Source: a virus (lineage: Duplodnaviria > Caudoviricetes). Taken from it: 64,000 bases of DNA. The position numbers were made by a program, and so were the translations under genes. Positions 1-64,000 of the stretch are shown here, piece by piece. The DNA lies in the IMG/VR virus record IMGVR_UViG_3300036770_001877, positions 252 to 64,251 of that record; one strand, given 5' to 3'. The notes below the pieces were generated by a model. The model had not been told where the DNA came from. It saw only the letters and a list, made by a program, of their open reading frames with translations, and did no database searches. Position 1 is the stretch's first letter. Each line of letters starts with the position of its first letter.

Positions 1-34
1 TGATTTCCCTGATTCAACGGATTTCTCTGACCTA

Positions 35-274
35 GTGTTTAAAGCACAGATTAGAACCTATCCTAACTCCCCTTCTCTATGGGGCGAGTTCACTATTACA
101 GTAGAAGATGCTCCTACTAAGAAGCTTCGTCTAGCACTTACTAAGGCACAAACTGAAAGAATTCCTGCTCGTGCATTCTGGGATTTGCAGGCTACATCCC
201 TTAGCGATGACACCTTTGAAAAAACATACATTCGTGGCCAAGTATTCTGCGAGCGCGAAATAACACAGGATTAA
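35..274 (+). CDS. Hypothetical virion protein, probably the 3' part of a gene starting before the window (adaptor/BppU-like)
   Basis: ORF at the window edge; 'FKAQIR...LALT..QT.....WDLQ...TYIRGQV' resembles small Ig-like adaptors that precede fibre genes. Confidence 0.45.
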
Positions 275-275
275 C

Positions 276-1793
276 ATGGCAGACGAGATTATTGTTACGC
301 CCGCCGATGTTGTAACTGTAGAAGTATCAACCGGTACAGCTGGCGCACAAGGACCTACGGGTCCTACAGGTCCTACAGGCCCTGCTGGTTCTGCATCAAC
401 AGTTCCAGGCCCTGTTGGTTCAACTGGTCCTACGGGTCCTACTGGACCGCAAGGTGTAACTGGACCGACTGGACCACAAGGAGTAACTGGTCCGCTTGGA
501 CCGCAAGGTCCGTCTGGACCAACTGGACCTAGAGGTGAACTCGGTCCTACAGGTCCGACAGGTGCTGCTGGTACATCAGTAACAATTCTTGGTTCATTAG
601 CAAATCAATCTTTACTTCCTGCTGAGGGCGACCTCGGTGATTCGTATTTAATTAACGGCGACCTCTACGTCTGGGATGGCGATGAGTGGGTTAACGTTGG
701 AACAATTCAAGGCCCTGCTGGTCCGCAAGGTATACAAGGAGCAACAGGTCCACAAGGTATTCAAGGCGAGCCTGGCCCACTTGGACCACAAGGTGAAGTT
801 GGTCCAACAGGACCACTTGGTCCTACTGGTGCAACTGGTCCGCAAGGCGAAGCTTCAACTGTAACTGGTCCTACCGGTCCACAAGGTGAAGTCGGACCGA
901 CAGGTCCTACCGGACCGCAAGGTGAAGCATCAACAGTTGCTGGACCAACTGGACCCCAAGGTGAGATTGGACCAACAGGTCCGCAAGGTGAAGTGGGCCC
1001 AACTGGTCCGCAAGGATTAGTTGGAGAAACAGGACCAACTGGTGCTCAAGGAATTCAAGGCGACACTGGTCCGACTGGTCCTACTGGCCCACAAGGAACC
1101 GGCGTAACAATACTTGGTTCTTATTCAGATTATTCTTCTTTAGTCGCAGCACATCCAACAGGTAACACTGGTGATGGATACATTGTCGGCGGAGATTTAT
1201 ATGTCTGGGATGGAACACAATGGGTAAATGTTGGAAGCATTCAAGGACCAACAGGTTCCACAGGTCCGACCGGACCAACGGGTGCTACTGGACCAATTGG
1301 TGAAACTGGACCAACGGGCCCAGAAGGAAACTTTTATGTAAGTGCTACTGCGCCATCATCTCCAATCGAAGGTGATGTCTGGTTTAACACTAACAATGCA
1401 CGCAACTATGTTTACTACGACTCTTACTGGGTTGAGTGGGCATCATCTGATATCGGCCCTACTGGACCTGCTGGTCCAACTGGAGCAACCGGACCTGCAT
1501 CAACAGCTCCTGGTCCAACTGGTCCGACCGGACCTACCGGACCTACTGGTCCACTTGGTCCAGCATCAACTGTTCCAGGACCTGCTGGTATTCAAGGACC
1601 GACTGGACCAACAGGTCCAACTGGTGCAGCATCAAATGTAACTGGACCTACTGGAGCTACTGGACCAACAGGTCCTGCTGGTGATGCTGGTCCTGCAAGC
1701 ACAGTTCCAGGGCCAACAGGGCCAACAGGTGCTACTGGGCCTACTGGGCCTGCAGTTGATACGTTGCACCCGTTCCTCTTTGGAGTTATTTAA
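276..1793 (+). CDS. Collagen-like (Gly-Pro-Thr) virion fibre protein
   Basis: Long G-X-Y runs (GPT/GPQ) interrupted by '[21 protein letters not shown]' and '[12 protein letters not shown]' modules. Confidence 0.9.
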
Positions 1794-1836
1794 ATAAATT
1801 AATAAAGTAAACTTGATAGGATAAGGAAGGAAAACA

Positions 1837-2166
1837 GTGGCAATAACGTATAAAGTGTTGGGCCAAGCTGTCACAACGGCTTCGGTCAACTCTGACGTAT
1901 ACACCGTGCCTTCTAACACTGAGGCCGTAATCAGCAGCATCGTGGTAGCTAACCGCGGGTCTGATAACACCACCTTTAACGTGGCCGTTCGTCCTAATGG
2001 AGCAACATTAGAGAACAAGCACTACGTGGCATACCAGGTGGGCATAGACCGCAACGACACTACCGTGCTCTCATTCGGCATCACTATGGATGCTGGCGAT
2101 GTGCTCACAGTCACAGCTGCCAACAACAACCTAAGCTTTAATGTCTTTGGAATGGAGACCGCATAA
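1837..2166 (+). CDS. Small fibre-associated beta-sandwich protein (paralog of 5937..6269)
   Basis: SD AAGGAAGG before a GTG start; 'YTVP...AVISSIVVAN...GDVLTV' pattern. Confidence 0.7.
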   Translation: MAITYKVLGQAVTTASVNSDVYTVPSNTEAVISSIVVANRGSDNTTFNVAVRPNGATLENKHYVAYQVGIDRNDTTVLSFGITMDAGDVLTVTAANNNLSFNVFGMETA

Positions 2167-2435
2167 TGGCAGGCTTCGTTTCGCTATCAGGAAGTAGCGC
2201 TAAGTCCAAGCAAAACTTCTATGGCTTTAAGTACGACCCCGTAAACGACGCACTGACTATTGAAGAGTTTTTATGGGGTAATACAGAAGTAATAACGCTC
2301 CCACAAGTAAACGATGATGGAACGCTGTATGTTGAATACGACGATACTTACTATACAAATGCTGTAACTCCTTACGAGTTATCATTTTCGTGGGATACTA
2401 CAAACTACGACCAGCTCATTATGGAGGTTAACTAG
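2166..2435 (+). CDS. Small fibre-associated protein (paralog of 6718..6996)
   Basis: Translationally coupled; shares 'FYG' and the C-terminal 'LIMEV/ILMEV' with 6718..6996. Confidence 0.65.
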   Translation: MAGFVSLSGSSAKSKQNFYGFKYDPVNDALTIEEFLWGNTEVITLPQVNDDGTLYVEYDDTYYTNAVTPYELSFSWDTTNYDQLIMEVN

Positions 2436-4507
2436 TGGCTTCTCAGATTTTTAACTTAGGTAAGCTTCGCTTTACCTATAAAGGCGCCTATAGTGGCTCT
2501 ACTGAGTATCAGCTTAATGATGTAGTCAAAGCTAGCAATAAGCTTTACGTATACATCAATGCCGCAGCGACTACAGGCACGGCAGTCTCAAACACCTCAT
2601 ATTGGGCAGTAATGATTGAAGGATTTATTGACCCTGCCTCTGGTACCGCTGGTCAAACTTTAACTACTAACGGGACTGACTATGTATTTTCTGACCTAGC
2701 CCTTGTTCCAGACCAAGATACTCACGATGGAAAGATTCTAACCACAGATGGCACAGACGCCTCTTGGACTGATTCTTTAACTGACCTTGAGTTAACCGGA
2801 GATATCGCTGGATTGGGTGCGCTGTTTGGTGGACCAGAGGCAAAAAACGATTACGAAACTCTAGGTACAAATGTTAAGACAATATCAAATAAAGCTTTAA
2901 CAAGTAACATCGCAACGATTACAACCTCTACAGCTCATGGATTTTTCCCATTTCAATTTGTAAATGTTGATTTAACTATCCCAGATGCCGCATTTGATGG
3001 TGAACGGGAAATTATTGATACTCCTACGCCTACTACATTTACATTTGAGTCTGTATCTGGAAACATTGCATCAACCGCAGTAACAGGTTCTGTATCTGCG
3101 CTTCCAGGATACACAAACGCAGTTGCAGTATTTGGCGTAGACGCAGATGACTATTCTCAGATTGTGTTTAGAAACGCTTCTAGTGCAGCGGCTGCTTCTA
3201 CTGACTTTATCGCTTATGCAGATAACGGAACAGACTTTGCTGGTTATATTGACATGGGTATTACAAGCTCAGGCTTTAACGACCCTGAGTTCACTATCAC
3301 AGGCGCAAATGACGGATACATCTTTATGTCTGCTCCTGCAGGAACTACAGGTTCTGGAAATCTAGTTCTAGCAACTAATGACACAGGGTCTGAAAACAAG
3401 ATTATTTTTGCAGCTGGCGGTTTAGGTTCTGACAACACCCAAATGGAAATTACGCCAGACGTCAATGTTCACATTGAAATCCCAACGCCTTCCACATCAT
3501 CTACTACAGGTGCTTTAACCGTAGTCGGTGGTGTAGGTGTTCAAGGTGATATGAACATTGAAGGCTCTGTCTCTATCGTTGGTAACCTTACCTTTGGTGG
3601 CGGTTCAACTACTACTGAAAACCTAACCGTTACAAACCCTATTGTTTTCGTAGGCGATAAGAACGACGCAGATATCGTAGACCTCGGTCTTGTTGGAGAA
3701 TACGCAACTACTATTACTCCAGAAGTTGCAACTGTAAACAACAAAGCTCTTGCATCTAATGTAGCTACTCTTACAACAGCCTCTGCTCATGGCTTCTTAG
3801 TTGGCGATATCGTAACAATCACAGATGTAGATGCTACATTTAACGGTACCTACCAGATTACTGGTACTCCGCTATCTACAACTTTTACTTATGCTAAAAC
3901 TGCTTCAAACGTACCAAGCACCGCAGTTTCTCCAACAGGCACAGCGACAGTAAACAAGCGCCGTAAGTTTGCGGGTGTTTTGCGTGATGCCTCTGATGGA
4001 GTAATTAAGTTTTACAAAGATGGAACTACTAAGCCAACTACAACCGCTAACTTTGGTGAGGCTGGAGCGGCCTATGCTGATATCCAAGTAGCTGGTATAA
4101 CAGCTAATGGTCTAGTATCCCTAAGCGGAACTGTTGATATACAAGAAATGCGTGAAACAGTTGTATCAACAACAATCTCAGCAAACGCTATTGCTGCAGA
4201 CTGGTCTGCTGGAAATATATTCTGGGTAAGTAGCACTCCGTCAGCTAACTTCACAGTTAACCTTACTAACGTACCTACAGATAACGACCGCGTTATGACT
4301 ATTAACGTATTTGTTACTCAAGGAGCGACTGGCTACCTTCCAAACGCGTTAAGCATTAATGGGTCTGGCGCAACTATTAAATGGCCAACCGCAGCTGCTC
4401 CAACTCCAACTTCAATAGCTGGAAGAATTGATGTTTTCACATTCACACTAATTCGTCTAAGCGGTGCGTGGACAGTACTAGGCTCAGCTAACCTGAACTG
4501 GGGGTAA
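2435..4507 (+). CDS. Tail fibre / receptor-binding protein 1
   Basis: N-terminal 'LGKLRFTYKGAYSGSTEY..NDVV' repeat, two 'NKAL.SN.AT.TT..HGF' beta-barrel repeats, C-terminal 'IKWP.AAAPTPT...IDVFTF' fibre domain. Confidence 0.85.
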   Translation: MASQIFNLGKLRFTYKGAYSGSTEYQLNDVVKASNKLYVYINAAATTGTAVSNTSYWAVMIEGFIDPASGTAGQTLTTNGTDYVFSDLALVPDQDTHDGKILTTDGTDASWTDSLTDLELTGDIAGLGALFGGPEAKNDYETLGTNVKTISNKALTSNIATITTSTAHGFFPFQFVNVDLTIPDAAFDGEREIIDTPTPTTFTFESVSGNIASTAVTGSVSALPGYTNAVAVFGVDADDYSQIVFRNASSAAAASTDFIAYADNGTDFAGYIDMGITSSGFNDPEFTITGANDGYIFMSAPAGTTGSGNLVLATNDTGSENKIIFAAGGLGSDNTQMEITPDVNVHIEIPTPSTSSTTGALTVVGGVGVQGDMNIEGSVSIVGNLTFGGGSTTTENLTVTNPIVFVGDKNDADIVDLGLVGEYATTITPEVATVNNKALASNVATLTTASAHGFLVGDIVTITDVDATFNGTYQITGTPLSTTFTYAKTASNVPSTAVSPTGTATVNKRRKFAGVLRDASDGVIKFYKDGTTKPTTTANFGEAGAAYADIQVAGITANGLVSLSGTVDIQEMRETVVSTTISANAIAADWSAGNIFWVSSTPSANFTVNLTNVPTDNDRVMTINVFVTQGATGYLPNALSINGSGATIKWPTAAAPTPTSIAGRIDVFTFTLIRLSGAWTVLGSANLNWG

Positions 4508-4511
4508 TTAA

Positions 4512-5468
4512 ATGCCTTTTGTTAGCTCTGTTCGTGGAAGCTATGGCAGTCAAGGAAGACGCAGACCTCAAACTGGTCGCTTAGGTGCTGGTAGTACAGG
4601 CGGCTCAATTACTGAAGTTGGTGGTTACAGAATACATACATTCACCGCAGTTGGTACTAGCACTTTTGTTACTGACGGTGTAGGAACAGTTGAGTACTTA
4701 GTTGTAGCTGGTGGCGGTGGCGGTGGAGGATGGGGCGGCGGCGGCGGTGCTGGTGGATATATTTCTGGAACAACATCGGTTGCTTTAACAACTTCTTATA
4801 GTGTAATAGTTGGAAGTGGTGGAGCCCGCGGTACGTCTGTATATACAGCTGGTTCTGATGGTGGAAACTCTTCTGCGTTTTCTTCAACTGCTATTGGTGG
4901 CGGTGGTGGTGGCTATTTTAATAGAAATCCTGGCCGCTCAGGGGGTTCGGGAGGCGGACCTGGAAGCCATGACGCTAATGGAACTGCAGCTGCTTCTCCT
5001 GGAGCTGGTACTTCTGGGCAAGGATTTTCTGGCGGAACAACTCGTGTGTATTTTAGAAATAATAATACTAGTGGTTGGTATCCAGGAGCTGGCGGCGGCG
5101 GCGGCGCTGGTGGTGTAGGAGGAAGTACGCAACAAGATGGTGGAGGAAATTGGGGACGTGGAGGAGTGGGTGGTTTAGGAATATCAAACTCTATATCAGG
5201 GTCCTCGCTTTTTTATGCTGGCGGTGGCGGTGGGCATAGTCCTGGAAGTATTGAGGGAGACAGCGGTGGAGAAGTTTACAACGCTCCAGGTGGTTCTGGA
5301 GTAGGCGGTCAAGGTGGAAATTATGCGGTCACTGATAATCTTTCTTACGCTGGGACAAGTGGAACAAATGGTCGCGGTGGTGGAGGCGGAGGTTCTTGGG
5401 GTGGAAATGATGCAAATGCTATTGGTGACGGTGGTTCTGGCACAGTAATTATTAGGTATCCAATCTAA
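4512..5468 (+). CDS. Glycine-rich fibre-tip protein 1
   Basis: 'GGYRIHTFT', '[12 protein letters not shown]', '[10 protein letters not shown]' signature of phage glycine-rich domain proteins. Confidence 0.85.
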
Positions 5469-5935
5469 TGGCCGCAATTGATTTTCCTAATTCGCCGATA
5501 CTTGGCGAACAGTTCACAGCTAATAACACTACTTGGGAGTGGGATGGCACAACGTGGACTGTTATTCGCACACCTGTTGTCGGCCCTACGGGCCCAGCTG
5601 GTTTAGAGGGAGCGACTGGTCCTACCGGACCGCAAGGCGCTACCGGACCTACTGGTCCTACTGGCTCAACCGGTGCTACAGGTACTTGGACAACAACATC
5701 AGAGACTCCTCCAGCAGGAGCAACTCAAGGTGATGCGTGGTTCGACCCTAATTCAGGCGCAATTTTTATTTTTTATGATGGATACTGGGTTGAGACTGGT
5801 GCAGCACCAATCGGACCTACAGGTCCAATAGGACCAACTGGTCCAACCGGTGCACAGGGCGAACTTGGCCCAACAGGTCCAGCTGGTTCATCCAGCGCAG
5901 GAAGCATTGGTCTATCGTGGTGGTTAGGAGTATAA
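5468..5935 (+). CDS. Short collagen-like virion protein
   Basis: 'AIDFPNSP...WEWDGTTW' head followed by GPT repeats. Confidence 0.8.
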
Positions 5936-5936
5936 A

Positions 5937-6269
5937 GTGGCAGGAATAGAACGACTAGGTGTAACAAAGCTGACGACCTCAGTCGCATTTGGCTCTTCAG
6001 GAACCACCATCTTCACAGCATCGGATAACTACCTATGCTCTGTTATCGCTACCAATACCTCTGCTGACGATGCAAATATCTATATTTATGTAATTCCTTC
6101 CGGCGCAACTACCGAATCTCAATATGCGTTGATGGCTCATAACCTATTGCTTCCTGGATACAATAGCTATGAGACTTTCCGCTTTGCGGTGAATAACGGA
6201 GATGTAGTGAAAGTTGCTGGAAGCGCAGATGTGTCTTACTACATTCAGGGCCTAGACCAGGTCACTTAG
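5937..6269 (+). CDS. Small fibre-associated protein
   Basis: Same pattern as 1837..2166. Confidence 0.65.
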   Translation: MAGIERLGVTKLTTSVAFGSSGTTIFTASDNYLCSVIATNTSADDANIYIYVIPSGATTESQYALMAHNLLLPGYNSYETFRFAVNNGDVVKVAGSADVSYYIQGLDQVT

Positions 6270-6277
6270 GAGAGTAA

Positions 6278-6718
6278 ATGCCAGGATACGCATACCCAGT
6301 AGATGCAGTAGCTTCTGCTGGAACAGCTAAGAGTGTTAGCTTCCTTGTCACAGACACTGCCTCTTCTTCTGCTACCACTATCTTTACTGCTACTAGTAAA
6401 ACCCGAGTGAATTCAATCGTTGCCGTCCACACTGGTGGCAGCGACACAGGCATTCTTCCTGTTGAAGTTTATGTAGGCCGCGGCACCCCAACGGTCAAGC
6501 ACCTCATTGCCAAGAACCGTGTGCTCAAAAACAACTTCGTAGTACTGCCTATCGTCTCTGGCGATAGCCGAGTCGGCGAGGACGGCGACCCTACAACCAG
6601 CGGGTATAACAAAGTTCTTCCAGAATTTATCCTTCAAACAGGAGACAAGCTATACGCAACCTGTCCATTCGAGGATGTAATCCAGCTCCACATCGAGCTA
6701 ACCGAGGGGGTTAAATAG
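6278..6718 (+). CDS. Small fibre-associated protein
   Basis: SD GGAG; 'TTIFTA...VNSIV...LQTGDKLYA' related to the 109/110-aa paralogs. Confidence 0.6.
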   Translation: MPGYAYPVDAVASAGTAKSVSFLVTDTASSSATTIFTATSKTRVNSIVAVHTGGSDTGILPVEVYVGRGTPTVKHLIAKNRVLKNNFVVLPIVSGDSRVGEDGDPTTSGYNKVLPEFILQTGDKLYATCPFEDVIQLHIELTEGVK

Positions 6719-6996
6719 TGTCAAATACGCCTGTATTCATCAATATTGACGGCAATACCTCAACTACCCTAACCACTTCCAACCTAGAGGACATTGCAGA
6801 TAAAGTCTTTTATGGAGCAAGGCAGGACAGGGAAACAGGAAAGGCTTATATTGATATCATTGCTGGAGGAACTGCTATCTCGCTAGGTGATTCCTACTCG
6901 GCTCGTCCTGATGACTATTTTAACTGGATGTGGAGTAGCAACACTCTACGTTTTAGCGTATCCGCAACTGGCCACATTCTGATGGAGGTATACTAA
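6718..6996 (+). CDS. Small fibre-associated protein
   Basis: Coupled ORF; paralog of 2166..2435. Confidence 0.6.
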   Translation: MSNTPVFINIDGNTSTTLTTSNLEDIADKVFYGARQDRETGKAYIDIIAGGTAISLGDSYSARPDDYFNWMWSSNTLRFSVSATGHILMEVY

Positions 6997-9902
6997 TGGC
7001 TCAGATTCTTGACCTGGGCAAATTCCGCTTTGACTTCAAGGGAGTCTACTCTGGCTCAACAGAGTATGAGCGCAACGATGTGGTCCAATACGGCGGTAAC
7101 GTTTACTGCTATACCTTAGGTACCGCAAGCACCGGCAACCTCCCAACAGATACGGCTTTCTGGACTTTGATGGTCGAAGGTTTTAATTATCGCGCTGCTT
7201 GGGATGTAGCAACTCAATATCTTCTAGCTGACGTGGTTTCTTACGGTGGTAAGGTTTACATTGCTCTTCAAGACACTATTGGTGATAACCCAGTAACTTC
7301 AGGTTCTGATTGGGCGGTTCTTGTTGACGGTATCCAGTACGAAGGCGAATGGTCTTCAGCTACTAGCTATCAAAAAGGCGACGTAGTTAAGTACGGTGGA
7401 AATATATATATTGCTAATGCTAATAGTATTAACTCAGTCCCAACTACTCCTTCTGTAACTTGGGAAATTCTTGTCTATGGTGTCGAATGGAAAGGCGCCT
7501 ACAACGACGCTACTGCCTACAAAGTAAACGATATTGTTTCATATGGCGGTAAGTCTTATATCTGTATTTTAGCTTCTACTGGAAACGAGCCAGCAGCTAG
7601 CCCATCTAACTGGGCAATCTTCTCAAGCGGTTTTCAATGGGAAGGACAGTGGTCTTCTTTAACAAACTATCAAGCTGGCGATGTAGTTTCCTACGGCGGT
7701 CTTGTATATGTAGCTATTGCTGACTCACTTAATAGCGCTCCAACAGACACGCTTTATTGGGCAGTGCTTATCGAAGGCATCGCTTGGAAAGGCGAATACT
7801 CAGGGGCTACCACTTATAACAAAAACGATATTGTTTCTTACGGCGGTTCATCTTGGATTGCTAAGCAGAACACTCAAGGCAACGCTCCGGTAGTAGGAGC
7901 TAACTGGGATACTCTAGCTGCCGGTACATTCCCATCATTCGCTGGCGCTGCTGGTTACTTCCTAAGCAACGACGGAACATCTGTCGTATGGACAGACTCA
8001 GTTACGGTCTCAGAACTTACCGCGAATGACAAAATTTATGTAGGCCCTGATGCTGAGCAGATGGAAACTGACATCGCTCTCACCAATGCGGCCGCAGTAT
8101 TTAGATTTGATAATGGCTCAGAAGATGAGCTATTCGCTCAGATTGCCTTTAAGAACGCTGACCCAACATCGTCTACAGACATTATTGTCTATTCAGACAA
8201 TGGTGGCGATAGCTACGGCTGGGCATCCTTCGGTGTAACAGGCTCTGACTTTGGCGACCCACTCTTCCCGCTAACAGGAAACAACGATGCTTATGTCTTC
8301 TACGATGCTCCTCTAGAAGTTACCTTAACAGTAACTGATAAAGAGCTTACTTCTAACGTAGCAACTTTGACCGTTAGCGAAACTATTGACCCTGCAGAAG
8401 TATATGTCGGCTCAATCGTGGATGTAACTGGCGTAGACGCAACCTTCAACGGTACCTATAGGCTAACGGCAGTAGATGACGTAGCGGGCACAATCTCATA
8501 CGCCAAGACCGCCTCTAACGTAGCCTCAACCTCTGCCTCTGGAACTGTTGTAAGCAACGCAGGTTCACAAGGTAACTTGGTCTTTGCTACTGGTGCTAAC
8601 GGTTCTGATAACAAGATTATCTTTGCAGCTGGTGGTTTCGCATCTGGTAATACGCAGATGGAAATCACTCCAGATGTGAACGTCCACATTGAAATTCCAA
8701 CACCTTCAACCTCACCGTCTACTGGTGCTCTCACTGTTGTGGGTGGCGTAGGTATCCAAGGTGACATGAATATCCAAGGTAACGTTGCAATCGTAGGTAC
8801 CATCTCATTCGGCGGTTCTGGAACTACAGTTACCACTCAGAACCTTGCGGTTTCTGACCCAATCATCTTCTCTGGTACCAACAACGTAGATGACCTTGTA
8901 GACCTAGGTATCGTTGGCGAGTACACAGTAGATGTAACTGATGTAGTAACTAGCGTAAATAACAAGGCTCTTACATCTAACGTAGCTACCCTAACCACTA
9001 CCACCTCACATGGATATTCTGTATACGATGTAGTGGTTGTAACTGGCGTAGGTGTTCCGTTTGATGGAACTCACGTTATTACCGCGGTAACTTCAACCAC
9101 ATTTAGTTTTGCTAAAGAAAACGCAAATGTAATCTCAGCAGCGGTAGACCCAGTTGGAACTGCTACAAAGACACGTGAGCGTAGATGGCGTGGATTTGTT
9201 CGTGACGCCTCTGACGGTGTAACTAAACTATTCCAAGGCTCTACTGCAAAGCCAGGAACCACAGTTGACTTCAGCAATGCTGGCTTAACTTATGCAGCGT
9301 TGCAGGCAGGCTCTTTTACAGCAGATGCTATTACAGCAGTAGCCACTGGTATCACCTCTACTACTGGAACTAACGCGCTAAAAGACTTAACACTTAGCGG
9401 TAGCGCAAACACTTTTGGTACATCAACTATTGCAGGTAACTTTACAGTCTCTGGCGACCCGACCTTCTCCGGAAACCCTATATTTAGTGGAACCCCGTCC
9501 TTTACTGGAACTCCAACCTTTACTGGCGGCGTTCGTGTTCAGGAAATGATTGAAGATGTTGTAGATGTAACCCTGTCTTCTAACGCGGTAACTCTTGACT
9601 ACAGCGCTGGTAACATTTTCTGGACTACTAACACACCATCAGCAGCAATGACCTTTAATATTACAAATGCCCCAACTACAGATGGCAGAGTGTTTACTGT
9701 AAACGTTCTTGTTACTCAAGGCACTACTGGATATATTCCTACTACCCTAACTATTAATGGAAGCGCAACTACCATTAAATGGGCTGCAGGAGTTGCTCCA
9801 ACTCCAACATCAAGCTCTGGAAAGATTGACATCTTTACCTTTAACATTGTTCGCAGAGCTTCAGCGTTTACCGCATTAAGCTCAGCTAACCTCAACTTCT
9901 AA
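6996..9902 (+). CDS. Tail fibre / receptor-binding protein 2
   Basis: About six 'W.G.W/Y...T.Y...DVV.YGG..Y' repeats, then a body paralogous to 2435..4507. Confidence 0.85.
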   Translation: MAQILDLGKFRFDFKGVYSGSTEYERNDVVQYGGNVYCYTLGTASTGNLPTDTAFWTLMVEGFNYRAAWDVATQYLLADVVSYGGKVYIALQDTIGDNPVTSGSDWAVLVDGIQYEGEWSSATSYQKGDVVKYGGNIYIANANSINSVPTTPSVTWEILVYGVEWKGAYNDATAYKVNDIVSYGGKSYICILASTGNEPAASPSNWAIFSSGFQWEGQWSSLTNYQAGDVVSYGGLVYVAIADSLNSAPTDTLYWAVLIEGIAWKGEYSGATTYNKNDIVSYGGSSWIAKQNTQGNAPVVGANWDTLAAGTFPSFAGAAGYFLSNDGTSVVWTDSVTVSELTANDKIYVGPDAEQMETDIALTNAAAVFRFDNGSEDELFAQIAFKNADPTSSTDIIVYSDNGGDSYGWASFGVTGSDFGDPLFPLTGNNDAYVFYDAPLEVTLTVTDKELTSNVATLTVSETIDPAEVYVGSIVDVTGVDATFNGTYRLTAVDDVAGTISYAKTASNVASTSASGTVVSNAGSQGNLVFATGANGSDNKIIFAAGGFASGNTQMEITPDVNVHIEIPTPSTSPSTGALTVVGGVGIQGDMNIQGNVAIVGTISFGGSGTTVTTQNLAVSDPIIFSGTNNVDDLVDLGIVGEYTVDVTDVVTSVNNKALTSNVATLTTTTSHGYSVYDVVVVTGVGVPFDGTHVITAVTSTTFSFAKENANVISAAVDPVGTATKTRERRWRGFVRDASDGVTKLFQGSTAKPGTTVDFSNAGLTYAALQAGSFTADAITAVATGITSTTGTNALKDLTLSGSANTFGTSTIAGNFTVSGDPTFSGNPIFSGTPSFTGTPTFTGGVRVQEMIEDVVDVTLSSNAVTLDYSAGNIFWTTNTPSAAMTFNITNAPTTDGRVFTVNVLVTQGTTGYIPTTLTINGSATTIKWAAGVAPTPTSSSGKIDIFTFNIVRRASAFTALSSANLNF

Positions 9903-9910
9903 GGAGTAAC

Positions 9911-10993
9911 ATGCCCTTTGTAAGTAGCGTTAGAAACAATTTTGGTATTCAAAAAAGACCTTTTCCTATTAGTGATGGTAAAGGGTCTGTAACCTCTTCT
10001 GGCGGTACGATAACCACTCTTGGTGGTTATCGTATACATTCTTTTACATCAACAGGTAGTTCTTCATTTACATTTACTGTTTCTGAAAATGTAGCTGGAA
10101 ATGGGTCCATACGAAGTGATGGAACTTTAAACACTGGGTCTGGTACAACGGGAGCCCTAGTAGAGATTTTAATGGTGGGAGGCGGAGGCGCAGCTGGAAA
10201 CTATTCTGGTGGCGGGGGAGCTGGAGAAGTACTTTCAATATCTCGAATATTAACTGCGGGCACGTATTCGTTAAGCATAGGGTCTGGAGGAACTGGAAGT
10301 AATACTGGAACCTGGAATGATAATAGGCATGGACAAGATACCACCGGTTTTGGAGAAACAGCTAAAAGAGGTGGTGGAGGAAAATCTTCTGACAACGATA
10401 CAGATGGTGGAGTCGGTGCAAACGGAACGCTAACCTCTGTTGGAAATGGTGGTGGCGGTTCTTCACGTACTGCTGGTTATTTTGGTACTGTAGGAACTTC
10501 AGTAGGAGCTGGAGTGACTCGTTACGGGGGTAATCGTGGTGGGCAAATATCCAGTGGTGGTGGTTCTATAAACCAAGGCCCTAACTATCCTGGTGGCGGA
10601 GGCGGAGGAGCAGGTGCTTCTGTAACTGGAGATACTGGCGGAACTACATCTAATAACTCTTCTGGTATTGGTGGTATTGGAGTTGTAAATTCTATTTTAG
10701 GCACCGCATACTATTGGGGCGGCGGAGGAGGTGGGGGAGTTTATTATAATAGCCCTGCAACTACTGCTGGCTCTGGAGGACTTGGTGGAGGCGGTGGAGG
10801 AGGAAATGTTAATCCTGGTTTAGGTGGCGGTCAAGCGTTAAACGCTGGTGGAAATGGGCAGGCAGTCTCCCCATATAACGGAGGAAGTGGTGGCGCTAAT
10901 ACTGGCGGCGGCGGTGGTGGTGGTAGAGGCGAAACTGGCGGAACTGGCGGAAATGGCGGCTCAGGAATTGTTGTAGTACGGTACCGTATATAA
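9911..10993 (+). CDS. Glycine-rich fibre-tip protein 2
   Basis: Starts MPFVSSVR like 4512..5468 and ends GGSGIVVVRY. Confidence 0.85.
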   Translation: MPFVSSVRNNFGIQKRPFPISDGKGSVTSSGGTITTLGGYRIHSFTSTGSSSFTFTVSENVAGNGSIRSDGTLNTGSGTTGALVEILMVGGGGAAGNYSGGGGAGEVLSISRILTAGTYSLSIGSGGTGSNTGTWNDNRHGQDTTGFGETAKRGGGGKSSDNDTDGGVGANGTLTSVGNGGGGSSRTAGYFGTVGTSVGAGVTRYGGNRGGQISSGGGSINQGPNYPGGGGGGAGASVTGDTGGTTSNNSSGIGGIGVVNSILGTAYYWGGGGGGGVYYNSPATTAGSGGLGGGGGGGNVNPGLGGGQALNAGGNGQAVSPYNGGSGGANTGGGGGGGRGETGGTGGNGGSGIVVVRYRI

Positions 10994-11374
10994 ATGCGTT
11001 TTAAATCGTCGCAAAATATCTTTAAAGATTTTGGGGAAGTGTTTGACCCAAATTGGATGGACTCTGACAAAATAATTTTACCTCCCAAAACTGATTGGGA
11101 TTACAAACGCGAAATGCGTTTTGAAGATGTAAATATTTGGGAAGTCATTTATGAGCAAGGCGGAGCTGTTGCAGTATATGCGGCTTGGGACCCATATGCA
11201 GAGTTTTATTTGGTAAGAGTAGGTTGGTTTAAAGAAGTTCAAGGCCACGGCTTTGAGACATACTACGGACCAGGAGCTCAGAAACAAGTGCAAAAACGTG
11301 CAAAAGAATTAGGCATTCATCTCTGCACTCAACAACATTGGGTAGAGCCTGAAGATATGTGGCTATACCAGTAA
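10994..11374 (+). CDS. Hypothetical protein (Trp/Tyr-rich)
   Basis: Clean 126-aa ORF filling the gap between fibre genes. Confidence 0.6.
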   Translation: MRFKSSQNIFKDFGEVFDPNWMDSDKIILPPKTDWDYKREMRFEDVNIWEVIYEQGGAVAVYAAWDPYAEFYLVRVGWFKEVQGHGFETYYGPGAQKQVQKRAKELGIHLCTQQHWVEPEDMWLYQ

Positions 11375-11377
11375 ACT
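11372..11377 (+). promoter_or_regulatory. -10 hexamer TAAACT, 6 nt before ATG 11384 (leaderless-type promoter)
   Basis: TANNNT with no SD; same geometry at 38100, 47409 and 47820. Confidence 0.5.
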
Positions 11378-11383
11378 GTCAAG

Positions 11384-11749
11384 ATGGCCATCAACTTTCC
11401 AGACAGCCCTGCGCTAAATGAGCTATTCGGAGTAGGCGACCAGATTTGGTACTGGGATGGCTATGTGTGGCGCATCAGCTTAGCTCAAGGAGCTACTGGT
11501 CCTACTGGTCCAACCGGACCCATTGGACTGACAGGCGCTACTGGTCCTACAGGACCACAAGGAGTTACTGGCCCAACTGGTCCAACAGGACCGACTGGTG
11601 CTCAAGGTATACAAGGTATTACTGGTCCAACTGGTTCTACAGGACCAACAGGACCGACTGGTCCGGTGTTCCAAAACATTGATGGTGGAACACCAACTAC
11701 AATTTATGGTGGCTCATCAATTATTGACTGCGGAGGTCCAACCGGCTAA
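11384..11749 (+). CDS. Short collagen-like virion protein (paralog of 5468..5935)
   Basis: 'AINFPDSP...WYWDG.VW' followed by GPT repeats. Confidence 0.8.
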
Positions 11750-13455
11750 TGGCTGTCAGAGTTCAATTTAGACGCGGCACCGCTTCAGAGTGGGCATCCG
11801 CTAACCCAATTATGTCTCAAGGTGAAGTCGGCTATGAGTATGACACTGGCCGATTCAAAGTAGGTAATGGTACACAAGGCTGGAACTCGCTTCCATATTC
11901 TTCAGGTGTTACTGGCCCTACTGGTCCTAGCTCTACTCTTACAGTTGGAACTGTAACAAATCTTTCTCCCGGCGCTGCCGCTACTGTAACAAATAGCGGA
12001 ACATCTACCGCAGCAGTTTTTAATTTTGGAATTCCACAAGGCGTAACTGGACCAACAGGTTCAACTGGCCCAGTTGGTAACGCAGGTCCTACTGGACCAA
12101 CCGGAGCAACTGGACCAACTGGAGCTGCATCAACAGTTACTGGTCCTACCGGACCTACTGGAGCAACGGGACCACAAGGTGTTCCTGTTCGACTTCTTGG
12201 TTCTGTTGCAGATGTACCTTCACTTCCATCTACTGGTAATACTTTAGATGATGCTTACATTGTTGAATCTGATGGAGATTTATATGTGTGGGACGGCAGT
12301 GCTTGGTTTAATGCTGGCCCTATTGTGGGTCCACAGGGTGACACTGGACCGACAGGCCCCACAGGCGATACAGGCCCCACAGGACCTACAGGTGCTACTG
12401 GAGTTGTATCTGTAACTGGTCCTATCACCAACACTGGAACATCAACCGATGCGGTAATTGGTATTGACCAATCATTACTATCTTTAACTCTTTCACAAAT
12501 TTCTGATGCTGGAACGGCAGCTGGAAAGAACTATCCAACTACCGGTGATGCAGTCGCTGGTGAGGTAGTACTAGGGGATGACTCTCGTTTATCAAATGAG
12601 CGAACACCAACAGATAACTCAGTAACCACTGGCAAGATTGCAGACTCTAACGTAACCACTGGCAAGATTGCAGATTCTAACGTAACAAATGAAAAATTAG
12701 CTAACGACAGCATTACTATTGGAACTACTGAGATTGTTCTTGGAACAACGGCAACATCTATTTCAGATTTAACAATATCTAACTTAATAGTAGATGAATC
12801 CATAGTGTTTGAAGGCTCTACATCAGACGCCTACGAAACTACTTTGCAGGTAACAGACCCAACTGTGGATAGAACAATAACTATCCAAGATGCTTCTGGA
12901 ACCCTACCCCTAGCTGAGCACGTCCTAGCTTCATTAGGTATGCCGACTACCAATGCGGTAGACGTAGCTCCAAGATGGGACAACCAGTCGGCTGCTCTTG
13001 TCAGTGGCACGGTATATATGACGTTCTTCACTCCGCTAAAGGATATTGAGATTGACGATATCTCGGTATCTTCAGCAGGTACCGCTTCTGCTGGAACAAC
13101 CCTGGCTCGTTTCGGTCTCTACACTTACGACGAGACCACAGCAACACTTGTAGCTAGAACTGCTAGCGACACCACCATATTCTCGGTGCGTAACACTCTG
13201 TATACAAGAACCCTTAACGCCACTGGTGGATATCCACTTACTTACACACTCAAAGCTGGAGTTCGGTATGGGCTTGCAGTTGTTTGGGTTGGAACAACAC
13301 CTGGAACTGCATATGTCGCATACGGTTTCCCACCAGGGTCAGTAGCAGGATTGAGTCCAAAACTAAATGGAGCAATCACAGGTCAAACAGATTTGCCAAC
13401 AACTGGAACACCAGTAACAACTCAAAACATCGGACTATGGGGTAGGTTATCGTGA
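11749..13455 (+). CDS. Tail fibre with Mtd/hyaluronidase-type N-terminal domain and collagen repeats
   Basis: '[12 protein letters not shown]...NP....GE.GYE.DTG.FKVG.G...WNSLPY' motif; GPT repeats; [10 protein letters not shown] repeats. Confidence 0.85.
12623..12685 (+). repeat. 30-bp tandem repeat encoding [10 protein letters not shown]
   Basis: gtaaccactggcaagattgcaga(c/t)tctaac occurs twice in tandem. Confidence 0.8.
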
Positions 13456-13577
13456 TAGAAAGAATTGATTTAGGAATTGACCCATTAACTGGGGTACGGA
13501 AATATGAAGTTCGGGATGCAAGCACTGGGGAGGTTATAGGCTACGATTATGTAGCTCCAGAATCCGAACCTAGTTAG
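13452..13577 (+). CDS. 41-aa protein coupled to the fibre gene (not in ORF track)
   Basis: GTGA overlap with the upstream stop; [41 protein letters not shown]. Confidence 0.6.
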
Positions 13578-13584
13578 GCCTTGC

Positions 13585-14646
13585 ATGAAAGTCGCTGTTT
13601 ACACCATAGCTTTAAATGAAGAACACTTTGTATCCAGATGGTACGAGTCAGCTAAAGATGCCGACTACCTACTAATTGCAGATACCGGTTCTACAGATGG
13701 AACTCCAGATACTGCAGTTAATCTAGATATAAATGTCTACGACTTGTCTATAAAACCCTGGAGGTTTGACGACGCCCGCAACGCATCATTGGCTTTAATA
13801 CCAGCCGATATTGACTACTGCATCGCACTGGATATGGATGAAGTACTCATGCCAGGTTGGCGAAAAGAACTAGAAAAGGCCCACACCCATAAGTGGACAC
13901 GACCACGATACAAATACACGTGGAGCTGGAATCCTGATGGCTCGCCAGGATTACAGTACGGCGGTGACAAGATTCACCTACGCCATTACTATCGCTGGAA
14001 GCACCCTGTACACGAAGTCATAGTCCCTGACAGGATTGCGGAGACTCAAGGGTGGACAAATCTGGAGATACATCACTATCCAGATAGCACTAAGTCTCGT
14101 GGCCAGTACTTCCCACTTCTTGAGCTGTCAGTTAAGGAAGACCCTAGCGATGATAGAAACGCATTTTATTACGCTAGAGAATTATTTTTTCACGGGCAAT
14201 TTGAGAAATCAATTGCTGAATTCCAAAGACATCTGAGCTTACCGCGAGCTACCTGGCGGCCAGAACGCGCCGCCTCCATGCGCTACATTGCAAAGATGTC
14301 TGACAACCCGACAGAGTCAGAGGCTTGGTTTAAGCGAGCTATAGACGAAGTGCCAGATAGACGAGAGGCCTATGTAGAGCTAGCCAAGCTTTACTACGAA
14401 CAAGCTAGGTGGGCAGAGTGTCTGCAGGTTTCTGAGAAAGCTTTAGAGATTAAAGACAAGCCATTAGAATATCTGTGCGAGGAGTTTGCTTGGGGTTCAG
14501 AGCCCTGGGATTACGCGGCAATCGCATCTTACAACTTAGGTCTTTTTGATAAAGCACTTAAATATGGAGCCAAAGCCGTAGAATTGAATCCACAGGACCA
14601 AAGGCTTAATAACAACCTGGTCTACTACCAGCTTAAGGAGGCGTAG
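13585..14646 (+). CDS. Glycosyltransferase family 2 with C-terminal TPR repeats
   Basis: 'IALNEE', 'DTGSTDGT', 'FDDARN', 'LDMDE' (DxD), 'VHE'; TPR-like helices. Confidence 0.92.
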   Translation: MKVAVYTIALNEEHFVSRWYESAKDADYLLIADTGSTDGTPDTAVNLDINVYDLSIKPWRFDDARNASLALIPADIDYCIALDMDEVLMPGWRKELEKAHTHKWTRPRYKYTWSWNPDGSPGLQYGGDKIHLRHYYRWKHPVHEVIVPDRIAETQGWTNLEIHHYPDSTKSRGQYFPLLELSVKEDPSDDRNAFYYARELFFHGQFEKSIAEFQRHLSLPRATWRPERAASMRYIAKMSDNPTESEAWFKRAIDEVPDRREAYVELAKLYYEQARWAECLQVSEKALEIKDKPLEYLCEEFAWGSEPWDYAAIASYNLGLFDKALKYGAKAVELNPQDQRLNNNLVYYQLKEA

Positions 14647-15179
14647 TGCGAGCCTATACTCCGGGCGGAAGATTTGATTCAGATTTTGAATTAGACTCTA
14701 TGGGCGATGGAATAACCGCTGACCTAACAAACCCTGCTGGTACTACCGCTGAGTGGTGGATATTCGACAGAGTCAATAGCACTAAAGACCCGATATACGA
14801 TGTAGAGCCAATCGGAGGCGGACGCCTCTGGACTGGGCCCTACACCCTATCGGTTATTAGAGCCTCAATTACTCAAGGTGCTACCCCAGTCACTGACCGA
14901 GGTTTCTATAACGCCGATACGCTACACCTAACTTTGAACGTAGATGACCTACGCCGTGTAAGCCCTGACTTGTTTAACGACCGAGGCTTAGTCAAGTCGG
15001 CAATTGACTTATCAAACAGGTACCGCCTTGTTTGGAAAGAACAGGTCTACCGACCATTTAAGACTCAACAAGCTGGACAGGTTTCAGATAGACACACCAT
15101 CATCACCTTAGATTGCATACAATTAATGCCAGACGAGCTTGTTAACGACACTCAGTTCTTGGCGTACGCCCAAGCCTAG
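14646..15179 (+). CDS. Probable head-closure/neck protein
   Basis: Position upstream of the neck/sheath genes; beta-rich sequence; inference. Confidence 0.5.
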   Translation: MRAYTPGGRFDSDFELDSMGDGITADLTNPAGTTAEWWIFDRVNSTKDPIYDVEPIGGGRLWTGPYTLSVIRASITQGATPVTDRGFYNADTLHLTLNVDDLRRVSPDLFNDRGLVKSAIDLSNRYRLVWKEQVYRPFKTQQAGQVSDRHTIITLDCIQLMPDELVNDTQFLAYAQA

Positions 15180-15187
15180 GAGGAAAT

Positions 15188-15361
15188 ATGAAGGGTAAGA
15201 AGAAGGTCGAAAAGGTAATGAAAGAGTACAAAGAAGGAACTCTTCATTCAGGCAAAGACCCTAAGGGTCCAAAGAAAGCCAAGAAGGTAACCTCTAAAAA
15301 GCAGGCTGTAGCCATTGCTATGTCTGAGGCTGGAATGGCAAAGAAGAAAAAGAAAAAGTAA
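15188..15361 (+). CDS. 57-aa Lys-rich protein, DUF6496-like (not in ORF track)
   Basis: SD AGGAGG; MKGKKKVEKVMKEYKEGTLHSGKDPKGPKKAKKVTSKKQAVAIAMSEAGMAKKKKKK. Confidence 0.85.
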   Translation: MKGKKKVEKVMKEYKEGTLHSGKDPKGPKKAKKVTSKKQAVAIAMSEAGMAKKKKKK

Positions 15362-15528
15362 TGCCAAAGAAACGTATTGGTCAGTCAGTGGGTAAAGCCC
15401 CTACTAAGGCTGTGAACATTGCCCTTACTGGTAGTAAGTACTCTTCTGGCGGACAGAAAGTAAAGCGTAAAAAGGGTGGCGTTATCAGAAAACCTAAAGC
15501 CACTATTCGCTACAAGAGGGGTAAGTAA
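15361..15528 (+). CDS. 55-aa Lys/Arg-rich protein (not in ORF track)
   Basis: TAATG coupling at both ends; MPKKRIGQSVGKAPTKAVNIALTGSKYSSGGQKVKRKKGGVIRKPKATIRYKRGK. Confidence 0.8.
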   Translation: MPKKRIGQSVGKAPTKAVNIALTGSKYSSGGQKVKRKKGGVIRKPKATIRYKRGK

Positions 15529-15746
15529 TGGCCAAAAAAGAAAAGCCTGCAACCATTAAAGCTGGCGGAGCTCCTCACGTTGTCTATAAAAAAGACAAAA
15601 AAGTTATAGTTGACCACCTTGGAAAAAAGGGTGGCAAGTGGGACAAGATAGATTTAACTAAACATACAAAAGCTAAGTCTGTGAAGGAAGGGGTTAAAGC
15701 CGTAAAGAAATGGCATAAAACCCGTCCGCATAAGAAAGGCAAATAA
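15528..15746 (+). CDS. 72-aa Lys-rich protein
   Basis: TAATG-coupled ORF. Confidence 0.8.
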   Translation: MAKKEKPATIKAGGAPHVVYKKDKKVIVDHLGKKGGKWDKIDLTKHTKAKSVKEGVKAVKKWHKTRPHKKGK

Positions 15747-15916
15747 TGGTCAAAAAAGAGAAGCCAGTCTGGGACAAAAAAGACCCAACTCCAGGTAAGT
15801 CTAGTAAACTTAGTAAGAAGCAAAAAGCTTCTGCCAAGGCTAAAGCTAAAGCAGCGGGGCGCCCCTACCCGAATCTAGTGGACAACATGGCTGCGGCCAG
15901 AAAGAAGAAAAAATAA
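15746..15916 (+). CDS. 56-aa Lys-rich protein with GRPYPNLVDNM motif (not in ORF track)
   Basis: TAATG-coupled; MVKKEKPVWDKKDPTPGKSSKLSKKQKASAKAKAKAAGRPYPNLVDNMAAARKKKK. Confidence 0.85.
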   Translation: MVKKEKPVWDKKDPTPGKSSKLSKKQKASAKAKAKAAGRPYPNLVDNMAAARKKKK

Positions 15917-16017
15917 TGTGCGCTAAATGTGGATGCGGGTGCAAGCCTGGTAAGCCAGCGAAGGGATGTAAGTGCTCATGCGCGACCTGCAAATCAGCCA
16001 AAAAGAAAAAGAAGTAG
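15916..16017 (+). CDS. 33-aa metallothionein-like Cys/Lys peptide (not in ORF track)
   Basis: TAATG-coupled; MCAKCGCGCKPGKPAKGCKCSCATCKSAKKKKK, 8 Cys in CxC/CxxC arrays. Confidence 0.75.
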   Translation: MCAKCGCGCKPGKPAKGCKCSCATCKSAKKKKK

Positions 16018-16073
16018 TTTGCGGGTGCGGTAACTGCGCTTGCGGAAAGGACAACAATGGCCAAAACTCCTAG
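15978..16073 (+). CDS. 31-aa overlapping Cys-cluster peptide, or -1 frameshift extension of 15916..16017
   Basis: MRDLQISQKEKEVVCGCGNCACGKDNNGQNS read in the -1 frame. Confidence 0.45.
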   Translation: MRDLQISQKEKEVVCGCGNCACGKDNNGQNS

Positions 16074-16350
16074 CTTTATGAAGGGCAAGTATACAAAGTC
16101 TAAGGACGAGAAGATGGATGCTCGCCTTACTAAAAAGGCTGGCCTAGATAAAGAAGACAAAGAAAAGTTTGAAAAGATGGACAAGGCTCACGGCAAGAAA
16201 AAGAAGCCTAAGACCATTGCTGAAGATAAGAAAATAGACACAGCTCTTATCAAGAAGATTAAAGCCAAGGCTAAAGCCCATGAGAAAAAAGAAGGTAAAA
16301 AGGGCGAAGAGGCTGAGGAAAAACGAGAAAAGAAGAAGGAAAAGAAGTAA
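16057..16350 (+). CDS. 97-aa Lys/Glu-rich charged protein
   Basis: SD AAAGGA; highly charged low-complexity ORF. Confidence 0.8.
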   Translation: MAKTPSFMKGKYTKSKDEKMDARLTKKAGLDKEDKEKFEKMDKAHGKKKKPKTIAEDKKIDTALIKKIKAKAKAHEKKEGKKGEEAEEKREKKKEKK

Positions 16351-16356
16351 AGCTTG

Positions 16357-16378
16357 GGCCCCCGAAAGGGGGCCTTTT
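16357..16378 (+). terminator. Rho-independent terminator
   Basis: GGCCCCC-GAAA-GGGGGCC-TTTT directly after the stop at 16350. Confidence 0.85.
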
Positions 16379-16459
16379 GCTTTATTATTGAACTGGTTCC
16401 ATGCGGGAACCAAAGCTGTACCCCTGCGTTTGACCTTGATACTCCACTAGGAGCTTGCC

Positions 16460-16633
16460 GTGCCCTACTTGTTTGAAGATAAGTACCGAAAGGTATCGGA
16501 GCCTACTGAGGCGGATTTTGCCCGTGGCTTAGCCGATAGCAATGCCGAAAAAACACGCAAAGGTACGCAGAACTTTTTAGCAGGGCTGGTAGTGGGTATC
16601 TTGTCAGCACGCACGGGAAAACGGCGTAGATGA
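16460..16633 (+). CDS. 57-aa protein with a C-terminal hydrophobic helix and basic tail (not in ORF track)
   Basis: SD AGGAG, GTG start, ATGA overlap with the next gene; ...NFLAGLVVGILSARTGKRRR. Confidence 0.6.
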   Translation: MPYLFEDKYRKVSEPTEADFARGLADSNAEKTRKGTQNFLAGLVVGILSARTGKRRR

Positions 16634-16947
16634 TTAATGACGTTCTCTCTAGCTCACTAAAGAAGCTAACAAAAACACTTACAGCGGATATCCGCAAAGA
16701 CGCCCTTATTGCTGGGTGGCCTGTGGCATTGGCCGACTCCTTGTCTGTAAAGATTGAGCGCAACTCCCTATCGGTTGAGTACCCAGAAGACTTTTCTCAA
16801 AAGATTGAAGACCTTGAGTATGGCGACGGCATGTCTACACCTAGACCTGTGCTACGCCGGTTTGCCTCTAAGCATAAGTTGAAACTGAAGAATGACATTA
16901 CTGAGGCGAGCGCCGACTGGTTGTTTGAAGAAGGGATACTTCCATGA
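16630..16947 (+). CDS. Neck/tail-completion protein (HK97 gp10-like)
   Basis: 'LEYG....PRP.LR' motif; position. Confidence 0.6.
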   Translation: MINDVLSSSLKKLTKTLTADIRKDALIAGWPVALADSLSVKIERNSLSVEYPEDFSQKIEDLEYGDGMSTPRPVLRRFASKHKLKLKNDITEASADWLFEEGILP

Positions 16948-17555
16948 GTTTTATCCTTGCCGAAGACGCTGCCCTAAAAACAAAGATGCAAGGCATCGTA
17001 GTTCCTGACGAAAAGAATGGAACACGCTCAGTACAAGTCTGGTTTGCTAATCCAGATGTTGAGACTCGCCAGCAGTCGTATCCCTATATCACAATAGAAC
17101 TTATTGGAATTGACTGGGCTAACTATAGACAGCACTCAGGTTATCTTGAAGATAACGACCGCCAAGGAACTGTTACCCCAATTAATGGAGAAGTGTTTAG
17201 ATATGAATCCCCAGCTACTTGGGATTTGCTTTATCAAATAACAGCTTATTCTCGTCATCCACGCCATGACAGAATTATCGTAGCCCACTTATTGGGCCAA
17301 GATTTTGTAGCAAACCGCGGGTTTCTACCCGTGCCTAATGACCTAGGAACAGAAACTTCCTGGCGTCACATTGTTATGCAAGATTTCGCTAAGCGCGACA
17401 CCATAGAGGACGGACGTCGGTTATACCGAAGTGTGTTCACTGTACTCGTGACTAGTGAAGGAACCCCGACCGACGGAGATTCTGTCGCCTGGGTTGAAGA
17501 TGTACTGATAAACGAAAACCCAACCTATATCCCATCCGACTACGAAGAGTTGTAA
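16944..17555 (+). CDS. Tail terminator / sheath-stabilising protein
   Basis: 'YPYITIEL', 'DLLYQITAYSR'; immediately upstream of the sheath gene. Confidence 0.65.
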   Translation: MSFILAEDAALKTKMQGIVVPDEKNGTRSVQVWFANPDVETRQQSYPYITIELIGIDWANYRQHSGYLEDNDRQGTVTPINGEVFRYESPATWDLLYQITAYSRHPRHDRIIVAHLLGQDFVANRGFLPVPNDLGTETSWRHIVMQDFAKRDTIEDGRRLYRSVFTVLVTSEGTPTDGDSVAWVEDVLINENPTYIPSDYEEL

Positions 17556-17593
17556 TACTCGTAAACCAAAGAAACTAACTAAGGAGAAAACCA

Positions 17594-19081
17594 ATGGCAT
17601 ACTTACGGCCAGGAGTATATGTTGAGGAAACCCTCAACCCTATTCCGCCTGTCGTAGGCGCTAATGCAACATCTGTTGCTGCTTTTCTTGGCGCTGCCGA
17701 CAAGGGTCCTCTAAACCCAACACTTGTGACTTCGTGGACTCAGTACACAAGCCTTTACGGTTCATGGGGCACAGAAAACACTCTCACAACCGCTGTCTAC
17801 CTTTTCTTTGCAAATGGTGGAAATCAAGCGTACATAAAGAGAGTTCCAGGTGCAGGCGCATCATCCGCTACTAGAGTGTTTGATGACCGTTCTGTATCTA
17901 CTGACCCAACTCTTGCTCTTACCGCTTCAAGCGTAGGAACATGGGGCAATTCAGTTTATATAACAATCACTAACTCCACATTAGCTGACCACTTTGATGT
18001 GACTGTCTTCTATGGAGGAACTGGAGCTGCAAACGTAGTTGAGCGTTTTACTGACCTCAACATGACAGCTTCTAGCCCACGTTACGCAGTGAGCGTAATT
18101 AACGCAGGCTCTACTTATGTACAAGCATCAGACGAAGGCTCAACAGCTACCGGTGGAACAAGAAACCCATCTGTAGTTTCTCTAGAGCCTCTAGCTGGTG
18201 GCGCAAACGGCTCAGCTGTAACAGAAAGCGATATCGCTAACTCTGCTGTAGCCCTAGACACAGTTACAGAATCACTAGTACTAAACGCTCCTGGAGTTAC
18301 AACCTCAGCAGCTGTAAACGTACTACTCTCATACGCTGAAGGTCGCGACGATGTGTTCATAGTTATTGACGCTATTAACGACACCGTTGCTAACCAGATT
18401 GTTAGAGCAGCAGCTTACACAGCTAGCTCACTAGGTGCGGTTTACTATCCAAACCTAACAATTCCAAGCCCTACCTCAACAGCTGCAGGAGCAACAGTTA
18501 CTGCAAACGTTGGTGGAGCTATCGTTGGACAGTTCATGTCTACAGATGCTTCTCGTGGTGTCTTCAAGGCTCCAGCTGGTATCAACAACAGAATTGCAGG
18601 AGCAGTATCTGTTCCTAAGTTAACTAATGCAAACTTGGATGCTATGAACTCCGCGTCTGCTCCAGTTAATGCAATTCGTTATATCCCAGGCAGCGGAATT
18701 GTAGTAATGGGCGCTCGTACCCTTAAAGCAGGGTATGCAGACCGTTACGTCCCAGTTCGTCGTTCCCTCATTTACCTACGCAAGGCTTTGACTGACCTCA
18801 CAACCTTCGCAGTATTTGAGCCAAACGATGCTGTGCTCTGGCGAACAATTAATTCCACGGTATCAACCTTCTTGACAGATTTCTGGTCACAAGGCGGTCT
18901 TCGTGGAGCAACTCCAGCCGAAGCGTTCTTCGTTAAGTGCGACTCCGACACCAACCCATTGATTAAGATTGAAAATGGAGAGGTAAACATTGAAGTCGGT
19001 GTAGCCCTACAACGCCCAGCTGAATTCGTCATTATTAAAATCGGTCAATACGACGGTGGAACAACCGTCTCAGTGGCGTAA
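17594..19081 (+). CDS. Contractile tail sheath protein
   Basis: 'YLRPGVYVEE', 'FFANGG', 'GARTL', 'YVPVRR', 'VFEPND', 'PAEFVII'. Confidence 0.97.
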   Translation: MAYLRPGVYVEETLNPIPPVVGANATSVAAFLGAADKGPLNPTLVTSWTQYTSLYGSWGTENTLTTAVYLFFANGGNQAYIKRVPGAGASSATRVFDDRSVSTDPTLALTASSVGTWGNSVYITITNSTLADHFDVTVFYGGTGAANVVERFTDLNMTASSPRYAVSVINAGSTYVQASDEGSTATGGTRNPSVVSLEPLAGGANGSAVTESDIANSAVALDTVTESLVLNAPGVTTSAAVNVLLSYAEGRDDVFIVIDAINDTVANQIVRAAAYTASSLGAVYYPNLTIPSPTSTAAGATVTANVGGAIVGQFMSTDASRGVFKAPAGINNRIAGAVSVPKLTNANLDAMNSASAPVNAIRYIPGSGIVVMGARTLKAGYADRYVPVRRSLIYLRKALTDLTTFAVFEPNDAVLWRTINSTVSTFLTDFWSQGGLRGATPAEAFFVKCDSDTNPLIKIENGEVNIEVGVALQRPAEFVIIKIGQYDGGTTVSVA

Positions 19082-19093
19082 GGAGAATAATCA

Positions 19094-19690
19094 ATGGCTA
19101 CTAGCAATATCTCGCGTTTTTCTAAGCTCGCAACAGACCCGTTGCGCAGTTTTAGATTCTACGCAGAATTTACGCCAGCTGAAACAGCTGCGTATGCGGG
19201 GAACAATAACTTCACCAAGTTTACTGGTGGGTTTACTAATATCTCGGGTTTATCAATTAACACCCAGAGCATTGGATACCGCGAAGGTGGATACAACACT
19301 ACTCTGCACCAGATTCCAGGGATGACCACCTTCTCCCCAGTTTCTTTCCAACGCGGAACTCTCTTCGGAGAAGACCAAGCTATCAAGTGGATGCGCGGCC
19401 TCTTTGCTGCTGCTGCCGGAGACGGAATTGCAGTAACACCAGATGCAAGCTCATTCCGCTGCAACGTTAACATCTGGGTTCTAGACCACCCTATTGCAGA
19501 CCAGGGCGAGAACGCGTTTAAGATGCGGTTCAAGATTCACAACGCTTGGATTAGCAGCCTTAGCTACTCAGACCTCAATGCAACAGACAACCAAATCTTG
19601 TTCGAGACAATGCAGCTCGTACATGAGGGTCTATCGGTATCCTTTACCGACTCAGCAGGAAATCCTTTAGCAAGTCAGGCAAAGGGATAA
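19094..19690 (+). CDS. Tail tube protein (T4 gp19-like)
   Basis: 'DPLRSFRF', 'GF..ISGL', 'YREGG', 'IPG', 'NAW', 'E..LVHEG'. Confidence 0.93.
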   Translation: MATSNISRFSKLATDPLRSFRFYAEFTPAETAAYAGNNNFTKFTGGFTNISGLSINTQSIGYREGGYNTTLHQIPGMTTFSPVSFQRGTLFGEDQAIKWMRGLFAAAAGDGIAVTPDASSFRCNVNIWVLDHPIADQGENAFKMRFKIHNAWISSLSYSDLNATDNQILFETMQLVHEGLSVSFTDSAGNPLASQAKG

Positions 19691-19713
19691 AACTACTTTA
19701 AGGAGAACAATTC

Positions 19714-20508
19714 GTGACTGAAAAGCTAATAACAGACGCGTCGCTACTCGAAGAACTTACCAAGAAGATTGAGGAACCGGCTGCAGAAATTAAAACTGTA
19801 GCCCCTTCCAACACTGAGGTAGCTCTTCCCGGCGGCTTTGTTAACCGGGAAGGCTCCTTGGTGAAGTACGCCGAGGTACGAGAACTAACAGGAGTTGATG
19901 AAGAAGCAATTTCTAAATCAGGTTCTGTTGGCCGAGCGCTCAACATGATGTTGACCCGAGGCCTTGTAAGCCTTGGAATGGAAACGGCACAGCGAGAAGA
20001 CCTTGACAGCCTTCTTTCAGGAGACCGGGACGCAATCTTGATAGGAATTCGTAAGTGCACCTTCGGTGACACAATGCAATTCCAAATTAAGTGTCCGCAC
20101 TGCGACACAGATTTAGATGTGACTGTAGACCTCAACAAAGACATACCTTACCGAGAACTAGAAGACCCAATTAATAATCGCACGTTCACGTTCAAGTCAA
20201 AGCTTGGAGAAGTACTTGTGAAGCTTCCAACTGGAGCTACGCAACGAAAGTTGATGGAGAACACCGACAAGACAGTGGCTGAGTTAAACACAATGCTGCT
20301 AGCTGGTTGTGTCTCTAGTATCAATGGCACTCCTTCTTTAGGAGCATCTACTGTTCTCAAGTTTGGAATGGCTGACCGTGAAAAGCTTATTAATGAAATC
20401 CTTGACCGTAACCCAGGTCCACGCCTCGGGGAGGTGAGTACGGCCTGTGAGGCATGCGGCGAGAACATCGCAATGCCGTTGAGCCTGGCCGACTTATTTC
20501 GTCTATGA
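19714..20508 (+). CDS. Tail assembly chaperone / baseplate hub assembly protein with two CxxC motifs
   Basis: Lies between tube and tape measure genes; 'RELTG.DEE', 'GDRDAIL', CPHC and CEAC. Confidence 0.8.
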   Translation: MTEKLITDASLLEELTKKIEEPAAEIKTVAPSNTEVALPGGFVNREGSLVKYAEVRELTGVDEEAISKSGSVGRALNMMLTRGLVSLGMETAQREDLDSLLSGDRDAILIGIRKCTFGDTMQFQIKCPHCDTDLDVTVDLNKDIPYRELEDPINNRTFTFKSKLGEVLVKLPTGATQRKLMENTDKTVAELNTMLLAGCVSSINGTPSLGASTVLKFGMADREKLINEILDRNPGPRLGEVSTACEACGENIAMPLSLADLFRL

Positions 20509-20653
20509 CGAAAAGGATTACGAAAGCTTACTAGACCAGTATGAGATATTAACTAGAGCCTTTCCAGGCTGGACGTTAGAAGACATACGAAGTCTTTCGG
20601 TAAGAGAACGAATGAACTGGATTTTAAGAGCTCAAAGAAAGAGAACTAAATAG
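20498..20653 (+). CDS. Frameshift-accessed C-terminal extension of the tail chaperone (gpGT/GpE-like)
   Basis: +1 frame reads FVYDEKDYESLLDQYEILTRAFPGWTLEDIRSLSVRERMNWILRAQRKRTK; no start codon ahead of the conserved W..DI..L...ER..W motif. Confidence 0.75.
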   Translation, partial: FVYDEKDYESLLDQYEILTRAFPGWTLEDIRSLSVRERMNWILRAQRKRTK

Positions 20654-20666
20654 GAGGTGATGTCAG

Positions 20667-22928
20667 ATGTCAGTGCTTAGAGGCATGAATATTGGTGGCG
20701 GTAGAAACCAGACAAAAAAAGTAGAGTTGGTTTCTGAGTTAATTGCTGAATACCAAAAGCTAAACCAAGTACTTGAGAAGACCAAAACTCTCTCAGCCGA
20801 CATCGCCAACAATTTAGAAAAGAGCAAAACTGCTGTATCCATGGCTGGTGGCCGTGGCGGCGGTGGCATAATCCCTGGTAAAGAAGGCCAGTTCGTAGAC
20901 GAACCAGGTTATTCATCTTCAGCACAAGCAGCTGCTGAGGAATCTGCAAGTGGAATGAAATTTGGCAGGTTCTTAGGAACTACTGCCGTAGCTGCTGTTG
21001 GTTCAGCAATTGCTGGTATGCCAACTAATGCTCAAGTAATGGAAAACCGCTTTATAGAACAGCGCATGGCTTTTATGAGTGGCCGTGGAGTAGGAGCTGT
21101 TCGTGGTCAGCTAGCTGCTGCCGCAATGGGTGGAATTGTTACTAATGAACTAGATGCCGCTAGAGCTGCTGCAGCTGGTATGAGCTTTGGACTCATGCCT
21201 GGTGCAAATGCAAATGTAATGGGCAATGCCGCCACATTTTCTTATCTATCGCCAGGCGCAGGTTTAGAAGGTGGAATGAGAGCTACTGCAGCTCTTAACC
21301 AAGCTGGTAGCGTAAACAGACTTCGTATGCTTGGTATAAACGTCAGAGGCAACGACGGCTTCATGCGTGACGTAAAAGACATTGCCAATGAAGTTTACGA
21401 CAGAATTTTAAAGCCTGCCGCAGGCAACCGCCCAATAACTAGAAAAGCGATTGCCCTATCGCTTCAGTCCGGTGGCGCGTTAGATATGTTCCTGAATCAA
21501 TATTTCGGCGGAGACCCAGTACTTAGACAAGGTGTAGTAAACGCTATCTTGCAAAGAGCTGGTGGCGGAGAGATATCTAAGGAAGCAGTAGTTGAGTCTG
21601 GTTTAGTGCCTGATATCGCTCAATCAGAGTCTGAAAGAATGGGCCAAGCTTTCAAAGGTATTCAAGCTTCTACAGACCCAATGATTAAGGGAATAATTGA
21701 AGCAAATGAAAAACTAACAGCTTTGGGCAGAGCATTTGAAGAGTTTGCTAAAACTGGAATAGGTCAAGCAACGTTAGCCCTTAAAGGTTTTGCTGCTCAA
21801 TTAGCCACAGGTGGCAATGGCGCAATGGGTGGTTTTATGGGCGTATTTTTAGGAAGTTTAATGGCTAATGTTATTCGCCCGCTATTTACAAAAATTGGCG
21901 CGATGATGGGGATTGGTGGCGCTGCTGGAGCTGCAGGAGCGGCTGGAGCTGCTGGCGCTAAAGGAAAAATGGGTTTTGGGAAGTTAGGACTCGCTTCTAT
22001 TGCAGCTTGGTTAGCTACCATGGGCTTAGACAAAATGTTTGGCGACGATGTTTCAGAGGGTACTAGAGAAAAAGGCTTAGCTGCTGCAAGCATTGGAACT
22101 TATGCGCTAACTGGCGCAGCGCTTGGTAGTTTTCTTCCAGGTCCTGGCACTGCGATAGGTGCTGTTCTTGGAACAACGTACGGAGCATTTAAACATGGAG
22201 GAACTCTTTTAGGCCTTGGAGGAGACGCATCTGACGACCCAGGCTCAATGATGGGCGCGGTAAAACCTTTTAGTGGAAACTACAGAATCACATCTAACTA
22301 TGGTGAAGTCAGACACTTAACCTTTCCTTCTGGAATAAAAAGCCCTTCATATGGCAAGCCTCACGGTGGAATTGACTTTGGTACACCTATGGGGACTCCG
22401 ATATACGCCGCACAAGACGGAATCGTAGAGTCCACCCCTTACGACTCGGATGGTTTTGGAAACTACATAAAAATAAAACACAGCAATGGACTAGAGTCTT
22501 TTTATGGGCACCTTGCTTCTAAAGAACGCAGTGGAGGTTCAGCTGTACGAGCTGGAGAATTAATTGGTTACAGCGGTAACAGTGGACAAACTACCGGTCC
22601 ACACTTGCATTTTGAAGTTAGACGCAACGGCGAAAAAATACATCCTAATGCCCTTTTAGAAGGAGCTGGTGAAGTTTCTGGCTCAAATGCTGGAGTGTAC
22701 GCCAACTCTCAAATGGCTTCTAGTATTCAGTCTCTTCTTCCAAGAATGAGCACTGGCTTTCTTCCAGGAATTGGTGGAGGAGACGGCGGCTCTTCTGTTT
22801 CTTATGGCGGCGTATCAGTAACTATAAATATTCCTAAAGGCACCGCAATGGACGAAACAAAACTAGCAAAAGAGATTAAACGAGTTTTATCTGACGAAAA
22901 CCAGTTAAGAATGGCGGTAACTAGATAA
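20667..22928 (+). CDS. Tape measure protein with C-terminal M23 peptidase
   Basis: Ala/Gly-rich helical body with hydrophobic segments; HGGIDF, YGHL, HLHFE. Confidence 0.92.
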   Translation: MSVLRGMNIGGGRNQTKKVELVSELIAEYQKLNQVLEKTKTLSADIANNLEKSKTAVSMAGGRGGGGIIPGKEGQFVDEPGYSSSAQAAAEESASGMKFGRFLGTTAVAAVGSAIAGMPTNAQVMENRFIEQRMAFMSGRGVGAVRGQLAAAAMGGIVTNELDAARAAAAGMSFGLMPGANANVMGNAATFSYLSPGAGLEGGMRATAALNQAGSVNRLRMLGINVRGNDGFMRDVKDIANEVYDRILKPAAGNRPITRKAIALSLQSGGALDMFLNQYFGGDPVLRQGVVNAILQRAGGGEISKEAVVESGLVPDIAQSESERMGQAFKGIQASTDPMIKGIIEANEKLTALGRAFEEFAKTGIGQATLALKGFAAQLATGGNGAMGGFMGVFLGSLMANVIRPLFTKIGAMMGIGGAAGAAGAAGAAGAKGKMGFGKLGLASIAAWLATMGLDKMFGDDVSEGTREKGLAAASIGTYALTGAALGSFLPGPGTAIGAVLGTTYGAFKHGGTLLGLGGDASDDPGSMMGAVKPFSGNYRITSNYGEVRHLTFPSGIKSPSYGKPHGGIDFGTPMGTPIYAAQDGIVESTPYDSDGFGNYIKIKHSNGLESFYGHLASKERSGGSAVRAGELIGYSGNSGQTTGPHLHFEVRRNGEKIHPNALLEGAGEVSGSNAGVYANSQMASSIQSLLPRMSTGFLPGIGGGDGGSSVSYGGVSVTINIPKGTAMDETKLAKEIKRVLSDENQLRMAVTR

Positions 22929-24253
22929 TGGGAAATCTAAATGGTTCACCTAAAAACAACGCTCAAAATACTCCCAGACCAACTCCAAGTCCAAGTCCTG
23001 GAGTAGGACTAGTAACTCCAGTTGGGGCCACTGTTACATCAGTTACTACTAAAACCTCTTTTACATCAAAAATAAAAAACTGGTGGAAATCACAAGGACA
23101 GCTATCTACTTCAAGCATCCCTGTTTGGCAAGCCTACGCAGGTACGACTGTCGCTCCTGGCTCAGGACTATCCCGTGGAGCAAGTTTTGTTGCTTTTGCA
23201 GATAAACAAGCGAGTAAAGCGAACAGCACCAGAAATGAACCAAAGACAGCTGCACAACATCTACAAGATTTAAAAAAGATAGAAAAAGATATAGAAGCGG
23301 CTAATAGAAAAGACCCAAAACAAAAAAAGTTGCCTCCACCAAATCCAAGCGAATACGACTGGAATCTACCACCACATAGATGGAGCCTTCCTCTTAGCTC
23401 CCAAACCGTTAATAATATTGAAAATCAAGAGCCTTTTGGTGTACGAGGAGAACCTCATGATGCCTATAGGCGCGGTCGTATCTGGTGGAAAGCTAATTAT
23501 GGTCTTGACATAAACTACGGAAAAGATAAAAAATCTGTAAAGCTAGGTCAAGGAGACAACGATAGGAAAATTGGTTTCCAATTTCTTTGGAATCCAGAAA
23601 CCTTTGGAACCCAAGTCGCTGTGCAAATGGAAGCTGTCCCTCAACCAGCGGATATATTCCTAGGGGTTAGCGGCGCTTTCCCAGCTACTGAGGTAATCTC
23701 ATTTAATATCAGAATAGATAGAACTAACGACTTTGCGTGCGCTGCAGCCCGTGTTCCAAGACCTCGTCTTCAAGACAACACATTTAACCTAATACAGTAC
23801 GAGCGCGGTTTTGCTGCTGGTGATTCTACTAGCGCTGCACGCTACATACTAACGGACTCAATAGGAAAAGAACGCGTTACAGACTTAAAAGAGTTTTATT
23901 CTGTTAGCGGAGGTTTTTTCTATTACGGAGACCGTCTAGAACAAAAAATTGCCGACTTGTTGAACTACGGAACAATAGCCGACATAGAGTACTTGTACAG
24001 CGCTATAAACGGTAAGGGTCCTGGTAACGGAAAACCATGGATAAATGGTAGAGGCAGAAAAACTGCAGACATAGGTTTCCTAATGCCAACCCTACTGCAT
24101 GTTGATATTGGACCTCTTTCTTATGAAGGTTACGTGACTAACCTAAACGTAAACCACATAGCTTTCACTCCAGATATGGTGCCTATCCGTACTGATGTGA
24201 GCTTCTCTATGAACCTATTGGCAACTGTCACTCTTAGTAATAGCGAGGAGTAA
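22928..24253 (+). CDS. Baseplate / tube-initiator protein
   Basis: 'FQFLWNP', 'GYVTNLNV...F..DMVPIR..V' typical of tube-initiator folds; position. Confidence 0.65.
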   Translation: MGNLNGSPKNNAQNTPRPTPSPSPGVGLVTPVGATVTSVTTKTSFTSKIKNWWKSQGQLSTSSIPVWQAYAGTTVAPGSGLSRGASFVAFADKQASKANSTRNEPKTAAQHLQDLKKIEKDIEAANRKDPKQKKLPPPNPSEYDWNLPPHRWSLPLSSQTVNNIENQEPFGVRGEPHDAYRRGRIWWKANYGLDINYGKDKKSVKLGQGDNDRKIGFQFLWNPETFGTQVAVQMEAVPQPADIFLGVSGAFPATEVISFNIRIDRTNDFACAAARVPRPRLQDNTFNLIQYERGFAAGDSTSAARYILTDSIGKERVTDLKEFYSVSGGFFYYGDRLEQKIADLLNYGTIADIEYLYSAINGKGPGNGKPWINGRGRKTADIGFLMPTLLHVDIGPLSYEGYVTNLNVNHIAFTPDMVPIRTDVSFSMNLLATVTLSNSEE

Positions 24254-24254
24254 T

Positions 24255-24536
24255 ATGTCTATAAAACTAGGCTCCAGGTACGAACTTTCAGTAGTTGACT
24301 ACCTGTCATTAGACATTCTTGGAGACTCATACCCAGTCGTCTTTTATGAGTTTGAAGACTTGGGTACTTTAACATACCAAGAGTACCCTTGGAAAGAAGG
24401 CGACAGATTAGACAACATAGCTGTTAAGTTTTATAGAAATCCTCGTCTATGGTGGGTTATAGCTGAAGCAAACCCTGAAATAGAAGACATTCAGTACATC
24501 CCCGCTGGAACTGTTTTGAGGATTCCAAGTGTATAA
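24255..24536 (+). CDS. LysM / tail-X domain baseplate protein
   Basis: 'GDRLDNIA.KFY....WWVIAEANP.....IPAGTVLRIP'. Confidence 0.9.
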   Translation: MSIKLGSRYELSVVDYLSLDILGDSYPVVFYEFEDLGTLTYQEYPWKEGDRLDNIAVKFYRNPRLWWVIAEANPEIEDIQYIPAGTVLRIPSV

Positions 24537-25848
24537 AGCAACAGTTTCTTTACCTACAAGTTTTAGCCAACCAGACCGAATACATAGAGCCTGGATTCGC
24601 CAAGCTCCTTATGAGCACGAGTTTGCTGAAATTAAATTCCGTGAATGGGGCATTGATTTATCTCGGGTTAAACCTGGAACCCCTATAGAGCTAACCATAG
24701 ACACAAAGAAGTTTGTAGGCTATATACACGACGTGAAATCAGATATGTCAGCTACCACTAACTTCACTACAGTGTCGGCAATAGGCGCCTCCTATGTAAT
24801 GAAGCAGCCAAACCAAACAATATATAAAAACATAACTGCCAGTGAAGTAGTCAAAAAAATAGCAATCAAGTATGGCTTCTCATATAACATCGAGCCCCAT
24901 CCCCGAGTTTATCCACAGATATCTCAAGCTGGTCTTACTGATTGGCAGCTCATGGTCCGTTTAGCAAAACAAAACGGATACTTTTTAATAGTAGACGGCA
25001 CTACCCTGCACTTTAAACCGCTTTTAAAAGACTTTAACGACAACATACAAGAGGCTAAATACTTTGCAAGAGGTGAGGTTGGTTTTAAAAACAAAGACCT
25101 GCTTTACACCTTCTATCCTGTAATTGGTGAAACTTTGTCACACGCTGGGGCTGATAAATCAGCAGTAGCTGTTTCTGGAATAGACCCCATAACAGGAGAA
25201 ATACTAAAAGTAGTAAAGCAAGTACGAAGCACACCAACAAGAAAAAACTCTCAGACAGAACTTTTTGATAGGTACGCTACTTCTGTCGTAGCAAGTGATT
25301 TTGCTACAGCAAAATACGAAGCAGACGCCGCAGACGAGAACAGTAAGTTTCCTTATAGAGCTGAGATGGAAACAATTTGCAAAGGCAGCCTAAGACCAGG
25401 TATGCCTGTATATGTAGATAACGTAGGAGCTGAGCATTCCGGGTATTGGACAGTCTTAGAGTCTATTCATAAAATGGAAGAAACTTCTCTAAATGTTATG
25501 AACTTTACTTCTGAGTTTAAATTGGGAACAGACTCACTAGGCAGAGTAAACTCAGGAAGCGTTGAAACAAAACCTATAAATAATGGAAACAGAGTTTTAA
25601 TCCCTAATGTAAGACAAACGCGAATTGTGCCTAAAAGCAATTTAAAAAGTCCATCTGTTAGGGTAAAGCCAACCGGAGATGTTAGGTTAGTGACCTCTAA
25701 AAATAGAACAGCCCCTAACAAAAAGTTTTATGAGATAGCACAGAACACTTGGAGCTCAGACCAGGGAAACCTTAAAACTAAAACCCCAGAAAAACGACGC
25801 TCAGCTCTAGCAGCTGCAAAGGTAAGAACCCATGCTTCCAGATTCTGA
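24529..25848 (+). CDS. Baseplate hub protein (GpD / gp27-like)
   Basis: 'Q...TDWQLM.RLA...GY...VDG.TLHF', 'LRPG..V.V..VG...SG.W.V....H'. Confidence 0.85.
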   Translation: MYKATVSLPTSFSQPDRIHRAWIRQAPYEHEFAEIKFREWGIDLSRVKPGTPIELTIDTKKFVGYIHDVKSDMSATTNFTTVSAIGASYVMKQPNQTIYKNITASEVVKKIAIKYGFSYNIEPHPRVYPQISQAGLTDWQLMVRLAKQNGYFLIVDGTTLHFKPLLKDFNDNIQEAKYFARGEVGFKNKDLLYTFYPVIGETLSHAGADKSAVAVSGIDPITGEILKVVKQVRSTPTRKNSQTELFDRYATSVVASDFATAKYEADAADENSKFPYRAEMETICKGSLRPGMPVYVDNVGAEHSGYWTVLESIHKMEETSLNVMNFTSEFKLGTDSLGRVNSGSVETKPINNGNRVLIPNVRQTRIVPKSNLKSPSVRVKPTGDVRLVTSKNRTAPNKKFYEIAQNTWSSDQGNLKTKTPEKRRSALAAAKVRTHASRF

Positions 25849-26518
25849 ACATCGTTATTACGGCATGTACAGGGCTACAGTTGTTGATAACAACGACCCT
25901 GAAGAGTACGGCCGAGTAAAGCTAATAGTTCCTCAAGTTACAGGTCTTGAGCCAACAGAGTGGGCATGGCCTGTAGGCGGAGCTATATCTCAAATTAAAT
26001 GGCCATACGGAAGCTTTTATACAACCGCAGACCAAGCAATAGGAGTTAGTACACCTACTTTGGTAACTGGGTGGACAGAGTCTGACACTAACAAAATGTC
26101 GTTAAGCGGAAACCGCATATATGTAGATGAATCCGGAGATTATTTTGTTCAGTTCTCCTGTATGTTTACCAAAACTAGCGCTAACTCAGGAACAGCCGAT
26201 ATGTGGTTTAGGGTAAATGGAGTGGATGTCCCATACAGTAACACCCGAATTACCCTTGCTGGAAGCAACGCTGAAATAACAATGACTGTTAGCCTTATTT
26301 TAGACTTAGAAGCTGGAGACTATGTAGAATTTGTTTCATCAGCTAGTGCAACAAACACATTTTTAAGCGCTTCTTCAGCAGGTGTTGGGCCAGGGGTACC
26401 TGGAATAATCGCTACTTTAAACTTAATAGGTAAATGGAAACCACAAGAGAACACTGGCGTATGGGCCATGTTTGAGGGTGGAGACCCTAACTTTCCGCTT
26501 TGGATAGGAGCATTCTGA
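25832..26518 (+). CDS. Baseplate spike (GpV / gp5 OB-fold) with an inserted C1q-like domain
   Basis: 'YRATVVDNNDP..GRVK..VP' ... 'P....VW.MFEGGDPNFP.WIG'; the ~140-aa insert looks like a C1q/TNF jelly roll. Confidence 0.85.
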   Translation: MLPDSEHRYYGMYRATVVDNNDPEEYGRVKLIVPQVTGLEPTEWAWPVGGAISQIKWPYGSFYTTADQAIGVSTPTLVTGWTESDTNKMSLSGNRIYVDESGDYFVQFSCMFTKTSANSGTADMWFRVNGVDVPYSNTRITLAGSNAEITMTVSLILDLEAGDYVEFVSSASATNTFLSASSAGVGPGVPGIIATLNLIGKWKPQENTGVWAMFEGGDPNFPLWIGAF

Positions 26519-26928
26519 TGACTACTTCAGCAATATCACTGCCTTTTTCTTTTAATAATTTCGGTCAGCTCTCCTCTAGTAGTGACCCTAAAAAGATATG
26601 GCAAGACCGCGTGTTGTTAGTCCTCATGACAAGATTTGGTGAACGAGTTATGAGACCAGACTTTGGCTCTAATGTTTCCGCGACTCTTTTTGAGCCAGAT
26701 TCGGTTGCCATAGAAACCATACGCCGGACCATCTCTGAAGCTTTTTCTGAATGGTTAGGAGACCTAGAGTTAACAGCTATAAATCCAGTGTTCAACCCCG
26801 ACACTGGAGCGCTAAATGTAAGCGTGACCTACCGACTTCCTACAGGGGAGGAGGACACAGTGCCCTTAAAAACCGCTATCCTTAGTAGGTCAGGAGACAT
26901 AATCCAGGAGATACCTAACAATGGCTGA
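26518..26928 (+). CDS. Baseplate wedge protein (gp25 / GpW-like)
   Basis: 'LMTRFGERVMRPDFGS', 'LFEP'. Confidence 0.92.
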   Translation: MTTSAISLPFSFNNFGQLSSSSDPKKIWQDRVLLVLMTRFGERVMRPDFGSNVSATLFEPDSVAIETIRRTISEAFSEWLGDLELTAINPVFNPDTGALNVSVTYRLPTGEEDTVPLKTAILSRSGDIIQEIPNNG

Positions 26929-28615
26929 TGCTAGCAACTTTATCCCACAGGTGGACTACACCTCCAGGGATTATGAATCTATCCGAGAAGACCTCATTAA
27001 TCTCATTCCTAACTATGCCCCTAACTGGACGAATAGAGACCCGTCTGACTTTGGTATAACACTTATTGAGTTGTTCTCTTATATGGGGGACTTGCTCAAC
27101 TTTTATATAGACCGTGCAGCCAATGAAGGGTTCTTAGCTACAGCTAGTCAACGAGATAGCATTCTAAGAATTGCTTCTATGCTTAATTACACCCCAACTG
27201 AAAGCTCTCCTGCTAGAGCAACTTTGACGTTTACTAACACAAATGCGGTAACAAAAACCATACCCGCTTTAACTCAGATTGCAACAACAGCTATCGTTGA
27301 TGGAGTAAGCACACAAATAATTTTTGAAACAGATGAGGAAATAGTAGTCCCAGCAAAAGTTGGAGCTGTTAACGGAGTTGCTGAAGTAGACGCAACGCAA
27401 GGGTATACAGTTACTAATGAGCTTTTAGGAACCTCAACCGGCAATCCAAATCAAGTATTTAAACTCGCACAGTCTCCTGTTATAGGTGACAGCGTGTCTT
27501 TGTCTGTAAACGGGATTACTTACAACTTCATACCGTTTCTTATTGACGCTACATTGTTTGACCCTGTCTTTACAACCTTCTCTGATTCTGAAGGAAGTAC
27601 GTACGTACAATTTGGTGACGGTGTTGGGGGAAGAATACCTCCCACTAGCTCTACCATAACAGCTACTTATAGAGTTGGAGCTGGCTCAGCTGGTAACGTT
27701 CCGGTTAATAAATTAACTTTCTTTTTAACAAACGTAACCGCTGGAGTAACGGTAACAAACCAATCTGCAGCAATTGGAGGGGCAGACGAAGAAGCTACAG
27801 ACTCAGTTCGCACCAATGCTCCATTAGCGTTACGAGCTTTAAATAGGTCTGTGTCCTTATCTGATTACGCCTCTACAGCGCTTCAAGTTCCAGGAGTAGC
27901 AAAAGCTAATGCTGAAGCTGAAGTTTATTCAAGCGTGCTTCTTTACATAGCTCCTTTTGGAGACCCAGGCGTTATAGGCGGCTCAACTACTCCAACATTT
28001 GATGATTTAGCAACAAGAGTAGAGCAGTACTTTATAGAAAAAGCTCCGCCAAATACAACGCTAACTGTTCTCCCACCTTCTTACGTAGAAGTTAACTTAG
28101 AAATGACCATATATGTACTCCCACAATACAAACAAACAATAGTTCAGAATCAAGTCCTCTCAGCAGTTAGAGAGCTGTTTGATTTTGACAATACATTCTT
28201 TTCAGAGACCATACCTATTCAGTATATTTTGTCAGCTGCAGGTCAAGTAACTGGTGTTGATTACGCAACAATACAGTTATACAGAAGAGACTCTGATGAG
28301 CAGCTATTTAATATGAGCAATATTGCTAGAACGTCAAACATAGCAACCATTACCACCTCTGTAAACCATGATTTTACAGTTGGTCAAAAAGTTCGTGTTG
28401 ATAACCCATCTAATACATCACTTGATGGGGACCATGTAGTTTTATCAGTTACCTCAAACACGTTCACTTTTGCAAGCATTGGCGGAAACATTGTTTCTGG
28501 ACCAGTGAGCACCGGCACAGTTAGAGCTCTAGAAATAGAAACTCTAGTGTGCGGTGTAGATGAAATACCTCAAGAAGGCACCTTCAACATAGAAGTTGAA
28601 GGCGGGATAGCTTAG
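26921..28615 (+). CDS. Baseplate J-like wedge protein
   Basis: 'DYTSRDYESI', 'D.GITL.ELF', 'FGDG..G.IP', 'GG.D.E', 'R.V...DY'. Confidence 0.92.
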   Translation: MADASNFIPQVDYTSRDYESIREDLINLIPNYAPNWTNRDPSDFGITLIELFSYMGDLLNFYIDRAANEGFLATASQRDSILRIASMLNYTPTESSPARATLTFTNTNAVTKTIPALTQIATTAIVDGVSTQIIFETDEEIVVPAKVGAVNGVAEVDATQGYTVTNELLGTSTGNPNQVFKLAQSPVIGDSVSLSVNGITYNFIPFLIDATLFDPVFTTFSDSEGSTYVQFGDGVGGRIPPTSSTITATYRVGAGSAGNVPVNKLTFFLTNVTAGVTVTNQSAAIGGADEEATDSVRTNAPLALRALNRSVSLSDYASTALQVPGVAKANAEAEVYSSVLLYIAPFGDPGVIGGSTTPTFDDLATRVEQYFIEKAPPNTTLTVLPPSYVEVNLEMTIYVLPQYKQTIVQNQVLSAVRELFDFDNTFFSETIPIQYILSAAGQVTGVDYATIQLYRRDSDEQLFNMSNIARTSNIATITTSVNHDFTVGQKVRVDNPSNTSLDGDHVVLSVTSNTFTFASIGGNIVSGPVSTGTVRALEIETLVCGVDEIPQEGTFNIEVEGGIA

Positions 28616-28622
28616 GAGAAAC

Positions 28623-29084
28623 ATGGCAGCCGTATACCCAGGGTCAATACGTTCTTTTACTACAAAAGCAAACAACGTTGACGTAATTGACGCGTCACAT
28701 CCAAATCTTATTCAAGAAGAGGTTGTGGCCATCCAAAGCACTCTAGGCACTAATCCAGCTACCTCTTCAACAGGCTCTGGTGTTTATGTATCTACTTCCA
28801 CAGCCTTTGCTACAGTAAAAGCAAGATTAGATAACATTGAAAACGGTGTTTTAGGTGACGTCCACACTCAGTACGCAAAAAATGTAGGTGGTAGCACCAT
28901 AACCCCATCAGCTGCTGCAACAAAAGGACTAGTCATTAGAGCTGCGTCTGGTCAAACAGCTAACCTACAAGAATGGCAAGATTCTTCTGGTACTGTAGTT
29001 TCATATATTGATAGCGATGGAGTTTTAAACGCAGACAGCAGCGCACGAGATAACTTAACAGTCATAACCTGGCTTTTTGGATAA
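28623..29084 (+). CDS. Minor tail / baseplate-associated protein
   Basis: 'A.HPN.IQEEV.AIQ..LG' anchor motif; 'GQTANLQEWQ'. Confidence 0.65.
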   Translation: MAAVYPGSIRSFTTKANNVDVIDASHPNLIQEEVVAIQSTLGTNPATSSTGSGVYVSTSTAFATVKARLDNIENGVLGDVHTQYAKNVGGSTITPSAAATKGLVIRAASGQTANLQEWQDSSGTVVSYIDSDGVLNADSSARDNLTVITWLFG

Positions 29085-29087
29085 TAA

Positions 29088-31142
29088 ATGGCTAGATACG
29101 GCGATAGTTTCTACGGCCTTGCGTACTACGGTGCTGCAACACTTGTTGACTTTGACGCATCACCGTTTTTGGCTACGCCAACTGACTATGGAAAAATAAC
29201 CGTAACCTGGACTGAACCAACAGGTTCCTGGGACAAACTGCGGCTTATTAGAAATCCTTTTGGCTTCCCAATGACTCCAGACGACGGAGACCTGTTGGTT
29301 GCAAGCACGCAAGCTGATGACGATGTAATCTATGTTGACATTGGTCAAGTTCCAAATAACTCTGGATTGCTAGAAGGCCATACCTATTACTACGCAATAT
29401 TTGTTAGAGAAACCACCCAGTACACTTGGGTAAAAGCTGGAGAAGCTCTTGGAGTATCCGTTAGAGACTACGGAACTGTAGACCAAATGTATGAATACCT
29501 ACCCGCTATATACAAGGTAAACAATGTATTTTCTGCGTCTGACAACGACACTGAGATAAATGACGACTTATACAACTTTCTAAATATCCTGGCTTTTGAA
29601 TACGACTTTTTTAAAACTTTAGCGCAAAATGTCAGTGAAAGGTTTGACACTCTAAACCTAGATGGGCGACTTATACCCACGCTTATGAATGAGTTTGGCC
29701 TTGTATATGAACCTGAAATTGGGTTACAACAAGCAAGAATTCTACTTAGAAATGCAATCCGCATCTTCTCAAACAAAGGTAACTTATTTGGTTTAAAGAC
29801 TTACGTTACAGCTTTTACTGGGTTTAACTGCGAAATAGGTGAGCCTGTAAATCTTATGTTAGATGTTAATTCCGGCTCTTTTAAAGAAACAATTGGATTA
29901 TGGGAGTCAGAAAGCAATGTAACTTTAACTCGTGGTACTTTGACTTCTGAAACACCAGCGGTAGCGCCTTATGAAGAGCCATTATCTCCTTCTAATTACC
30001 CAAATTTACAAAAAGGGTTTTTAAAGACTACAGCTACTTCTGCGGGAGAAATGACATTTTCTTGTGGGGTTTCCAACCCTAAACTAAAAGGAATACCTGT
30101 AATAGCGGGTCATACGTACACCCTTAGTTTATATAGTTGGGCTAAAACAACTGCAAGAACTGTAGTTGTTGATATTCATTGGTTTGATAGAAACGAAACA
30201 TTTTTAGGCTCAACAGGTGAAGCGTCATACACTAACTCAGTAGGGGTATGGACTAGAAGCCCTGGTTCAACCGGCTCAGCTCCAGCAGAAGCTTACTTTG
30301 CTGTTCCACAAGTACGGATTGAAGCCGCGGCGTCTGGTGAAGTGCATTACATTGATGCGGTTCAATTTGAAGAGTCAGCATCTGTAACCACCTACGTAGA
30401 CCCAAGAAGAGTAGACATTATATTAAAAGCAAATAGAGTTAATTTAATTAAAAACCCAAGCTTTGAATCTTCAGGAGGTTTAAGCTATTGGGAAGAGTCT
30501 AACGGTGCCGATTTGGCATATCCGCTTTCAGTATCACAAGAGGCTACTAATCCAATAAGTGATGAATTTGATTCTGTAGATAATCTAGTTAATATTTGGT
30601 TAAATGTGACTAACACCACAGACGCTCATATTAGAAATGTAGAACCAATAGAGGTTGTTCCTGGGGAACAGTACGCATTAAGCAGTTATGTATGGGGACC
30701 AGTTGTATATGGAACTCCGACTGAACAAGTCACCGCAACGATAGCTTGGTTTGATGAGTCGGATACTTATATTTCATCCTCTTCAGGAGATGCCGTAGTC
30801 CCATCTCTTGCTGCGTGGGTTAGGCCTTCAGTTGTAGGAACTGCACCAACTAACGCTAGATATGCAAGAGCTACTTTTATTTTTGGAGCTTCGCCTGGAG
30901 CCCTTACTGTTTATGGTATGGACGGCGTGCTGCTGGAGAGGTCTTCGTATGTGGCTCCATACTTTGACGGCTCTTATGGGTACAACCAACTTTCAGATTT
31001 AGTGTGGGAAGGCACCCCAGGATTAAGTAGAAGCCATTACTATAAAAATAGATTAGTTATTCAAGACAGGCTTGCTGAAACAGTAGGTAACTACATAATC
31101 CACGGCATTCCGTGGGCAGTATTCGTCGCCCAGCCTGACTAG
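29088..31142 (+). CDS. Baseplate wedge (P2 gpI-like) protein with FN3 and carbohydrate-binding-like domains
   Basis: 'YLPAIY', 'KG...GL..Y', 'NLIKNPSFE', two CBM-like modules. Confidence 0.75.
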   Translation: MARYGDSFYGLAYYGAATLVDFDASPFLATPTDYGKITVTWTEPTGSWDKLRLIRNPFGFPMTPDDGDLLVASTQADDDVIYVDIGQVPNNSGLLEGHTYYYAIFVRETTQYTWVKAGEALGVSVRDYGTVDQMYEYLPAIYKVNNVFSASDNDTEINDDLYNFLNILAFEYDFFKTLAQNVSERFDTLNLDGRLIPTLMNEFGLVYEPEIGLQQARILLRNAIRIFSNKGNLFGLKTYVTAFTGFNCEIGEPVNLMLDVNSGSFKETIGLWESESNVTLTRGTLTSETPAVAPYEEPLSPSNYPNLQKGFLKTTATSAGEMTFSCGVSNPKLKGIPVIAGHTYTLSLYSWAKTTARTVVVDIHWFDRNETFLGSTGEASYTNSVGVWTRSPGSTGSAPAEAYFAVPQVRIEAAASGEVHYIDAVQFEESASVTTYVDPRRVDIILKANRVNLIKNPSFESSGGLSYWEESNGADLAYPLSVSQEATNPISDEFDSVDNLVNIWLNVTNTTDAHIRNVEPIEVVPGEQYALSSYVWGPVVYGTPTEQVTATIAWFDESDTYISSSSGDAVVPSLAAWVRPSVVGTAPTNARYARATFIFGASPGALTVYGMDGVLLERSSYVAPYFDGSYGYNQLSDLVWEGTPGLSRSHYYKNRLVIQDRLAETVGNYIIHGIPWAVFVAQPD

Positions 31143-31191
31143 AAAGTTTTTCCTAGTGGTGTAGTCTAGCCCCTCCATCAAGGAGGTACTG

Positions 31192-31830
31192 ATGAGACTA
31201 CAAACTGTAGTAATCATAGGAAATGGCAAGACTTCTAGAGCAAATGTAGAAGCAATACTTAGTGATGTAATAACCGTACATAAAGAAAATATTCAGTTTG
31301 CTTTTATAGCAAGAAGCACGCAGTCTGAAGGCATCATATGGGCTCAACAGTACGTCGCTGAGCAGGGCCGAGTTGGCGTTGTATATGGTTCAGATTTATC
31401 CCTAGACCTAAAGAAACTAAAAGAAGACAACGCTGGTAGAACCATAGAGTTCTATGTGCTTTGGGATGATGAAGACTACGACTGCTTAGAGGCAGTTAGT
31501 TTTTGCCAAGAGAACAACATAGCTATGTTCGACTTAACAAATGGGCTCATAGCTATAAAACCATCTGTAAAGATAGAACAACCTGTACTAGTGGAGATGC
31601 CTGAAGTAGAAAAGATAACTAACCCTGAAGCTGGTTTAGTTAAAAAAGTTATTAAAACCGATGAGGAAGAGGAAGAAGAAGAGGAAGAGTTTGAGGACGA
31701 TGAGGAAGAGCTAGACTCCGAAGACATCATCCTTGAAGGTATACAAGAAATTGCTAGGGTGTTTGCCATGGCGATTGCTGCAGAACTCAAGACGATACTA
31801 AAGCCTGAGGCTGACAATGAAGATAAGTAA
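31192..31830 (+). CDS. Hypothetical protein with Rossmann/SLOG-like N-terminus and an acidic tract
   Basis: SD AAGGAGG; long poly-Glu/Asp run. Confidence 0.6.
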   Translation: MRLQTVVIIGNGKTSRANVEAILSDVITVHKENIQFAFIARSTQSEGIIWAQQYVAEQGRVGVVYGSDLSLDLKKLKEDNAGRTIEFYVLWDDEDYDCLEAVSFCQENNIAMFDLTNGLIAIKPSVKIEQPVLVEMPEVEKITNPEAGLVKKVIKTDEEEEEEEEEFEDDEEELDSEDIILEGIQEIARVFAMAIAAELKTILKPEADNEDK

Positions 31831-32668
31831 ATTGGCACGAGAGTGGCTGGTTTACTTTTCTAACCACCCTCATGTCCGCATAAACACCCGCTCTTTAGTT
31901 GAGCGAGGCCTAAGCCGTAGGAAGAGCCAATCAGTCATTAGGGAGCTTCTAGAGGCAGGTTATTTGAAGTCTAGAAAGAACTCCCGGATAGGTACAAAGC
32001 TAGAGCTAGACACTACCACTCTGGTATCGTCCGATATAGCTGTATATAGCCATACTGGCTCAAGCTATATTTCTAATAGCGAAATAGCTCCAGCTGTATT
32101 TCTATATAAGCAGGTTAGTGAATATTTGTCCGACGGAGTCGGACCTAAAGGAGAAACCATGGGTTGGGATATATTCAAACCGACGAGTGACCCCAAAGCC
32201 GAAATGCTTGAAGAGCGTCGTAAGTTTGAAGAGCGCAAGAAAGCCGAGTACCGCGAAGAGCGTTCCAAGAAGCAAGCCGAGAGGCGAGTCCACCGCTCTA
32301 AGGTTCCCACCGACCTATGGAAGTCCCAAGATGTGGCGCATGAGTTTGCCGACCGCCTTATGGACTTTTGGGATATCCCGCCGTTCCGCGTAATTAATTC
32401 CAGATTCGTCCCCGCGCTTGCACAGATGAGAAAGACCCTAGATACCAACGGCACCATAGAGCTCGTTATGATGGAGCTGTTCTTTGGTTCTATCCAGCAT
32501 GACAAGTACAACGATGCGGACCACCTATGGAGAGCCTTTATCAAGATGGCCCCTTCTTTCGTTGAGCAAGCCCGTCGTTCTGTAGTTACACCAGAGGAGG
32601 CTGTGACCAACAAGATTGATGCCGAGGTTCAGGCAGACAAGAAGCTATCTAGGTTTGAGGAGGAATAG
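31817..32668 (+). CDS. Replication initiator (N-terminal winged HTH)
   Basis: 'GLSRRK.Q..IREL.EAGYL' wHTH; directly upstream of the DnaC-like gene; internal repeats. Confidence 0.6.
   Translation: MKISKLAREWLVYFSNHPHVRINTRSLVERGLSRRKSQSVIRELLEAGYLKSRKNSRIGTKLELDTTTLVSSDIAVYSHTGSSYISNSEIAPAVFLYKQVSEYLSDGVGPKGETMGWDIFKPTSDPKAEMLEERRKFEERKKAEYREERSKKQAERRVHRSKVPTDLWKSQDVAHEFADRLMDFWDIPPFRVINSRFVPALAQMRKTLDTNGTIELVMMELFFGSIQHDKYNDADHLWRAFIKMAPSFVEQARRSVVTPEEAVTNKIDAEVQADKKLSRFEEE
32030..32110. repeat. Iteron-like ATATAGC/AATAGC repeats (candidate origin of replication)
   Basis: ATATAGC at 32034 and 32044; inverted GCTATAT at 32064; AATAGC at 32075 and 32083; AT-rich surroundings. Confidence 0.55.
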
Positions 32669-33354
32669 TGTTCGATATAAACGAAGTGCCTATCCGACGT
32701 AGGACTTGGATACAGATGGCAAACCTGCCAAAGGCCCGTGTGGGCTGGGAATTGGGTGACTGTACAGACGTACCCCAGGCTGACCTAGAACGGGTCTCTA
32801 AATGGCTCACAGGGCTCTACAAGGGCATCGTGGTCGGCGCCACAGGAAAGGATACGTGCGGCGTAGGACTACTCCTCTACGGCCTTCCAGGGCGCGGTAA
32901 GACGGCATTGGCAGCCTCTATCCTCCAGGAAATCATGCGCCATGCCACTCCTGAGGCCTTAAAGATGGAGGATGGCAAGGTCTTGGTACGCCCCTGCTAC
33001 TTCACGACTTTTAGCGCCCTTCTAGACCTGAAAGGCGCCAATATGGATGAACCTGAGGAATCAGAGGCAAGCCTGTTCAACGGCATATTTGGGACCAACA
33101 AGTCCGATGCCTACAATGTCAGGGTCTTGGTCTTAGATGATGTCGGGCGCGAACACGCCAGTCTCTCTGGCTGGCAGAAGAGTGTTCTTCATCACTTGCT
33201 TAGGACCCGCTACAACAACGGTCTTCCAACTATCGTAACCTCAAATGTGTTGAAGAAAGAATGGGCTGCTCTCTACGGTGATGCAACCGCATCTTTTGTA
33301 GACGAAGCCTTTGTTCCCCTATCAATGGACAACGAAGACTTGAGGAGACTATGA
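32668..33354 (+). CDS. DnaC/IstB-like AAA+ helicase loader
   Basis: Walker A GLPGRGKT, Walker B LVLDDVG.E, 'RY....PTIVTSN'. Confidence 0.9.
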   Translation: MFDINEVPIRRRTWIQMANLPKARVGWELGDCTDVPQADLERVSKWLTGLYKGIVVGATGKDTCGVGLLLYGLPGRGKTALAASILQEIMRHATPEALKMEDGKVLVRPCYFTTFSALLDLKGANMDEPEESEASLFNGIFGTNKSDAYNVRVLVLDDVGREHASLSGWQKSVLHHLLRTRYNNGLPTIVTSNVLKKEWAALYGDATASFVDEAFVPLSMDNEDLRRL

Positions 33355-33650
33355 ACGAGTACCGGCTATTGCAGGTGTTCCTAAGCACAAGCTCTACAAA
33401 CCCAGGCCCAGGAATTTTTGAGGTTTACGGAGATGAAGAGCAGAACTTGAAATGTTCATGCCCAGGATTTAACGTCAAAGGAACATGCAAGCACACTAAG
33501 TACGTGAACCTGCGTATTGATGAGAACGATGGTGTGTATCCTGTTGAAATTTCAACTAAAGCTTCGGTAGCCGAGGCTGAATTGGCTAAGAATGACCCCG
33601 ATAAATTTAGGGAATTCCTAATTAAATACGGGAAAATTGAGGTTTTCTAA
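33351..33650 (+). CDS. SWIM zinc-finger protein
   Basis: CSCPGF....CKH. Confidence 0.8.
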   Translation: MNEYRLLQVFLSTSSTNPGPGIFEVYGDEEQNLKCSCPGFNVKGTCKHTKYVNLRIDENDGVYPVEISTKASVAEAELAKNDPDKFREFLIKYGKIEVF

Positions 33651-34057
33651 TGCAGAACGGGGATATAAGCAACGCTTTGCCTCCACGGTTCTTGGTTACG
33701 CTAGACGTGATAACCGACGAGTACGTGGACGAGCAGAAGATTTGGCGCATAATCCCCGTCAAGAGAACTAAGACGCACTACAACAGACTTGTTTTAAGTC
33801 ATCTATACGTGACTTCCTTAAAGCGCGGGTGGACCTTAGAACTGATTGGATATGGGAAAACAGACGAGGAGATGGTTGAAGTAATGCAATATCTTGACCA
33901 GTACGGCACTAATCCGTTTAGATATGCCTCTGGGTACAAGTCAATTGACGCACTTGTCAGCCAATTGCCATACAGGCCAGAGATTGCAGGAGTTATAGAT
34001 ATGCCAACGAACCTACTTCGTTACGGAAGTTGGGGAATGGATTTCCCACGACTATGA
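33650..34057 (+). CDS. Hypothetical protein (possibly degenerate HAD-like)
   Basis: Coupled ORF within the replication operon. Confidence 0.6.
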   Translation: MQNGDISNALPPRFLVTLDVITDEYVDEQKIWRIIPVKRTKTHYNRLVLSHLYVTSLKRGWTLELIGYGKTDEEMVEVMQYLDQYGTNPFRYASGYKSIDALVSQLPYRPEIAGVIDMPTNLLRYGSWGMDFPRL

Positions 34058-35280
34058 CAAACGAATCTCGCTTACTTAGTTCTGCAATTGCTCACCGCGA
34101 TTTATCTCCATTGTTCGAGCGCGGTGCCCGCGACTCTTGGTTCGTAGATGAAGAAGACCGCCGTATATGGGTGTTTCTGCGCACACACTTTTCAAAGTAT
34201 GGCGAGTGCCCAAGCATCGAAGTTGTTAACGATAACTTCCCTACCTACAAGCTTTTAGATGTTGCAGACTCCATTGACTACCTAATTGACGACCTGATTG
34301 CAAAGCGTCGCAAGGTTGCAACTAGCAACATGTTGCGTGAGGCAATTACAAAGATTGAAAGAGAGCAAGACCACGAAGGAGCCTTACTTGCTCTGCAGAG
34401 CGGTATCGTTCAAATTGAGCAGAGCGGTCTTAGCCAAACTTCTGATGTAAACCTAATCAAGACCACCGAAGAGCGGTGGGAGGAGTACCAAGCTCTTAAG
34501 TTAAACCCGGGACTACTTGGATGGCCTACTGGATTTCCAACTATTGACTCTGTAACTAATGGTTTACAGAACGGCCAGTTGTTAGTTCTAACCGCTCAAC
34601 CAAAGACCGGTAAGTCCACGTTGCTTATGCAGATTGCCCATAACATTCACAAGGCTGGAGCTGTTCCGTTGTTCCAGTCTTTTGAGATGAGTAACTCTGA
34701 ACAGCAGAAACGTTACGACATTATGCGAGCGCAGATTTCTTATCAGCGTTTGATTACAGGTACTCTCACTCCAGAAGAAGAGGCTCGTTACAGAAACTCA
34801 CTTTCTGATATGTCTGAGGACGAGCATAACTTTTGGTTGGTAGATGCGGTTAACGGAGCCACAGTTTCAGCTATTGCTAGCAAAGTTCAGACGCTTCAAC
34901 CTGACATCATCTTTATTGATGGCGTTTATCTAATGATTGATGAGCAGAGCGGAGAGTCCAACACACCTCTTGCTATTACTAACATAACTCGTTCTCTAAA
35001 GCGCCTAGCTCAGAAGTTTAATAAACCAGTATTTATAACAACTCAGTCTTTGACATGGAAGATGCGCAAAGGCAAGGTCACTTCGGACTCAATTGGTTAC
35101 TCATCTTCGTTCTTCCAAGACGCGGACGTACTCTTTGGTCTTGAGCGAGAAGATGAAAACATTGACGACACTCGTATATTTAAAGTCATGAACGCAAGAA
35201 ATTCTGGGCCAGTAGAGACCTCACTTTTGTTTACATTCGACACTGGACAGTTCAGAGAACTAACAGGCGATGACATATGA
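34054..35280 (+). CDS. dnaB: DnaB-like replicative helicase
   Basis: 'PTGFPTID..TNGLQ.GQL', AQPKTGKS, SFEMS, 'FIDG.YL', 'QDAD'; ATGA-coupled start at 34054 preferred. Confidence 0.93.
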   Translation: MTNESRLLSSAIAHRDLSPLFERGARDSWFVDEEDRRIWVFLRTHFSKYGECPSIEVVNDNFPTYKLLDVADSIDYLIDDLIAKRRKVATSNMLREAITKIEREQDHEGALLALQSGIVQIEQSGLSQTSDVNLIKTTEERWEEYQALKLNPGLLGWPTGFPTIDSVTNGLQNGQLLVLTAQPKTGKSTLLMQIAHNIHKAGAVPLFQSFEMSNSEQQKRYDIMRAQISYQRLITGTLTPEEEARYRNSLSDMSEDEHNFWLVDAVNGATVSAIASKVQTLQPDIIFIDGVYLMIDEQSGESNTPLAITNITRSLKRLAQKFNKPVFITTQSLTWKMRKGKVTSDSIGYSSSFFQDADVLFGLEREDENIDDTRIFKVMNARNSGPVETSLLFTFDTGQFRELTGDDI

Positions 35281-36236
35281 CAATAGAAGAGATGGAGGAG
35301 ATTCTTGCCCGTCTCAATATGGATGTGGTAGGAATCAACGGCTCCGAAATACGTTCGTTTTGCCCAGGTCATTTAGAGATTAAGGGTAAGGAAGACTCCA
35401 ACCCTTCTTGGTATATAAATTCAGACACTGGCGCTCACATATGTTTTTCTTGTGGTTTTAAGGGCAGTCTTTTATCCCTAATAGCGTATGTAAAAGGCTT
35501 TAAGGATGTTCACGGAAATCTTGATTACGCAGATGCAAAAGATTGGCTGTACTTAGAGAATACTGACTTGTCGCTCCTTTTGGAGAGGGCTGAAAGAAAA
35601 CCTAAAACTGAAGATGTATTCAAAGAGGTGACTGAGATTAGCGACGCCCGCTTAGCTATTTTCACAGACCCTCCCGCTGATGCCTTGTCGGCTCGCGGTT
35701 TGACCCTAGCTGCTGCTAGAAAATATCAATTGTTGTGGGACCCCAAACACAGCAACTGGGTCACGCCCATACGTGACCCTTTTACAAACGAACTTATGGG
35801 GTGGCAGGAGAAAGGTTATGAGAAACGCTTTTTCAGGAATTATCCTACCGGGATTGAAAAGGGCAAAGCCCTCTTTGGTTTTGCTCAGTATTCTGGCGGG
35901 CGGCTTGTTGTTGTTGAATCTCCTCTAGATGTTGTACGCCTAGAGTCGGTTGGCGTTTCTGGTGGGGTTGCTACCTTTGGAGCCCTAGTGACCAAAGAGC
36001 AGATAAACCTCATTAGAGGCGCCGACCAAATATTTTTTGCGTTTGACCATGATGACGCTGGTAAACTTGCTTCTGAAAAAGTTTTGGAACTGTCTTCTAA
36101 ATATCAGTTTGAAGCTTGGTTCTTTAACTACTCACACACAGATATGAAAGACGTGGGCGCTATGAGTAAGTCTGAGATACTTCAAGGACTTGAGAGCGCT
36201 CGCCATTCTTTACACGGTTCAAAGGCATTAACGTGA
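35277..36236 (+). CDS. DNA primase (CHC2 zinc finger + TOPRIM)
   Basis: CPGH...CFSCG; 'VVESPLD'; 'FDHDDAG'. Confidence 0.92.
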   Translation: MTIEEMEEILARLNMDVVGINGSEIRSFCPGHLEIKGKEDSNPSWYINSDTGAHICFSCGFKGSLLSLIAYVKGFKDVHGNLDYADAKDWLYLENTDLSLLLERAERKPKTEDVFKEVTEISDARLAIFTDPPADALSARGLTLAAARKYQLLWDPKHSNWVTPIRDPFTNELMGWQEKGYEKRFFRNYPTGIEKGKALFGFAQYSGGRLVVVESPLDVVRLESVGVSGGVATFGALVTKEQINLIRGADQIFFAFDHDDAGKLASEKVLELSSKYQFEAWFFNYSHTDMKDVGAMSKSEILQGLESARHSLHGSKALT

Positions 36237-36442
36237 ATAGTTACGAAGATGCCATTAAAGTTGTAAAAGAGTTCTACTACAGATGTCCAAATATAGAGGA
36301 CCACAAGTGCTATACCTGGTGGCGTCACGAACAATGCGCTGTGCTCATGGCTATTCTTTTTGTTTTAACCAAAGACCCAGTCTACGACTTAGGTGAGTCG
36401 GGAGATTGGTGGGATAGGTTTTTTGATGACATTCAAAGGTGA
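36233..36442 (+). CDS. Hypothetical protein
   Basis: GTGA-coupled ORF between primase and helicase. Confidence 0.5.
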   Translation: MNSYEDAIKVVKEFYYRCPNIEDHKCYTWWRHEQCAVLMAILFVLTKDPVYDLGESGDWWDRFFDDIQR

Positions 36443-38009
36443 GCTACTTCCATATCAACCAGAGGCCGTTGACAAGATGTGTGAGCGGAAAAAGATGCTG
36501 GTTGCTTATGACTTGGGGTTAGGCAAAACAGTATTAACTATTGCCGCTTTAGAGCGCTTAATGGATGAGGGTGCGATTACAGAACCTGGAATTATTATCT
36601 GTTTGTCTAGCTTAAAGTATCAATGGTCTAATCAGATTAAAAAGTTTACCGAGGGCACGTCTAAGTCAATCGTTATAGACGGCACTCCTAAGCAGAGAGA
36701 AGACCAGTACAACAAAGCCTACCGTTGGAAAGACTCAAAAATAGACTACGTAATCGTTAACTACGAGCAGGTAGTGAACGACTGGAAGTTTATACAAAAG
36801 CTTCCTAGGGGTTTTATTGTTATTGACGAGGCTACAGCTATCAAGTCATTTCGTTCTAAAAGGTCTAGAGCTGTAAAGAAACTAGCAGACGCTCCTTACA
36901 AGTTTGCTCTTACCGGCACTCCAATTGAAAATGGTAAACCAGAAGAGCTATTCAGCATAATGCAGTTTGTAGATGACAAGGTTTTAGGGAGGTTTGATAT
37001 CTTTGATGCAGCATTTATTGTACGTAATCATTGGGGTGGTGTTAGGCGGTATAGGAACCTTCCTACTTTGCATTCTCGTCTTAAGGAAGCTTGTGTTAGG
37101 AAATCGCAAAAAGACCCAGATGTCGCCCCGTATCTTCCAGATGCTATTTATAAAGAACCGATACAAGTAGTTCTTGACCGTAAGTCTGCAAAGTTATACA
37201 AACAGATAATTGACGATGTTCTAATTGACTTAGACACAGCGCAGACTATCTTTGGCTCAAACTTTAATTTGTTGGCTCATTATGGATACGACCGCTCCTC
37301 TTCTCAAGGCGATGAGCTACGAGGCAAGATAATGTCTAAAATTGGATGCTTGAAGATGCTTTGTTGTTCTCCAGAGCTTTTACGGACTAGCGCCAGAAAG
37401 TTTTCACAAGCAAATGGGGAAGGCTCTGCGTATGCCTATGACCTAGAACAGGCAGGGCTTTTAGACGGCCTTCCCAATACAAAGCTAGATATCCTTATAG
37501 ATTACGCTAGTGATTTTTTAGCACAACAAGAGACAAACAAACTAGTCATATTCTGCACTTACGTTGACATACTCGACATGATTGCAGAACGCCTGGGCCC
37601 AGATATGTGTCGGATTTATTCAGGACGCATAGACGCTAAGACTAAAGAGGAGAACAAGGTTGCTTTCAATACAGACCCTGCTGTACGTGTGCTTATATCT
37701 AGCGATGCTGGGGGGTATGGTGTTGACCTACCGGCTGCTAACCAACTTATTAACTTCGATTTACCTTGGTCTTCTGGTTCGGCAACACAGCGAAACGGAA
37801 GAATAAATAGGGCTTCTTCGGAATGGCCCACCATAGTCATACAAGACATCCTTGTCAGCGGTTCTATTGAGATTCGACAACACGAGGCTCTTCAACAGAA
37901 GAACGCCGTTGCCTCAGCGGTCATAGATGGACAAGGCATAAATGACAAGGGCGGGGTTGACTTAACTATCGGTAGTCTGACCCAGTTCCTTCGGGCTGCT
38001 GCTGTTTGA
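36425..38009 (+). CDS. SNF2-family helicase
   Basis: 'GLGKT', 'DEAT', 'LTGTPIEN', 'QRNGRINR'. Confidence 0.93.
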
Positions 38010-38084
38010 TTTTGTCAAATGTGGCCCAGCTCACACGCCGAGTCCTGTTATATAGTTTTAAGCCTATATTTTAGTGTTTTAAGG

Positions 38085-38093
38085 TGTTAAAAT
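38085..38093 (+). promoter_or_regulatory. Extended -10 promoter TGnTAAAAT, leaderless for the RHH gene
   Basis: 6 nt between the hexamer and ATG 38100; no SD at normal spacing. Confidence 0.6.
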
Positions 38094-38099
38094 ATTTAA

Positions 38100-38255
38100 A
38101 TGCCTAATGCACCTAAGACGCCTACCCGTACCATCCGCGTATCGGACGAGCTGTGGACCGCTGTTCAGGCTAAGGCTGCCCAAGAAGCGGTAACCGTGAC
38201 TAGCGTAATTATTAAAGCTTTAGAGGAATACGTCTCAGGTATTGACAACAACTAG
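38100..38255 (+). CDS. Ribbon-helix-helix DNA-binding protein (not in ORF track)
   Basis: MPNAPKTPTRTIRVSDELWTAVQAKAAQEAVTVTSVIIKALEEYV...; Arc-like pattern common in actinophages. Confidence 0.85.
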   Translation: MPNAPKTPTRTIRVSDELWTAVQAKAAQEAVTVTSVIIKALEEYVSGIDNN

Positions 38256-38271
38256 CTCTTGGCTCTAAGTT
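38242..38271 (+). promoter_or_regulatory. Sigma70-type promoter TTGACA-N18-TAAGTT
   Basis: Perfect -35 hexamer upstream of 38298. Confidence 0.5.
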
Positions 38272-38297
38272 TGTACCCAACCTAATGGGAGGTACAA

Positions 38298-38720
38298 ATG
38301 ACAATGCCAGAAGCAATTTCGCTAGACATTATAAAGTCAGAAGTTAGACAGTATCAAGCTCTTAAAGATGAAGTAGAGCTACTTAATAAAAGAAAAGACG
38401 ACGTTAAAGGTCGTATATTTCAAAGCGCTGAAACTCAAGGAGAACAGAACGACAGAGGTCATTTTGTTCTAGAGATTGATGATGAAGTAAGCGGTATCAA
38501 GCGAGTAGTTAAACAACGACGCGCTTCTAAATCTTTTAATCCAGAAGCAGCAGAGGTACTTCTTACACAGAAAGAACTACGCGACTCATGCGTTAAAACT
38601 GTTGAGTTGTTGGATGAAGACGCCATTATGGCTGCTTACTATGAAGGCAAGTTAACTGATGCCGACATTGATTTAATGTTCCCCGACAAAATTACCTGGG
38701 CTCTTATTCTGGAGAAGTAA
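38298..38720 (+). CDS. Hypothetical protein with coiled-coil N-terminus
   Basis: SD GGAGG; clean ORF. Confidence 0.7.
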   Translation: MTMPEAISLDIIKSEVRQYQALKDEVELLNKRKDDVKGRIFQSAETQGEQNDRGHFVLEIDDEVSGIKRVVKQRRASKSFNPEAAEVLLTQKELRDSCVKTVELLDEDAIMAAYYEGKLTDADIDLMFPDKITWALILEK

Positions 38721-39178
38721 TGTCTTCAGACTTTATTGAGGAGACTTTTTCAGGTCTCGATGCTTATTACCCAAATAGTAAACGTAAGCGTCGTCCTGTT
38801 GAGACAAAGAAACAAGTAAAGTCTGAGTCTTGGGAAGATGATTTTTACGAAAAGATGATTGGTGGTGTGAACAGACAAATGTATACATTGGGTTCACTAG
38901 CCAAAGCATTGAACAGGTCCCCAAAGACATTGCGTCAATGGATGGACGATGATAAGTTTCCACTTGCGCCTTACAGGCTTCCAGATAAAACTGGACGTAA
39001 TGGAAAGGTCTACGCCGGTCGTAGGCTTTACAGTAAGGCTATGGTGGAGGCTGCGGTAAAGATATTTACCTCAGCTGGACTGCTACACGCGGATAAGGTA
39101 GACTGGTCAATGCACCGGAATCTCGTTGATGAGATTGCCGAGGCGTGGGCCACAATCCGCGCAAACGAACTAACCTAA
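38720..39178 (+). CDS. MerR-like HTH DNA-binding protein
   Basis: 'YTLGSLAKALNRSPKTLRQW....FP', 'RRLYS'. Confidence 0.75.
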   Translation: MSSDFIEETFSGLDAYYPNSKRKRRPVETKKQVKSESWEDDFYEKMIGGVNRQMYTLGSLAKALNRSPKTLRQWMDDDKFPLAPYRLPDKTGRNGKVYAGRRLYSKAMVEAAVKIFTSAGLLHADKVDWSMHRNLVDEIAEAWATIRANELT

Positions 39179-39191
39179 GGAGAAAAAGGCT

Positions 39192-39857
39192 ATGGCCATT
39201 CAGCAAGATGCCCCCGATGCTTCAGCTTATTTAACTGAAGACTCAATTGATGAGCGACCAGCTCAATCAACAACCAAGATGTCTGACGACATCGTTAAGT
39301 CCGGATGGGAAGCCGCAGAGAAACTTTCTGTTAGCTCATCCGATTTCCCAACTGAGGTTCGCTTTGTAGAAGGCGAATATCTCGTTCTCAAGTTCCTCGA
39401 TGCAGACGGCCCGTTTGCAAGTTACAAGCAACACTTCCTTAACAAAACAGGTAAGCGTTCTTACACTTGCTTGGGTGCTGTATGTCCTCTTTGCACAAAG
39501 CTTGAGGACCGTCCAGAGAACAAGCGTGCTTTTTCAGTGGTTAACTTTAGCCACGAAGAAGGACCAAAGAAGCAGATGATTGTTGCAGGCGCTCGCCTGT
39601 TTCAGGCAATTCACGCTGCTCACTTCTCTCCACAAGGACCGCTCAATCAAAACTATTGGGCTGTACTTCGTACAGGAAAGAATGCTGCAACCTCTTACAC
39701 AATCATGCCTGTAAAAGAGCGTGACTTGATGGAGGATTGGAAGATTGACCCTGCTATGGCCTCAGAGGCTATTGCAAACGTTGAGCCATATACGGCTGAC
39801 GTAATTCAGAAACATTCAGTAGAAGAACTAGACGATATCGCGTCAGCACTTCTATAA
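39192..39857 (+). CDS. Single-stranded DNA-binding protein (gp32-like, Zn)
   Basis: 'QHF', 'C....CPLC', 'R.G...TSY.I.P', acidic end; upstream of polA. Confidence 0.7.
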   Translation: MAIQQDAPDASAYLTEDSIDERPAQSTTKMSDDIVKSGWEAAEKLSVSSSDFPTEVRFVEGEYLVLKFLDADGPFASYKQHFLNKTGKRSYTCLGAVCPLCTKLEDRPENKRAFSVVNFSHEEGPKKQMIVAGARLFQAIHAAHFSPQGPLNQNYWAVLRTGKNAATSYTIMPVKERDLMEDWKIDPAMASEAIANVEPYTADVIQKHSVEELDDIASALL

Positions 39858-39865
39858 GTAATTGG

Positions 39866-39896
39866 AGGCGACGGCCAACGTGCTGGTCGTCGCCTC
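39866..39896 (+). other. Stem-loop between ssb and polA (terminator or processing hairpin)
   Basis: GAGGCGACGGCCA...TGGTCGTCGCCTC. Confidence 0.55.
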
Positions 39897-39916
39897 TAAA
39901 CTTAGGGGTCGCATAT

Positions 39917-41896
39917 ATGAACATAATTACTACACCTGACGCTCTTAATGAGATGGTGTCTCATTACTTAACTCAAGACGCTTTTGCTTTTGACGTGGAG
40001 ACTGTTGGTCCTAACAGAGGCATCACAGTATTAAATGAGGTTTTATGGATTACCTTCGCTACACACGGGAGATGCGATGTTATTCCTATGGGACACCCAA
40101 ACGGCGAGTTCATAGAGGAGATTTTTCCTTTAACAGGTCAGGGAGAGAAGCGCCAACAGCAGGGCCTTGTAGTACGACCCACTGATTATTCTCGGGATAA
40201 GAAGAAAGCCACAAAAGTATTTGGCCCACCTCCCGAGCAGTTATATCCTGGAGAAGTTTTCAAGGCTTTGGAGCCTTTGTTTTTCTCCACTGAGATTCTT
40301 AAGATAGGCCACAATTTGGTATTTGACTTAACTTCTGTAGCTAAATACTACAAGGGTCGAATTCCAGAGCCTCCTTATTTTGACACTATGGTTGTGTCTT
40401 TTATTGTTGATAACCGTAATAAAAACAAGTGCGGTTTAGATGATTGTTTAAAGCGCGAGTTTAATTATGAGATGGTTAAGGGCGTTGGTAAAGAGGTTGA
40501 AAAACACTCATTTGATGAGGTAGCAAAATACGCATATCTAGACGCCAAATACACTTTCTTGTTGTGGAAAGCTCTTCTTCCCAAAGTTGAGGCTGCAAAC
40601 TTACAGAAGGTAGTGGCTCTTGAGATGGATGTCTTGAGCGTTCTTTGCGACATGAAGCTAACGGGTGCTCTTATAGATGTAGATGAACTAGGCAGATTGA
40701 AAACAGCACTTGAGCAAGACCTTGAACGAACCAAGGCTGAGATATGGAAAACCGCTGGAAGAGAGTTCAATATAAACTCTAATACTGAGAAGCAGTGGCT
40801 TTTGTATAGCCCAAAGGATTCCGGAGGTCGAGGGTTAAAGCCAAAGCTTCTTACTACTAAAGGCTTAGAAAAGGACCGAGAGGGCAAAGAGTTACTTCTT
40901 ACGGATTACTCCACTTCATCAGAGGCACTAGAGCCCTATAGAAACAAGGACCCGTTTGTAACAGCCTTGCTTGAGTATGCTGATATCAACAAGTTATTGA
41001 CTACTTACGTAACCCCGTATCTAGGTGGTGAAGTTGTTAGGACAGTAGGCGGAAAGTCTCGTACTGAATACAAGGACAGCCTTTTAATTAAGGGGCGTAT
41101 CCACGCTGACTTTATCCAGCATGGTGCTGAAACTGGGAGGTTCTCAAGCCGTAATCCAAATCTGCAGAATGTTCCTTCCCCCCACACTGCTCATGGAAAA
41201 TCTATTAGAAATCTTTTTATAGCTCCTAAAGACCATACGCTCGTTGTTGCTGACTACAGCCAGATTGAGCCTAGAGTTATTGCTTCGTTTTCCAATGACC
41301 CGATTATGGTCAAGAACTATTTAGAGGGCTCAGATATCTATACAACCGTAGGAGAAACAGTCGGCGTAGACAGAAAAGCTGGAAAAGTTTTAGTCTTGTC
41401 TATGGCTTATGGAGTAGGTCCAGATAAGATTGCTAGGTCAATTGGTTGTTCAATAACAGCAGCTAAAGAATTACTCAATCGTTTTGGCGAGAGTTTCCCA
41501 GCGGTAGCTAGTTATAAGTCTAAGGTTCTAGGAGTTGCTAGACGAGGTAGGCCTCCTTTCGTAACGACCATAACAGGTCGTCGTAGGTATCTTCCCGAGA
41601 TGCTGTCAAAAGAACCAGGCCTTCGTGCAGCTGCAGAACGACAGGCTTTTAATACAAAGATTCAGGGCTCAGCCGCGGATATCATCAAGATAGCCATGGT
41701 GCGGGCGCACTCAATGGTTCCAAAAGAGGCTAAGATAATCCTCACAGTTCATGACGAATTGGTGGTCACAACCCCAGACCATTTGGTAGACGATACGGTC
41801 TCTAGATTACGAGAGGCTATGGAAGGAATCCAAGTGCTTCAAGTCCCGTTAGTGGCCGACATTACTACTGTTAAAAGATGGGGTGACGCTAAATGA
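39917..41896 (+). CDS. polA: DNA polymerase family A with 3'-5' exonuclease
   Basis: DVET, HNLVFD, YAYLD; TGRFSS.NPNLQN; DYSQIEPR; RQAFN..IQGSAAD; VHDE. Confidence 0.97.
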   Translation: MNIITTPDALNEMVSHYLTQDAFAFDVETVGPNRGITVLNEVLWITFATHGRCDVIPMGHPNGEFIEEIFPLTGQGEKRQQQGLVVRPTDYSRDKKKATKVFGPPPEQLYPGEVFKALEPLFFSTEILKIGHNLVFDLTSVAKYYKGRIPEPPYFDTMVVSFIVDNRNKNKCGLDDCLKREFNYEMVKGVGKEVEKHSFDEVAKYAYLDAKYTFLLWKALLPKVEAANLQKVVALEMDVLSVLCDMKLTGALIDVDELGRLKTALEQDLERTKAEIWKTAGREFNINSNTEKQWLLYSPKDSGGRGLKPKLLTTKGLEKDREGKELLLTDYSTSSEALEPYRNKDPFVTALLEYADINKLLTTYVTPYLGGEVVRTVGGKSRTEYKDSLLIKGRIHADFIQHGAETGRFSSRNPNLQNVPSPHTAHGKSIRNLFIAPKDHTLVVADYSQIEPRVIASFSNDPIMVKNYLEGSDIYTTVGETVGVDRKAGKVLVLSMAYGVGPDKIARSIGCSITAAKELLNRFGESFPAVASYKSKVLGVARRGRPPFVTTITGRRRYLPEMLSKEPGLRAAAERQAFNTKIQGSAADIIKIAMVRAHSMVPKEAKIILTVHDELVVTTPDHLVDDTVSRLREAMEGIQVLQVPLVADITTVKRWGDAK

Positions 41897-42342
41897 TTTG
41901 GCCTTTTAGAAAAAAAGATGAGTACAACTTAGAGATGGGTTCAGTGCCTTTGAGCACTCTTGTCAGATGGTATTTATATGATGCAGGTGTTGTAAATCCA
42001 AATAAAGCAGCTTCTTATTTTGAGATGACGCCCGTGTCTGAAGAGGGTTCAGAAAAAGAAGAAGCAGACAGCGCTAAAAGAATTGAAGCAGTTATTCCGT
42101 TGTTTCCATATTTAGCCGTGTTAGCAGAAGTAAACGCTAGAGTAATCTCTTCTCTACAAAAAGATGAATTAGTAGAGGCTGGAATGGACCCCAGCAAGTT
42201 AGAGAATGAGTTAGAAAGCATGAAAGAGTTTTATGAACAACTTGGCTTTACCGGTTTAATTACAGCTTTTAGTGCTGCAGCTGAACTCGGTTTAATCACC
42301 ATAACTGGTGAGTTCTCAGAAATACAAAACTTGGAGATATGA
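41893..42342 (+). CDS. Hypothetical protein
   Basis: ATGA-coupled ORF. Confidence 0.6.
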   Translation: MIWPFRKKDEYNLEMGSVPLSTLVRWYLYDAGVVNPNKAASYFEMTPVSEEGSEKEEADSAKRIEAVIPLFPYLAVLAEVNARVISSLQKDELVEAGMDPSKLENELESMKEFYEQLGFTGLITAFSAAAELGLITITGEFSEIQNLEI

Positions 42343-42343
42343 A

Positions 42344-42691
42344 ATGAGCGACTGGTGGACAAAAAAACTAACAAATCAAACCCCTCAACAACAGCCTTAC
42401 CAACCTACTCCTCCTGTTGTACAACCACCCCCAGCGACACATACCCCGAGTGGAAACAGGCTCCCACAAAGCGCTATGAACGCGTCACTATGTCCGAACT
42501 GTTCGAGCGGGAATTATGGGAAGAGTACCCCGGAAGCAAGAGCCCGGTGTTACGACTGCGGGTATCCAATACAACAGTCAGGGTCAGGAGCACCTGGAGT
42601 GAACGTACCGACCAGTGGTCCGGTACAGTCAGCTAAACAAGTTAGCACCTCTAGTTCTTTTAGTATGACTCCACAAGAGAAGCTGGGATGA
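42344..42691 (+). CDS. Zinc-ribbon protein
   Basis: CPNC...CYDCG; SD GGAG before ATG 42344. Confidence 0.65.
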   Translation: MSDWWTKKLTNQTPQQQPYQPTPPVVQPPPATHTPSGNRLPQSAMNASLCPNCSSGNYGKSTPEARARCYDCGYPIQQSGSGAPGVNVPTSGPVQSAKQVSTSSSFSMTPQEKLG

Positions 42692-42695
42692 CAAA

Positions 42696-43751
42696 ATGGG
42701 TTTAGATAAAATAAAAGCTTTAATAAATAAGAAGTACGGTGACGGCACTATGGTCATCGCTTCTGATGTCATACCGAGCGGACGCTTGCCGTCAGGTTCT
42801 TTGGCTTTGGATGTTATTTTAGGTGGCGGTTGGCCAACTAATAAATGGCATGAGATTGTTGGAGAAGCAAGCAATGGTAAGACAGCTTTAGCTTTAAAGA
42901 CTATTGCTGCTAATCAAAAGCGAGACCCTGAGTTCACAACTATGTGGGTTGCTGCTGAGCAGTGGGTTCCTGAGTATGCTGAGATGTGTGGAGTAGATTT
43001 AACTAGAGTCTATGTACTAAACACAAATGTTATGGAAATTGCTTTAAATACAGTCCTAGAAGTTGTAGAGGACAAAGAAATAGATTGTGTAGTTATTGAT
43101 TCGCTTCCCGCTTTGGTGCCTTCAGCTGAAGACGAGAAGATGATGGAAGAGTTTACAGTTGGTCGCGCAGCTATGCTTATGGCTAAGTTCTTCAGAAAGA
43201 TGGAGAAAGCCGGAAGCCGAAGCCTAACTAAAACTGAGCGCCCATTCATAGGCTTAATAATTAACCAGTATCGTATGAAGATTGGTGTTTCACAATATGC
43301 TGACCCCCGCACTACCCCAGGTGGCGAAGCTAAGAACTACTTTTTCTTTACTCGTGTAGAGGTCAGGCGAGATGAATGGATTGAAGTTGGTAAAGGTCAG
43401 GGGAAAAAAAGAATTGGTCAGACTATCAAGTTTCAGACTAAGAAGAATAAGACAGCTCCTCCGTCGCAGTCGGCTTTCGTTGACTTCTACTTCGCGGATG
43501 GAGGCCCTGTATCTAAGGGCGATTTTGATTTCGCAAAAGAAATTGTTGCTCTCGGATACCTATACAAGGTCATTGCAAGAGCGGGCTCGTACCTCAGGTA
43601 CGAAGGAAGACAATGGCACGGTGCCGACGCAATGTTAGATTCGTTGCGGGAAGAGATTGACCTTAAAGAAAAATTGGAGCGGGAGGTGCTAGACGTGGTC
43701 AAAACTGTAGGGACTTTAGGCGCCGACCCCATTGACATAGATGAGGAGTGA
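42696..43751 (+). CDS. recA: RecA-like recombinase
   Basis: 'SGSLALD..LGGG.P', GEASNGKT, VIDS, INQ.R.KIG, TPGG. Confidence 0.95.
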   Translation: MGLDKIKALINKKYGDGTMVIASDVIPSGRLPSGSLALDVILGGGWPTNKWHEIVGEASNGKTALALKTIAANQKRDPEFTTMWVAAEQWVPEYAEMCGVDLTRVYVLNTNVMEIALNTVLEVVEDKEIDCVVIDSLPALVPSAEDEKMMEEFTVGRAAMLMAKFFRKMEKAGSRSLTKTERPFIGLIINQYRMKIGVSQYADPRTTPGGEAKNYFFFTRVEVRRDEWIEVGKGQGKKRIGQTIKFQTKKNKTAPPSQSAFVDFYFADGGPVSKGDFDFAKEIVALGYLYKVIARAGSYLRYEGRQWHGADAMLDSLREEIDLKEKLEREVLDVVKTVGTLGADPIDIDEE

Positions 43752-44076
43752 AGGACAAAAGCGCTCAAGAGCCCACGAAGAACGACTTGCCCGTCTGGTT
43801 GGTGGTAGCCGAAACGCTGGCTCGGGTGCTTTTTGGTCACGTAAGGGTGATGTCAGGTCTGACGACCTACTCATCGAGCACAAATGGACAGGAAAAAAGT
43901 CCTTCACAATGAAGTCCAGCGTCCTAGAGAAGATAGTTGAGGAAGCTATCCTAGACGGCAGGACGCCTGTACTTGGTTTCAGTTTAAACAATGAGAACTA
44001 CATAGTATTGACTGAGGACGACTTTTTGGAAATGCGTGAGTATCTGTTAGACTTAGCCGGTACGGAGGAGAAGTAG
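43741..44076 (+). CDS. Holliday-junction-resolvase-like PD-(D/E)XK nuclease
   Basis: 'HE.RLA', 'SGA....KGDV', 'IEHK'. Confidence 0.75.
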   Translation: MRSEGQKRSRAHEERLARLVGGSRNAGSGAFWSRKGDVRSDDLLIEHKWTGKKSFTMKSSVLEKIVEEAILDGRTPVLGFSLNNENYIVLTEDDFLEMREYLLDLAGTEEK

Positions 44077-44099
44077 AGCCCTAATTAAGGAGCCCTACC

Positions 44100-44408
44100 C
44101 TGCCTGGTCAAGATGTAGATGACTGGCGTTATGCTGCGAAATGTCGCGGTATGGATACCGAACTTTGGTATCCGCCAAGAGATAAAGACTTATATAAATT
44201 AATAGCTGATAAAGCTAAAGCTGTTTGCTTTGGTAAAGATGGCAAGCCTGAGTGTCCAGTGCGCAAAGAATGTTTGTTGGAGGCTGACCGGATGGACGAA
44301 CCCCATGGAATATGGGGCGGGCTGTCCCATCGTGAGCGTAATGCTCTAAAAAGAAAAGCTGAAAAGAAAGGCCTGACGCTAGCTCAGTGGGTGAGCTTAG
44401 ACGACTGA
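44100..44408 (+). CDS. whiB: WhiB-family transcription factor (probable CTG start)
   Basis: W...AKC...D...W.P...AKAVC...CPVRKECL...GIWGGLS.RER; the first Cys lies upstream of the ORF-track ATG 44151; SD AAGGAG 7 nt before CTG 44100. Confidence 0.9.
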   Translation: MPGQDVDDWRYAAKCRGMDTELWYPPRDKDLYKLIADKAKAVCFGKDGKPECPVRKECLLEADRMDEPHGIWGGLSHRERNALKRKAEKKGLTLAQWVSLDD

Positions 44409-44439
44409 TGTGGTAAGTTCCTCCATGAGAGGAGAACCC

Positions 44440-45324
44440 ATGGCTATTCAAAAAGAGAAAAGAAGCTCTGCTATGTCTGCGTTCTTGAAGGCTAAGGATG
44501 ATTCAACAAGAGTATTAGGAAAAGTAGAGCGGTACGTGATGGCTCGTAAGCTATCCGTTCCGTCTGGAAGAAAAGATAACTGGATACACCCATCTCAGAT
44601 GGTGTCTAAGTATTGGTGCCACAGAGCATCGTTCTTTCATATATTAGGTAAAGAGCCCGCAAAACAACCTACTAATCTTTCTAGAGAACTGGTGTTTGAG
44701 CAGGGTCATAGGATTCACGATATTTGGCAAACCTGGTTCGGACAGATGGGTAACCTCTACGGACGTTGGGAATGCGAGCAGTTGATGTGCAAAAACAGTT
44801 GGTGGGATACGAGCCCTAGCAACTGCCCTATGTGTAAGGGGCCTTGGATTAAGTACAAAGAAGTCCCACTTGAAAGCAAGGAATATATGATTACCGGTCA
44901 TGCTGATGGCTGGTTAAAAGGTTTTGGTGACGACCTTTTATTAGAGGTTAAGTCAATTGGAGTTGGTAGTTTCAGATACTACTCAGGCAACCGTGGTTTT
45001 ACTGATGCTGATTTTGCAGACGCTTGGAAGAACTTAGACACTCCATTTGAGTCGCACATCTCACAGGCGCAGGTTTACATGAAGCTGTTGGAGATTATGG
45101 GAGTAGACAACCCACCACAAGAAGCTTTGTTTATCTATGAGTCCAAGGTCAACCAGGAAGTCAAAGAGTTTGTGATTCCTAAATCTAACTTTGGTATAAC
45201 TGAGCTTTTTGATGCAGCAAAGATGATTGTTGAGTGTTTGGAGAACAAGCGTCCTCCTATATGTAACATTTCTGGTCCTCAAGGGTGCAACAGCTGTAAG
45301 GAGTATTTCTACGATGAAGTCTAG
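44440..45324 (+). CDS. Cas4-like PD-(D/E)XK exonuclease
   Basis: HPS...C.R, G..IH, GHADG, LEVKS, Q...Y, C-terminal CxxC. Confidence 0.85.
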   Translation: MAIQKEKRSSAMSAFLKAKDDSTRVLGKVERYVMARKLSVPSGRKDNWIHPSQMVSKYWCHRASFFHILGKEPAKQPTNLSRELVFEQGHRIHDIWQTWFGQMGNLYGRWECEQLMCKNSWWDTSPSNCPMCKGPWIKYKEVPLESKEYMITGHADGWLKGFGDDLLLEVKSIGVGSFRYYSGNRGFTDADFADAWKNLDTPFESHISQAQVYMKLLEIMGVDNPPQEALFIYESKVNQEVKEFVIPKSNFGITELFDAAKMIVECLENKRPPICNISGPQGCNSCKEYFYDEV

Positions 45325-45814
45325 TTTGATTGTTGACTCCGCTAGTAATAACGCCATAGAGTCTTTAAACGCTCAGGGATTGCCCCTACCTTTAGACGCA
45401 GAGCTTGAGAAGCCAAGTATTCCTACTGATATTACTACTATCAGTGATGATGACTTGATGGAGCTTTACACAAAGTTTGTTGCTTACTCCGACTTTGTCA
45501 ACACCCAGCTTTCTTGTGCTTTGATTGACGAAAAAGATATAGAGCGTCGCATAGAGTTTGAAGAGGCTAAGGTGTTTTTAGAGTTGCACAGCGCCTCTAA
45601 ATCTAGCACCGTGACTTTAATAAAAGCACAGGTTGATGCTAATGAAGATATAGCAAGATTAAAAAGTGAATTGATGCAGAAGTACGCTTATAGAAAACTT
45701 ATAGAAACTATGGCTAACAACTATGACCGAGGCAGCGCTGTCTGCAGCCGTGAGTTAACTAGAAGAACTTCCAATGATAACTTTAAGACGAGGGCTAGAA
45801 AGTTTCAGATATGA
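45314..45814 (+). CDS. Coiled-coil protein, possibly a UvsY-like recombination mediator
   Basis: Helical sequence ending 'SRELTRR'; recombination context; inference. Confidence 0.5.
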   Translation: MKSSLIVDSASNNAIESLNAQGLPLPLDAELEKPSIPTDITTISDDDLMELYTKFVAYSDFVNTQLSCALIDEKDIERRIEFEEAKVFLELHSASKSSTVTLIKAQVDANEDIARLKSELMQKYAYRKLIETMANNYDRGSAVCSRELTRRTSNDNFKTRARKFQI

Positions 45815-46395
45815 GTGCGCCTTTAAAGTTTTACGATGGCGGTTTGGATAAATCCGCAAAGAGGTTAGCAATAGGTATAGACCAGTCTTACACTGGGTTT
45901 GCGTTTACTGCGTTAGACATAGACACAGGTAATTGGATGACCACCGTCAGCAAAGCGCCTGGCACCCACGTAGACAGGCTTTACTGGATTGGTAGAAATT
46001 TAGAAAATAGCTTGGTTACTTTATCTAAAGAAGCCGATGAGGTCTTAGTTGCAATGGAGGGGTATGCCTATGGAGCCCAGCTGGCTAACATGGCTGGAGA
46101 ACTCGGCGGTTTAGTAAAGCTGACTTGTTATATGTATTTAGACGGCTTCGAAGGCAAGTACCCGTACATAGTAGCTCCGACTACTTTGAAGAAGTATGTG
46201 ACAGGCAAAGGCACTGGTATCCAGAAGAACCAGATTTTGTTGCACGTGTACAAGAAGTGGGGAATTGAGTTTAACGATGATAATGCTGCTGATTCGTATG
46301 CTCTAGCCCATCTGATATCGGGTAGGGCTGAGTTAGCTTATGAGAAAGAAATATATGAAAAGATTCAAGACCCCAAATACAGAGAGAAGCCATGA
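45811..46395 (+). CDS. RuvC-like resolvase
   Basis: 'GIDQS.TG', 'MEGY', 'ELGG', 'PTTLKKYVTGKG', 'DN.ADS'. Confidence 0.88.
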   Translation: MSAPLKFYDGGLDKSAKRLAIGIDQSYTGFAFTALDIDTGNWMTTVSKAPGTHVDRLYWIGRNLENSLVTLSKEADEVLVAMEGYAYGAQLANMAGELGGLVKLTCYMYLDGFEGKYPYIVAPTTLKKYVTGKGTGIQKNQILLHVYKKWGIEFNDDNAADSYALAHLISGRAELAYEKEIYEKIQDPKYREKP

Positions 46396-46601
46396 CTTCA
46401 TGGAGAGAGCTCAAGCCTGATTACACAGGCTCGATGGACTATGAAGACCAGGTCCTGCATGAGTGCCCTATCTGTGAGTCCAACCTCTGGAACGTTAAAT
46501 GCTCATTTGACGACTACGAGATATCCTCCTATATCTTAGATATGGAGTGCGCCGTATGTGGGACCTTTGCTAAGGCCCCGACTCCTTTAGACCGCCCTTG
46601 A
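46392..46601 (+). CDS. Small zinc-finger protein
   Basis: CPIC...CAVCG. Confidence 0.7.
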   Translation: MTSWRELKPDYTGSMDYEDQVLHECPICESNLWNVKCSFDDYEISSYILDMECAVCGTFAKAPTPLDRP

Positions 46602-46658
46602 TACAGATTTGATATACCCTGTATACCACGGGAGCACTAAACGAACATAGAGGTAATA

Positions 46659-46940
46659 ATGTCTGAAGCACAAGAAGAGCAGATTCTGCGGGTAGGTGCG
46701 GGTAGCAATCCGCAATCCGTAGCATCAGCAATAGCTCACGCTATTTATGAAAATAACACCTGCAAGCTACGAGCTGTAGGAGCTGGGGCCGTGAACCAAG
46801 CCGTCAAGGCTATAGCGATAGCCCGAGGCTATACCGCCCCTAGAGGTATTGACCTGGCCTGTGTGCCTGGGTTTGCCTCAGTGGATAGCAATGGCGACAC
46901 CATTAGTGCCATTGTTTTTAGAATTAACGCAGTTTCCTGA
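46659..46940 (+). CDS. spoVS: SpoVS-family (Alba-like) protein
   Basis: 'LRV...SNP.SVA.AIA', 'AVGAGAVNQAVKAIAIARG..AP.G.DL...P.F', 'AI.F'. Confidence 0.93.
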   Translation: MSEAQEEQILRVGAGSNPQSVASAIAHAIYENNTCKLRAVGAGAVNQAVKAIAIARGYTAPRGIDLACVPGFASVDSNGDTISAIVFRINAVS

Positions 46941-46993
46941 TAGGTATTGCAATACCCTAGTAATACCAACTCTTAGGCCGAAGAGGACGATTA

Positions 46994-47335
46994 ATGAAAA
47001 CTGATTCAAAGAAGAACCCAAAGCCAATCGCGCCCGTTAGTGCGGGAACCGAGAACGCTTCTGGTCTCAAATTTACTTCGCCGACTGCATCACCCAAAGG
47101 CGGAAAGCTTATGAAGAAGAAGGGTGCCCAAGCTGGCGACCCTTACGCTCAGCCTGTTGGCAAGCGTGCTAATAAGAAAGCAACTTCTAAAGCAAGCTAC
47201 GGTGGCATCAAGACAATGATGTCAGCCACTATTGACCCAGCTGCTGGCTTAACTCAAGCAAATGGTCGGGTCATCTCACAAGCAGCACGTAAGCAAGCTC
47301 CGAACTTTAGTTCTGGCGCTGCTGACGTGATGTAA
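46994..47335 (+). CDS. Basic low-complexity protein
   Basis: SD GAGG; followed by a terminator. Confidence 0.65.
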   Translation: MKTDSKKNPKPIAPVSAGTENASGLKFTSPTASPKGGKLMKKKGAQAGDPYAQPVGKRANKKATSKASYGGIKTMMSATIDPAAGLTQANGRVISQAARKQAPNFSSGAADVM

Positions 47336-47348
47336 CAACTTAATAGCG

Positions 47349-47386
47349 AAGAAGCCCGCCACCCCCACCACCTCGGCGGGCTTCTT
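47349..47386 (+). terminator. Probable intrinsic terminator
   Basis: AAGAAGCCCGCC...GGCGGGCTTCTT. Confidence 0.7.
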
Positions 47387-47408
47387 GCATTTCTGTTAGT
47401 ATTTGCTC

Positions 47409-47792
47409 GTGGCTAACCTTTCTTCCTTCGATTTAGACTTTGGTTATGGCAAACAAGGCGAGCAATTAGTAGAGGATTTACTTACCGGCGGTAAGACCGT
47501 AGAAGTAAAGCGGGACCGCAAGTGGTATAAAACTAACAACTTATATATTGAAACCGAGTGTTATTTTGTTGGCAGAGGGGCGTGGGCTCCTAGCGGTTTA
47601 TCTGTGACTGAGGCAGCTTACTGGGCGTTTGTCATAGAGCAGAGCACATTCATAGTTCCAGTGGATGTCCTGAGATTTGCGGTCAAGGAGTTTGGCCGAG
47701 AGATAGAGTGCGAAATACCCCCTAACTTATCTAAGGGATACTTAATTACAGTAGAAAACTTACTGTCAGCAACACGACTTTGTAGAGAATAA
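47409..47792 (+). CDS. PD-(D/E)XK nuclease-like protein
   Basis: 'FD.D..YG..GE', 'VEVKRD', 'NLYIE', 'SG..VT.A.YW'; extended -10 TGnTAGTAT 6 nt before GTG 47409. Confidence 0.7.
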   Translation: MANLSSFDLDFGYGKQGEQLVEDLLTGGKTVEVKRDRKWYKTNNLYIETECYFVGRGAWAPSGLSVTEAAYWAFVIEQSTFIVPVDVLRFAVKEFGREIECEIPPNLSKGYLITVENLLSATRLCRE

Positions 47793-47819
47793 GCACTTAA
47801 ATAGACTTAAACTTGGTAT

Positions 47820-48347
47820 ATGCCAGGTACCCATCAAAACGTCCAAAGCCTTGGAGCATCCGGGCTTTATGGAACATACACCAATTACGGTGGCGGCGGT
47901 GTTCCTGTTGCTCGTTCTGAGCTCGACTATCTACGTATGGGTGTGGGTCGAGAGCCGTCCGCAGAATATCCAGATGGGTACCTCGGCACTATTCGTTCAC
48001 GCCGTGATGATAGAGGCCGTGCCAACGGAACTTCGGACCGAGTCCTTGACAAACTAAAGCAACGAGTAGGTCAGCGTTCATATCAACGAGGCGTGCACCG
48101 CGGAGAAAGAATTGACCCGTCAGATTATTATTATCCTTCAGGTCTTGAAAGAGAACGAGGAATTAGACGACAGATGGCTGCAGCACGACGCAACGTGCCA
48201 GCTGCGAGAAACGCACCTGTTGTTTCACTAGCTCCAGCTCCTCATCTAGTTAATGACGGCAAAGCCAACACTAAAGCTAATGCGCCGTATGAAGTAAATC
48301 AAAGAAGAGTTGACCAGATTTCACGACTAAAGCCGAATTGGAAATAA
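47820..48347 (+). CDS. Arg-rich hypothetical protein
   Basis: TAAACT 6 nt upstream of the ATG. Confidence 0.7.
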   Translation: MPGTHQNVQSLGASGLYGTYTNYGGGGVPVARSELDYLRMGVGREPSAEYPDGYLGTIRSRRDDRGRANGTSDRVLDKLKQRVGQRSYQRGVHRGERIDPSDYYYPSGLERERGIRRQMAAARRNVPAARNAPVVSLAPAPHLVNDGKANTKANAPYEVNQRRVDQISRLKPNWK

Positions 48348-48348
48348 C

Positions 48349-48549
48349 ATGCCCTTTTATAGAGTGGACTGCAACCTTTGCGAGATTAGCCCGACTCATC
48401 ACCAATCAGAGAGTTCTGAGGCAGCCAGCGCGTCTCACGCAAACATTAGACAACACAAAGAAGCTGAGGAGCGTTTTGGTGCCCTCATAAAATCTTTTGA
48501 GAAACCTCGCAGCAACGAGTTTACACACGGCAAAGACCACCATGCCTAA
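48349..48549 (+). CDS. Small protein with a C2H2-like motif
   Basis: CNLC...H....H. Confidence 0.55.
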   Translation: MPFYRVDCNLCEISPTHHQSESSEAASASHANIRQHKEAEERFGALIKSFEKPRSNEFTHGKDHHA

Positions 48550-48904
48550 TACACCAGATGGAGTATACGGCGAGCGCCCTTGGTCTACGAACAGACCTTG
48601 GTTAGCAGCTGGTAAAGCAGCGTACCCTCCACAAGCGTATATCGGTCCATTCGCAAGTAACCAAGAGCGTTTAGTAAGCCAGTCTTTGGAAGTCGCCAAC
48701 ATGACTGCCCAAGAAATCCAAGAGTATGTCCGACCACCCCTACCTCAGGTAGAGATGTTCCCAGCCAGATATGGGTATAAGACCACAGAGTTCAGCATTG
48801 AGGATATCGTTGAGCTAAATGGTAGGACTTACGAGAGAACTGACTACGCACAGCAGCCAAATACTACTGAGTCCACCAGTCGAAACACCCTAGGACAGGT
48901 ATAA
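48542..48904 (+). CDS. Hypothetical protein
   Basis: ATG 48542 overlapping the upstream gene end is preferred over the longer ORF-track start. Confidence 0.6.
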   Translation: MPNTPDGVYGERPWSTNRPWLAAGKAAYPPQAYIGPFASNQERLVSQSLEVANMTAQEIQEYVRPPLPQVEMFPARYGYKTTEFSIEDIVELNGRTYERTDYAQQPNTTESTSRNTLGQV

Positions 48905-48913
48905 AATAATATT

Positions 48914-49129
48914 ATGTCAATGCCACTTCAATATCTAGACCCAATGGGCGAGGGTATGCCGTACGTGCTTGACCCAACAACTGGAAAAAGCTTGTCTGTA
49001 TACAACGGGTCCGCACCGTGTGAAGTGTGCGGAAGCATGCTAAACCCAGTGCAGTCGTTGAACTCAACCCTTTGCGCAGGTTGCAATCGCAAGAAAGCAG
49101 CCGCACAAGTAGCAAACAGAATGGCATAG
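48914..49129 (+). CDS. Small zinc-finger protein
   Basis: CEVC...CAGC. Confidence 0.6.
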   Translation: MSMPLQYLDPMGEGMPYVLDPTTGKSLSVYNGSAPCEVCGSMLNPVQSLNSTLCAGCNRKKAAAQVANRMA

Positions 49130-49139
49130 AGAGGTAGAA

Positions 49140-49346
49140 ATGGCCGTAAATAACTCGCGTTCACAAAACGCGGACATGCTAGAGGGGGCTACTGACGGTA
49201 AATACCGTAAGCGTCGTCCCAACACAGCAGTAGCAGCAGGTATGGGAGACCAGACTGTAGTAGCTAACCGCGCTGACCTTCATCCTTATAACAACTGGGG
49301 CTTTGCAAATTCAGAAGCACCTAACAAGGTCAACCCAGGAGCATAA
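49140..49346 (+). CDS. Hypothetical protein
   Basis: SD GAGG; tight operon packing. Confidence 0.65.
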   Translation: MAVNNSRSQNADMLEGATDGKYRKRRPNTAVAAGMGDQTVVANRADLHPYNNWGFANSEAPNKVNPGA

Positions 49347-49348
49347 CG

Positions 49349-49549
49349 ATGGGAAAGCTTGTAACATCACAGTTTTCAGATGACCCATGGAGTGATGATT
49401 ACAGAAGCAAAGCAACTCCAGCCAAGGCTGACAAGCCTGCAAAGCAACCTGCAAGGTTTAAAGATGCTGGCGGAGGAACTCCAAGCTGGTTATCACAAAA
49501 GCCTAAAGGTACTTATGATTCCCACAAATACAGAAATGATTTAGATTAA
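49349..49549 (+). CDS. Hypothetical protein
   Basis: Tight operon packing. Confidence 0.55.
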   Translation: MGKLVTSQFSDDPWSDDYRSKATPAKADKPAKQPARFKDAGGGTPSWLSQKPKGTYDSHKYRNDLD

Positions 49550-49866
49550 TGCCTAAACCAAAGAGAACAAGCAACACGAAGTCCGGCGCGTACATTGCCG
49601 CTAAAGCTCCGTTTCAAGGAAGCAACTTACGCGGAGGTAGCGCAGAGCTAGGTCTTGGCCGTCTTCCTCAGGAACACGCGGAAACGTTCAAAGCGCATAA
49701 TCCTGATTATGTTGTGAGTTCTTACAGCACTCCAATTGCTTGGCATTCAGAAGAGCACGGATGGCACATGCCAGAGACAAAGTACAGCTCAACTACTTCA
49801 CGTCATCAAAGCTTAGTACGTAGGTCTGTTCACTTCAACGACGGCATAGACAAAGCGAGGCAGTAA
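49549..49866 (+). CDS. Conserved phage protein (SY.TPIA...YS.TT.RHQ family)
   Basis: 'YVVSSYSTPIAW', 'YSSTTSRHQ'. Confidence 0.75.
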   Translation: MPKPKRTSNTKSGAYIAAKAPFQGSNLRGGSAELGLGRLPQEHAETFKAHNPDYVVSSYSTPIAWHSEEHGWHMPETKYSSTTSRHQSLVRRSVHFNDGIDKARQ

Positions 49867-49867
49867 C

Positions 49868-50434
49868 ATGGCAGTATCAAAGGGCCAACAGTTTCGTAAG
49901 ATTCAGCTAGCTCCTCAATCTGAGGAAGAGGTTCGCAGCGTTGTAGCCAAAGGTAACCGCAAAGCCAATGCTCGTCGTTCCAGCGAAGAGAGTGAGTTAG
50001 AGAAACATCTTGGACGACTTTCCAGAGAAGAAAAGGCTAGTTCGAGGAAGTCCCATCAAGCTTTAGATACACGAGCACCTCAAGCCGCTGACTACAAGTT
50101 TATGCCTAATTTGTCAGACCGAGAGCACGCTGCAATACAGCGAGCACAGAACATGTTTGAAACATCTACTGGCGCTGAAAGAGAAAAGCACAGGACTTCT
50201 ATTGGTAGAGCTATCCAAAAGGGCGTTGTAGACGCGACTAAAGTACGACAGCTTGCCTGCCAGACTCCAGGATGCGGTCAATCAGTATCAATGCAGTCAT
50301 CAAAGGGCGATGTTGTTTGCCCAGGCTGTTCTTCAAAAGGTGACACTGCTGGAGCAACTTACAAGGAACGCCCAAAGACTGTTATGTCTGGTGACCGTTC
50401 CGATGTCGGAACAAAACGTTCTAAAAGCGCGTAA
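49868..50434 (+). CDS. Basic protein with C-terminal zinc ribbon
   Basis: CQTPGC...CPGC. Confidence 0.65.
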   Translation: MAVSKGQQFRKIQLAPQSEEEVRSVVAKGNRKANARRSSEESELEKHLGRLSREEKASSRKSHQALDTRAPQAADYKFMPNLSDREHAAIQRAQNMFETSTGAEREKHRTSIGRAIQKGVVDATKVRQLACQTPGCGQSVSMQSSKGDVVCPGCSSKGDTAGATYKERPKTVMSGDRSDVGTKRSKSA

Positions 50435-50472
50435 CATCTGCTAGGCTGAGCGCCTACAGAACGGAGCACTAT

Positions 50473-51000
50473 ATGGTCTTAGATTTGTCCAGCCTGCAAG
50501 AAGGTCCCGCAGAGCAAGAGCCATACTTCAGACTATTGGTATGTCGAACCTGTAAAACCATTGATGAGCTCCCCCCAGCTGAAGAAGACCCTAACAATGT
50601 TTTGTTACAGATAACGGTCGAGCGCCACGGAGAAAACCATATAGGTTTGTTGTACAACGTACCGGCTTTGATATGGATGTCGGAAAAGATGCGTCCAGCA
50701 ATCGTCGAGCAGATTCAACAAGGTTCGACAGGTTTGGATGCTTTTGGCACCCAGTTCTACCAGACACGCATGCAGTTTGGCGAGGACGCCATGGCTTGTT
50801 ATGCCCAGCACAATAAGCCGAAAGGTCAGTGCCCTGACTACAAGTCGGAAAAGAAAGTTTTGAAACCTGGAACAGAAAAAGAAAGAAAAGCAGAAGGGTT
50901 GGGAGCACCAACTGGCCCTAAAGTTTATTTATGCGACTTCTGCCCAGTTAAGTCTTACAACATGAAGCGAGCAAACGAGACGAAAGGACTGTATACATGA
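50473..51000 (+). CDS. Cys-rich hypothetical protein
   Basis: CRTC, C...H...C, CDFC; SD GGAG. Confidence 0.7.
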   Translation: MVLDLSSLQEGPAEQEPYFRLLVCRTCKTIDELPPAEEDPNNVLLQITVERHGENHIGLLYNVPALIWMSEKMRPAIVEQIQQGSTGLDAFGTQFYQTRMQFGEDAMACYAQHNKPKGQCPDYKSEKKVLKPGTEKERKAEGLGAPTGPKVYLCDFCPVKSYNMKRANETKGLYT

Positions 51001-51263
51001 TGGCTGAAGGTGGCTACGCACCTGAAGAAGCTGCAGCTGCAGTAGAAGCAGGAGAGGTAGAAGTTTCAGGGTTGACGGCTTTTATATTATTAAAAAAGCC
51101 AGACGGCAATTGGAAAGTTGTTACAGATTTAACACAACCATTTGCGGTGTCTGGAGCATCCACTATGGGGGACATAAAGCAAGGCTGTCGTGAGATTTTA
51201 GACGCTATCAAGCTCCAAGAGGTCTCCTGGGCCGTTTCCGAAAGGTTGAAGGCCAAAGAATAG
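50997..51263 (+). CDS. Hypothetical protein
   Basis: ATGA-coupled ORF. Confidence 0.6.
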   Translation: MMAEGGYAPEEAAAAVEAGEVEVSGLTAFILLKKPDGNWKVVTDLTQPFAVSGASTMGDIKQGCREILDAIKLQEVSWAVSERLKAKE

Positions 51264-51314
51264 CCAGCAGGCCCCCCTGCGATACAGGTAAACTGTAATG
51301 ACAGGAGGCCACCC

Positions 51315-51542
51315 ATGTTCGTTGAGTTAGTCTGCACCTGCGGTGCATCAATGCAGTTCGAACAATCAAATAACGAAGACGCACTTTGGCTATTAACAAA
51401 CAGATTTGTTGAATCACACACTTCATGCGGGTTTGTGAATAAACTGCAATCTGATAGCCCAGATAAAACTGAACGATATGATTTAAAATTTAAGAGACGA
51501 CCCCGTTTAGATGCGGGATACGAAGAGGACGAGGACGACTAA
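51315..51542 (+). CDS. Small metal-binding protein
   Basis: SD AGGAGG; CTCG...H..C; acidic tail. Confidence 0.65.
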   Translation: MFVELVCTCGASMQFEQSNNEDALWLLTNRFVESHTSCGFVNKLQSDSPDKTERYDLKFKRRPRLDAGYEEDEDD

Positions 51543-51543
51543 T

Positions 51544-52440
51544 ATGCTAGAGACGGCGGAGACCTCCTACTTCAGCGAGCCCGCCGCAGGTCTAGACCCC
51601 CGTCTGTTCCGCAACGGTAAGCTGATACCTAATGTTCGAAACACTATTTTAGAAGTCCTAATTAATTATATTAATTCCCGGTTTGCTGGTTCAAGTGGTT
51701 GGATGACAGCTTGGCTAGCCGGTTCAGGTGTTTCGTTTAATTGGGCCGCTCACAGGGAGCCCGCTGACCTAGACTGCCTTGTCGGCGTGGACTTCGCCAG
51801 ATTTCGTGAAGCAAACCTGTCGTATTCGGGTTTGAGCAACAAAGAGATAGCCCAAATGTTTAATGAAGGGTTTAACGCTGACCTTCACCCAAAGACCAAA
51901 ACATTCATGGATGCGTTTGAGCTGACCTTTTATGTGAACCAACGAGCCAACATTGTAGAGCTAAAGCCTTACGCAGCATATTCCCTGATGTCCGATGACT
52001 GGACGGTTTTCCCTACAGCAGAGCGTATTGAAGAGAACCCTGTTTGGGAACAGAAAGTGTTAAAAGATAAATCCACAGCTGTGGATATTTTAGGACGTTA
52101 CGCAACTGCCATGTCTAAGTTGGAGACCGCTTCCTCTGACCCAGTTCGAGTAAATGCACGAAACGAGTTAAGGTTAGCCATGACCCAAGCCACTGCACTA
52201 TACGAAGATATCCATTCTGGAAGAAAAGTAGCGTTTGGTGAATCTGGTGAAGGTTATAAAGATTTTAGTAATTATCGTTGGCAAGCCGGAAAAAGAACAG
52301 GTGTAGTTCAAGCATTGAAGCGTTTGAAAGAATCGCAAGAACAAGAAGCAAAAGTTTTTGCGGAGAAAACATACGGAGCTGAGTTACCTTCTGCTAATGT
52401 TCTGATACGTAGGGCGGCGTCTCAACGAGCCCAGCAGTAA
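51544..52440 (+). CDS. Pol-beta-superfamily nucleotidyltransferase
   Basis: 'LAGS.VS..W......DLD.LV' (GS...DxD) plus 'ELTFYV'. Confidence 0.75.
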   Translation: MLETAETSYFSEPAAGLDPRLFRNGKLIPNVRNTILEVLINYINSRFAGSSGWMTAWLAGSGVSFNWAAHREPADLDCLVGVDFARFREANLSYSGLSNKEIAQMFNEGFNADLHPKTKTFMDAFELTFYVNQRANIVELKPYAAYSLMSDDWTVFPTAERIEENPVWEQKVLKDKSTAVDILGRYATAMSKLETASSDPVRVNARNELRLAMTQATALYEDIHSGRKVAFGESGEGYKDFSNYRWQAGKRTGVVQALKRLKESQEQEAKVFAEKTYGAELPSANVLIRRAASQRAQQ

Positions 52441-52465
52441 CGACAACAGATACGGAGCATAACTT

Positions 52466-52921
52466 GTGTCAATCATAGTGTTTGCGGACGGCGTAATCCG
52501 CACTGATACAAGAGTTCCAATCTTTGAAGGTATATCTGTTTATCATGCTTTAAATGCAGACGCTAAAGTTACGTTAGCTTTTGATGATGAAGAAGAAGCA
52601 GAGCGTTGGTGCAGAGAACACAAATTTTTAGAAGTTGATGACATATTAAGTAACGACAAATTTAAATTTGAACAAGATAAAAACTTTGCAAAGGTGAAGC
52701 ACCTACAGTCTCAAGGTCCTGTATTTCTTGTAGTCACCGCTGATTTAGATTTAGCTAAAAAATGTATTGAGCACGGAGTTAGAGTATTCCTGTTCTTACA
52801 CCCAAAGTACATAAGTCATAAGTTCAGACCCGATAGTCGTGAGGGAATCCGGTCTTGGGCAGCAATACAGGAGGAGCTCGACCGCCAGATAGAGTTGCGT
52901 TCCGAGGATAAGCGGGCATGA
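52466..52921 (+). CDS. HAD-superfamily phosphatase-like protein (degenerate)
   Basis: N-terminal 'IVFADGVI'; C-terminal 'R.W..I' as in 5'(3')-nucleotidases. Confidence 0.55.
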   Translation: MSIIVFADGVIRTDTRVPIFEGISVYHALNADAKVTLAFDDEEEAERWCREHKFLEVDDILSNDKFKFEQDKNFAKVKHLQSQGPVFLVVTADLDLAKKCIEHGVRVFLFLHPKYISHKFRPDSREGIRSWAAIQEELDRQIELRSEDKRA

Positions 52922-54381
52922 ATATTATTTTTTTAGGGGCCGAAGTCCCCAGCAATCGAACCATCCTTACAGCTGCAGGTGCTAGCTGCGTGGGAGTTAG
53001 CTTTTGGGGCCTCCAGAAGCGCGGAATGCCTAAAACTAAAAAATACGAGCTAAAAAATTATTTTCTTGACGACGTCAGCGTGTATTTAATTCCAGGTTTA
53101 CCCTCAAAGCAAACCTTCAGTAAGACTGAGCTAGACGACTTCGCCGCCGACTACGAGCAGTTCGTGGCGGAGAACCTAGACCGCCTTTCAGGATTCATGG
53201 AGATAGACCACCCAGACATAGCCAAGCCTTTCATAGAGGAACAGCGCATAACCAGTTGGGCTGATGTTCCAGAGGATAAGTTCTGGCCGGTATACCAGCT
53301 CGGAGAGGACCTAGAGTCCCTGTCAGTTCGGTATTTAAATGTGGCTATCCCAGGGCAATTAATAGAAAATGAGACCAAATTAATTACGGTAATGCGCCGT
53401 GCCCACCAGCAACATGGCACCACCTTCCACGCCATTGCAGCTGCAAAGCCGGACAACCTACGGCAGATGCCAGTTGAGACTGCCAGCACCCTATCGTGGC
53501 TATCGCCGATGATGCGGGGCGAAACGATAGTTTGGGACGGGTCGAAGTTAGTTCGCTATCCGAAACGGATGAAGGAACAAGCACGACCGCGTTACAAGAG
53601 CATATACGAGCGGGCTGGGCTAGACTTCGACAAGATTCTAGCCGACGATGCCGTTGAGATTTCAAAGCTTGCGATATGGTCATACCTCCAGTATCAAGAC
53701 TGGCACAACAAAACAGGACAGGACATAGTAACTATGAGTGAGTGGAGGGAAGTGGAGGAAAGTGGGGAAACTACCCCCAATGAAGTTACCATGAGGGGGG
53801 TCCCAATGCGGAAACTTGAACCCCGAAAACCAGAGGAAATGGGCGTACTTCCAGTCCTAAATGTTGAGATTTCAACCACGATTGAACCCGATGAAACAGG
53901 CAACCAAGTTATCAAAGAGGTGCCAGTACTTAGGTCAAGTGGAACCAGTTTACGGATGTGTGACACCTGCTTCGTGTCAGCTAATTGCCCCGCCTTTAAA
54001 CCACAGAGTACCTGCGCTTTCAACCTTCCAGTAGAGGTAAAGACCAGAGAACAGTTGAAAGCACTAATCAATGCTTTACTTGAAATGCAGGGTCAAAGAG
54101 TGGCTTTCGCTAAGTTTAGCGAGGATTTGAACGGCGGTTATCCCGACCCAAACGTCGGGCAAGAGTTGGATAGATTTTTCAAAATGCTTAAAACCATCAA
54201 GGAATTGGATGACTCGCGGGAGTTCATTCGCATGACAGTTGAGCGTCAAGGAGCGGGCGGTGTACTATCCGCTATCTTCGGAGACAGGGCTCAGGCACTT
54301 AAAGAATTGCCCAATGAAGGGCTCAATGAGCACAAGACTAACGAGGTAATTAAGAAGATAACGGATGAAGAGAAGGAGTAG
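52918..54381 (+). CDS. TGT/DpdA-like TIM-barrel protein fused to a Cys4 domain
   Basis: 'E.D', 'FWPVY', 'FHAI', 'TASTLSWL...G' pattern of TGT-like phage proteins; C-terminal CDTC...C...C. Confidence 0.5.
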   Translation: MNIIFLGAEVPSNRTILTAAGASCVGVSFWGLQKRGMPKTKKYELKNYFLDDVSVYLIPGLPSKQTFSKTELDDFAADYEQFVAENLDRLSGFMEIDHPDIAKPFIEEQRITSWADVPEDKFWPVYQLGEDLESLSVRYLNVAIPGQLIENETKLITVMRRAHQQHGTTFHAIAAAKPDNLRQMPVETASTLSWLSPMMRGETIVWDGSKLVRYPKRMKEQARPRYKSIYERAGLDFDKILADDAVEISKLAIWSYLQYQDWHNKTGQDIVTMSEWREVEESGETTPNEVTMRGVPMRKLEPRKPEEMGVLPVLNVEISTTIEPDETGNQVIKEVPVLRSSGTSLRMCDTCFVSANCPAFKPQSTCAFNLPVEVKTREQLKALINALLEMQGQRVAFAKFSEDLNGGYPDPNVGQELDRFFKMLKTIKELDDSREFIRMTVERQGAGGVLSAIFGDRAQALKELPNEGLNEHKTNEVIKKITDEEKE

Positions 54382-54721
54382 TACATAGTAACTATGAGCA
54401 CCGAAAACGATATGGAACAGGGTAGTCCTGAGACGATACTACAAGAAGCACAAAGATTAGTTACTTCAGATAGGAATGAGGCGTATGACCATCCCTATGA
54501 TAACTTCACTCGCATAGCCCAGATATGGTCTGCGATTCTAGGAATTAAGGTTTCGTACCGACAAGTAGCCTTGTGTATGGATGGGGTCAAGTTAGCCCGA
54601 GAAGCGTACAAGTCAAAGCGGGATAACCGTATTGACGGCGCGGGATATTGGCTAGCCCTTGACATGGCGATTCAGGAAGAGGAACGTCGCAAGGGCTTAT
54701 AGCAAGACAAGACATAGTAAC
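53723..54721 (+). promoter_or_regulatory. Repeated near-palindromic site ACATAGTAACTATGAG (53723, 54383; partial copy at 54712)
   Basis: 16-bp exact duplicate; core CATAGT-A-ACTATG is an inverted repeat. Confidence 0.6.
54394..54702 (+). CDS. DUF6378-like protein (putative dNTP pyrophosphohydrolase-type helical fold)
   Basis: 'IL.EA..LV..DR...Y..P..NF.RIA..WS','VA.CM..VK.AR','D..ID.AGY'. Confidence 0.8.
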   Translation: MSTENDMEQGSPETILQEAQRLVTSDRNEAYDHPYDNFTRIAQIWSAILGIKVSYRQVALCMDGVKLAREAYKSKRDNRIDGAGYWLALDMAIQEEERRKGL

Positions 54722-54779
54722 AACCTTCTTCCTCAAAATATATAAACTGTAAGACCCCATACCATTACAAGGAGAGAAC

Positions 54780-56816
54780 ATGGCTATTTCGTTTAATTTA
54801 TCTTCAGATTTCGTAGATTCATACAGAGGCAAGCAAGTGCCATGGGGATACAAGGATGCCGCGGGTAACGCCTTAGGTGAGATTACCTTCCTGCGTACCT
54901 ACTCCCGCCTAAAAGAGGATGGAACCAAAGAGACTTGGGTAGATGTCTGCGAGCGGGTAATCAACGGGATGTACTCCTTACAGAAAGACCATTGTAAGTC
55001 GAACCGATTGCCGTGGAACGATAGCAAGGCACAGGCATCAGCGAAGGAAGCCTTCGACCGCATGTTCAACTTGAAGTGGACACCGCCGGGGCGAGGTCTA
55101 TGGGTGATGGGCACACCGTTGGTGAACGAACAGAAGAATAGTGCCGCCCTACAAAACTGCGCCTTTGTGTCCACCAACTCGATGACCAAAGCAGACCCGT
55201 CTAAACCATTTGCCTTCCTCATGGAAGCGTCCATGCTTGGAGTGGGTGTTGGCTTCGATGACAAGGGAGCCGATAAGGAGTTCATGGTCTATGAGCCTAG
55301 TGGCGCACCAGCGTTGATTGTGATTGCAGACACCAGAGAGGGATGGGTCGAGTCCACCGCTATATTGATAAATTCGTATTTAAAGCCCGACCAACCAGTA
55401 TATGAATTTGATTATTCGCTAATTAGAAAGGCTGGAGAGCCTATCCGTACATTTGGAGGCACAGCTGCCGGGCCAGAGCCGCTAATGAGACTACATGCTT
55501 CTATATCCAAAATATTTAAAAAGCGCGTTGGAAATATTTTAACTCGTACCGATATTGCAGATTTAGGCAATTTAATAGGAGTATGTGTTGTCTCCGGCAA
55601 CGTCCGCCGCAGTGCGGAGCTACTGCTCGGTAGGCTAGAGGATGACAACTTCCTGAACTTGAAGAACCCTTCTGTGTACCCCGAGCGCAACTCATACAAC
55701 CCTGACGAGCCTGGCTGGGCATGGATGTCAAACAATTCTGTCGAGGTATCGGTAGGCGATGACCTAACTAAAATCGTAGATGGAATCAGGTTAAATGGCG
55801 AGCCCGGCGTTGTGTGGATGGATGTTACCCGCAAGTATGGTCGCCTCATTGACCCACCTAACAACAAGGACTGGCGTGCTGTTGGATACAACCCCTGCGC
55901 CGAGCAATCCCTTGAATCGTTTGAGTGTTGTACGCTGGTCGAGACCTACTTGAATCGCCACGATAGCCTTGATGATTTCAAGCGAACTCTCAAGTTTGCC
56001 TATCTGTACGCAAAGACGGTTACTCTTCTTCCGACTCATTGGGAAGAAACGAACGCTATCATGCAAAGAAATAGAAGAATCGGAACTTCAATTTCTGGTA
56101 TTGCTAATTTCGCAGACCGAAAAGGCATCCCTGTCCTGAAGGAGTGGATGGACGCTGGCTACGCAGTAATCCAAAACTATGACAAAGGCTACTCCGAGTG
56201 GCTGGGAATCCGTGAATCAATAAAGATGACAACGGTGAAACCAAGCGGAACTGTGTCAATCCTTGCTGGTGAATCTCCTGGGGTTCATTGGACTCCTGGC
56301 GGTCAATACTTCCTTCGAGCCATTAGGTTTTCGAACGAGGACGCCATGCTTCCGTTGTTCAAAATGGCAAACTATACTGTCGAGCCTGCTAGTGAATCAC
56401 CCAAGACTACCTCAGTAGTTTTCTTTCCTGTTGAATCTGACTCAAAGCGTTCTGAGAAAGATGTAACCATATTTGAAAAAATGTCTCTTGCTTCTATGGC
56501 TCAACGGCATTGGTCTGACAACTCAGTTTCGGTTACTGTCTCGTTTAATCAGGAAAATGAAGGCGAGCATATTGGTACTGTGCTACACATGTTCGACGGG
56601 CAGCTGAAGACTGTCTCCTTCTTACCTATGGGAAATACTGTTTATCCTCAAATGCCTTATACTCAAATAAATAAAGAGGACTACGAGGAGTATAAATATA
56701 AATTGTTCCCAATAGATTTCTCTGGAATCTACGATGGTCTGGGCTCAGATGCTATCGGTGAAGCGTATTGTACAACTGACGCTTGCGAGATTAAATTGAT
56801 AAAGGATAATCAATGA
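54780..56816 (+). CDS. nrdJ: Class II (adenosylcobalamin-dependent) ribonucleotide reductase, monomeric RTPR type
   Basis: 'RTYSR', 'PPGRGLW', 'NC', 'GNVRRSA', NPCAEQ.L...CC.L.E, 'TTVKPSGT', C-terminal C..DAC. Confidence 0.95.
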   Translation: MAISFNLSSDFVDSYRGKQVPWGYKDAAGNALGEITFLRTYSRLKEDGTKETWVDVCERVINGMYSLQKDHCKSNRLPWNDSKAQASAKEAFDRMFNLKWTPPGRGLWVMGTPLVNEQKNSAALQNCAFVSTNSMTKADPSKPFAFLMEASMLGVGVGFDDKGADKEFMVYEPSGAPALIVIADTREGWVESTAILINSYLKPDQPVYEFDYSLIRKAGEPIRTFGGTAAGPEPLMRLHASISKIFKKRVGNILTRTDIADLGNLIGVCVVSGNVRRSAELLLGRLEDDNFLNLKNPSVYPERNSYNPDEPGWAWMSNNSVEVSVGDDLTKIVDGIRLNGEPGVVWMDVTRKYGRLIDPPNNKDWRAVGYNPCAEQSLESFECCTLVETYLNRHDSLDDFKRTLKFAYLYAKTVTLLPTHWEETNAIMQRNRRIGTSISGIANFADRKGIPVLKEWMDAGYAVIQNYDKGYSEWLGIRESIKMTTVKPSGTVSILAGESPGVHWTPGGQYFLRAIRFSNEDAMLPLFKMANYTVEPASESPKTTSVVFFPVESDSKRSEKDVTIFEKMSLASMAQRHWSDNSVSVTVSFNQENEGEHIGTVLHMFDGQLKTVSFLPMGNTVYPQMPYTQINKEDYEEYKYKLFPIDFSGIYDGLGSDAIGEAYCTTDACEIKLIKDNQ

Positions 56817-56980
56817 AGCGGATAATCAAGAACGCAGATGAACAAGACGCATATACTTTTGCTCGCAAGTTCTACTGCTACCTATCTAGACCGGGTATAG
56901 TAAAAAAGATTAAGCGTAGGACTCACAAGCGCGAGCGCAGAGAATCTAAACGCTGGATAACTGAACAACTAAATGATTAG
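56813..56980 (+). CDS. 55-aa basic phage protein (not in ORF track)
   Basis: ATGA overlap; MKRIIKNADEQDAYTFARKFYCYLSRPGIVKKIKRRTHKRERRESKRWITEQLND. Confidence 0.7.
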   Translation: MKRIIKNADEQDAYTFARKFYCYLSRPGIVKKIKRRTHKRERRESKRWITEQLND

Positions 56981-57028
56981 TTAGTCTGCCGTTGGCTTCT
57001 CTCTTGTAAGCATTAAACGGCAGGCTAA
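56981..57028. terminator. Inverted repeat at the convergence of the two transcription units
   Basis: TTAGTCTGCCGTT...AACGGCAGGCTAA. Confidence 0.6.
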
Positions 57029-57031
57029 ACG

Positions 57032-57130
57032 CTACTCATCTTCTTCGTCGTCAGTTTCTTCGTAAATGTCGTCGTCCTCTATGTTGGGCGTAGGTCTCTC
57101 CCATAGAGGTTCAGGGATTATGAAACTCAT
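57032..57130 (-). CDS. 32-aa very acidic peptide (not in ORF track)
   Basis: ATGA-coupled to 57127..57384; MSFIIPEPLWERPTPNIEDDDIYEETDDEEDE. Confidence 0.6.
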   Translation of the reverse strand: MSFIIPEPLWERPTPNIEDDDIYEETDDEEDE

Positions 57131-57384
57131 ACTCTTACTTCAGTATGGTTTCTCATGCTCAATGGCTTCCCTTCGGGATTAGCCGAGGTAACTTCCCAAG
57201 TTAGTCGAGAGCGACCAATTTGTTCAGCGCACCACTTCTTTGCTTTTGCGCTGGTTGTCCATGCCGAGCAATTAGCCTTTTGGCTTTTGCCTTCGCGGTC
57301 TTTGGCGTTGTATTCAGCGAGCCATGCGCCACCCTTCTCAGGGTTCTTTCCTACTGTGAAGTAGTAGTGTAGTTTGTCTGTCAT
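57127..57384 (-). CDS. Hypothetical protein
   Basis: Purine-rich leader; clean ORF. Confidence 0.65.
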   Translation of the reverse strand: MTDKLHYYFTVGKNPEKGGAWLAEYNAKDREGKSQKANCSAWTTSAKAKKWCAEQIGRSRLTWEVTSANPEGKPLSMRNHTEVRV

Positions 57385-57450
57385 GTGCCTGTATCTCTCT
57401 TTCTCGATTAGGTAAGGCGGATAAATACTACCACCATGCGAACATGCGTT

Positions 57451-57606
57451 CTATTTCTCGTCTAGTATTCGGTATTCAACTTCGTCTAATAAATTATTTT
57501 CTAACGAGTGCCTCTTGGCATACCACATCTCTGCTGTCATCTCCTGGAACCACTCAACGGGGTCAAGCTCATTGGGAGTGCTTATCTCCACCATTATAGT
57601 TTTCAT
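57451..57606 (-). CDS. 51-aa acidic protein (not in ORF track)
   Basis: MKTIMVEISTPNELDPVEWFQEMTAEMWYAKRHSLENNLLDEVEYRILDEK; AG-rich leader. Confidence 0.55.
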   Translation of the reverse strand: MKTIMVEISTPNELDPVEWFQEMTAEMWYAKRHSLENNLLDEVEYRILDEK

Positions 57607-57671
57607 ATATTTGTTTCTCTCTTTCTCTCTCTTTTACTGTATTAAATTGCTACTTCCTTACTACTCCTGCT

Positions 57672-58133
57672 TTATACCCCGGTGCGGTCCGGCGGCGGGC
57701 TATTTTTTGTGACCCAGAAATAGGGTAGGTCAGAGGGTATTCCACTAAAATAAACGGAGTAATAATTTATATCTTTTCTCAACAAGTTTGATTTATGGCT
57801 AGTGTGTAATCTCTCCTCTCCAAGCCAGATGGGTGCTCTCTTGCTACCGCTACATGACTCGGGAAAATACTTACCCATATCGGTTATCTTTTGGCGCAGG
57901 GTGTCTTTGTATCCTCTGCTAATCCACTCATCACATATCGCTTGACCATACTCGATAAGACTATCTTCATGCCCGCACCACATAAGCACCGCAGGGTGGT
58001 TGCGCCACCCTTTCGTCATGCCCGCGAGCACCCTGAGTATCTGATAAGCCTCAACCCTTTGTTTGCCTAGACGCTTGTTATCCAATACCTGAGCGCACTC
58101 GGAAAAGTTTGGGTAGGGCAGGAAAGTCTGAAT
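57672..58133 (-). CDS. Pyrimidine-dimer DNA glycosylase-like protein (MSMEG_6728 / DenV-related family)
   Basis: 'QTFLPY..F...A..LD.KRLGKQRVE..QI','GW.NHPA..MW','P.WLG....H.SH.SNLLRKD','LPY.W'; probable ATT start. Confidence 0.9.
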   Translation of the reverse strand: MQTFLPYPNFSECAQVLDNKRLGKQRVEAYQILRVLAGMTKGWRNHPAVLMWCGHEDSLIEYGQAICDEWISRGYKDTLRQKITDMGKYFPESCSGSKRAPIWLGEERLHTSHKSNLLRKDINYYSVYFSGIPSDLPYFWVTKNSPPPDRTGV

Positions 58134-58135
58134 AG

Positions 58136-58315
58136 TTAGACCTGACCTTCTACGCGGGTAGTCATACACCGAGCGCACTCGACTTGTGTTACTCCGTCGC
58201 TCATCAGGTATCGGGTGTCTGTAACTTCCCCGTGTTCATTGTAAGTATGTCTATTCCATATTGCTTCTAAGACATTGAACACTTCAACATTGTCACACTC
58301 TAGGCATTTCGGCAT
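58136..58315 (-). CDS. 59-aa zinc-ribbon protein (not in ORF track)
   Basis: SD GGGGAG; MPKCLEC...ECARC... Confidence 0.7.
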   Translation of the reverse strand: MPKCLECDNVEVFNVLEAIWNRHTYNEHGEVTDTRYLMSDGVTQVECARCMTTRVEGQV

Positions 58316-58418
58316 TGGACTCCCCCTCTATACACTCGAAGCAGACTTCTACCTGCTTGTTGTTTTCTTTTACCGATACTGTCTGAACACCATAACTAGA
58401 GCAGAAATCACATATCAT
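58293..58418 (-). CDS. 41-aa zinc-finger protein (not in ORF track)
   Basis: TAATG-coupled; MICDFC...VCFEC... Confidence 0.65.
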   Translation of the reverse strand: MICDFCSSYGVQTVSVKENNKQVEVCFECIEGESNAEMPRV

Positions 58419-58579
58419 TAGTAATCCCACACTTCATTGTCGTTGTCATTGTTTTCGGATAGGAAAAAGTCGGTCATACACTTTGGACAATTTCCGTTTG
58501 TTGTGATAGTGACGGGCGATAAGCACCCGTCACACCACATTTCACTATTATCGCGCTTGCGTTTTGCCATACGCGCCAT
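58418..58579 (-). CDS. ~50-aa zinc-ribbon protein (not in ORF track)
   Basis: ...WCDGC...NCPKC... Confidence 0.65.
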   Translation of the reverse strand: MARMAKRKRDNSEMWCDGCLSPVTITTNGNCPKCMTDFFLSENNDNDNEVWDY

Positions 58580-58588
58580 AATAGTTAC

Positions 58589-60562
58589 TCACAAGTAACT
58601 TAGCAACCTTTGGCGAACAATATCTTTGGCGACCATTATCAACGCAGAAGGCTCGGCAATAGCGCGGAATATATCCGCACCATGCGCTAACTTGGCAGGG
58701 TCAGAGTAGTGCTCGATACTTCCGAGATACACGACCGCAACAAGACAACCTTGTTCTTTCATGCGTGCGATTATGTTGTCGTTCTCATTACCCCACCATT
58801 GTCCGTCAGTAAGTATCACAACAAGTTTGGTAGGTCGTTGGCTTGCCAACATGACTCGCTCGGTTTCGATTAGACCATAGTGCGGGTCTGTTCCACCGCA
58901 GGAAGAAACGAATCTGTAATCAGTATCCGCTCGCTCCTCACCTGAATACAACAATTTTGATACATGGTTGAAAGTGACTACGGATACACGCCCGTCAATT
59001 TGTTCAATAGCGCGTTTTATCACCCACGCTGAACGGCATACCGAGTCAATATCCCTGCCCATTGAGCCCGAGTGGTCGAGTAGTAGCACCGCTTCAATTT
59101 CATGGTTGTCGTTGCCGATTTCCCACCTATCGAATAGTTTGCCTATGTCGTTCAGGTCAGAGTTCATGGCTCGCTTCATGTTGAGGCGACCACTTGGCTT
59201 CTCCCTGTTCCACGCGGGGTCTGCTTCAATGCGAAGTTGCTCTAGTTCTTGGGCGAACATGCGAGCGGTTGCTATGTCACCATGCGTGGGCGAACGCAGG
59301 TCACCTGTTTTGCGACCGAGAATTGACTTATTCGCATTTGATTTAGTAATAGATAATTGTGTTTCCCGAACCTTATTTAGTAATTCCTTATTTTGTTTGG
59401 CTTGGGTCACTTCCTCAGTAAGTTTGTCGAGTGCTTTTTGGTCGCGCTTTGCTTGTTCTGCCATAGGCGCGTTTGTTTCCTCATCACCCGAATTACCTGC
59501 CGAGTCACCAACACCTTTTAGTTTTTTATCATCAGGTTGTTGAGTGTCACTATCGAAGTCAGGGCACGCTTGGTCGTTATGTATGTCCATGCCCTCTTGT
59601 TGCTTCCCTGTTTCAGGTCGCCCGTTCTTTAGTGGTCGGCGACCACCACACCCGTTTGGAGTGTTGATATTAGGTGGCAGGTAGCGGTGGAGAGTTCTTA
59701 TCAGAAACTTTGCCTTCTCATAATCACGGGGAAAGACAAGGGTGCGGTAAGCGTTGATAGTGCGCCACACAATACGGGCTTGTGTTGCTCCATATTTACG
59801 GGCATACGCTCGACCTAGTTCTGTTCTAGTTTCGTATGAGAAATAACGGCGACCCGCTAACAAGATAAAGTTGTCAGAGAAATCGAGCCCGTCTGCTTGT
59901 TTGTCATTGAGTATGTAATCGCCGAGCGTTGCTATCAGGAAGTTGCGAGTAGTTGGAAACTTCTCGACAAGATAGGTTTCAGCGCGGTTGTCCTCTAATA
60001 TGTTGAAACTAACTTGATAGTCTTGTTCCATTACCCATTGACCGAGTTCAGTTCCTATGCGTGGGGAGTATAGGAGATGAGCGAGTTCATGGTAATTGAG
60101 CCCATGAATACCCATAATCGTATTATCGTCATTGTCTTTTATTATTTTTTCATTGAAAGATATGACTTTGCCGTCGTTCCATGCTGGAGCGTCTAAGTCA
60201 TTGTCCTCAGGCATACCGATACGGACTTCAATATCGAGCCCTGTGAGAATACTGTCGGCACGCTCATACACCGAAGCAATACTGTCTAGCAAGTTATTAC
60301 GGACTTGAAGTAGTTGTTGCTTTTCCTCACGGATAGTTTCGAGTTCGTTCTTGTAGTCCTCTTGTAGGTCGAAAAATCTTGCGTGGTTTTTCTCCATGAC
60401 TTCATCAGGAGTCATGCCACGCTTCTTACCTATCTCGGTAGCCTTGTCGAGGTTTAGGTCAATGACATACTCAGGGTCAGGGTTGTCGCGCATGAAGTCG
60501 TCGAAACTAATCCACTCATTATCGCTCAGTTCTGCTCTGAGGTTGCGGTTTATCTTTGGCAT
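58589..60562 (-). CDS. Metallopeptidase-like (HEXXH) + VWA domain protein (CobT-like)
   Basis: HELAH, 'N.LED.R.E'; MIDAS DHSGSM, GGT, ILTDG. Confidence 0.88.
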   Translation of the reverse strand: MPKINRNLRAELSDNEWISFDDFMRDNPDPEYVIDLNLDKATEIGKKRGMTPDEVMEKNHARFFDLQEDYKNELETIREEKQQLLQVRNNLLDSIASVYERADSILTGLDIEVRIGMPEDNDLDAPAWNDGKVISFNEKIIKDNDDNTIMGIHGLNYHELAHLLYSPRIGTELGQWVMEQDYQVSFNILEDNRAETYLVEKFPTTRNFLIATLGDYILNDKQADGLDFSDNFILLAGRRYFSYETRTELGRAYARKYGATQARIVWRTINAYRTLVFPRDYEKAKFLIRTLHRYLPPNINTPNGCGGRRPLKNGRPETGKQQEGMDIHNDQACPDFDSDTQQPDDKKLKGVGDSAGNSGDEETNAPMAEQAKRDQKALDKLTEEVTQAKQNKELLNKVRETQLSITKSNANKSILGRKTGDLRSPTHGDIATARMFAQELEQLRIEADPAWNREKPSGRLNMKRAMNSDLNDIGKLFDRWEIGNDNHEIEAVLLLDHSGSMGRDIDSVCRSAWVIKRAIEQIDGRVSVVTFNHVSKLLYSGEERADTDYRFVSSCGGTDPHYGLIETERVMLASQRPTKLVVILTDGQWWGNENDNIIARMKEQGCLVAVVYLGSIEHYSDPAKLAHGADIFRAIAEPSALIMVAKDIVRQRLLSYL

Positions 60563-61929
60563 TAGAGGCTCACCTCATCTACCTGCTTGGGTGCTACCGC
60601 GACTTCAATGCCTAGTTCCTTGCCGATATTGTGCTTGTAAGTGTCGAGCACTAGGGTCACCGCTTCACGCTCGGTGTCGTCAATGAAAGTGTTTGCGTAG
60701 CACTCGGTCGCGTAGTCGAGCCCGAGATTTTCTGTGTTCTTGATGAAATTGACGAGAGAGCGGGTCGAGATAGGGGTGTTGAGTTTGCCCTTTATCATCA
60801 GGTCACGGAGTTTGTCTGCCATTTCGAGCAACGCCTTGTTCTTGACAAGTTTGTTTTCAATGCTCGGGTCGTATGGGAAGTTGAGTTTGTGATGAAATCT
60901 ATCTACCCACGCTTGGTTCATTGGGCGAGTTCCGCGATAGTGCGGGTTCATGTCTGCGACTATCAGGAGTTCAGGGTGAGCCCTGATAACTTCACCGCCA
61001 TTTTCCATGATTTGTATTTCACGGCGGTCGTCAAGTAAGCCGAACAAGATAGTCGTGACACGCTCGGGCATGAAATTGACTTCGTTCAGTAGGAGCACGC
61101 CACCATTTCTAACAAGGTCTGTGACCGCGCCGTCTTGCCACCTAAAGTGTCCGTCAGGCGTTGGAATCCATGAGCCGAATAACTGTGTCGGTTCAAGTCC
61201 GATATGGCTTGAAACATTGTAGTAGCGGTGTCCTCTCGCGCTTGCGTAGGCGAGCACGCTCATTGTCTTACCGCTTCCCGCGTGACCCATAATCAAGATG
61301 TTTTCGTGATTACGCATGGCGTTGTCGTAGATGTCGAAGTCGAGTCGCCCTGCGATTTTGCGGTTGATGTAGGTCTGCGACCACTTTATTGCTGGAACGC
61401 TGGCTAGTTCCATATTTGTAAATACCGAAACGGGTTGGCGAGAGCCCACCTGCGCTGGCGTAGCGGAAAGAGAAACTTCCTGAGCGGGGATATTTATTTC
61501 AGGTTTGACCTGTAATGGAACAAGTCTAATAGGCGTAGTTCTGCGCCCGTCTTTGAGGTAATCGTTGAGGGTGTTGTCACCTGCGGTCAGGCGGTCTGTA
61601 AGACTTGATACGACAACCCTGTGTTGCTCGCCCTGCTCGATTTGGTCTGCTTGCTCGGTCGTCACTAGGAGTTTGACCCCGAGCGTTGTGATTTGCCCGT
61701 AAGACAAGGCTTCCGAGTCTTTGAGAGTGAGAGCGACCGCCGTAGGCGAGTGAGTGGTGCTGGTGAGTGGCAGGTCGTCTAGTTCGACCTGCTTCCATGC
61801 TTGACCGCGACCCCGAGAGCCTGTGCTGACTCGGTGGAAGTAACGGACTTCGTTATTGACGGGTGCGACAATAGTTTGTTCCTTCGCCCCGTTCGTATCG
61901 GTAGTTTCTACCAATAGCGCAATAGACAT
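60562..61929 (-). CDS. MoxR/CobS-like AAA+ ATPase
   Basis: GHAGSGKT, LLLNEVN, 'MNP.Y.GT...N.A..DRF', 'STR'; true start probably MSIALL at 61929 (SD AAAGG). Confidence 0.92.
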   Translation of the reverse strand: MSIALLVETTDTNGAKEQTIVAPVNNEVRYFHRVSTGSRGRGQAWKQVELDDLPLTSTTHSPTAVALTLKDSEALSYGQITTLGVKLLVTTEQADQIEQGEQHRVVVSSLTDRLTAGDNTLNDYLKDGRRTTPIRLVPLQVKPEINIPAQEVSLSATPAQVGSRQPVSVFTNMELASVPAIKWSQTYINRKIAGRLDFDIYDNAMRNHENILIMGHAGSGKTMSVLAYASARGHRYYNVSSHIGLEPTQLFGSWIPTPDGHFRWQDGAVTDLVRNGGVLLLNEVNFMPERVTTILFGLLDDRREIQIMENGGEVIRAHPELLIVADMNPHYRGTRPMNQAWVDRFHHKLNFPYDPSIENKLVKNKALLEMADKLRDLMIKGKLNTPISTRSLVNFIKNTENLGLDYATECYANTFIDDTEREAVTLVLDTYKHNIGKELGIEVAVAPKQVDEVSL

Positions 61930-61980
61930 AGTGAGCCTTTCAGTAATCACGCCGAGCCCTATTGCTGGCGTAGTGGGTCG

Positions 61981-62009
61981 AGTGTAATGCCATTTGTAAA
62001 ATATGTAAA
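61981..62009 (-). promoter_or_regulatory. Sigma70-type promoter TTTACA-N17-TACACT for the AAA/VWA operon
   Basis: Canonical spacing, ~50 nt upstream of ATG 61929. Confidence 0.6.
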
Positions 62010-62039
62010 TACGGCGTTCCACTATTTTTCGTGTCGTTT

Positions 62040-62630
62040 TTCGTGTCACCTGCTCGACCACCCACCGACAACCTTCGCACCGCCACCACCGCCACCTATA
62101 CAACCTGAACAACCTATGGACAATTTTACGCTGTTACAACGGCAGGGCAGGAGAGAGCCCGAGAGCCCTATTCGCCTAATTTATTTTCAGATTTCACCCA
62201 TATAACACTAATAAGAGAGAGCAATATACCGCTCGCTCGCACCGCCCTCTGGCGTGCGTTAGCACTCGCCTAGTGGGAGTGCTAGTAACTACGCTCGCCC
62301 TGCCCTTGCCGTAGGTCTGGCTATACCAACGGCTCGACAAGCCTGTCGTAGGCAGTAGCCCTGTTGGGCTCGCCAAGCCTGTCGAGCCGAGCAACTTCGT
62401 TGCCCGAAGCCCCGCGTGCCACAATGCCTGTGCCTCTGGCAGGTGACGAGCCCGCGCTCGCCTATATTGCTATTTCCCCAATATATGTTTCAGATTCAAC
62501 CTGTGACATATACATAGCCATATACGCACTCTCTCTGCTCTCTCTGCCCTGCGAGCCGAGCAAGCCTGTCTATCTCTCCCTCAGGAGTCGCTGACTCTCT
62601 CGTTGGGCTCTCTAACTCTCGGAACGAGAA
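62040..62630 (-). ncRNA. Candidate large structured non-coding RNA
   Basis: No credible ORF; nested inverted repeats; TTGACA promoter-like site at 62656-62661 pointing into it. Confidence 0.4.
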
Positions 62631-62691
62631 GCCTTTATCACAACGGCAGGCTCTCTGTCAAGCCCCAACGGGCTATTGTGAGGCAATTCAC

Positions 62692-62775
62692 TTGTTTGGG
62701 TTGGAAGCCCTAAGCCCTGAAGCGAAGCTTCATGCCATTTGCTAGGGCTGGGCTTAGGGCTTCCAACCCAAACAA
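62692..62775. repeat. Perfect 26-bp inverted repeat with a 32-nt spacer
   Basis: TTGTTTGGGTTGGAAGCCCTAAGCCC / GGGCTTAGGGCTTCCAACCCAAACAA. Confidence 0.95.
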
Positions 62776-62777
62776 AA

Positions 62778-62807
62778 CTGCCCTGAGCACGCAGGCACTC
62801 AGGGCAG
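62778..62807 (-). terminator. 10-bp hairpin, probable terminator for the 63862-62832 unit
   Basis: CTGCCCTGAG...CTCAGGGCAG followed by TTTTGTTT on the minus strand. Confidence 0.65.
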
Positions 62808-62831
62808 GTCTGTCTTAGCGGGAAGGGAGTG

Positions 62832-63092
62832 CTAAGAATCCAACAAAGGCTCGACAACCTTGTGCGGTCCTGAAGAAAGGCTTTCCAAGATGTCGTAAAA
62901 GGTTGAGGAAGGCTTTTCCTCTGTTGGAACAATCGAATCTACGCTTGTTTCGGCTCCATTTGTCAAGCCAATGTTGTCGTAGTCAATACCACTCATAGCC
63001 GTAGCGATAGCAACGGCGTGGTCGTAGTCATTTGCCTGAATGACTCCTTGCGCCTCGTAATGAATCGTGGCATACACCTGATAGAACGGCAT
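62832..63092 (-). CDS. Hypothetical protein
   Basis: TAATG-coupled to the upstream gene; SD GAGGGG. Confidence 0.6.
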   Translation of the reverse strand: MPFYQVYATIHYEAQGVIQANDYDHAVAIATAMSGIDYDNIGLTNGAETSVDSIVPTEEKPSSTFYDILESLSSGPHKVVEPLLDS

Positions 63093-63862
63093 TAGACTAA
63101 CCCCTCAATCGTGTCAGGAACAACAAGTTTGTTGTATTCAGCGCACCGATACGAAGCACGAACCTCATCATACTCCTCTAGAGTATTGGAACAAGCCCAG
63201 CAATCACCATACATTTCTATTTTCAGCGCATGGTCTATACGAATGTCATGCTCGTATGTTTGCTCGCCTGACTCCCAAAACACCTCTCCTGCGAAACAGT
63301 CGTTCTCGTCAATAAATCTACTGTGGAAGGACAATGTTGGGAACATCTCAGCAAGTTTGTCTATTGCTTGGATAGGTGGTGACCATGCTGTCGAGTAGGC
63401 ATACTTCAGTTTGCCTTCCTCAACCAGCAACTGTGCGCCGTCTATCTCCCACTTAGTGCCCCACTCACGAATGTTCCAATGATACCAATCCTGCTTTGTC
63501 TCAACTTCACGCTGAAACTGTGACAAGATGTCCTCACTCATGGGTGGCATGTTGCTAATAACGCCGTCTAACTTCTTTACGAACTCCTCAGGGCTTTCGG
63601 GCTGTTCTTGCTTAGCCTTTTCCACCCGAGCCTCGCGTTCAGCGAACTCCTCATCAGAGGTGAATCCGTGATAAGTAGCCAAGTCTGTCGGGCTCGCTAT
63701 GTTCCATAACAAGAAAGAGCCGACAATGGTGGCTTCGTTTATTTCATTTGTCATAAAGTCTTGGTGAAAGGTCTTGTAGGACTTTCCTACCATCTCTCTC
63801 AGTTTGTCAAGACTATCTTGGTCGCCTGTTATTGTTAGGCGGTTTTCAACCCAGTTGGGCAT
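63092..63862 (-). CDS. DUF1281 / YubB (Api92-like) ferredoxin-fold protein
   Basis: MPNW..N.L.I.G; 'WY.WNI..WGTKW'; 'TAWSPP'. Confidence 0.85.
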   Translation of the reverse strand: MPNWVENRLTITGDQDSLDKLREMVGKSYKTFHQDFMTNEINEATIVGSFLLWNIASPTDLATYHGFTSDEEFAEREARVEKAKQEQPESPEEFVKKLDGVISNMPPMSEDILSQFQREVETKQDWYHWNIREWGTKWEIDGAQLLVEEGKLKYAYSTAWSPPIQAIDKLAEMFPTLSFHSRFIDENDCFAGEVFWESGEQTYEHDIRIDHALKIEMYGDCWACSNTLEEYDEVRASYRCAEYNKLVVPDTIEGLV

Positions 63863-63903
63863 AGGTTCTCCTTCCCTATGTGGAGTGTGCTCTCCACGCG
63901 CTG

Positions 63904-63933
63904 ATTATCGTGGTAGCGGTGACTCTCTGTCAA
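63904..63933 (-). promoter_or_regulatory. Sigma70-type early promoter TTGACA-N18-GATAAT
   Basis: Upstream of SD AAGGAG and ATG 63862; TTGACAGAGAG is shared with the site at 62651-62661. Confidence 0.65.
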
Positions 63934-64000
63934 TACTTCGCAAGCATAAATCTCTATAACGATTTGATAACGATAGCAGGCTTGTTTGGGTTGGGCTTAG

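What the first reader, a model, noticed from the sequence alone, without database searches (positions are those of the whole stretch)
15188..16378. Operon of 6-7 tiny, translationally coupled Lys-rich proteins inside the virion gene block (candidate DNA-condensing module)
Seen: ORFs of 57, 55, 72, 56 and 33 aa are chained by four consecutive TAATG stop/start overlaps, followed by a 97-aa ORF. The block opens with a strong SD and closes with a terminator. Four of these ORFs are absent from the ORF track. All are extremely Lys-rich, several end in poly-K tails, and they are not simple paralogs. Knowledge: two carry motifs of small basic proteins of unknown function (DUF6496-like; GRPYPNLVDNM). 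Inference: a dedicated set of protamine/histone-H1-like proteins, co-expressed with head-neck genes, that neutralise or condense DNA in the capsid, shield it after ejection, or bind ribosomes/RNA.
Basis: partly seen in the sequence, partly recalled or inferred. Interest (0 to 1): 0.8.

Follow-up and report, generated by a model that had tools for sequence, protein, structure and literature searches.

The report
Shuffled cassette of tiny lysine-rich phage proteins
Six real, conserved genes for very small, strongly positively charged proteins sit chained together in the tail-gene block of an uncultured phage; their job is untested, but they most likely bind nucleic acid and may travel with the phage DNA.

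Summary
Six ORFs (57, 55, 72, 56, 33 and 97 aa; Lys 24-37%, net charge +11 to +18) follow a strong SD. Four TAATG overlaps chain them, and an intrinsic terminator closes the block.

They are real genes. o3, o4 and o6 have pN 0.05-0.39 against pS 0.57-0.99. All 35 distinct syntenic regions from related viral contigs carry 4-8 such genes at the same place, between a 177-aa gene and the sheath genes. That is the tail block, not head-neck.

The set is shuffled between relatives. One near-identical strain lacks o1 exactly.

The six are unrelated families:
- o1 is DUF6496.
- o4 belongs to a family of at least 1789 clusters, found in 41 of 41 genomes of one bacterial genus.
- o3 is a folded 60-aa module that also occurs inside giant phage proteins, where [YF]xxGG motifs bracket it.
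- o5 has a HypB-type CxxCGC head.

Function is untested. My best reading (0.38) is late-made, DNA-associated polycations, possibly carried in the virion. It resembles T4 internal proteins or unfused modules of polyvalent proteins. Cellular homologues and the lack of a shared targeting signal argue against a purely capsid role.

This scan has noted the same cassette type on other DNA.

The parts
14646..15179 (+). Upstream 177-aa gene ('up177'), the conserved left flank of the cassette; its stop codon overlaps the SD of o1
   Evidence: homologues lie directly upstream of the cassette in related loci. No annotated PHROG matched.
15178..15183 (+). Shine-Dalgarno AGGAGG, 4 nt before the o1 start
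   Evidence: Read from the sequence.
15188..15361 (+). o1: 57 aa, DUF6496 protein, 37% Lys, net +16, ends KKKKKK
   Evidence: Pfam PF20106, E 4.3e-10, above the cut-off. Homologues lie next to o4 in 19 of 80 viral loci. A near-identical strain has it deleted exactly.
15361..15528 (+). o2: 55 aa, K/R-rich (net +18, pI 11.9), lineage-specific family
   Evidence: 19 related viral loci; 11 distinct homologues. No Pfam, NCBIfam or PHROG family matched. pN 0.41 against pS 0.82 versus L073.
15528..15746 (+). o3: 72 aa, a folded beta/alpha module with invariant H17, H30, H63 and D-K-I-x-L-T
   Evidence: 47 clusters; alignment A1. AF2 pLDDT 84.4, pTM 0.71. A profile search finds 216 proteins, and 83 of the best 150 are longer than 400 aa.
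15746..15916 (+). o4: 56 aa, the 'AGRPYPNLVDN' family (phrog_34011), predicted helix-loop-helix
   Evidence: (1789 clusters).
15916..16017 (+). o5: 33 aa, 8 Cys, N-terminal M-C-x-x-C-G-C-G (Cys2, Cys5, Cys7 as in the HypB Ni site), ends KKKKK
   Evidence: (84% identical homologue in L208).
16018..16056 (+). 39-nt spacer. Its -1-frame Cys text aligns with the 5' end of the 'MCATCGCG..KPKDKHG' gene that precedes o6 in relatives, so it is probably a relic of a lost cassette member.
   Evidence: Alignment A4. ORFs labelled as that gene were counted 24 times across the 35 distinct regions. No indel is reported here in the independent strain X4, and a short X7 contig over 15967-16043 shows 0 differences.
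16057..16350 (+). o6: 97 aa, K/E/D-rich (36% Lys, net +17), the most constant and last member of the cassette
   Evidence: 125 clusters; 43 viral loci. ORFs labelled o6 were counted 31 times across the 35 distinct regions. pN 0.13-0.18 against pS 0.71-0.96.
16356..16385 (+). Intrinsic terminator: 8-bp G+C stem, GAAA loop, T-run
   Evidence: A hairpin plus T-run directly after o6 is present in 21 of 25 distinct downstream sequences of relatives, with different stem sequences.
15514..15547 (+). Junction repeat copy 1 (end of o2 / start of o3)
   Evidence: 34-nt direct repeat, 82% identical to 15732-15765 (D2).
15732..15765 (+). Junction repeat copy 2 (end of o3 / start of o4)
   Evidence: D2.

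Best explanation
The block is a conserved but strain-variable cassette of six separately translated, ribosome-coupled genes for 3-11 kDa polycations. It is transcribed as the end of the late fibre/glycosyltransferase/up177 unit and stopped by its own terminator (shown by sequence and synteny). The members are unrelated small modules (shown). In other phages some of them (o1, o3, o4 and the partner DUF6321) are strung together inside long proteins, after an xxGG motif and sometimes next to peptidoglycan-hydrolase domains (shown).

Inferred mechanism: the proteins are made late and in quantity. They bind nucleic acid non-specifically through their lysines, associate with the phage genome, and are carried in the virion and/or enter the cell with the DNA. 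This would resemble T4 internal proteins, or the released modules of polyvalent proteins. There they would neutralise charge, shield the incoming DNA, or block host factors. Individual members are dispensable and are gained, lost or swapped by recombination at the similar A-rich stop/start junctions (partly shown). o5 would add a thiolate metal site of the HypB CxxCGC type (inferred from the motif).
For: Real genes:
- pN 0.05-0.39 against pS 0.57-0.99 for o3, o4 and o6.
- Frames stay open in all relatives.

Conserved place:
- 52 loci have both flanks, giving 35 distinct regions. All 35 carry 4-8 small basic ORFs between up177 and d105/d203/sheath.
- 84 of 147 junctions are one-base overlaps and 12 are ATGA overlaps.
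- The terminator is conserved in 21 of 25 distinct downstream sequences.

Composition.

Late or structural context elsewhere:
- I tallied 121 nearest large neighbours of o4 in 70 unrelated viral loci. The named hits among the 25 commonest PHROGs were head-tail adaptor/portal (12 and 11 proteins), large terminase (5, 4, 3, 2), internal virion protein (6), virion structural protein and endonuclease VII. No replication family appeared in that list.
- o4 clusters lie just upstream of a T7-gp8-like portal (L041, L054, L075), between a terminase-like protein and the portal in L006, and just downstream of the large terminase in L016.

Fused forms:
- The o3 module occurs in 83 proteins longer than 400 aa among the best 150 hits.
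- One of these has an SLT domain (Pfam E 3.2e-17).
- Another, 1599 aa, lies in a run of giant genes two genes from a 'virion structural protein' match (E 3.5e-54).
- L053 encodes a 1018-aa protein with DUF6321 and o4 modules and a sub-threshold Hydrolase_2 match (E 4e-6, 21.9 bits against a cut-off of 27).

Strain variation: a contig of run X7 joins 15184 to 15353, removing o1 and placing the SD before o2, and it carries a different o6 allele. The strain in run X4 keeps the whole cassette without indels.

Analogy: about 1000 internal protein molecules lie in the T4 head, their lysines contact DNA phosphates, and the set is diverse and polymorphic (passages of PMC3012670, and PMC12373910).
Against: - No binding, packaging or expression was measured.
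- o4 occurs in bacterial chromosomes: 66 loci in genome assemblies and 41 of 41 genomes of one genus, with 1-2 copies each. DUF6496 matched in 1 of 3 bacterial genomes tested. So at least these two families work without a capsid.
- The six proteins share no N-terminal signal. Only o3 and o4 share MxKKEKP.
- Proteins normally enter a head before the DNA does, which needs targeting.
- The nearest cultured relatives, Streptomyces myophages with about 40% sheath identity, have no such cassette upstream of the sheath.
- No Pfam or NCBIfam DNA-binding, histone, H1 or ribosomal family matched the window's proteins.
- The o3 and o4 models match no solved fold significantly.
- The fast turnover between near-identical strains fits accessory or conflict genes as well as it fits redundant counter-ions.
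Confidence: 0.38

Rival explanations
1. The proteins are cytoplasmic accessory proteins borrowed from the host's own small basic proteins. They act in the infected cell on the nucleoid, on RNA or on ribosomes, for example to compact host or phage DNA or to tune late translation. They are not packaged.
For: - o4 is found in 41 of 41 genomes of one bacterial genus and as a stand-alone small gene in several bacterial chromosomes.
- DUF6496 matched in 1 of 3 bacterial genomes tested.
- No shared capsid-targeting signal.
- Cultured relatives lack the cassette.
- From recall, not from a call: other uncultured phages are known to carry small basic ribosomal proteins such as bS21.
Against: - No ribosomal, HU/IHF or other nucleoid-protein family matched.
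- The placement in structural modules is constant across unrelated phages.
- Fusion to SLT and Hydrolase_2-like domains in giant phage proteins is unexpected for purely cytoplasmic factors.
Confidence: 0.27
2. The proteins are a battery of specific counter-defence or host-takeover effectors. Each would block one host protein, as T4 Ip1-3 each block one GmrSD enzyme. The positive charge would serve only for co-packaging or solubility.
For: - Gene content changes between near-identical strains, with allele swaps.
- Homing endonuclease genes (HNH_3, Endonuclease_7) are inserted in the cassette of relatives.
- The analogy with the T4 Ip loci and with polyvalent proteins (PMC5512222 passages).
Against: - o4 is strongly conserved across thousands of clusters and across bacterial phyla, unlike fast-evolving inhibitors.
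- I did not scan the anti-defence library (PADLOC), so nothing supports this directly.
- Most members look too small and too low in complexity for specific interfaces. o3 is the exception.
Confidence: 0.2
3. The proteins are pure capsid counter-ions. They would be protamine-like peptides whose only role is to condense or neutralise the packaged DNA.
For: Extreme Lys content and poly-K tails. Late structural context. T4 precedent for lysine-phosphate contacts.
Against: - Conserved, family-specific motifs and a folded o3 domain with invariant His residues exceed what simple counter-ions need.
- Cellular homologues exist.
- Members are individually dispensable.
- No mechanism for getting into the head is visible.
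Confidence: 0.1
4. The ORFs are chance ORFs or decaying filler in an A-rich spacer.
For: The ORFs are short and low in complexity, and gene callers may skip them.
Against: Purifying selection. Dozens to thousands of homologues. Conserved coupling and terminator.
Confidence: 0.02

Closest known systems
T4-type internal proteins (Ip1, Ip2, Ip3 and the polymorphic ip loci of T-even phages)
   Same: Several small, basic, mutually unrelated, non-essential proteins encoded in the late region, with a set that differs between related phages. In T4 about 1000 copies lie in the DNA, and their lysines touch the phosphates (PMC3012670 passages; PMC12373910 passages).
   Different: T4 internal proteins share an N-terminal capsid-targeting sequence that the head protease removes. 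No common signal is seen here. T4 internal proteins have no cellular homologues, whereas o1 and o4 do. Packaging is not shown here.
Polyvalent proteins of phages and conjugative elements (Iyer et al. 2017, PMC5512222)
   Same: The o1, o3, o4 and DUF6321 modules occur inside long multi-module phage proteins, in the context of virion genes or with a peptidoglycan hydrolase domain. The paper notes small ORFs for typical polyvalent domains lying beside large polyvalent genes (passages).
   Different: In the window the modules are separate genes. None of the enzymatic domains or processing peptidases that define polyvalent proteins was found in the window. I saw only passages of the paper, not its domain lists. 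Its supplementary files, which could list these modules, were not opened.
Pfam DUF6496 (PF20106), Pfam DUF6321 (PF19846) and phrog_34011
   Same: o1 is a DUF6496 member and o4 a phrog_34011 member. Relatives carry DUF6321 in the same cassette.
   Different: All three families are uncharacterised. No paper in the searched library holds 'DUF6496' or 'DUF6321'.
N-terminal CxxCGC Ni(II) site of HypB
   Same: o5 begins M-C-A-K-C-G-C-G, so Cys falls at positions 2, 5 and 7, the ligands of the picomolar Ni site of E. coli HypB (PMC12284835 passages). 5 of the 6 'MC..CGC' head proteins of relatives that I scanned hit NCBIfam HypB_prefix_1 (E 4e-4 to 1.5e-3).
   Different: Those hits are below the curated cut-off (20-22 bits against 30). 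o5 itself and its L208 homologue gave no hit at E up to 10. There is no GTPase domain. o5 has five further Cys.
Histone H1 / protamine / histone fold
   Same: Lys-rich composition. The o4 model's helix-loop-helix superposes on histone-fold and AAA+ C-domain helix-strand-helix segments (27-32 columns, rmsd 1-2 A).
   Different: Those matches are not significant (best E 1.7). A profile search against PDB sequences finds no histone, and neither does Pfam. No window protein has AKKA-type H1 repeats. One relative's peptide does, with a sub-threshold H1-like hit (E 0.0025).

Membership tests
Pfam DUF6496 (PF20106) | Score above the curated gathering cut-off (24 bits) | tested here: met
   o1 scores 40.3 bits, E 4.3e-10; 40.1 bits in the six-frame search.
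phrog_34011 | Full-length profile match | tested here: met
   o4: E 2.6e-19, residues 3-56 on profile positions 2-54 of 55.
T4-type internal proteins | Shared N-terminal capsid-targeting sequence with a head-protease cleavage site | tested here: not met
   The six N-termini have nothing in common, except that o3 and o4 share MxKKEKP. No head protease gene lies in the window, but the head genes are missing from this partial record.
T4-type internal proteins | Present inside the capsid and ejected with the DNA | not testable with these tools
   Needs virion proteomics. No cultured phage with the cassette was found.
T4-type internal proteins | Small, basic, non-essential, polymorphic between related phages | tested here: met
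Polyvalent proteins | Two or more effector domains in one polypeptide | tested here: not met
   The window encodes six separate ORFs. Fused relatives exist elsewhere.
Histone fold / H1 / protamine | Match to a histone, linker-histone or protamine family by sequence or fold | tested here: inconclusive
   No Pfam or NCBIfam match at E up to 1. The o4 profile against PDB sequences finds none. The best Foldseek rows are histone-fold segments, but at E 1.7-4.
HypB N-terminal Ni site (NCBIfam HypB_prefix_1, NF053667) | CxxCGC with Cys at positions 2, 5 and 7 of the protein | tested here: met
   o5 reads M-C-A-K-C-G-C-G. The motif's definition comes from PMC12284835 passages.
HypB N-terminal Ni site (NCBIfam HypB_prefix_1, NF053667) | Profile score above the curated cut-off (30 bits) | tested here: not met
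   o5 gave no hit at E up to 10. Relatives' peptides score 19.8-21.6 bits.
Ribosomal proteins (for example bS21) | Match to a ribosomal protein family | tested here: not met
   None of the six matched at E up to 1 in Pfam or NCBIfam.
Metallothionein | Match to a metallothionein family | tested here: not met
   o5 has no Pfam or NCBIfam hit. The Cys-rich composition alone (8 of 33) is shown.

The most novel reading that the evidence does not exclude
The cassette is the unfused form of a modular system in which giant phage proteins are cut at [YF]xxGG sites into basic modules of about 60 aa (DUF6496, o3, o4, DUF6321). These modules would coat the genome in the capsid and enter the cell with it. 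That would make them a phage counterpart of the adenovirus core proteins, which adenain releases at xGG sites (recalled). A HypB-type metal-capped peptide (o5) would be an added member. Supporting counts: [YF]xxGG occurs 523 times in the 83 giant proteins, against 58.7 +/- 8.2 in shuffles. It lies within 30 residues upstream of the o3 module in 72 of 80 cases and downstream in 65 of 79. An xxGG motif also directly precedes the o1, o4 and DUF6321 modules in the five fused ORFs found.
Probability: 0.12. Interest if true: 0.85.

Novelty: new variant of a known kind. Interest (0 to 1): 0.6.

Why it matters
Small ORFs like these are often skipped by gene callers; four of the six fall under the 60-aa cut-off. 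Yet one of them (o4) belongs to a family of at least 1789 protein clusters, present in hundreds of viral contigs and in every genome sampled of one bacterial genus, and it has no name or known function. If the cassette proteins ride with the genome, they would be a widespread class of phage internal proteins outside the T4 model. They could bear on capsid pressure, virion stability in ion-poor water, protection of incoming DNA, and the origin and processing of giant phage proteins. If instead they act on host nucleoid or ribosomes, they would point to an uncharacterised set of conserved bacterial small basic proteins. Either way they are short enough to synthesise and test directly.

Tried and rejected
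Searches that gave nothing:
- DNA searches of the 'phages' collection with 14600-17000 (distant mode) and 1-25000 (near mode).
- tblastn of o4, of an o4 relative and of o1 against 'phages'. The low-complexity filter and the size of the database may hide such short basic queries.
- A scan of viral contigs with the 203-aa flank protein found no relative.
- PDB sequence searches with o1 and o4 gave no match. o3 gave only designer repeat proteins. The o4 profile gave only a frog peptide at E 0.72. The L053 giant protein gave only a phycobiliprotein linker at E 1.4e-4.
- Fold searches. For o3 the best Foldseek E was 0.65, and the best VIA-align Z was 4.6 over 48161 chains, below the tool's stated noise level. 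For o4 the best Foldseek E was 1.7. The top rows are histone-fold and AAA+ C-domain helix-strand-helix segments. I treat this as a lead only.
- The ESM Atlas gave only unnamed viral clusters for o4 (score 0.95) and o3 (0.87).
- Papers. No paper holds 'DUF6496' or 'DUF6321'. Two word searches for lysine-rich small phage or actinophage proteins gave nothing relevant in the listings. I therefore found no description in print, within that library only. Supplementary files were not opened.

RNA evidence. One metatranscriptome run (X20) has near-identical contigs on the sheath and tube genes (17841-18043, 19115-19499). On the cassette it has only pieces of 42-73 nt at about 90% identity, which belong to relatives. 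This shows neither expression nor silence of the cassette.

X13 joints. The joints that would remove o6 have short sides and low identity, so I did not use them.

Programmed -1 frameshift at the o5 K-run. I rejected this in favour of a relic of the lost 'MCATCGCG..KPKDKHG' gene (alignment A4). No indel is reported there in the independent strain X4, and a short X7 contig over 15967-16043 shows 0 differences, so it is not an assembly error. The frameshift itself was not tested.

Own promoter. Only one weak sigma-70-like site lies nearby (15074-15103, 9 of 12). The scan found 3 sites in 5 kb, against 5.6 expected. I therefore read the cassette as co-transcribed with the upstream genes.

Rows dropped before counts:
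- 6 of the 80 o4 loci had no ATG-started ORF around the match.
- those 6 loci were dropped, plus the 4 lineage relatives and ORFs over 800 aa.
- only loci with both flanks were counted (52, including the window), and identical regions were merged to 35.
- 10 of the 83 large o3-module proteins were scanned.
Full report
WHAT IS THERE. The window is 64000 bases of a 64251-base viral record rated 67% complete.

At 15188-16350 six + strand ORFs of 57, 55, 72, 56, 33 and 97 aa tile the DNA. The first five are joined by four TAATG one-base overlaps. A 39-nt spacer precedes the sixth. AGGAGG lies 4 nt before the first ATG and overlaps the stop codon of the upstream 177-aa gene. A hairpin at 16356-16375 plus a T-run closes the block. 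It folds at -27.1 kcal/mol, z -4.0, and 0 of 200 shuffles fold as well.

Lys makes up 24-37% of each protein, against a mean of 4.9% (maximum 9.2%) in 41 large ORFs. Net charges are +11 to +18. No pair of the six is significantly alike: the best blastp E is 0.44, for seven shared N-terminal residues of o3 and o4, and Smith-Waterman z is at most 2.4 against shuffles.

Its context needs one correction. Upstream lie collagen-like tail fibres, a glycosyltransferase and the 177-aa gene. Downstream lie three small genes, then sheath, tube, tape measure and baseplate, and then replication genes. This is the tail block. The head genes are not in the window.

THEY ARE GENES. Against syntenic relatives, o3, o4 and o6 have nonsynonymous differences of 0.05-0.39 per site, while synonymous sites are near saturation at 0.57-0.99. 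o2 and o5 are weaker (pN 0.34-0.45 against pS 0.82-0.99).

Homologues are many:
- o4: at least 563 stretches in viral contigs and 1789 protein clusters.
- o6: 43 viral loci and 125 clusters.
- o3: 47 clusters.
- o2: 19 loci.

A CONSERVED PLACE WITH SHUFFLED CONTENT. Fifty-two loci, the window included, hold both flanking genes. They give 35 distinct inter-flank regions, and every one carries 4-8 small basic ORFs. Of 147 junctions between consecutive basic ORFs, 84 are one-base overlaps and 12 are ATGA overlaps.

Members keep their relative order but come and go. ORFs carrying each label, counted across the 35 regions:
- o6: 31
- o3: 24
- an 'MCATCGCG..KPKDKHG' peptide: 24
- o2: 21
- an 'MC..CGC' peptide with an EF-hand-like loop: 21
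- a 'PCWDGY' peptide: 19
- o4: 11
- o1: 5
- o5: 3
- DUF6321: 1

A hairpin plus T-run follows o6 in 21 of 25 distinct downstream sequences, and the stem sequences differ. HNH_3 and Endonuclease_7 genes sit inside the cassette of some relatives. The o2/o3 and o3/o4 junctions of the window are a 34-nt direct repeat at 82% identity. That is a plausible substrate for recombination (inference).

Contigs from other public runs show the turnover directly. One near-identical strain (X7; 46 differences over 2185 bases) joins 15184 to 15353. This removes o1 exactly and leaves the SD in front of o2. The same strain carries a different o6 allele. Another strain (X4) keeps the whole cassette without indels.

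The nearest cultured phages are Streptomyces myoviruses with about 40% sheath identity. One of them, LuckySocke, has no such cassette before its minor tail and sheath genes. The host is probably an actinobacterium. That rests on these relatives and on a first-reader note of a WhiB gene, which I did not test.

THE FAMILIES.
- o1 is a DUF6496 protein.
- o4 matches phrog_34011. Its invariant residues are W9, P14, K27, A34, A37, G38, R39, Y41, P42, N43, D46 and N47 across 78 sequences. The predicted structure is two helices around the RPYPN loop (pLDDT 81).
- o3 folds with confidence into four strands and two helices (pLDDT 84.4, pTM 0.71). H17, H30 and H63 and a DKI.LT motif are invariant. It matches no solved fold.
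- o5 has 8 Cys in 33 residues and begins M-C-x-x-C-G-C-G. That places Cys at 2, 5 and 7, the ligands of the picomolar Ni site of HypB (PMC12284835 passages). An earlier report of this scan gave me this lead. In my own test, 5 of the 6 relatives' head peptides hit HypB_prefix_1 below its cut-off. o5 and its closest homologue did not hit at all.
- o2 and o6 have no named family.

FUSED FORMS. A profile of o3 finds 216 proteins in 1.84 billion representatives. Of the best 150, 83 are longer than 400 aa (up to 2409 aa), and the module can lie anywhere along them.

In these 83 proteins [YF]xxGG occurs 523 times, against 58.7 +/- 8.2 in shuffles. It lies within 30 residues before the module in 72 of 80 cases and after it in 65 of 79.

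I scanned ten of the 83. One has an SLT transglycosylase domain, one has a SET domain, and eight have no Pfam family. One 1599-aa example lies in a run of giant co-oriented genes, two genes from a strong 'virion structural protein' match.

Among 683 ORFs of at least 150 aa in 144 viral loci, five distinct ORFs carry cassette modules. Each module follows an xxGG motif. They include a 1018-aa protein with DUF6321 and o4 modules in tandem and a sub-threshold Hydrolase_2 match.

o4 and DUF6321 are also neighbours in 59 of 80 viral o4 loci and in 17 of 66 loci from bacterial assemblies.

OTHER PHAGES. In 70 unrelated viral loci I tallied the nearest large neighbours of o4, 121 proteins in all. The named hits among the 25 commonest PHROGs were portal/head-tail adaptor, large terminase, internal virion protein, virion structural protein and endonuclease VII. 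In examples I checked, the small basic genes lie just upstream of a T7-gp8-like portal (L041, L054, L075), between a terminase-like protein and the portal (L006), or just downstream of the large terminase (L016).

CELLS. o4 relatives occur in 66 loci of bacterial genome assemblies. Among them are isolate chromosomes, where the gene stands alone. All 41 sampled genomes of one genus carry it, with 1-2 copies each. DUF6496 was found in 1 of 3 bacterial genomes tested and in none of 14 control genomes.

READING. Shown: a conserved, coupled, terminator-closed cassette of unrelated polycationic micro-proteins in the late structural region, with gene-level turnover between strains and modules shared with giant phage proteins.

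Inferred: that they bind nucleic acid, and that they are packaged or travel with the DNA. The structural context in three phage layouts and the fusions to cell-wall hydrolase domains favour a virion-linked role. The T4 precedent does too. The cellular homologues, the missing targeting signal and the absence of the cassette from cultured relatives favour a cytoplasmic or accessory role.

I put 0.38 on the DNA-associated, virion-linked reading. The rivals get 0.27 (cytoplasmic nucleoid/RNA/ribosome binders), 0.20 (specific counter-defence effectors), 0.10 (pure counter-ions) and 0.02 (not genes).

LIMITS. Nothing here measures expression, binding or packaging. Supplementary files of the cited papers were not seen. 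Of the papers I saw only search listings and the passages named by call number.

Noticed in passing
window 16014-16073: The Cys-rich text in the -1 frame after the o5 stop aligns with the 5' end of the 'MCATCGCG..KPKDKHG' gene that precedes o6 in most relatives. It looks like a 39-nt relic of a deleted cassette member rather than a frameshift extension. No indel is reported there in the independent strain X4, and a short X7 contig over 15967-16043 shows 0 differences.
   Followed up: partly
proteins P0303-P0437 (hits of the o3 profile); L211:9001-13797: Giant phage proteins (400-2409 aa) carry the o3 module and are studded with [YF]xxGG motifs: 523 observed against about 59 expected. The motifs bracket the module. 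They may be linkers or processing sites.
   Followed up: partly
L053:1136-4189: A 1018-aa phage protein has a sub-threshold SleB-type Hydrolase_2 match, a Gly/His-rich stretch, and then DUF6321 and o4 modules. The modules are separated by repeated 'xDGG-[AS]IDDAL' linkers.
   Followed up: partly
L002-L081 and L082-L147: o4 and DUF6321 form a conserved gene pair. They are adjacent in 59 of 80 viral loci and in 17 of 66 loci from bacterial assemblies. The window itself lacks DUF6321.
   Followed up: partly
genomes G002, G005-G044: The o4 family is present in 41 of 41 sampled genomes of one bacterial genus (Xanthomonas, by the title of the locus used as centre), with 1-2 copies each. It is an unnamed core small protein.
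   Followed up: partly
window 16460-16633: Just after the terminator lies a 57-aa ORF with a hydrophobic stretch and a basic C-terminus. Similar small ORFs occupy the same place in relatives. Its function is unknown.
   Followed up: no
L063:4698-4979; L164:1504-1926: HNH_3 and Endonuclease_7 (homing-endonuclease-type) genes are inserted among the small basic genes of relatives. Endonuclease VII PHROGs are also common next to o4 in unrelated phages.
   Followed up: no
window 15185-15352 and 16043-16336: A near-identical strain in another public run lacks o1 through an exact 168-nt deletion and carries a divergent o6 allele.
   Followed up: partly
window 15528-15746: o3 has three invariant His residues (H17, H30, H63) and a nearly invariant D29 in 48 sequences. 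This suggests a metal or ligand site.
   Followed up: no
L192:3174-3359 and relatives: Cassette peptides of relatives combine the MC..CGC head with an EF-hand-like loop (D-x-D-x-D-G-x-L-E-x-x-D). The Pfam EF-hand and dockerin hits are weak (E 0.003-0.04).
   Followed up: no

What the first reader, a model, noticed from the sequence alone, without database searches (positions are those of the whole stretch)
57720..64000. About 6.3-kb minus-strand region purged of many 4-bp palindromes (candidate first-injected, restriction-proof DNA)
Seen by reading line by line: from about 57720 to the window end I found no GGCC, CCGG, GTAC, TGCA, TTAA, ACGT or GATC, and only one AGCT (inside the hairpin near 62725). 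CCWGG and GCNGC also look absent. About 20-25 copies of each 4-mer would be expected by chance, and AGCT, GGCC and GTAC are abundant in the first 55 kb. TCGA, CGCG, CATG and AATT are not depleted. Knowledge: leading regions of phages with staged DNA entry, such as T5, are poor in restriction sites. Inference: this segment enters the cell first and unprotected, and its genes set up protection for the remainder.
Basis: partly seen in the sequence, partly recalled or inferred. Interest (0 to 1): 0.75.

Follow-up and report, generated by a model that had tools for sequence, protein, structure and literature searches.

The report
Restriction-site-free early block of a phage
The last 7 kb of this uncultured phage contig, its only backward-facing gene block, has lost almost every short palindrome that restriction enzymes cut, probably because this DNA must work in the host before the phage can protect the rest of its genome.

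Summary
Observation confirmed. From window 57690 to the contig end there is no ACGT, CCGG, GGCC, GTAC, TGCA, TTAA or GATC and one AGCT. Markov expectation is 12-26 each. These eight are the lowest of all 136 strand-symmetrised 4-mers, and no non-palindrome is missing. 6-bp palindromes: 4 seen, 45 expected. Codon shuffling does not explain it, and non-coding DNA is purged too.

The zone (57014-64000) is the only minus-strand block: DUF1281_C-like protein, AAA_5 ATPase, VWA protein, DenV-like glycosylase. The record is a fragment, and in relatives the block runs about 3.7 kb further.

Five of eight related records show a purge in the same block, each with its own motif set. That argues for ongoing selection, not a horizontal-transfer relic.

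The closest cultured relatives, Streptomyces myoviruses, have short terminal repeats and carry such a reversed block at one physical end. First entry is plausible but unproven, because no termini could be mapped here.

T5's first-step DNA shows no comparable purge. This scan has noted at least 18 similar islands in other phage genomes.

The parts
57014..64000 (.). Palindrome-purged zone. It holds 5 sites of the seven regionally avoided 4-mers in 6987 nt. The core 57690-64000 holds one AGCT. It runs to the contig end and probably beyond.
   Evidence: Background is 24.8 sites per kb. Non-coding part: 2 vs 34.6 expected. Coding part: 3 vs 138.6 expected.
63975..64000 (-). 3' arm of a second hairpin (inverted repeat) that is cut by the contig end. 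It repeats the arm motif found at 62691-62704.
   Evidence: alignment with L006/L001/L096, where the full hairpin stands between a terminator and this promoter; motif recurrence (6 matches vs 0.62 expected).
63904..63933 (-). Sigma-70-like promoter TTGACA-18-GATAAT (11 of 12), upstream of the first gene held in the contig.
   Evidence: It is one of only 2 sites scoring at least 11/12 in the whole record.
63092..63862 (-). 256-aa acidic protein (pI 4.5, net charge -26) with a DUF1281_C (Api92-like ferredoxin-like) domain.
   Evidence: (PF18406, E 1.8e-9); clusters are mostly viral, and one is fused to LPD28. Identity to L006 is 51%.
62832..63092 (-). 86-aa acidic protein (pI 4.05), 80% identical in relatives.
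   Evidence: No family at the thresholds used.
62778..62807 (-). Terminator-like hairpin (13 pairs, then a T run).
62692..62775 (.). Perfect 26-bp inverted repeat with a 32-nt spacer. The spacer holds the zone's only AGCT (62726).
   Evidence: The homologous hairpins of relatives also keep an AGCT in the loop.
62633..62661 (-). Second promoter-like unit that shares TTGACAGAGAG with the one at 63933.
   Evidence: 2 exact matches, both in the module. Sequence read.
62113..62632 (-). About 0.5 kb without a credible ORF, rich in short repeats. It is purged like the genes.
   Evidence: No Rfam family reaches its threshold.
60562..62112 (-). AAA_5 (MoxR/CobS-like) ATPase. The true start is probably near 61929.
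   Evidence: PF07728, E 2.4e-20. (phrog_249, E 4.8e-45). (46% to Gordonia phage AAA-ATPases). (69% to L006, from residue 62).
58589..60562 (-). 657-aa VWA-domain protein, the CobT-like partner of the ATPase. Its stop and the ATPase start overlap.
   Evidence: VWA 21.4 bits, below the cut-off of 23.8; the G011 homologue passes VWA_2; conserved in G006, G007, G009 and G011.
58136..58579 (-). Two small Cys-containing ORFs (53 and 59 aa).
   Evidence: No family hit at useful thresholds.
57672..58178 (-). DenV-like pyrimidine-dimer DNA glycosylase.
   Evidence: PF03013, 90.9 bits; homologues lie in the reversed blocks of G006, G007 and G009.
57127..57384 (-). 85-aa basic protein, the last gene of the reversed block. 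It converges on nrdJ (54780-56816, + strand).
   Evidence: 78% to L006..

Best explanation
This is a restriction-avoidance island on the phage's early block.

The only gene block that faces against the rest of the genome must function in the host before any phage-made protection exists. Every Type II restriction site in it is therefore lethal and has been selected away, in genes and spacers alike. The rest of the genome is shielded by something set up later or delivered with it, so it keeps those sites.

The most likely specific form is polar, delayed DNA entry. The block lies at a fixed genome end, enters first and is transcribed inward by host RNA polymerase. The remaining DNA arrives, or becomes exposed, only after early products act.

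Shown: the purge, its specificity, its conservation, and the block architecture.
Inferred by homology: the terminal position.
Inferred only: entry order, and which gene protects the rest.
For: Specific to palindromes:
- The eight lowest O/E of 136 4-mers are palindromes.
- 64 six-bp palindromes: 4 vs 45.2.
- Symmetric 5-mers are also gone.
- It is not codon usage.

DNA-level selection:
- 1395 non-coding nt hold 2 sites vs 34.6 expected.

Same block in relatives:
- 5 of 8 records examined show a purge there: G000, G001, G011, G009, G010.
- Motif sets differ. G001 avoids ACGT, ATAT, CCGG, CGCG, GGCC and GTAC. G011 avoids ACGT, ATAT and GGCC, with a 14,725-nt site-free run. G009 avoids AGCT and TTAA, with a 13,797-nt run.
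- Module genes are shared across these lineages.

Positional pattern:
- The zone overshoots the convergent junction by 3-4 kb in G011 and G009. That fits a positional cause better than an operon-bounded one.

Genome ends in cultured relatives:
- They have fixed ends with short terminal repeats, and the reversed block sits at one end. LuckySocke has a 344-bp repeat and GiJojo a 197-bp repeat. BRock has a 221-bp repeat (PMC7453282, passages).
- TerL is 53-54% identical to G011's.

Precedent in print:
- Restriction motifs matter only in the first-injected DNA of Murciavirus and of T5 (PMC12455610, abstract and discussion).
Against: - No termini could be mapped. All 20 runs found are held as contigs only.
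- G011's 'terminal repeat' is an assembly overlap inside a gene.
- G010's ends overlap imperfectly.
- In G001, G011, G009 and G010 the first 0.5-2.5 kb of the reversed block is not purged. That is odd if entry starts at the divergent junction.
- The cultured relatives with proven ends show no purge in their terminal block.
- G006 and G007 share the module genes but show no purge.
- No gene in the block is a recognised anti-restriction gene.
- There are no T5 A1/A2/dmp homologues.
- Staged entry is not known for contractile-tailed phages (recalled, not checked).
- The main block is moderately poor in TCGA, CATG and CGCG, while the module is not. The model does not predict this.
Confidence: 0.55

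Rival explanations
1. Early-operon integrity without polar entry. The whole genome enters at once. Cuts in the main block are tolerated because early products quickly inhibit restriction or because phage recombination and ligation mend the fragments. A cut in the early block, however, prevents those products from being made.
For: - The same purge data apply.
- The phage encodes a UvsX-like recombinase and a Cas4-like exonuclease.
- The BASEL paper suggests that ligation contributes to T5's restriction resistance (PMC8594841, passages).
- This model needs no terminal position, which suits the circular-looking assemblies.
Against: - The purge covers 1.4 kb of non-coding DNA.
- It overshoots the operon into converging genes in G011 and G009.
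- Repair of many double-strand cuts (about 25 sites per kb for seven 4-cutters) seems implausible.
Confidence: 0.2
2. An unmodified island in a modified genome. Virion DNA is protected by a base modification made by the conserved NTase / HAD-like / dpdA-like transglycosylase cluster next to the block. The early block stays unmodified, for example so that host RNA polymerase can read it, and therefore has to avoid sites.
For: - A TGT/DpdA-like gene lies at 52918-54381 (phrog_887).
- Its homologue in GiJojo is annotated as dpdA-like.
- The cluster is adjacent to the block in all 7 relatives tested.
Against: - TTAA and ATAT contain no G, yet they are among the block-only avoided motifs.
- G006, G007 and LuckySocke carry the same cluster without any purge.
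- No mechanism is known that would spare one region (recalled).
Confidence: 0.1
3. A horizontal-transfer legacy or mobile cassette. The block came from, or circulates among, phages of hosts with many restriction systems, and its composition simply reflects that history.
For: - Block genes are more diverged between G000 and G001 (51-69%) than the flanking genes are (64-85%).
- Contigs over the last 2-4 kb have 1.6-5 times the depth of their neighbours in 4 runs, as if shared by several strains. The tool warns that contig depth is not copy number.
- DUF932 and DUF1281 relatives occur on plasmids.
Against: - The block and its gene order are conserved across lineages whose DNA polymerases are only 52-58% identical.
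- Each lineage avoids a different motif set, so the purge is renewed in place.
- The coding-strand A content of the block (0.291) equals that of the rest.
Confidence: 0.08
4. A cause unrelated to host restriction. Examples are avoidance of the phage's own palindrome-cutting nuclease, or avoidance of DNA or RNA structure in a heavily transcribed block.
For: - ATAT and TATA, for which I recall no common Type II enzyme, are avoided in G011 and G001.
- The avoidance is very broad: nearly all 6-bp palindromes.
Against: - 4-bp palindromes form no structures.
- The block keeps long hairpins.
- The motif sets differ by lineage, as host restriction repertoires do.
- Eight of the 16 four-bp palindromes are kept at normal levels.
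Confidence: 0.05

Closest known systems
First-step-transfer (pre-early) DNA of phage T5 and its insensitivity to EcoRI
   Same: It is an early-gene segment of about 8-10% of the genome that lacks restriction sites which the rest of the genome keeps. A site gained there makes the phage sensitive (as cited in the discussion of PMC12455610; original papers recalled, not read).
   Different: - T5's segment (1-9140 of NC_005859) shows no general purge. Its 4-bp palindromes are near expectation, and 6-bp palindromes are 130 vs 185, against 567 vs 677 in the next 40 kb.
- It lies in a 10.2-kb terminal repeat with an injection stop signal.
- T5 is a siphovirus.
- There are no A1/A2/dmp homologues here.
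- Staged entry is proven for T5 and not for this phage.
Leading (first-injected) region of Autographiviridae: T7, and Murciavirus against the Mme2I Type I system
   Same: Restriction motifs count only when they lie in the first-injected DNA. The leading region is variable and carries anti-defence genes (PMC12455610, abstract and discussion).
   Different: That case is one Type I motif in podoviruses with known ends. Here seven 4-cutters, symmetric 5-mers and nearly all 6-bp palindromes are absent over at least 7 kb of a myovirus-type genome with unknown ends.
Streptomyces myoviruses BRock, LuckySocke and GiJojo (closest cultured relatives)
   Same: - TerL is 53-54% identical to G011's, and DNA polymerase is 39-40% identical to G000's.
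- They share the NTase / HAD-like / dpdA-like cluster.
- They have one long forward block plus a reversed block of about 10-11 kb.
   Different: - Their reversed block shares no detectable genes with this one.
- It is not purged: 6-bp palindromes 151 vs 185.
- They carry an ArdA-like gene just before it.
- Their ends are known, with 197-344-bp repeats.
Leading regions of conjugative plasmids
   Same: This is first-entering DNA that is enriched in anti-defence genes. DUF932- and DUF1281-type genes of this block have plasmid relatives.
   Different: In 1751 enterobacterial plasmids the leading region is 'not consistently depleted' in 4-8-bp palindromes (PMC13478746, abstract only). Plasmid DNA enters single-stranded (recalled).

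Membership tests
Restriction-site avoidance island (selection against Type II sites in part of a genome) | The depletion is specific to palindromic restriction-type words and does not affect k-mers in general. | tested here: met
   the 8 lowest O/E of 136 4-mers are all palindromes; symmetric 5-mers and 6-bp palindromes are also gone.
Restriction-site avoidance island (selection against Type II sites in part of a genome) | Not explained by protein sequence, codon usage or base composition. | tested here: met
   500 synonymous shuffles, with minima of 3-12 per motif against 0 observed. Markov-2 expectation; non-coding DNA is purged too.
Restriction-site avoidance island (selection against Type II sites in part of a genome) | Maintained by selection: it recurs in homologous regions of diverged relatives. 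| tested here: met
   5 of 8 records, each with its own motif set.
Restriction-site avoidance island (selection against Type II sites in part of a genome) | The avoided words match the host's restriction-modification specificities. | not testable with these tools
   The host is unknown. The genome-contig scan gave sheath relatives of at most 36% identity in many phyla.
T5-type first-step-transfer region | Lies at the leading genome terminus or inside the terminal repeat. | tested here: inconclusive
   - The record is a fragment.
- The runs are held as contigs only.
- Cultured relatives place the reversed block at a fixed end.
- The metagenomic relatives assemble as circles.
T5-type first-step-transfer region | Encodes A1/A2-type DNA-transfer proteins. 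| tested here: not met
   tblastn with T5 dmp, A1 and A2 against G000, G001, G006-G011 and the LuckySocke pieces gave no hit at E <= 0.01.
T5-type first-step-transfer region | An injection stop signal, and experimentally staged entry. | not testable with these tools
   This needs infection experiments. Only hairpins and repeats were seen.
CobS/CobT-like (MoxR AAA+ / VWA) pair | An AAA_5 ATPase next to a VWA-domain protein. | tested here: met
   AAA_5 at 73.4 bits (cut-off 22), and VWA at 21.4 bits (below the cut-off of 23.8); the G011 homologue has VWA_2 at 31 bits (cut-off 27). The two genes overlap by one base.
DenV / T4 endonuclease V family (Pyr_excise) | Match to PF03013 over its cut-off. 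| tested here: met
   90.9 bits (cut-off 23), profile positions 2-76 of 81. Catalytic residues were not checked.

The most novel reading that the evidence does not exclude
The purged zone is a physical ruler of how much DNA a contractile-tailed phage exposes before a generic, sequence-independent shield is in place.

This group of about 95-105-kb myoviruses would then deliver its genome in two stages, or deliver most of it coated, for example by the Lys-rich small virion proteins encoded at 15188-16350. Only a naked leading segment of about 10-19 kb would be exposed.

The conserved block genes (AAA+/VWA pair, DUF1281_C, DUF932) would form a new anti-Type II or DNA-entry system unrelated to T5 A1/A2.
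Probability: 0.15. Interest if true: 0.8.

Novelty: new variant of a known kind. Interest (0 to 1): 0.55.

Why it matters
Sub-genomic restriction avoidance is in print for single motifs: the T5 EcoRI case, and a Type I motif in Murciavirus. Here a whole block has been stripped of seven 4-cutter sites and nearly all 6-bp palindromes. Its edges are sharp, and relatives show different motif sets.

If the reading holds, three things follow:
- Such islands mark, from sequence alone, which DNA of an uncultured phage is exposed first and roughly how much of it.
- The avoided words are a read-out of the restriction enzymes of the unknown host.
- The genes in the island are candidates for new anti-restriction or DNA-entry functions.

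The result also warns that whole-genome counts of restriction sites understate avoidance.

Tried and rejected
- Megablast of the region against 50,697 phage records: no match.
- Host search with the sheath protein in genome contigs: 555 relatives, the best at most 36% identical and spread over many phyla. No host clue.
- Metagenome scan with the DUF1281_C protein, to see what lies beyond the contig end: 4 loci, all 49-53% identical, none of the same strain.
- Rfam on 56500-64000: three sub-threshold miRNA-family hits on the hairpin, none near its gathering score.
- tRNAs: 0.
- Promoter enrichment as a test of 'early' status: 12 sites vs 9.6 +/- 3.2 in shuffles, not significant. Only 2 sites of at least 11/12 in G000, and none in G001, G011 or G007.
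- Terminal repeats between the two ends of G000: none.
- Reads for termini: all 20 runs are contigs.
  - Contigs of X1, X3, X4 and X8 all stop 0-42 nt around window 64000. One X3 contig runs into adapter-like letters after 63990. The last 2-4 kb has 1.6-5 times the contig depth of its neighbours.
  - I read the common break as an inverted-repeat artefact and the depth as strain sharing. Neither is used as evidence of a terminus.
- PDB sequence search for the DUF1281_C-like and DUF932 proteins: 0 hits each.
- Paper search for DUF932/DUF1281/DUF4192 together with 'leading region' or 'anti-restriction': none of the 20 papers listed (of 58 found) holds a DUF term. My recollection that these families belong to plasmid leading regions is therefore unsupported in print.
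- Paper search for phage MoxR/VWA anti-defence roles: nothing useful in the 15 listed.
- Link between the purge and the dpdA-like cluster or the Lys-rich proteins: the cluster is present in all 7 relatives, purged or not.
- No structure was predicted, and no complex job or large protein search was run. These would not have decided the main question.
- Supplementary tables were not opened (for example S5 of PMC8594841, site counts per phage).

Full report
THE OBSERVATION

In window 57720-64000 (6281 nt) there is no ACGT, CCGG, GATC, GGCC, GTAC, TGCA or TTAA, and there is one AGCT. The mononucleotide expectation is 22-26 each. The rest of the window holds 131, 82, 0, 126, 181, 197, 301 and 378 copies.

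The last sites before the zone are two CCGG at 57679 and 57689. The lone AGCT is at 62726, in the spacer of a perfect 26-bp inverted repeat.

Several controls show that this is not a compositional effect.
- With a second-order Markov expectation on both strands (12.0-26.5 per word), these eight palindromes are the eight lowest of all 136 strand-symmetrised 4-mers. The next lowest are TATA (0.40) and CCAG (0.44). No non-palindrome is missing. Strand or composition bias therefore cannot be the cause.
- I shuffled synonymous codons among the seven CDS of the block (5406 nt, 500 shuffles). This gave 10.3-22.1 sites per word and never fewer than 3. Protein sequence and codon usage therefore cannot be the cause either.

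- Symmetric 5-mers are gone: ACSGT 0 vs 14.5, CCWGG 0 vs 6.9, GCWGC 0 vs 6.2, CASTG 0 vs 5.2, GCSGC 1 vs 10.5.
- Of the 32 six-bp palindromes that do not contain a forbidden 4-mer, only 3 copies are present against 44.2 expected.
- All 64 six-bp palindromes together give 4 vs 45.2 in the block, against 667 vs 706 in the rest of the genome.

The zone starts near 57014. From there to 64000 (6987 nt) there are 5 sites of the seven regional words, against a background of 24.8 per kb. The 1395 non-coding bases hold 2 sites against 34.6 expected, and the coding bases hold 3 against 138.6. The longest site-free run is 5037 nt, against at most 296 nt in window 1-55000.

GATC is absent from the whole 64,251-nt record, so it is not a regional feature. 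AATT is mildly low (15 vs about 25).

WHAT IS THERE

The record is a 64,251-nt virus contig, and the window is bases 252-64251 of it.

The main block is on the + strand. It holds collagen-like fibres, sheath, tape measure and baseplate. It then holds helicase, primase, DNA polymerase, a UvsX-like recombinase, a TGT/DpdA-like protein and NrdJ. I found no terminase, portal or capsid gene. Related records of 32 kb are rated 34% complete and records of 64-66 kb are rated 67% complete. The record is therefore about two thirds of a roughly 95-kb genome.

The purged zone is the only minus-strand block. Read in its own direction, it contains:
- a TTGACA-18-GATAAT promoter (63933-63904);
- a 256-aa DUF1281_C-like protein and an 86-aa protein, both strongly acidic (pI 4.5 and 4.05);
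- a terminator, the 26-bp hairpin and a second promoter-like unit that shares TTGACAGAGAG;
- about 0.5 kb without an ORF;
- an AAA_5 MoxR/CobS-like ATPase and a VWA protein;
- two small Cys-containing ORFs;
- a DenV-like pyrimidine-dimer glycosylase;
- an 85-aa protein that converges on nrdJ.

The contig stops inside the 3' arm of a second hairpin. In relatives this hairpin stands between a terminator and this same promoter.

RELATIVES

Six viral contigs carry the ATPase at 69% identity. They are syntenic from the DUF1281_C gene to nrdJ and beyond. Block genes are 51-80% identical, and flanking genes are 64-85% identical.

In these contigs the reversed block continues about 3.7 kb upstream of the point where our contig ends. 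That stretch holds small ORFs, a DUF932 protein and a DUF4192-like protein. It then meets diverging genes with normal palindrome density. The block here therefore most likely also continues beyond the contig end.

I examined eight records for architecture and palindromes.
- G000, G001, G011, G009 and G010 have one reversed block of 8-17 kb that is purged.
- G006 and G007 have the block and its genes but no purge.
- G008 (63% GC) has neither a clear block nor an island.

The avoided sets differ between lineages.
- G001: ACGT 3/28, ATAT 4/37, CCGG 0/14, CGCG 0/18, GGCC 3/30, GTAC 0/27, AGCT 11/56.
- G011: ACGT 6/53, ATAT 0/49 and GGCC 0/18 in the block. AGCT, CCGG, CGCG and GATC are zero, and GCGC has two copies, across the whole genome.
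- G009: AGCT and TTAA only.
- G010: AGCT, GGCC, GTAC and TTAA.

Site-free runs reach 14,725 nt in G011, 13,797 nt in G009 and 7,932 nt in G010, where the mean spacing is 100-200 nt.

The ATPase, the VWA protein, DenV and the 85-aa protein are shared among G006, G007, G009 and G011. DUF932 is shared with G010. The block is therefore old in this group, and the purge is renewed lineage by lineage. This argues against a transfer relic and for continuing selection.

Two details do not fit a simple 'whole operon' picture. The first 0.5-2.5 kb of the block is not purged in G001, G011, G009 and G010. The purge also overshoots the convergent junction by 3-4 kb into nrdJ or the dpdA-like cluster in G011 and G009.

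WHERE THE ENDS ARE

I could not map them.
- All 20 runs that hold the region are kept as contigs.
- Contigs from four runs of three studies, and the record itself, break within 0-42 nt of window 64000. That point lies inside an inverted repeat, which is a common cause of assembly breaks. I do not take it as a physical end.
- G011's 123-nt 'terminal repeat' lies inside a 271-codon frame.
- G010's ends overlap at 93-99% identity.
- These last two observations look like circular assemblies.

The best indirect evidence comes from cultured relatives. G011's TerL is 53-54% identical to that of the Streptomyces myoviruses BRock, LuckySocke, Alone3 and GiJojo. The DNA polymerase of G000 is 39-40% identical to theirs, and they share the NTase / HAD-like / dpdA-like trio.
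- LuckySocke has an exact 344-bp direct terminal repeat.
- GiJojo has one of 197 bp.

In both annotated records, the last 10-11 kb before the right end is a minus-strand block of about 20 small genes that is transcribed inward. An ArdA-like gene lies just before it.

By homology of architecture and terminase, the reversed block of this group probably lies at a fixed genome end. Those Streptomyces phages show no purge in their own block (6-bp palindromes 151 vs 185) and share no block genes with ours.

HOW IT MOST LIKELY WORKS

The data require selection against Type II restriction sites that acts on this stretch of DNA as such, spacers included, and not on the rest of the genome.

The simplest cause is that this DNA must stay intact and be expressed before any phage-made protection exists, while the rest is shielded afterwards. 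I favour polar, delayed entry from the adjacent terminus (confidence 0.55) for three reasons:
- the terminal position in cultured relatives;
- the inward transcription of the block;
- the positional overshoot of the purge.

This is the logic shown for T5, where an EcoRI site gained in the first-step DNA makes the phage sensitive. It is also the logic shown for Murciavirus against a Type I system (PMC12455610, abstract and discussion).

Words that are avoided genome-wide would then mark enzymes that the shield does not cover. GATC is avoided genome-wide in five records, and AGCT, CCGG, CGCG and GCGC are as well in G011.

What the shield is remains open. No block gene belongs to a known anti-restriction family. 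The acidic first two proteins and the DUF1281_C-LPD28 fusion cluster are only hints.

The rivals are listed in the Rival explanations section with the evidence for and against each:
- early-operon integrity without polar entry;
- an unmodified island in a dpdA-modified genome, which is weakened because TTAA and ATAT lack G and because unpurged relatives carry the same cluster;
- a transfer legacy;
- a cause unrelated to restriction.

COMPARISON WITH WHAT IS KNOWN, AND NOVELTY

The kind is known: sub-genomic restriction avoidance in early or first-entering DNA. This case differs from the known ones in three ways.
- It is far more extreme than the textbook case. T5's first-step DNA has 4-bp palindromes near expectation and 6-bp palindromes at 0.70 of expectation, against 0.84 in the next 40 kb.
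- Plasmid leading regions of Enterobacterales are reported as 'not consistently depleted' in 4-8-bp palindromes (PMC13478746, abstract).
- It is not a member of the T5 first-step family. There are no A1/A2/dmp homologues, the virion type is different, and staged entry is untested.

Within this scan the phenomenon is not unique. At least 18 earlier notes describe similar purged early blocks in other uncultured phages, mostly of freshwater Actinobacteria. One note concerns a look-alike of this very block. Two of those notes report that only gene units are purged, not the gaps between them. Here the gaps are purged too.

I found no paper describing a general palindrome purge confined to one block of a phage genome in my two relevant searches. 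That is a limited search.

VERDICT

I class it as a new variant of a known kind, with interest 0.55.

Noticed in passing
window 1-64000 and the whole record; also G001, G009, G010, G011: GATC is completely absent from the 64,251-nt record (Markov expectation about 152) and from four related records. G006 and G007 have 500-590 copies. This is genome-wide avoidance, distinct from the block-only set.
   Followed up: partly
window 1-57000 vs 57690-64000: The main block is moderately poor in TCGA (60 vs 106), CATG (120 vs 184) and CGCG (83 vs 126), whereas the purged block is not (32/37, 31/23, 22/30). The two compartments have opposite signatures for these words. Unexplained.
   Followed up: no
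window 62692-62775 and 63975-64000; L006 about 7925-8010: A recurring unit of terminator, 26-28-bp inverted repeat and promoter precedes block genes. The hairpin loop keeps an AGCT in G000 and in L006, L001 and L096, although AGCT is otherwise purged. It could be an operator or a processing site.
   Followed up: partly
window 59700-64000: Logan contigs over the last 2-4 kb have 1.6-1.9 times the depth of neighbouring contigs in X1, X4 and X8, and 5 times in X3 (62164-63990). All contigs break within 0-42 nt of 64000, and one X3 contig runs into adapter-like letters after 63990. This is probably strain sharing plus an inverted-repeat break. A physical end is not excluded.
   Followed up: partly
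L006 5732-6766 (DUF932), and plasmid hits H57-H71: The DUF932 protein of the relatives' block has homologues in 130 plasmid records. In 13 of the 15 rows listed (all 13 Streptomyces rows) the gene lies within about 1-5 kb of a record end. This suggests a link between the family and replicon ends. Record topology was not checked.
   Followed up: no
window 15188-16350: A chain of very Lys-rich small ORFs (57, 55, 72, 56, 33 and 97 aa) lies inside the virion gene block. Three of them have weak homologues in G006, G007, G010 and G011. If they are packaged with the DNA, they could be a generic shield. This is pure speculation.
   Followed up: partly
window 51511-54381; G006-G011, LuckySocke, GiJojo: An NTase / HAD-like / TGT(dpdA)-like trio is conserved in all 7 relatives tested and always lies near the 3' end of the reversed block. 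GiJojo's annotators call the last gene dpdA-like. It is a possible DNA-modification pathway.
   Followed up: partly
LuckySocke 101870-102541; GiJojo 103430-104083: The cultured relatives carry an ArdA-like antirestriction gene on the forward strand just before their terminal reversed block. No ArdA homologue was seen in G000's block.
   Followed up: no
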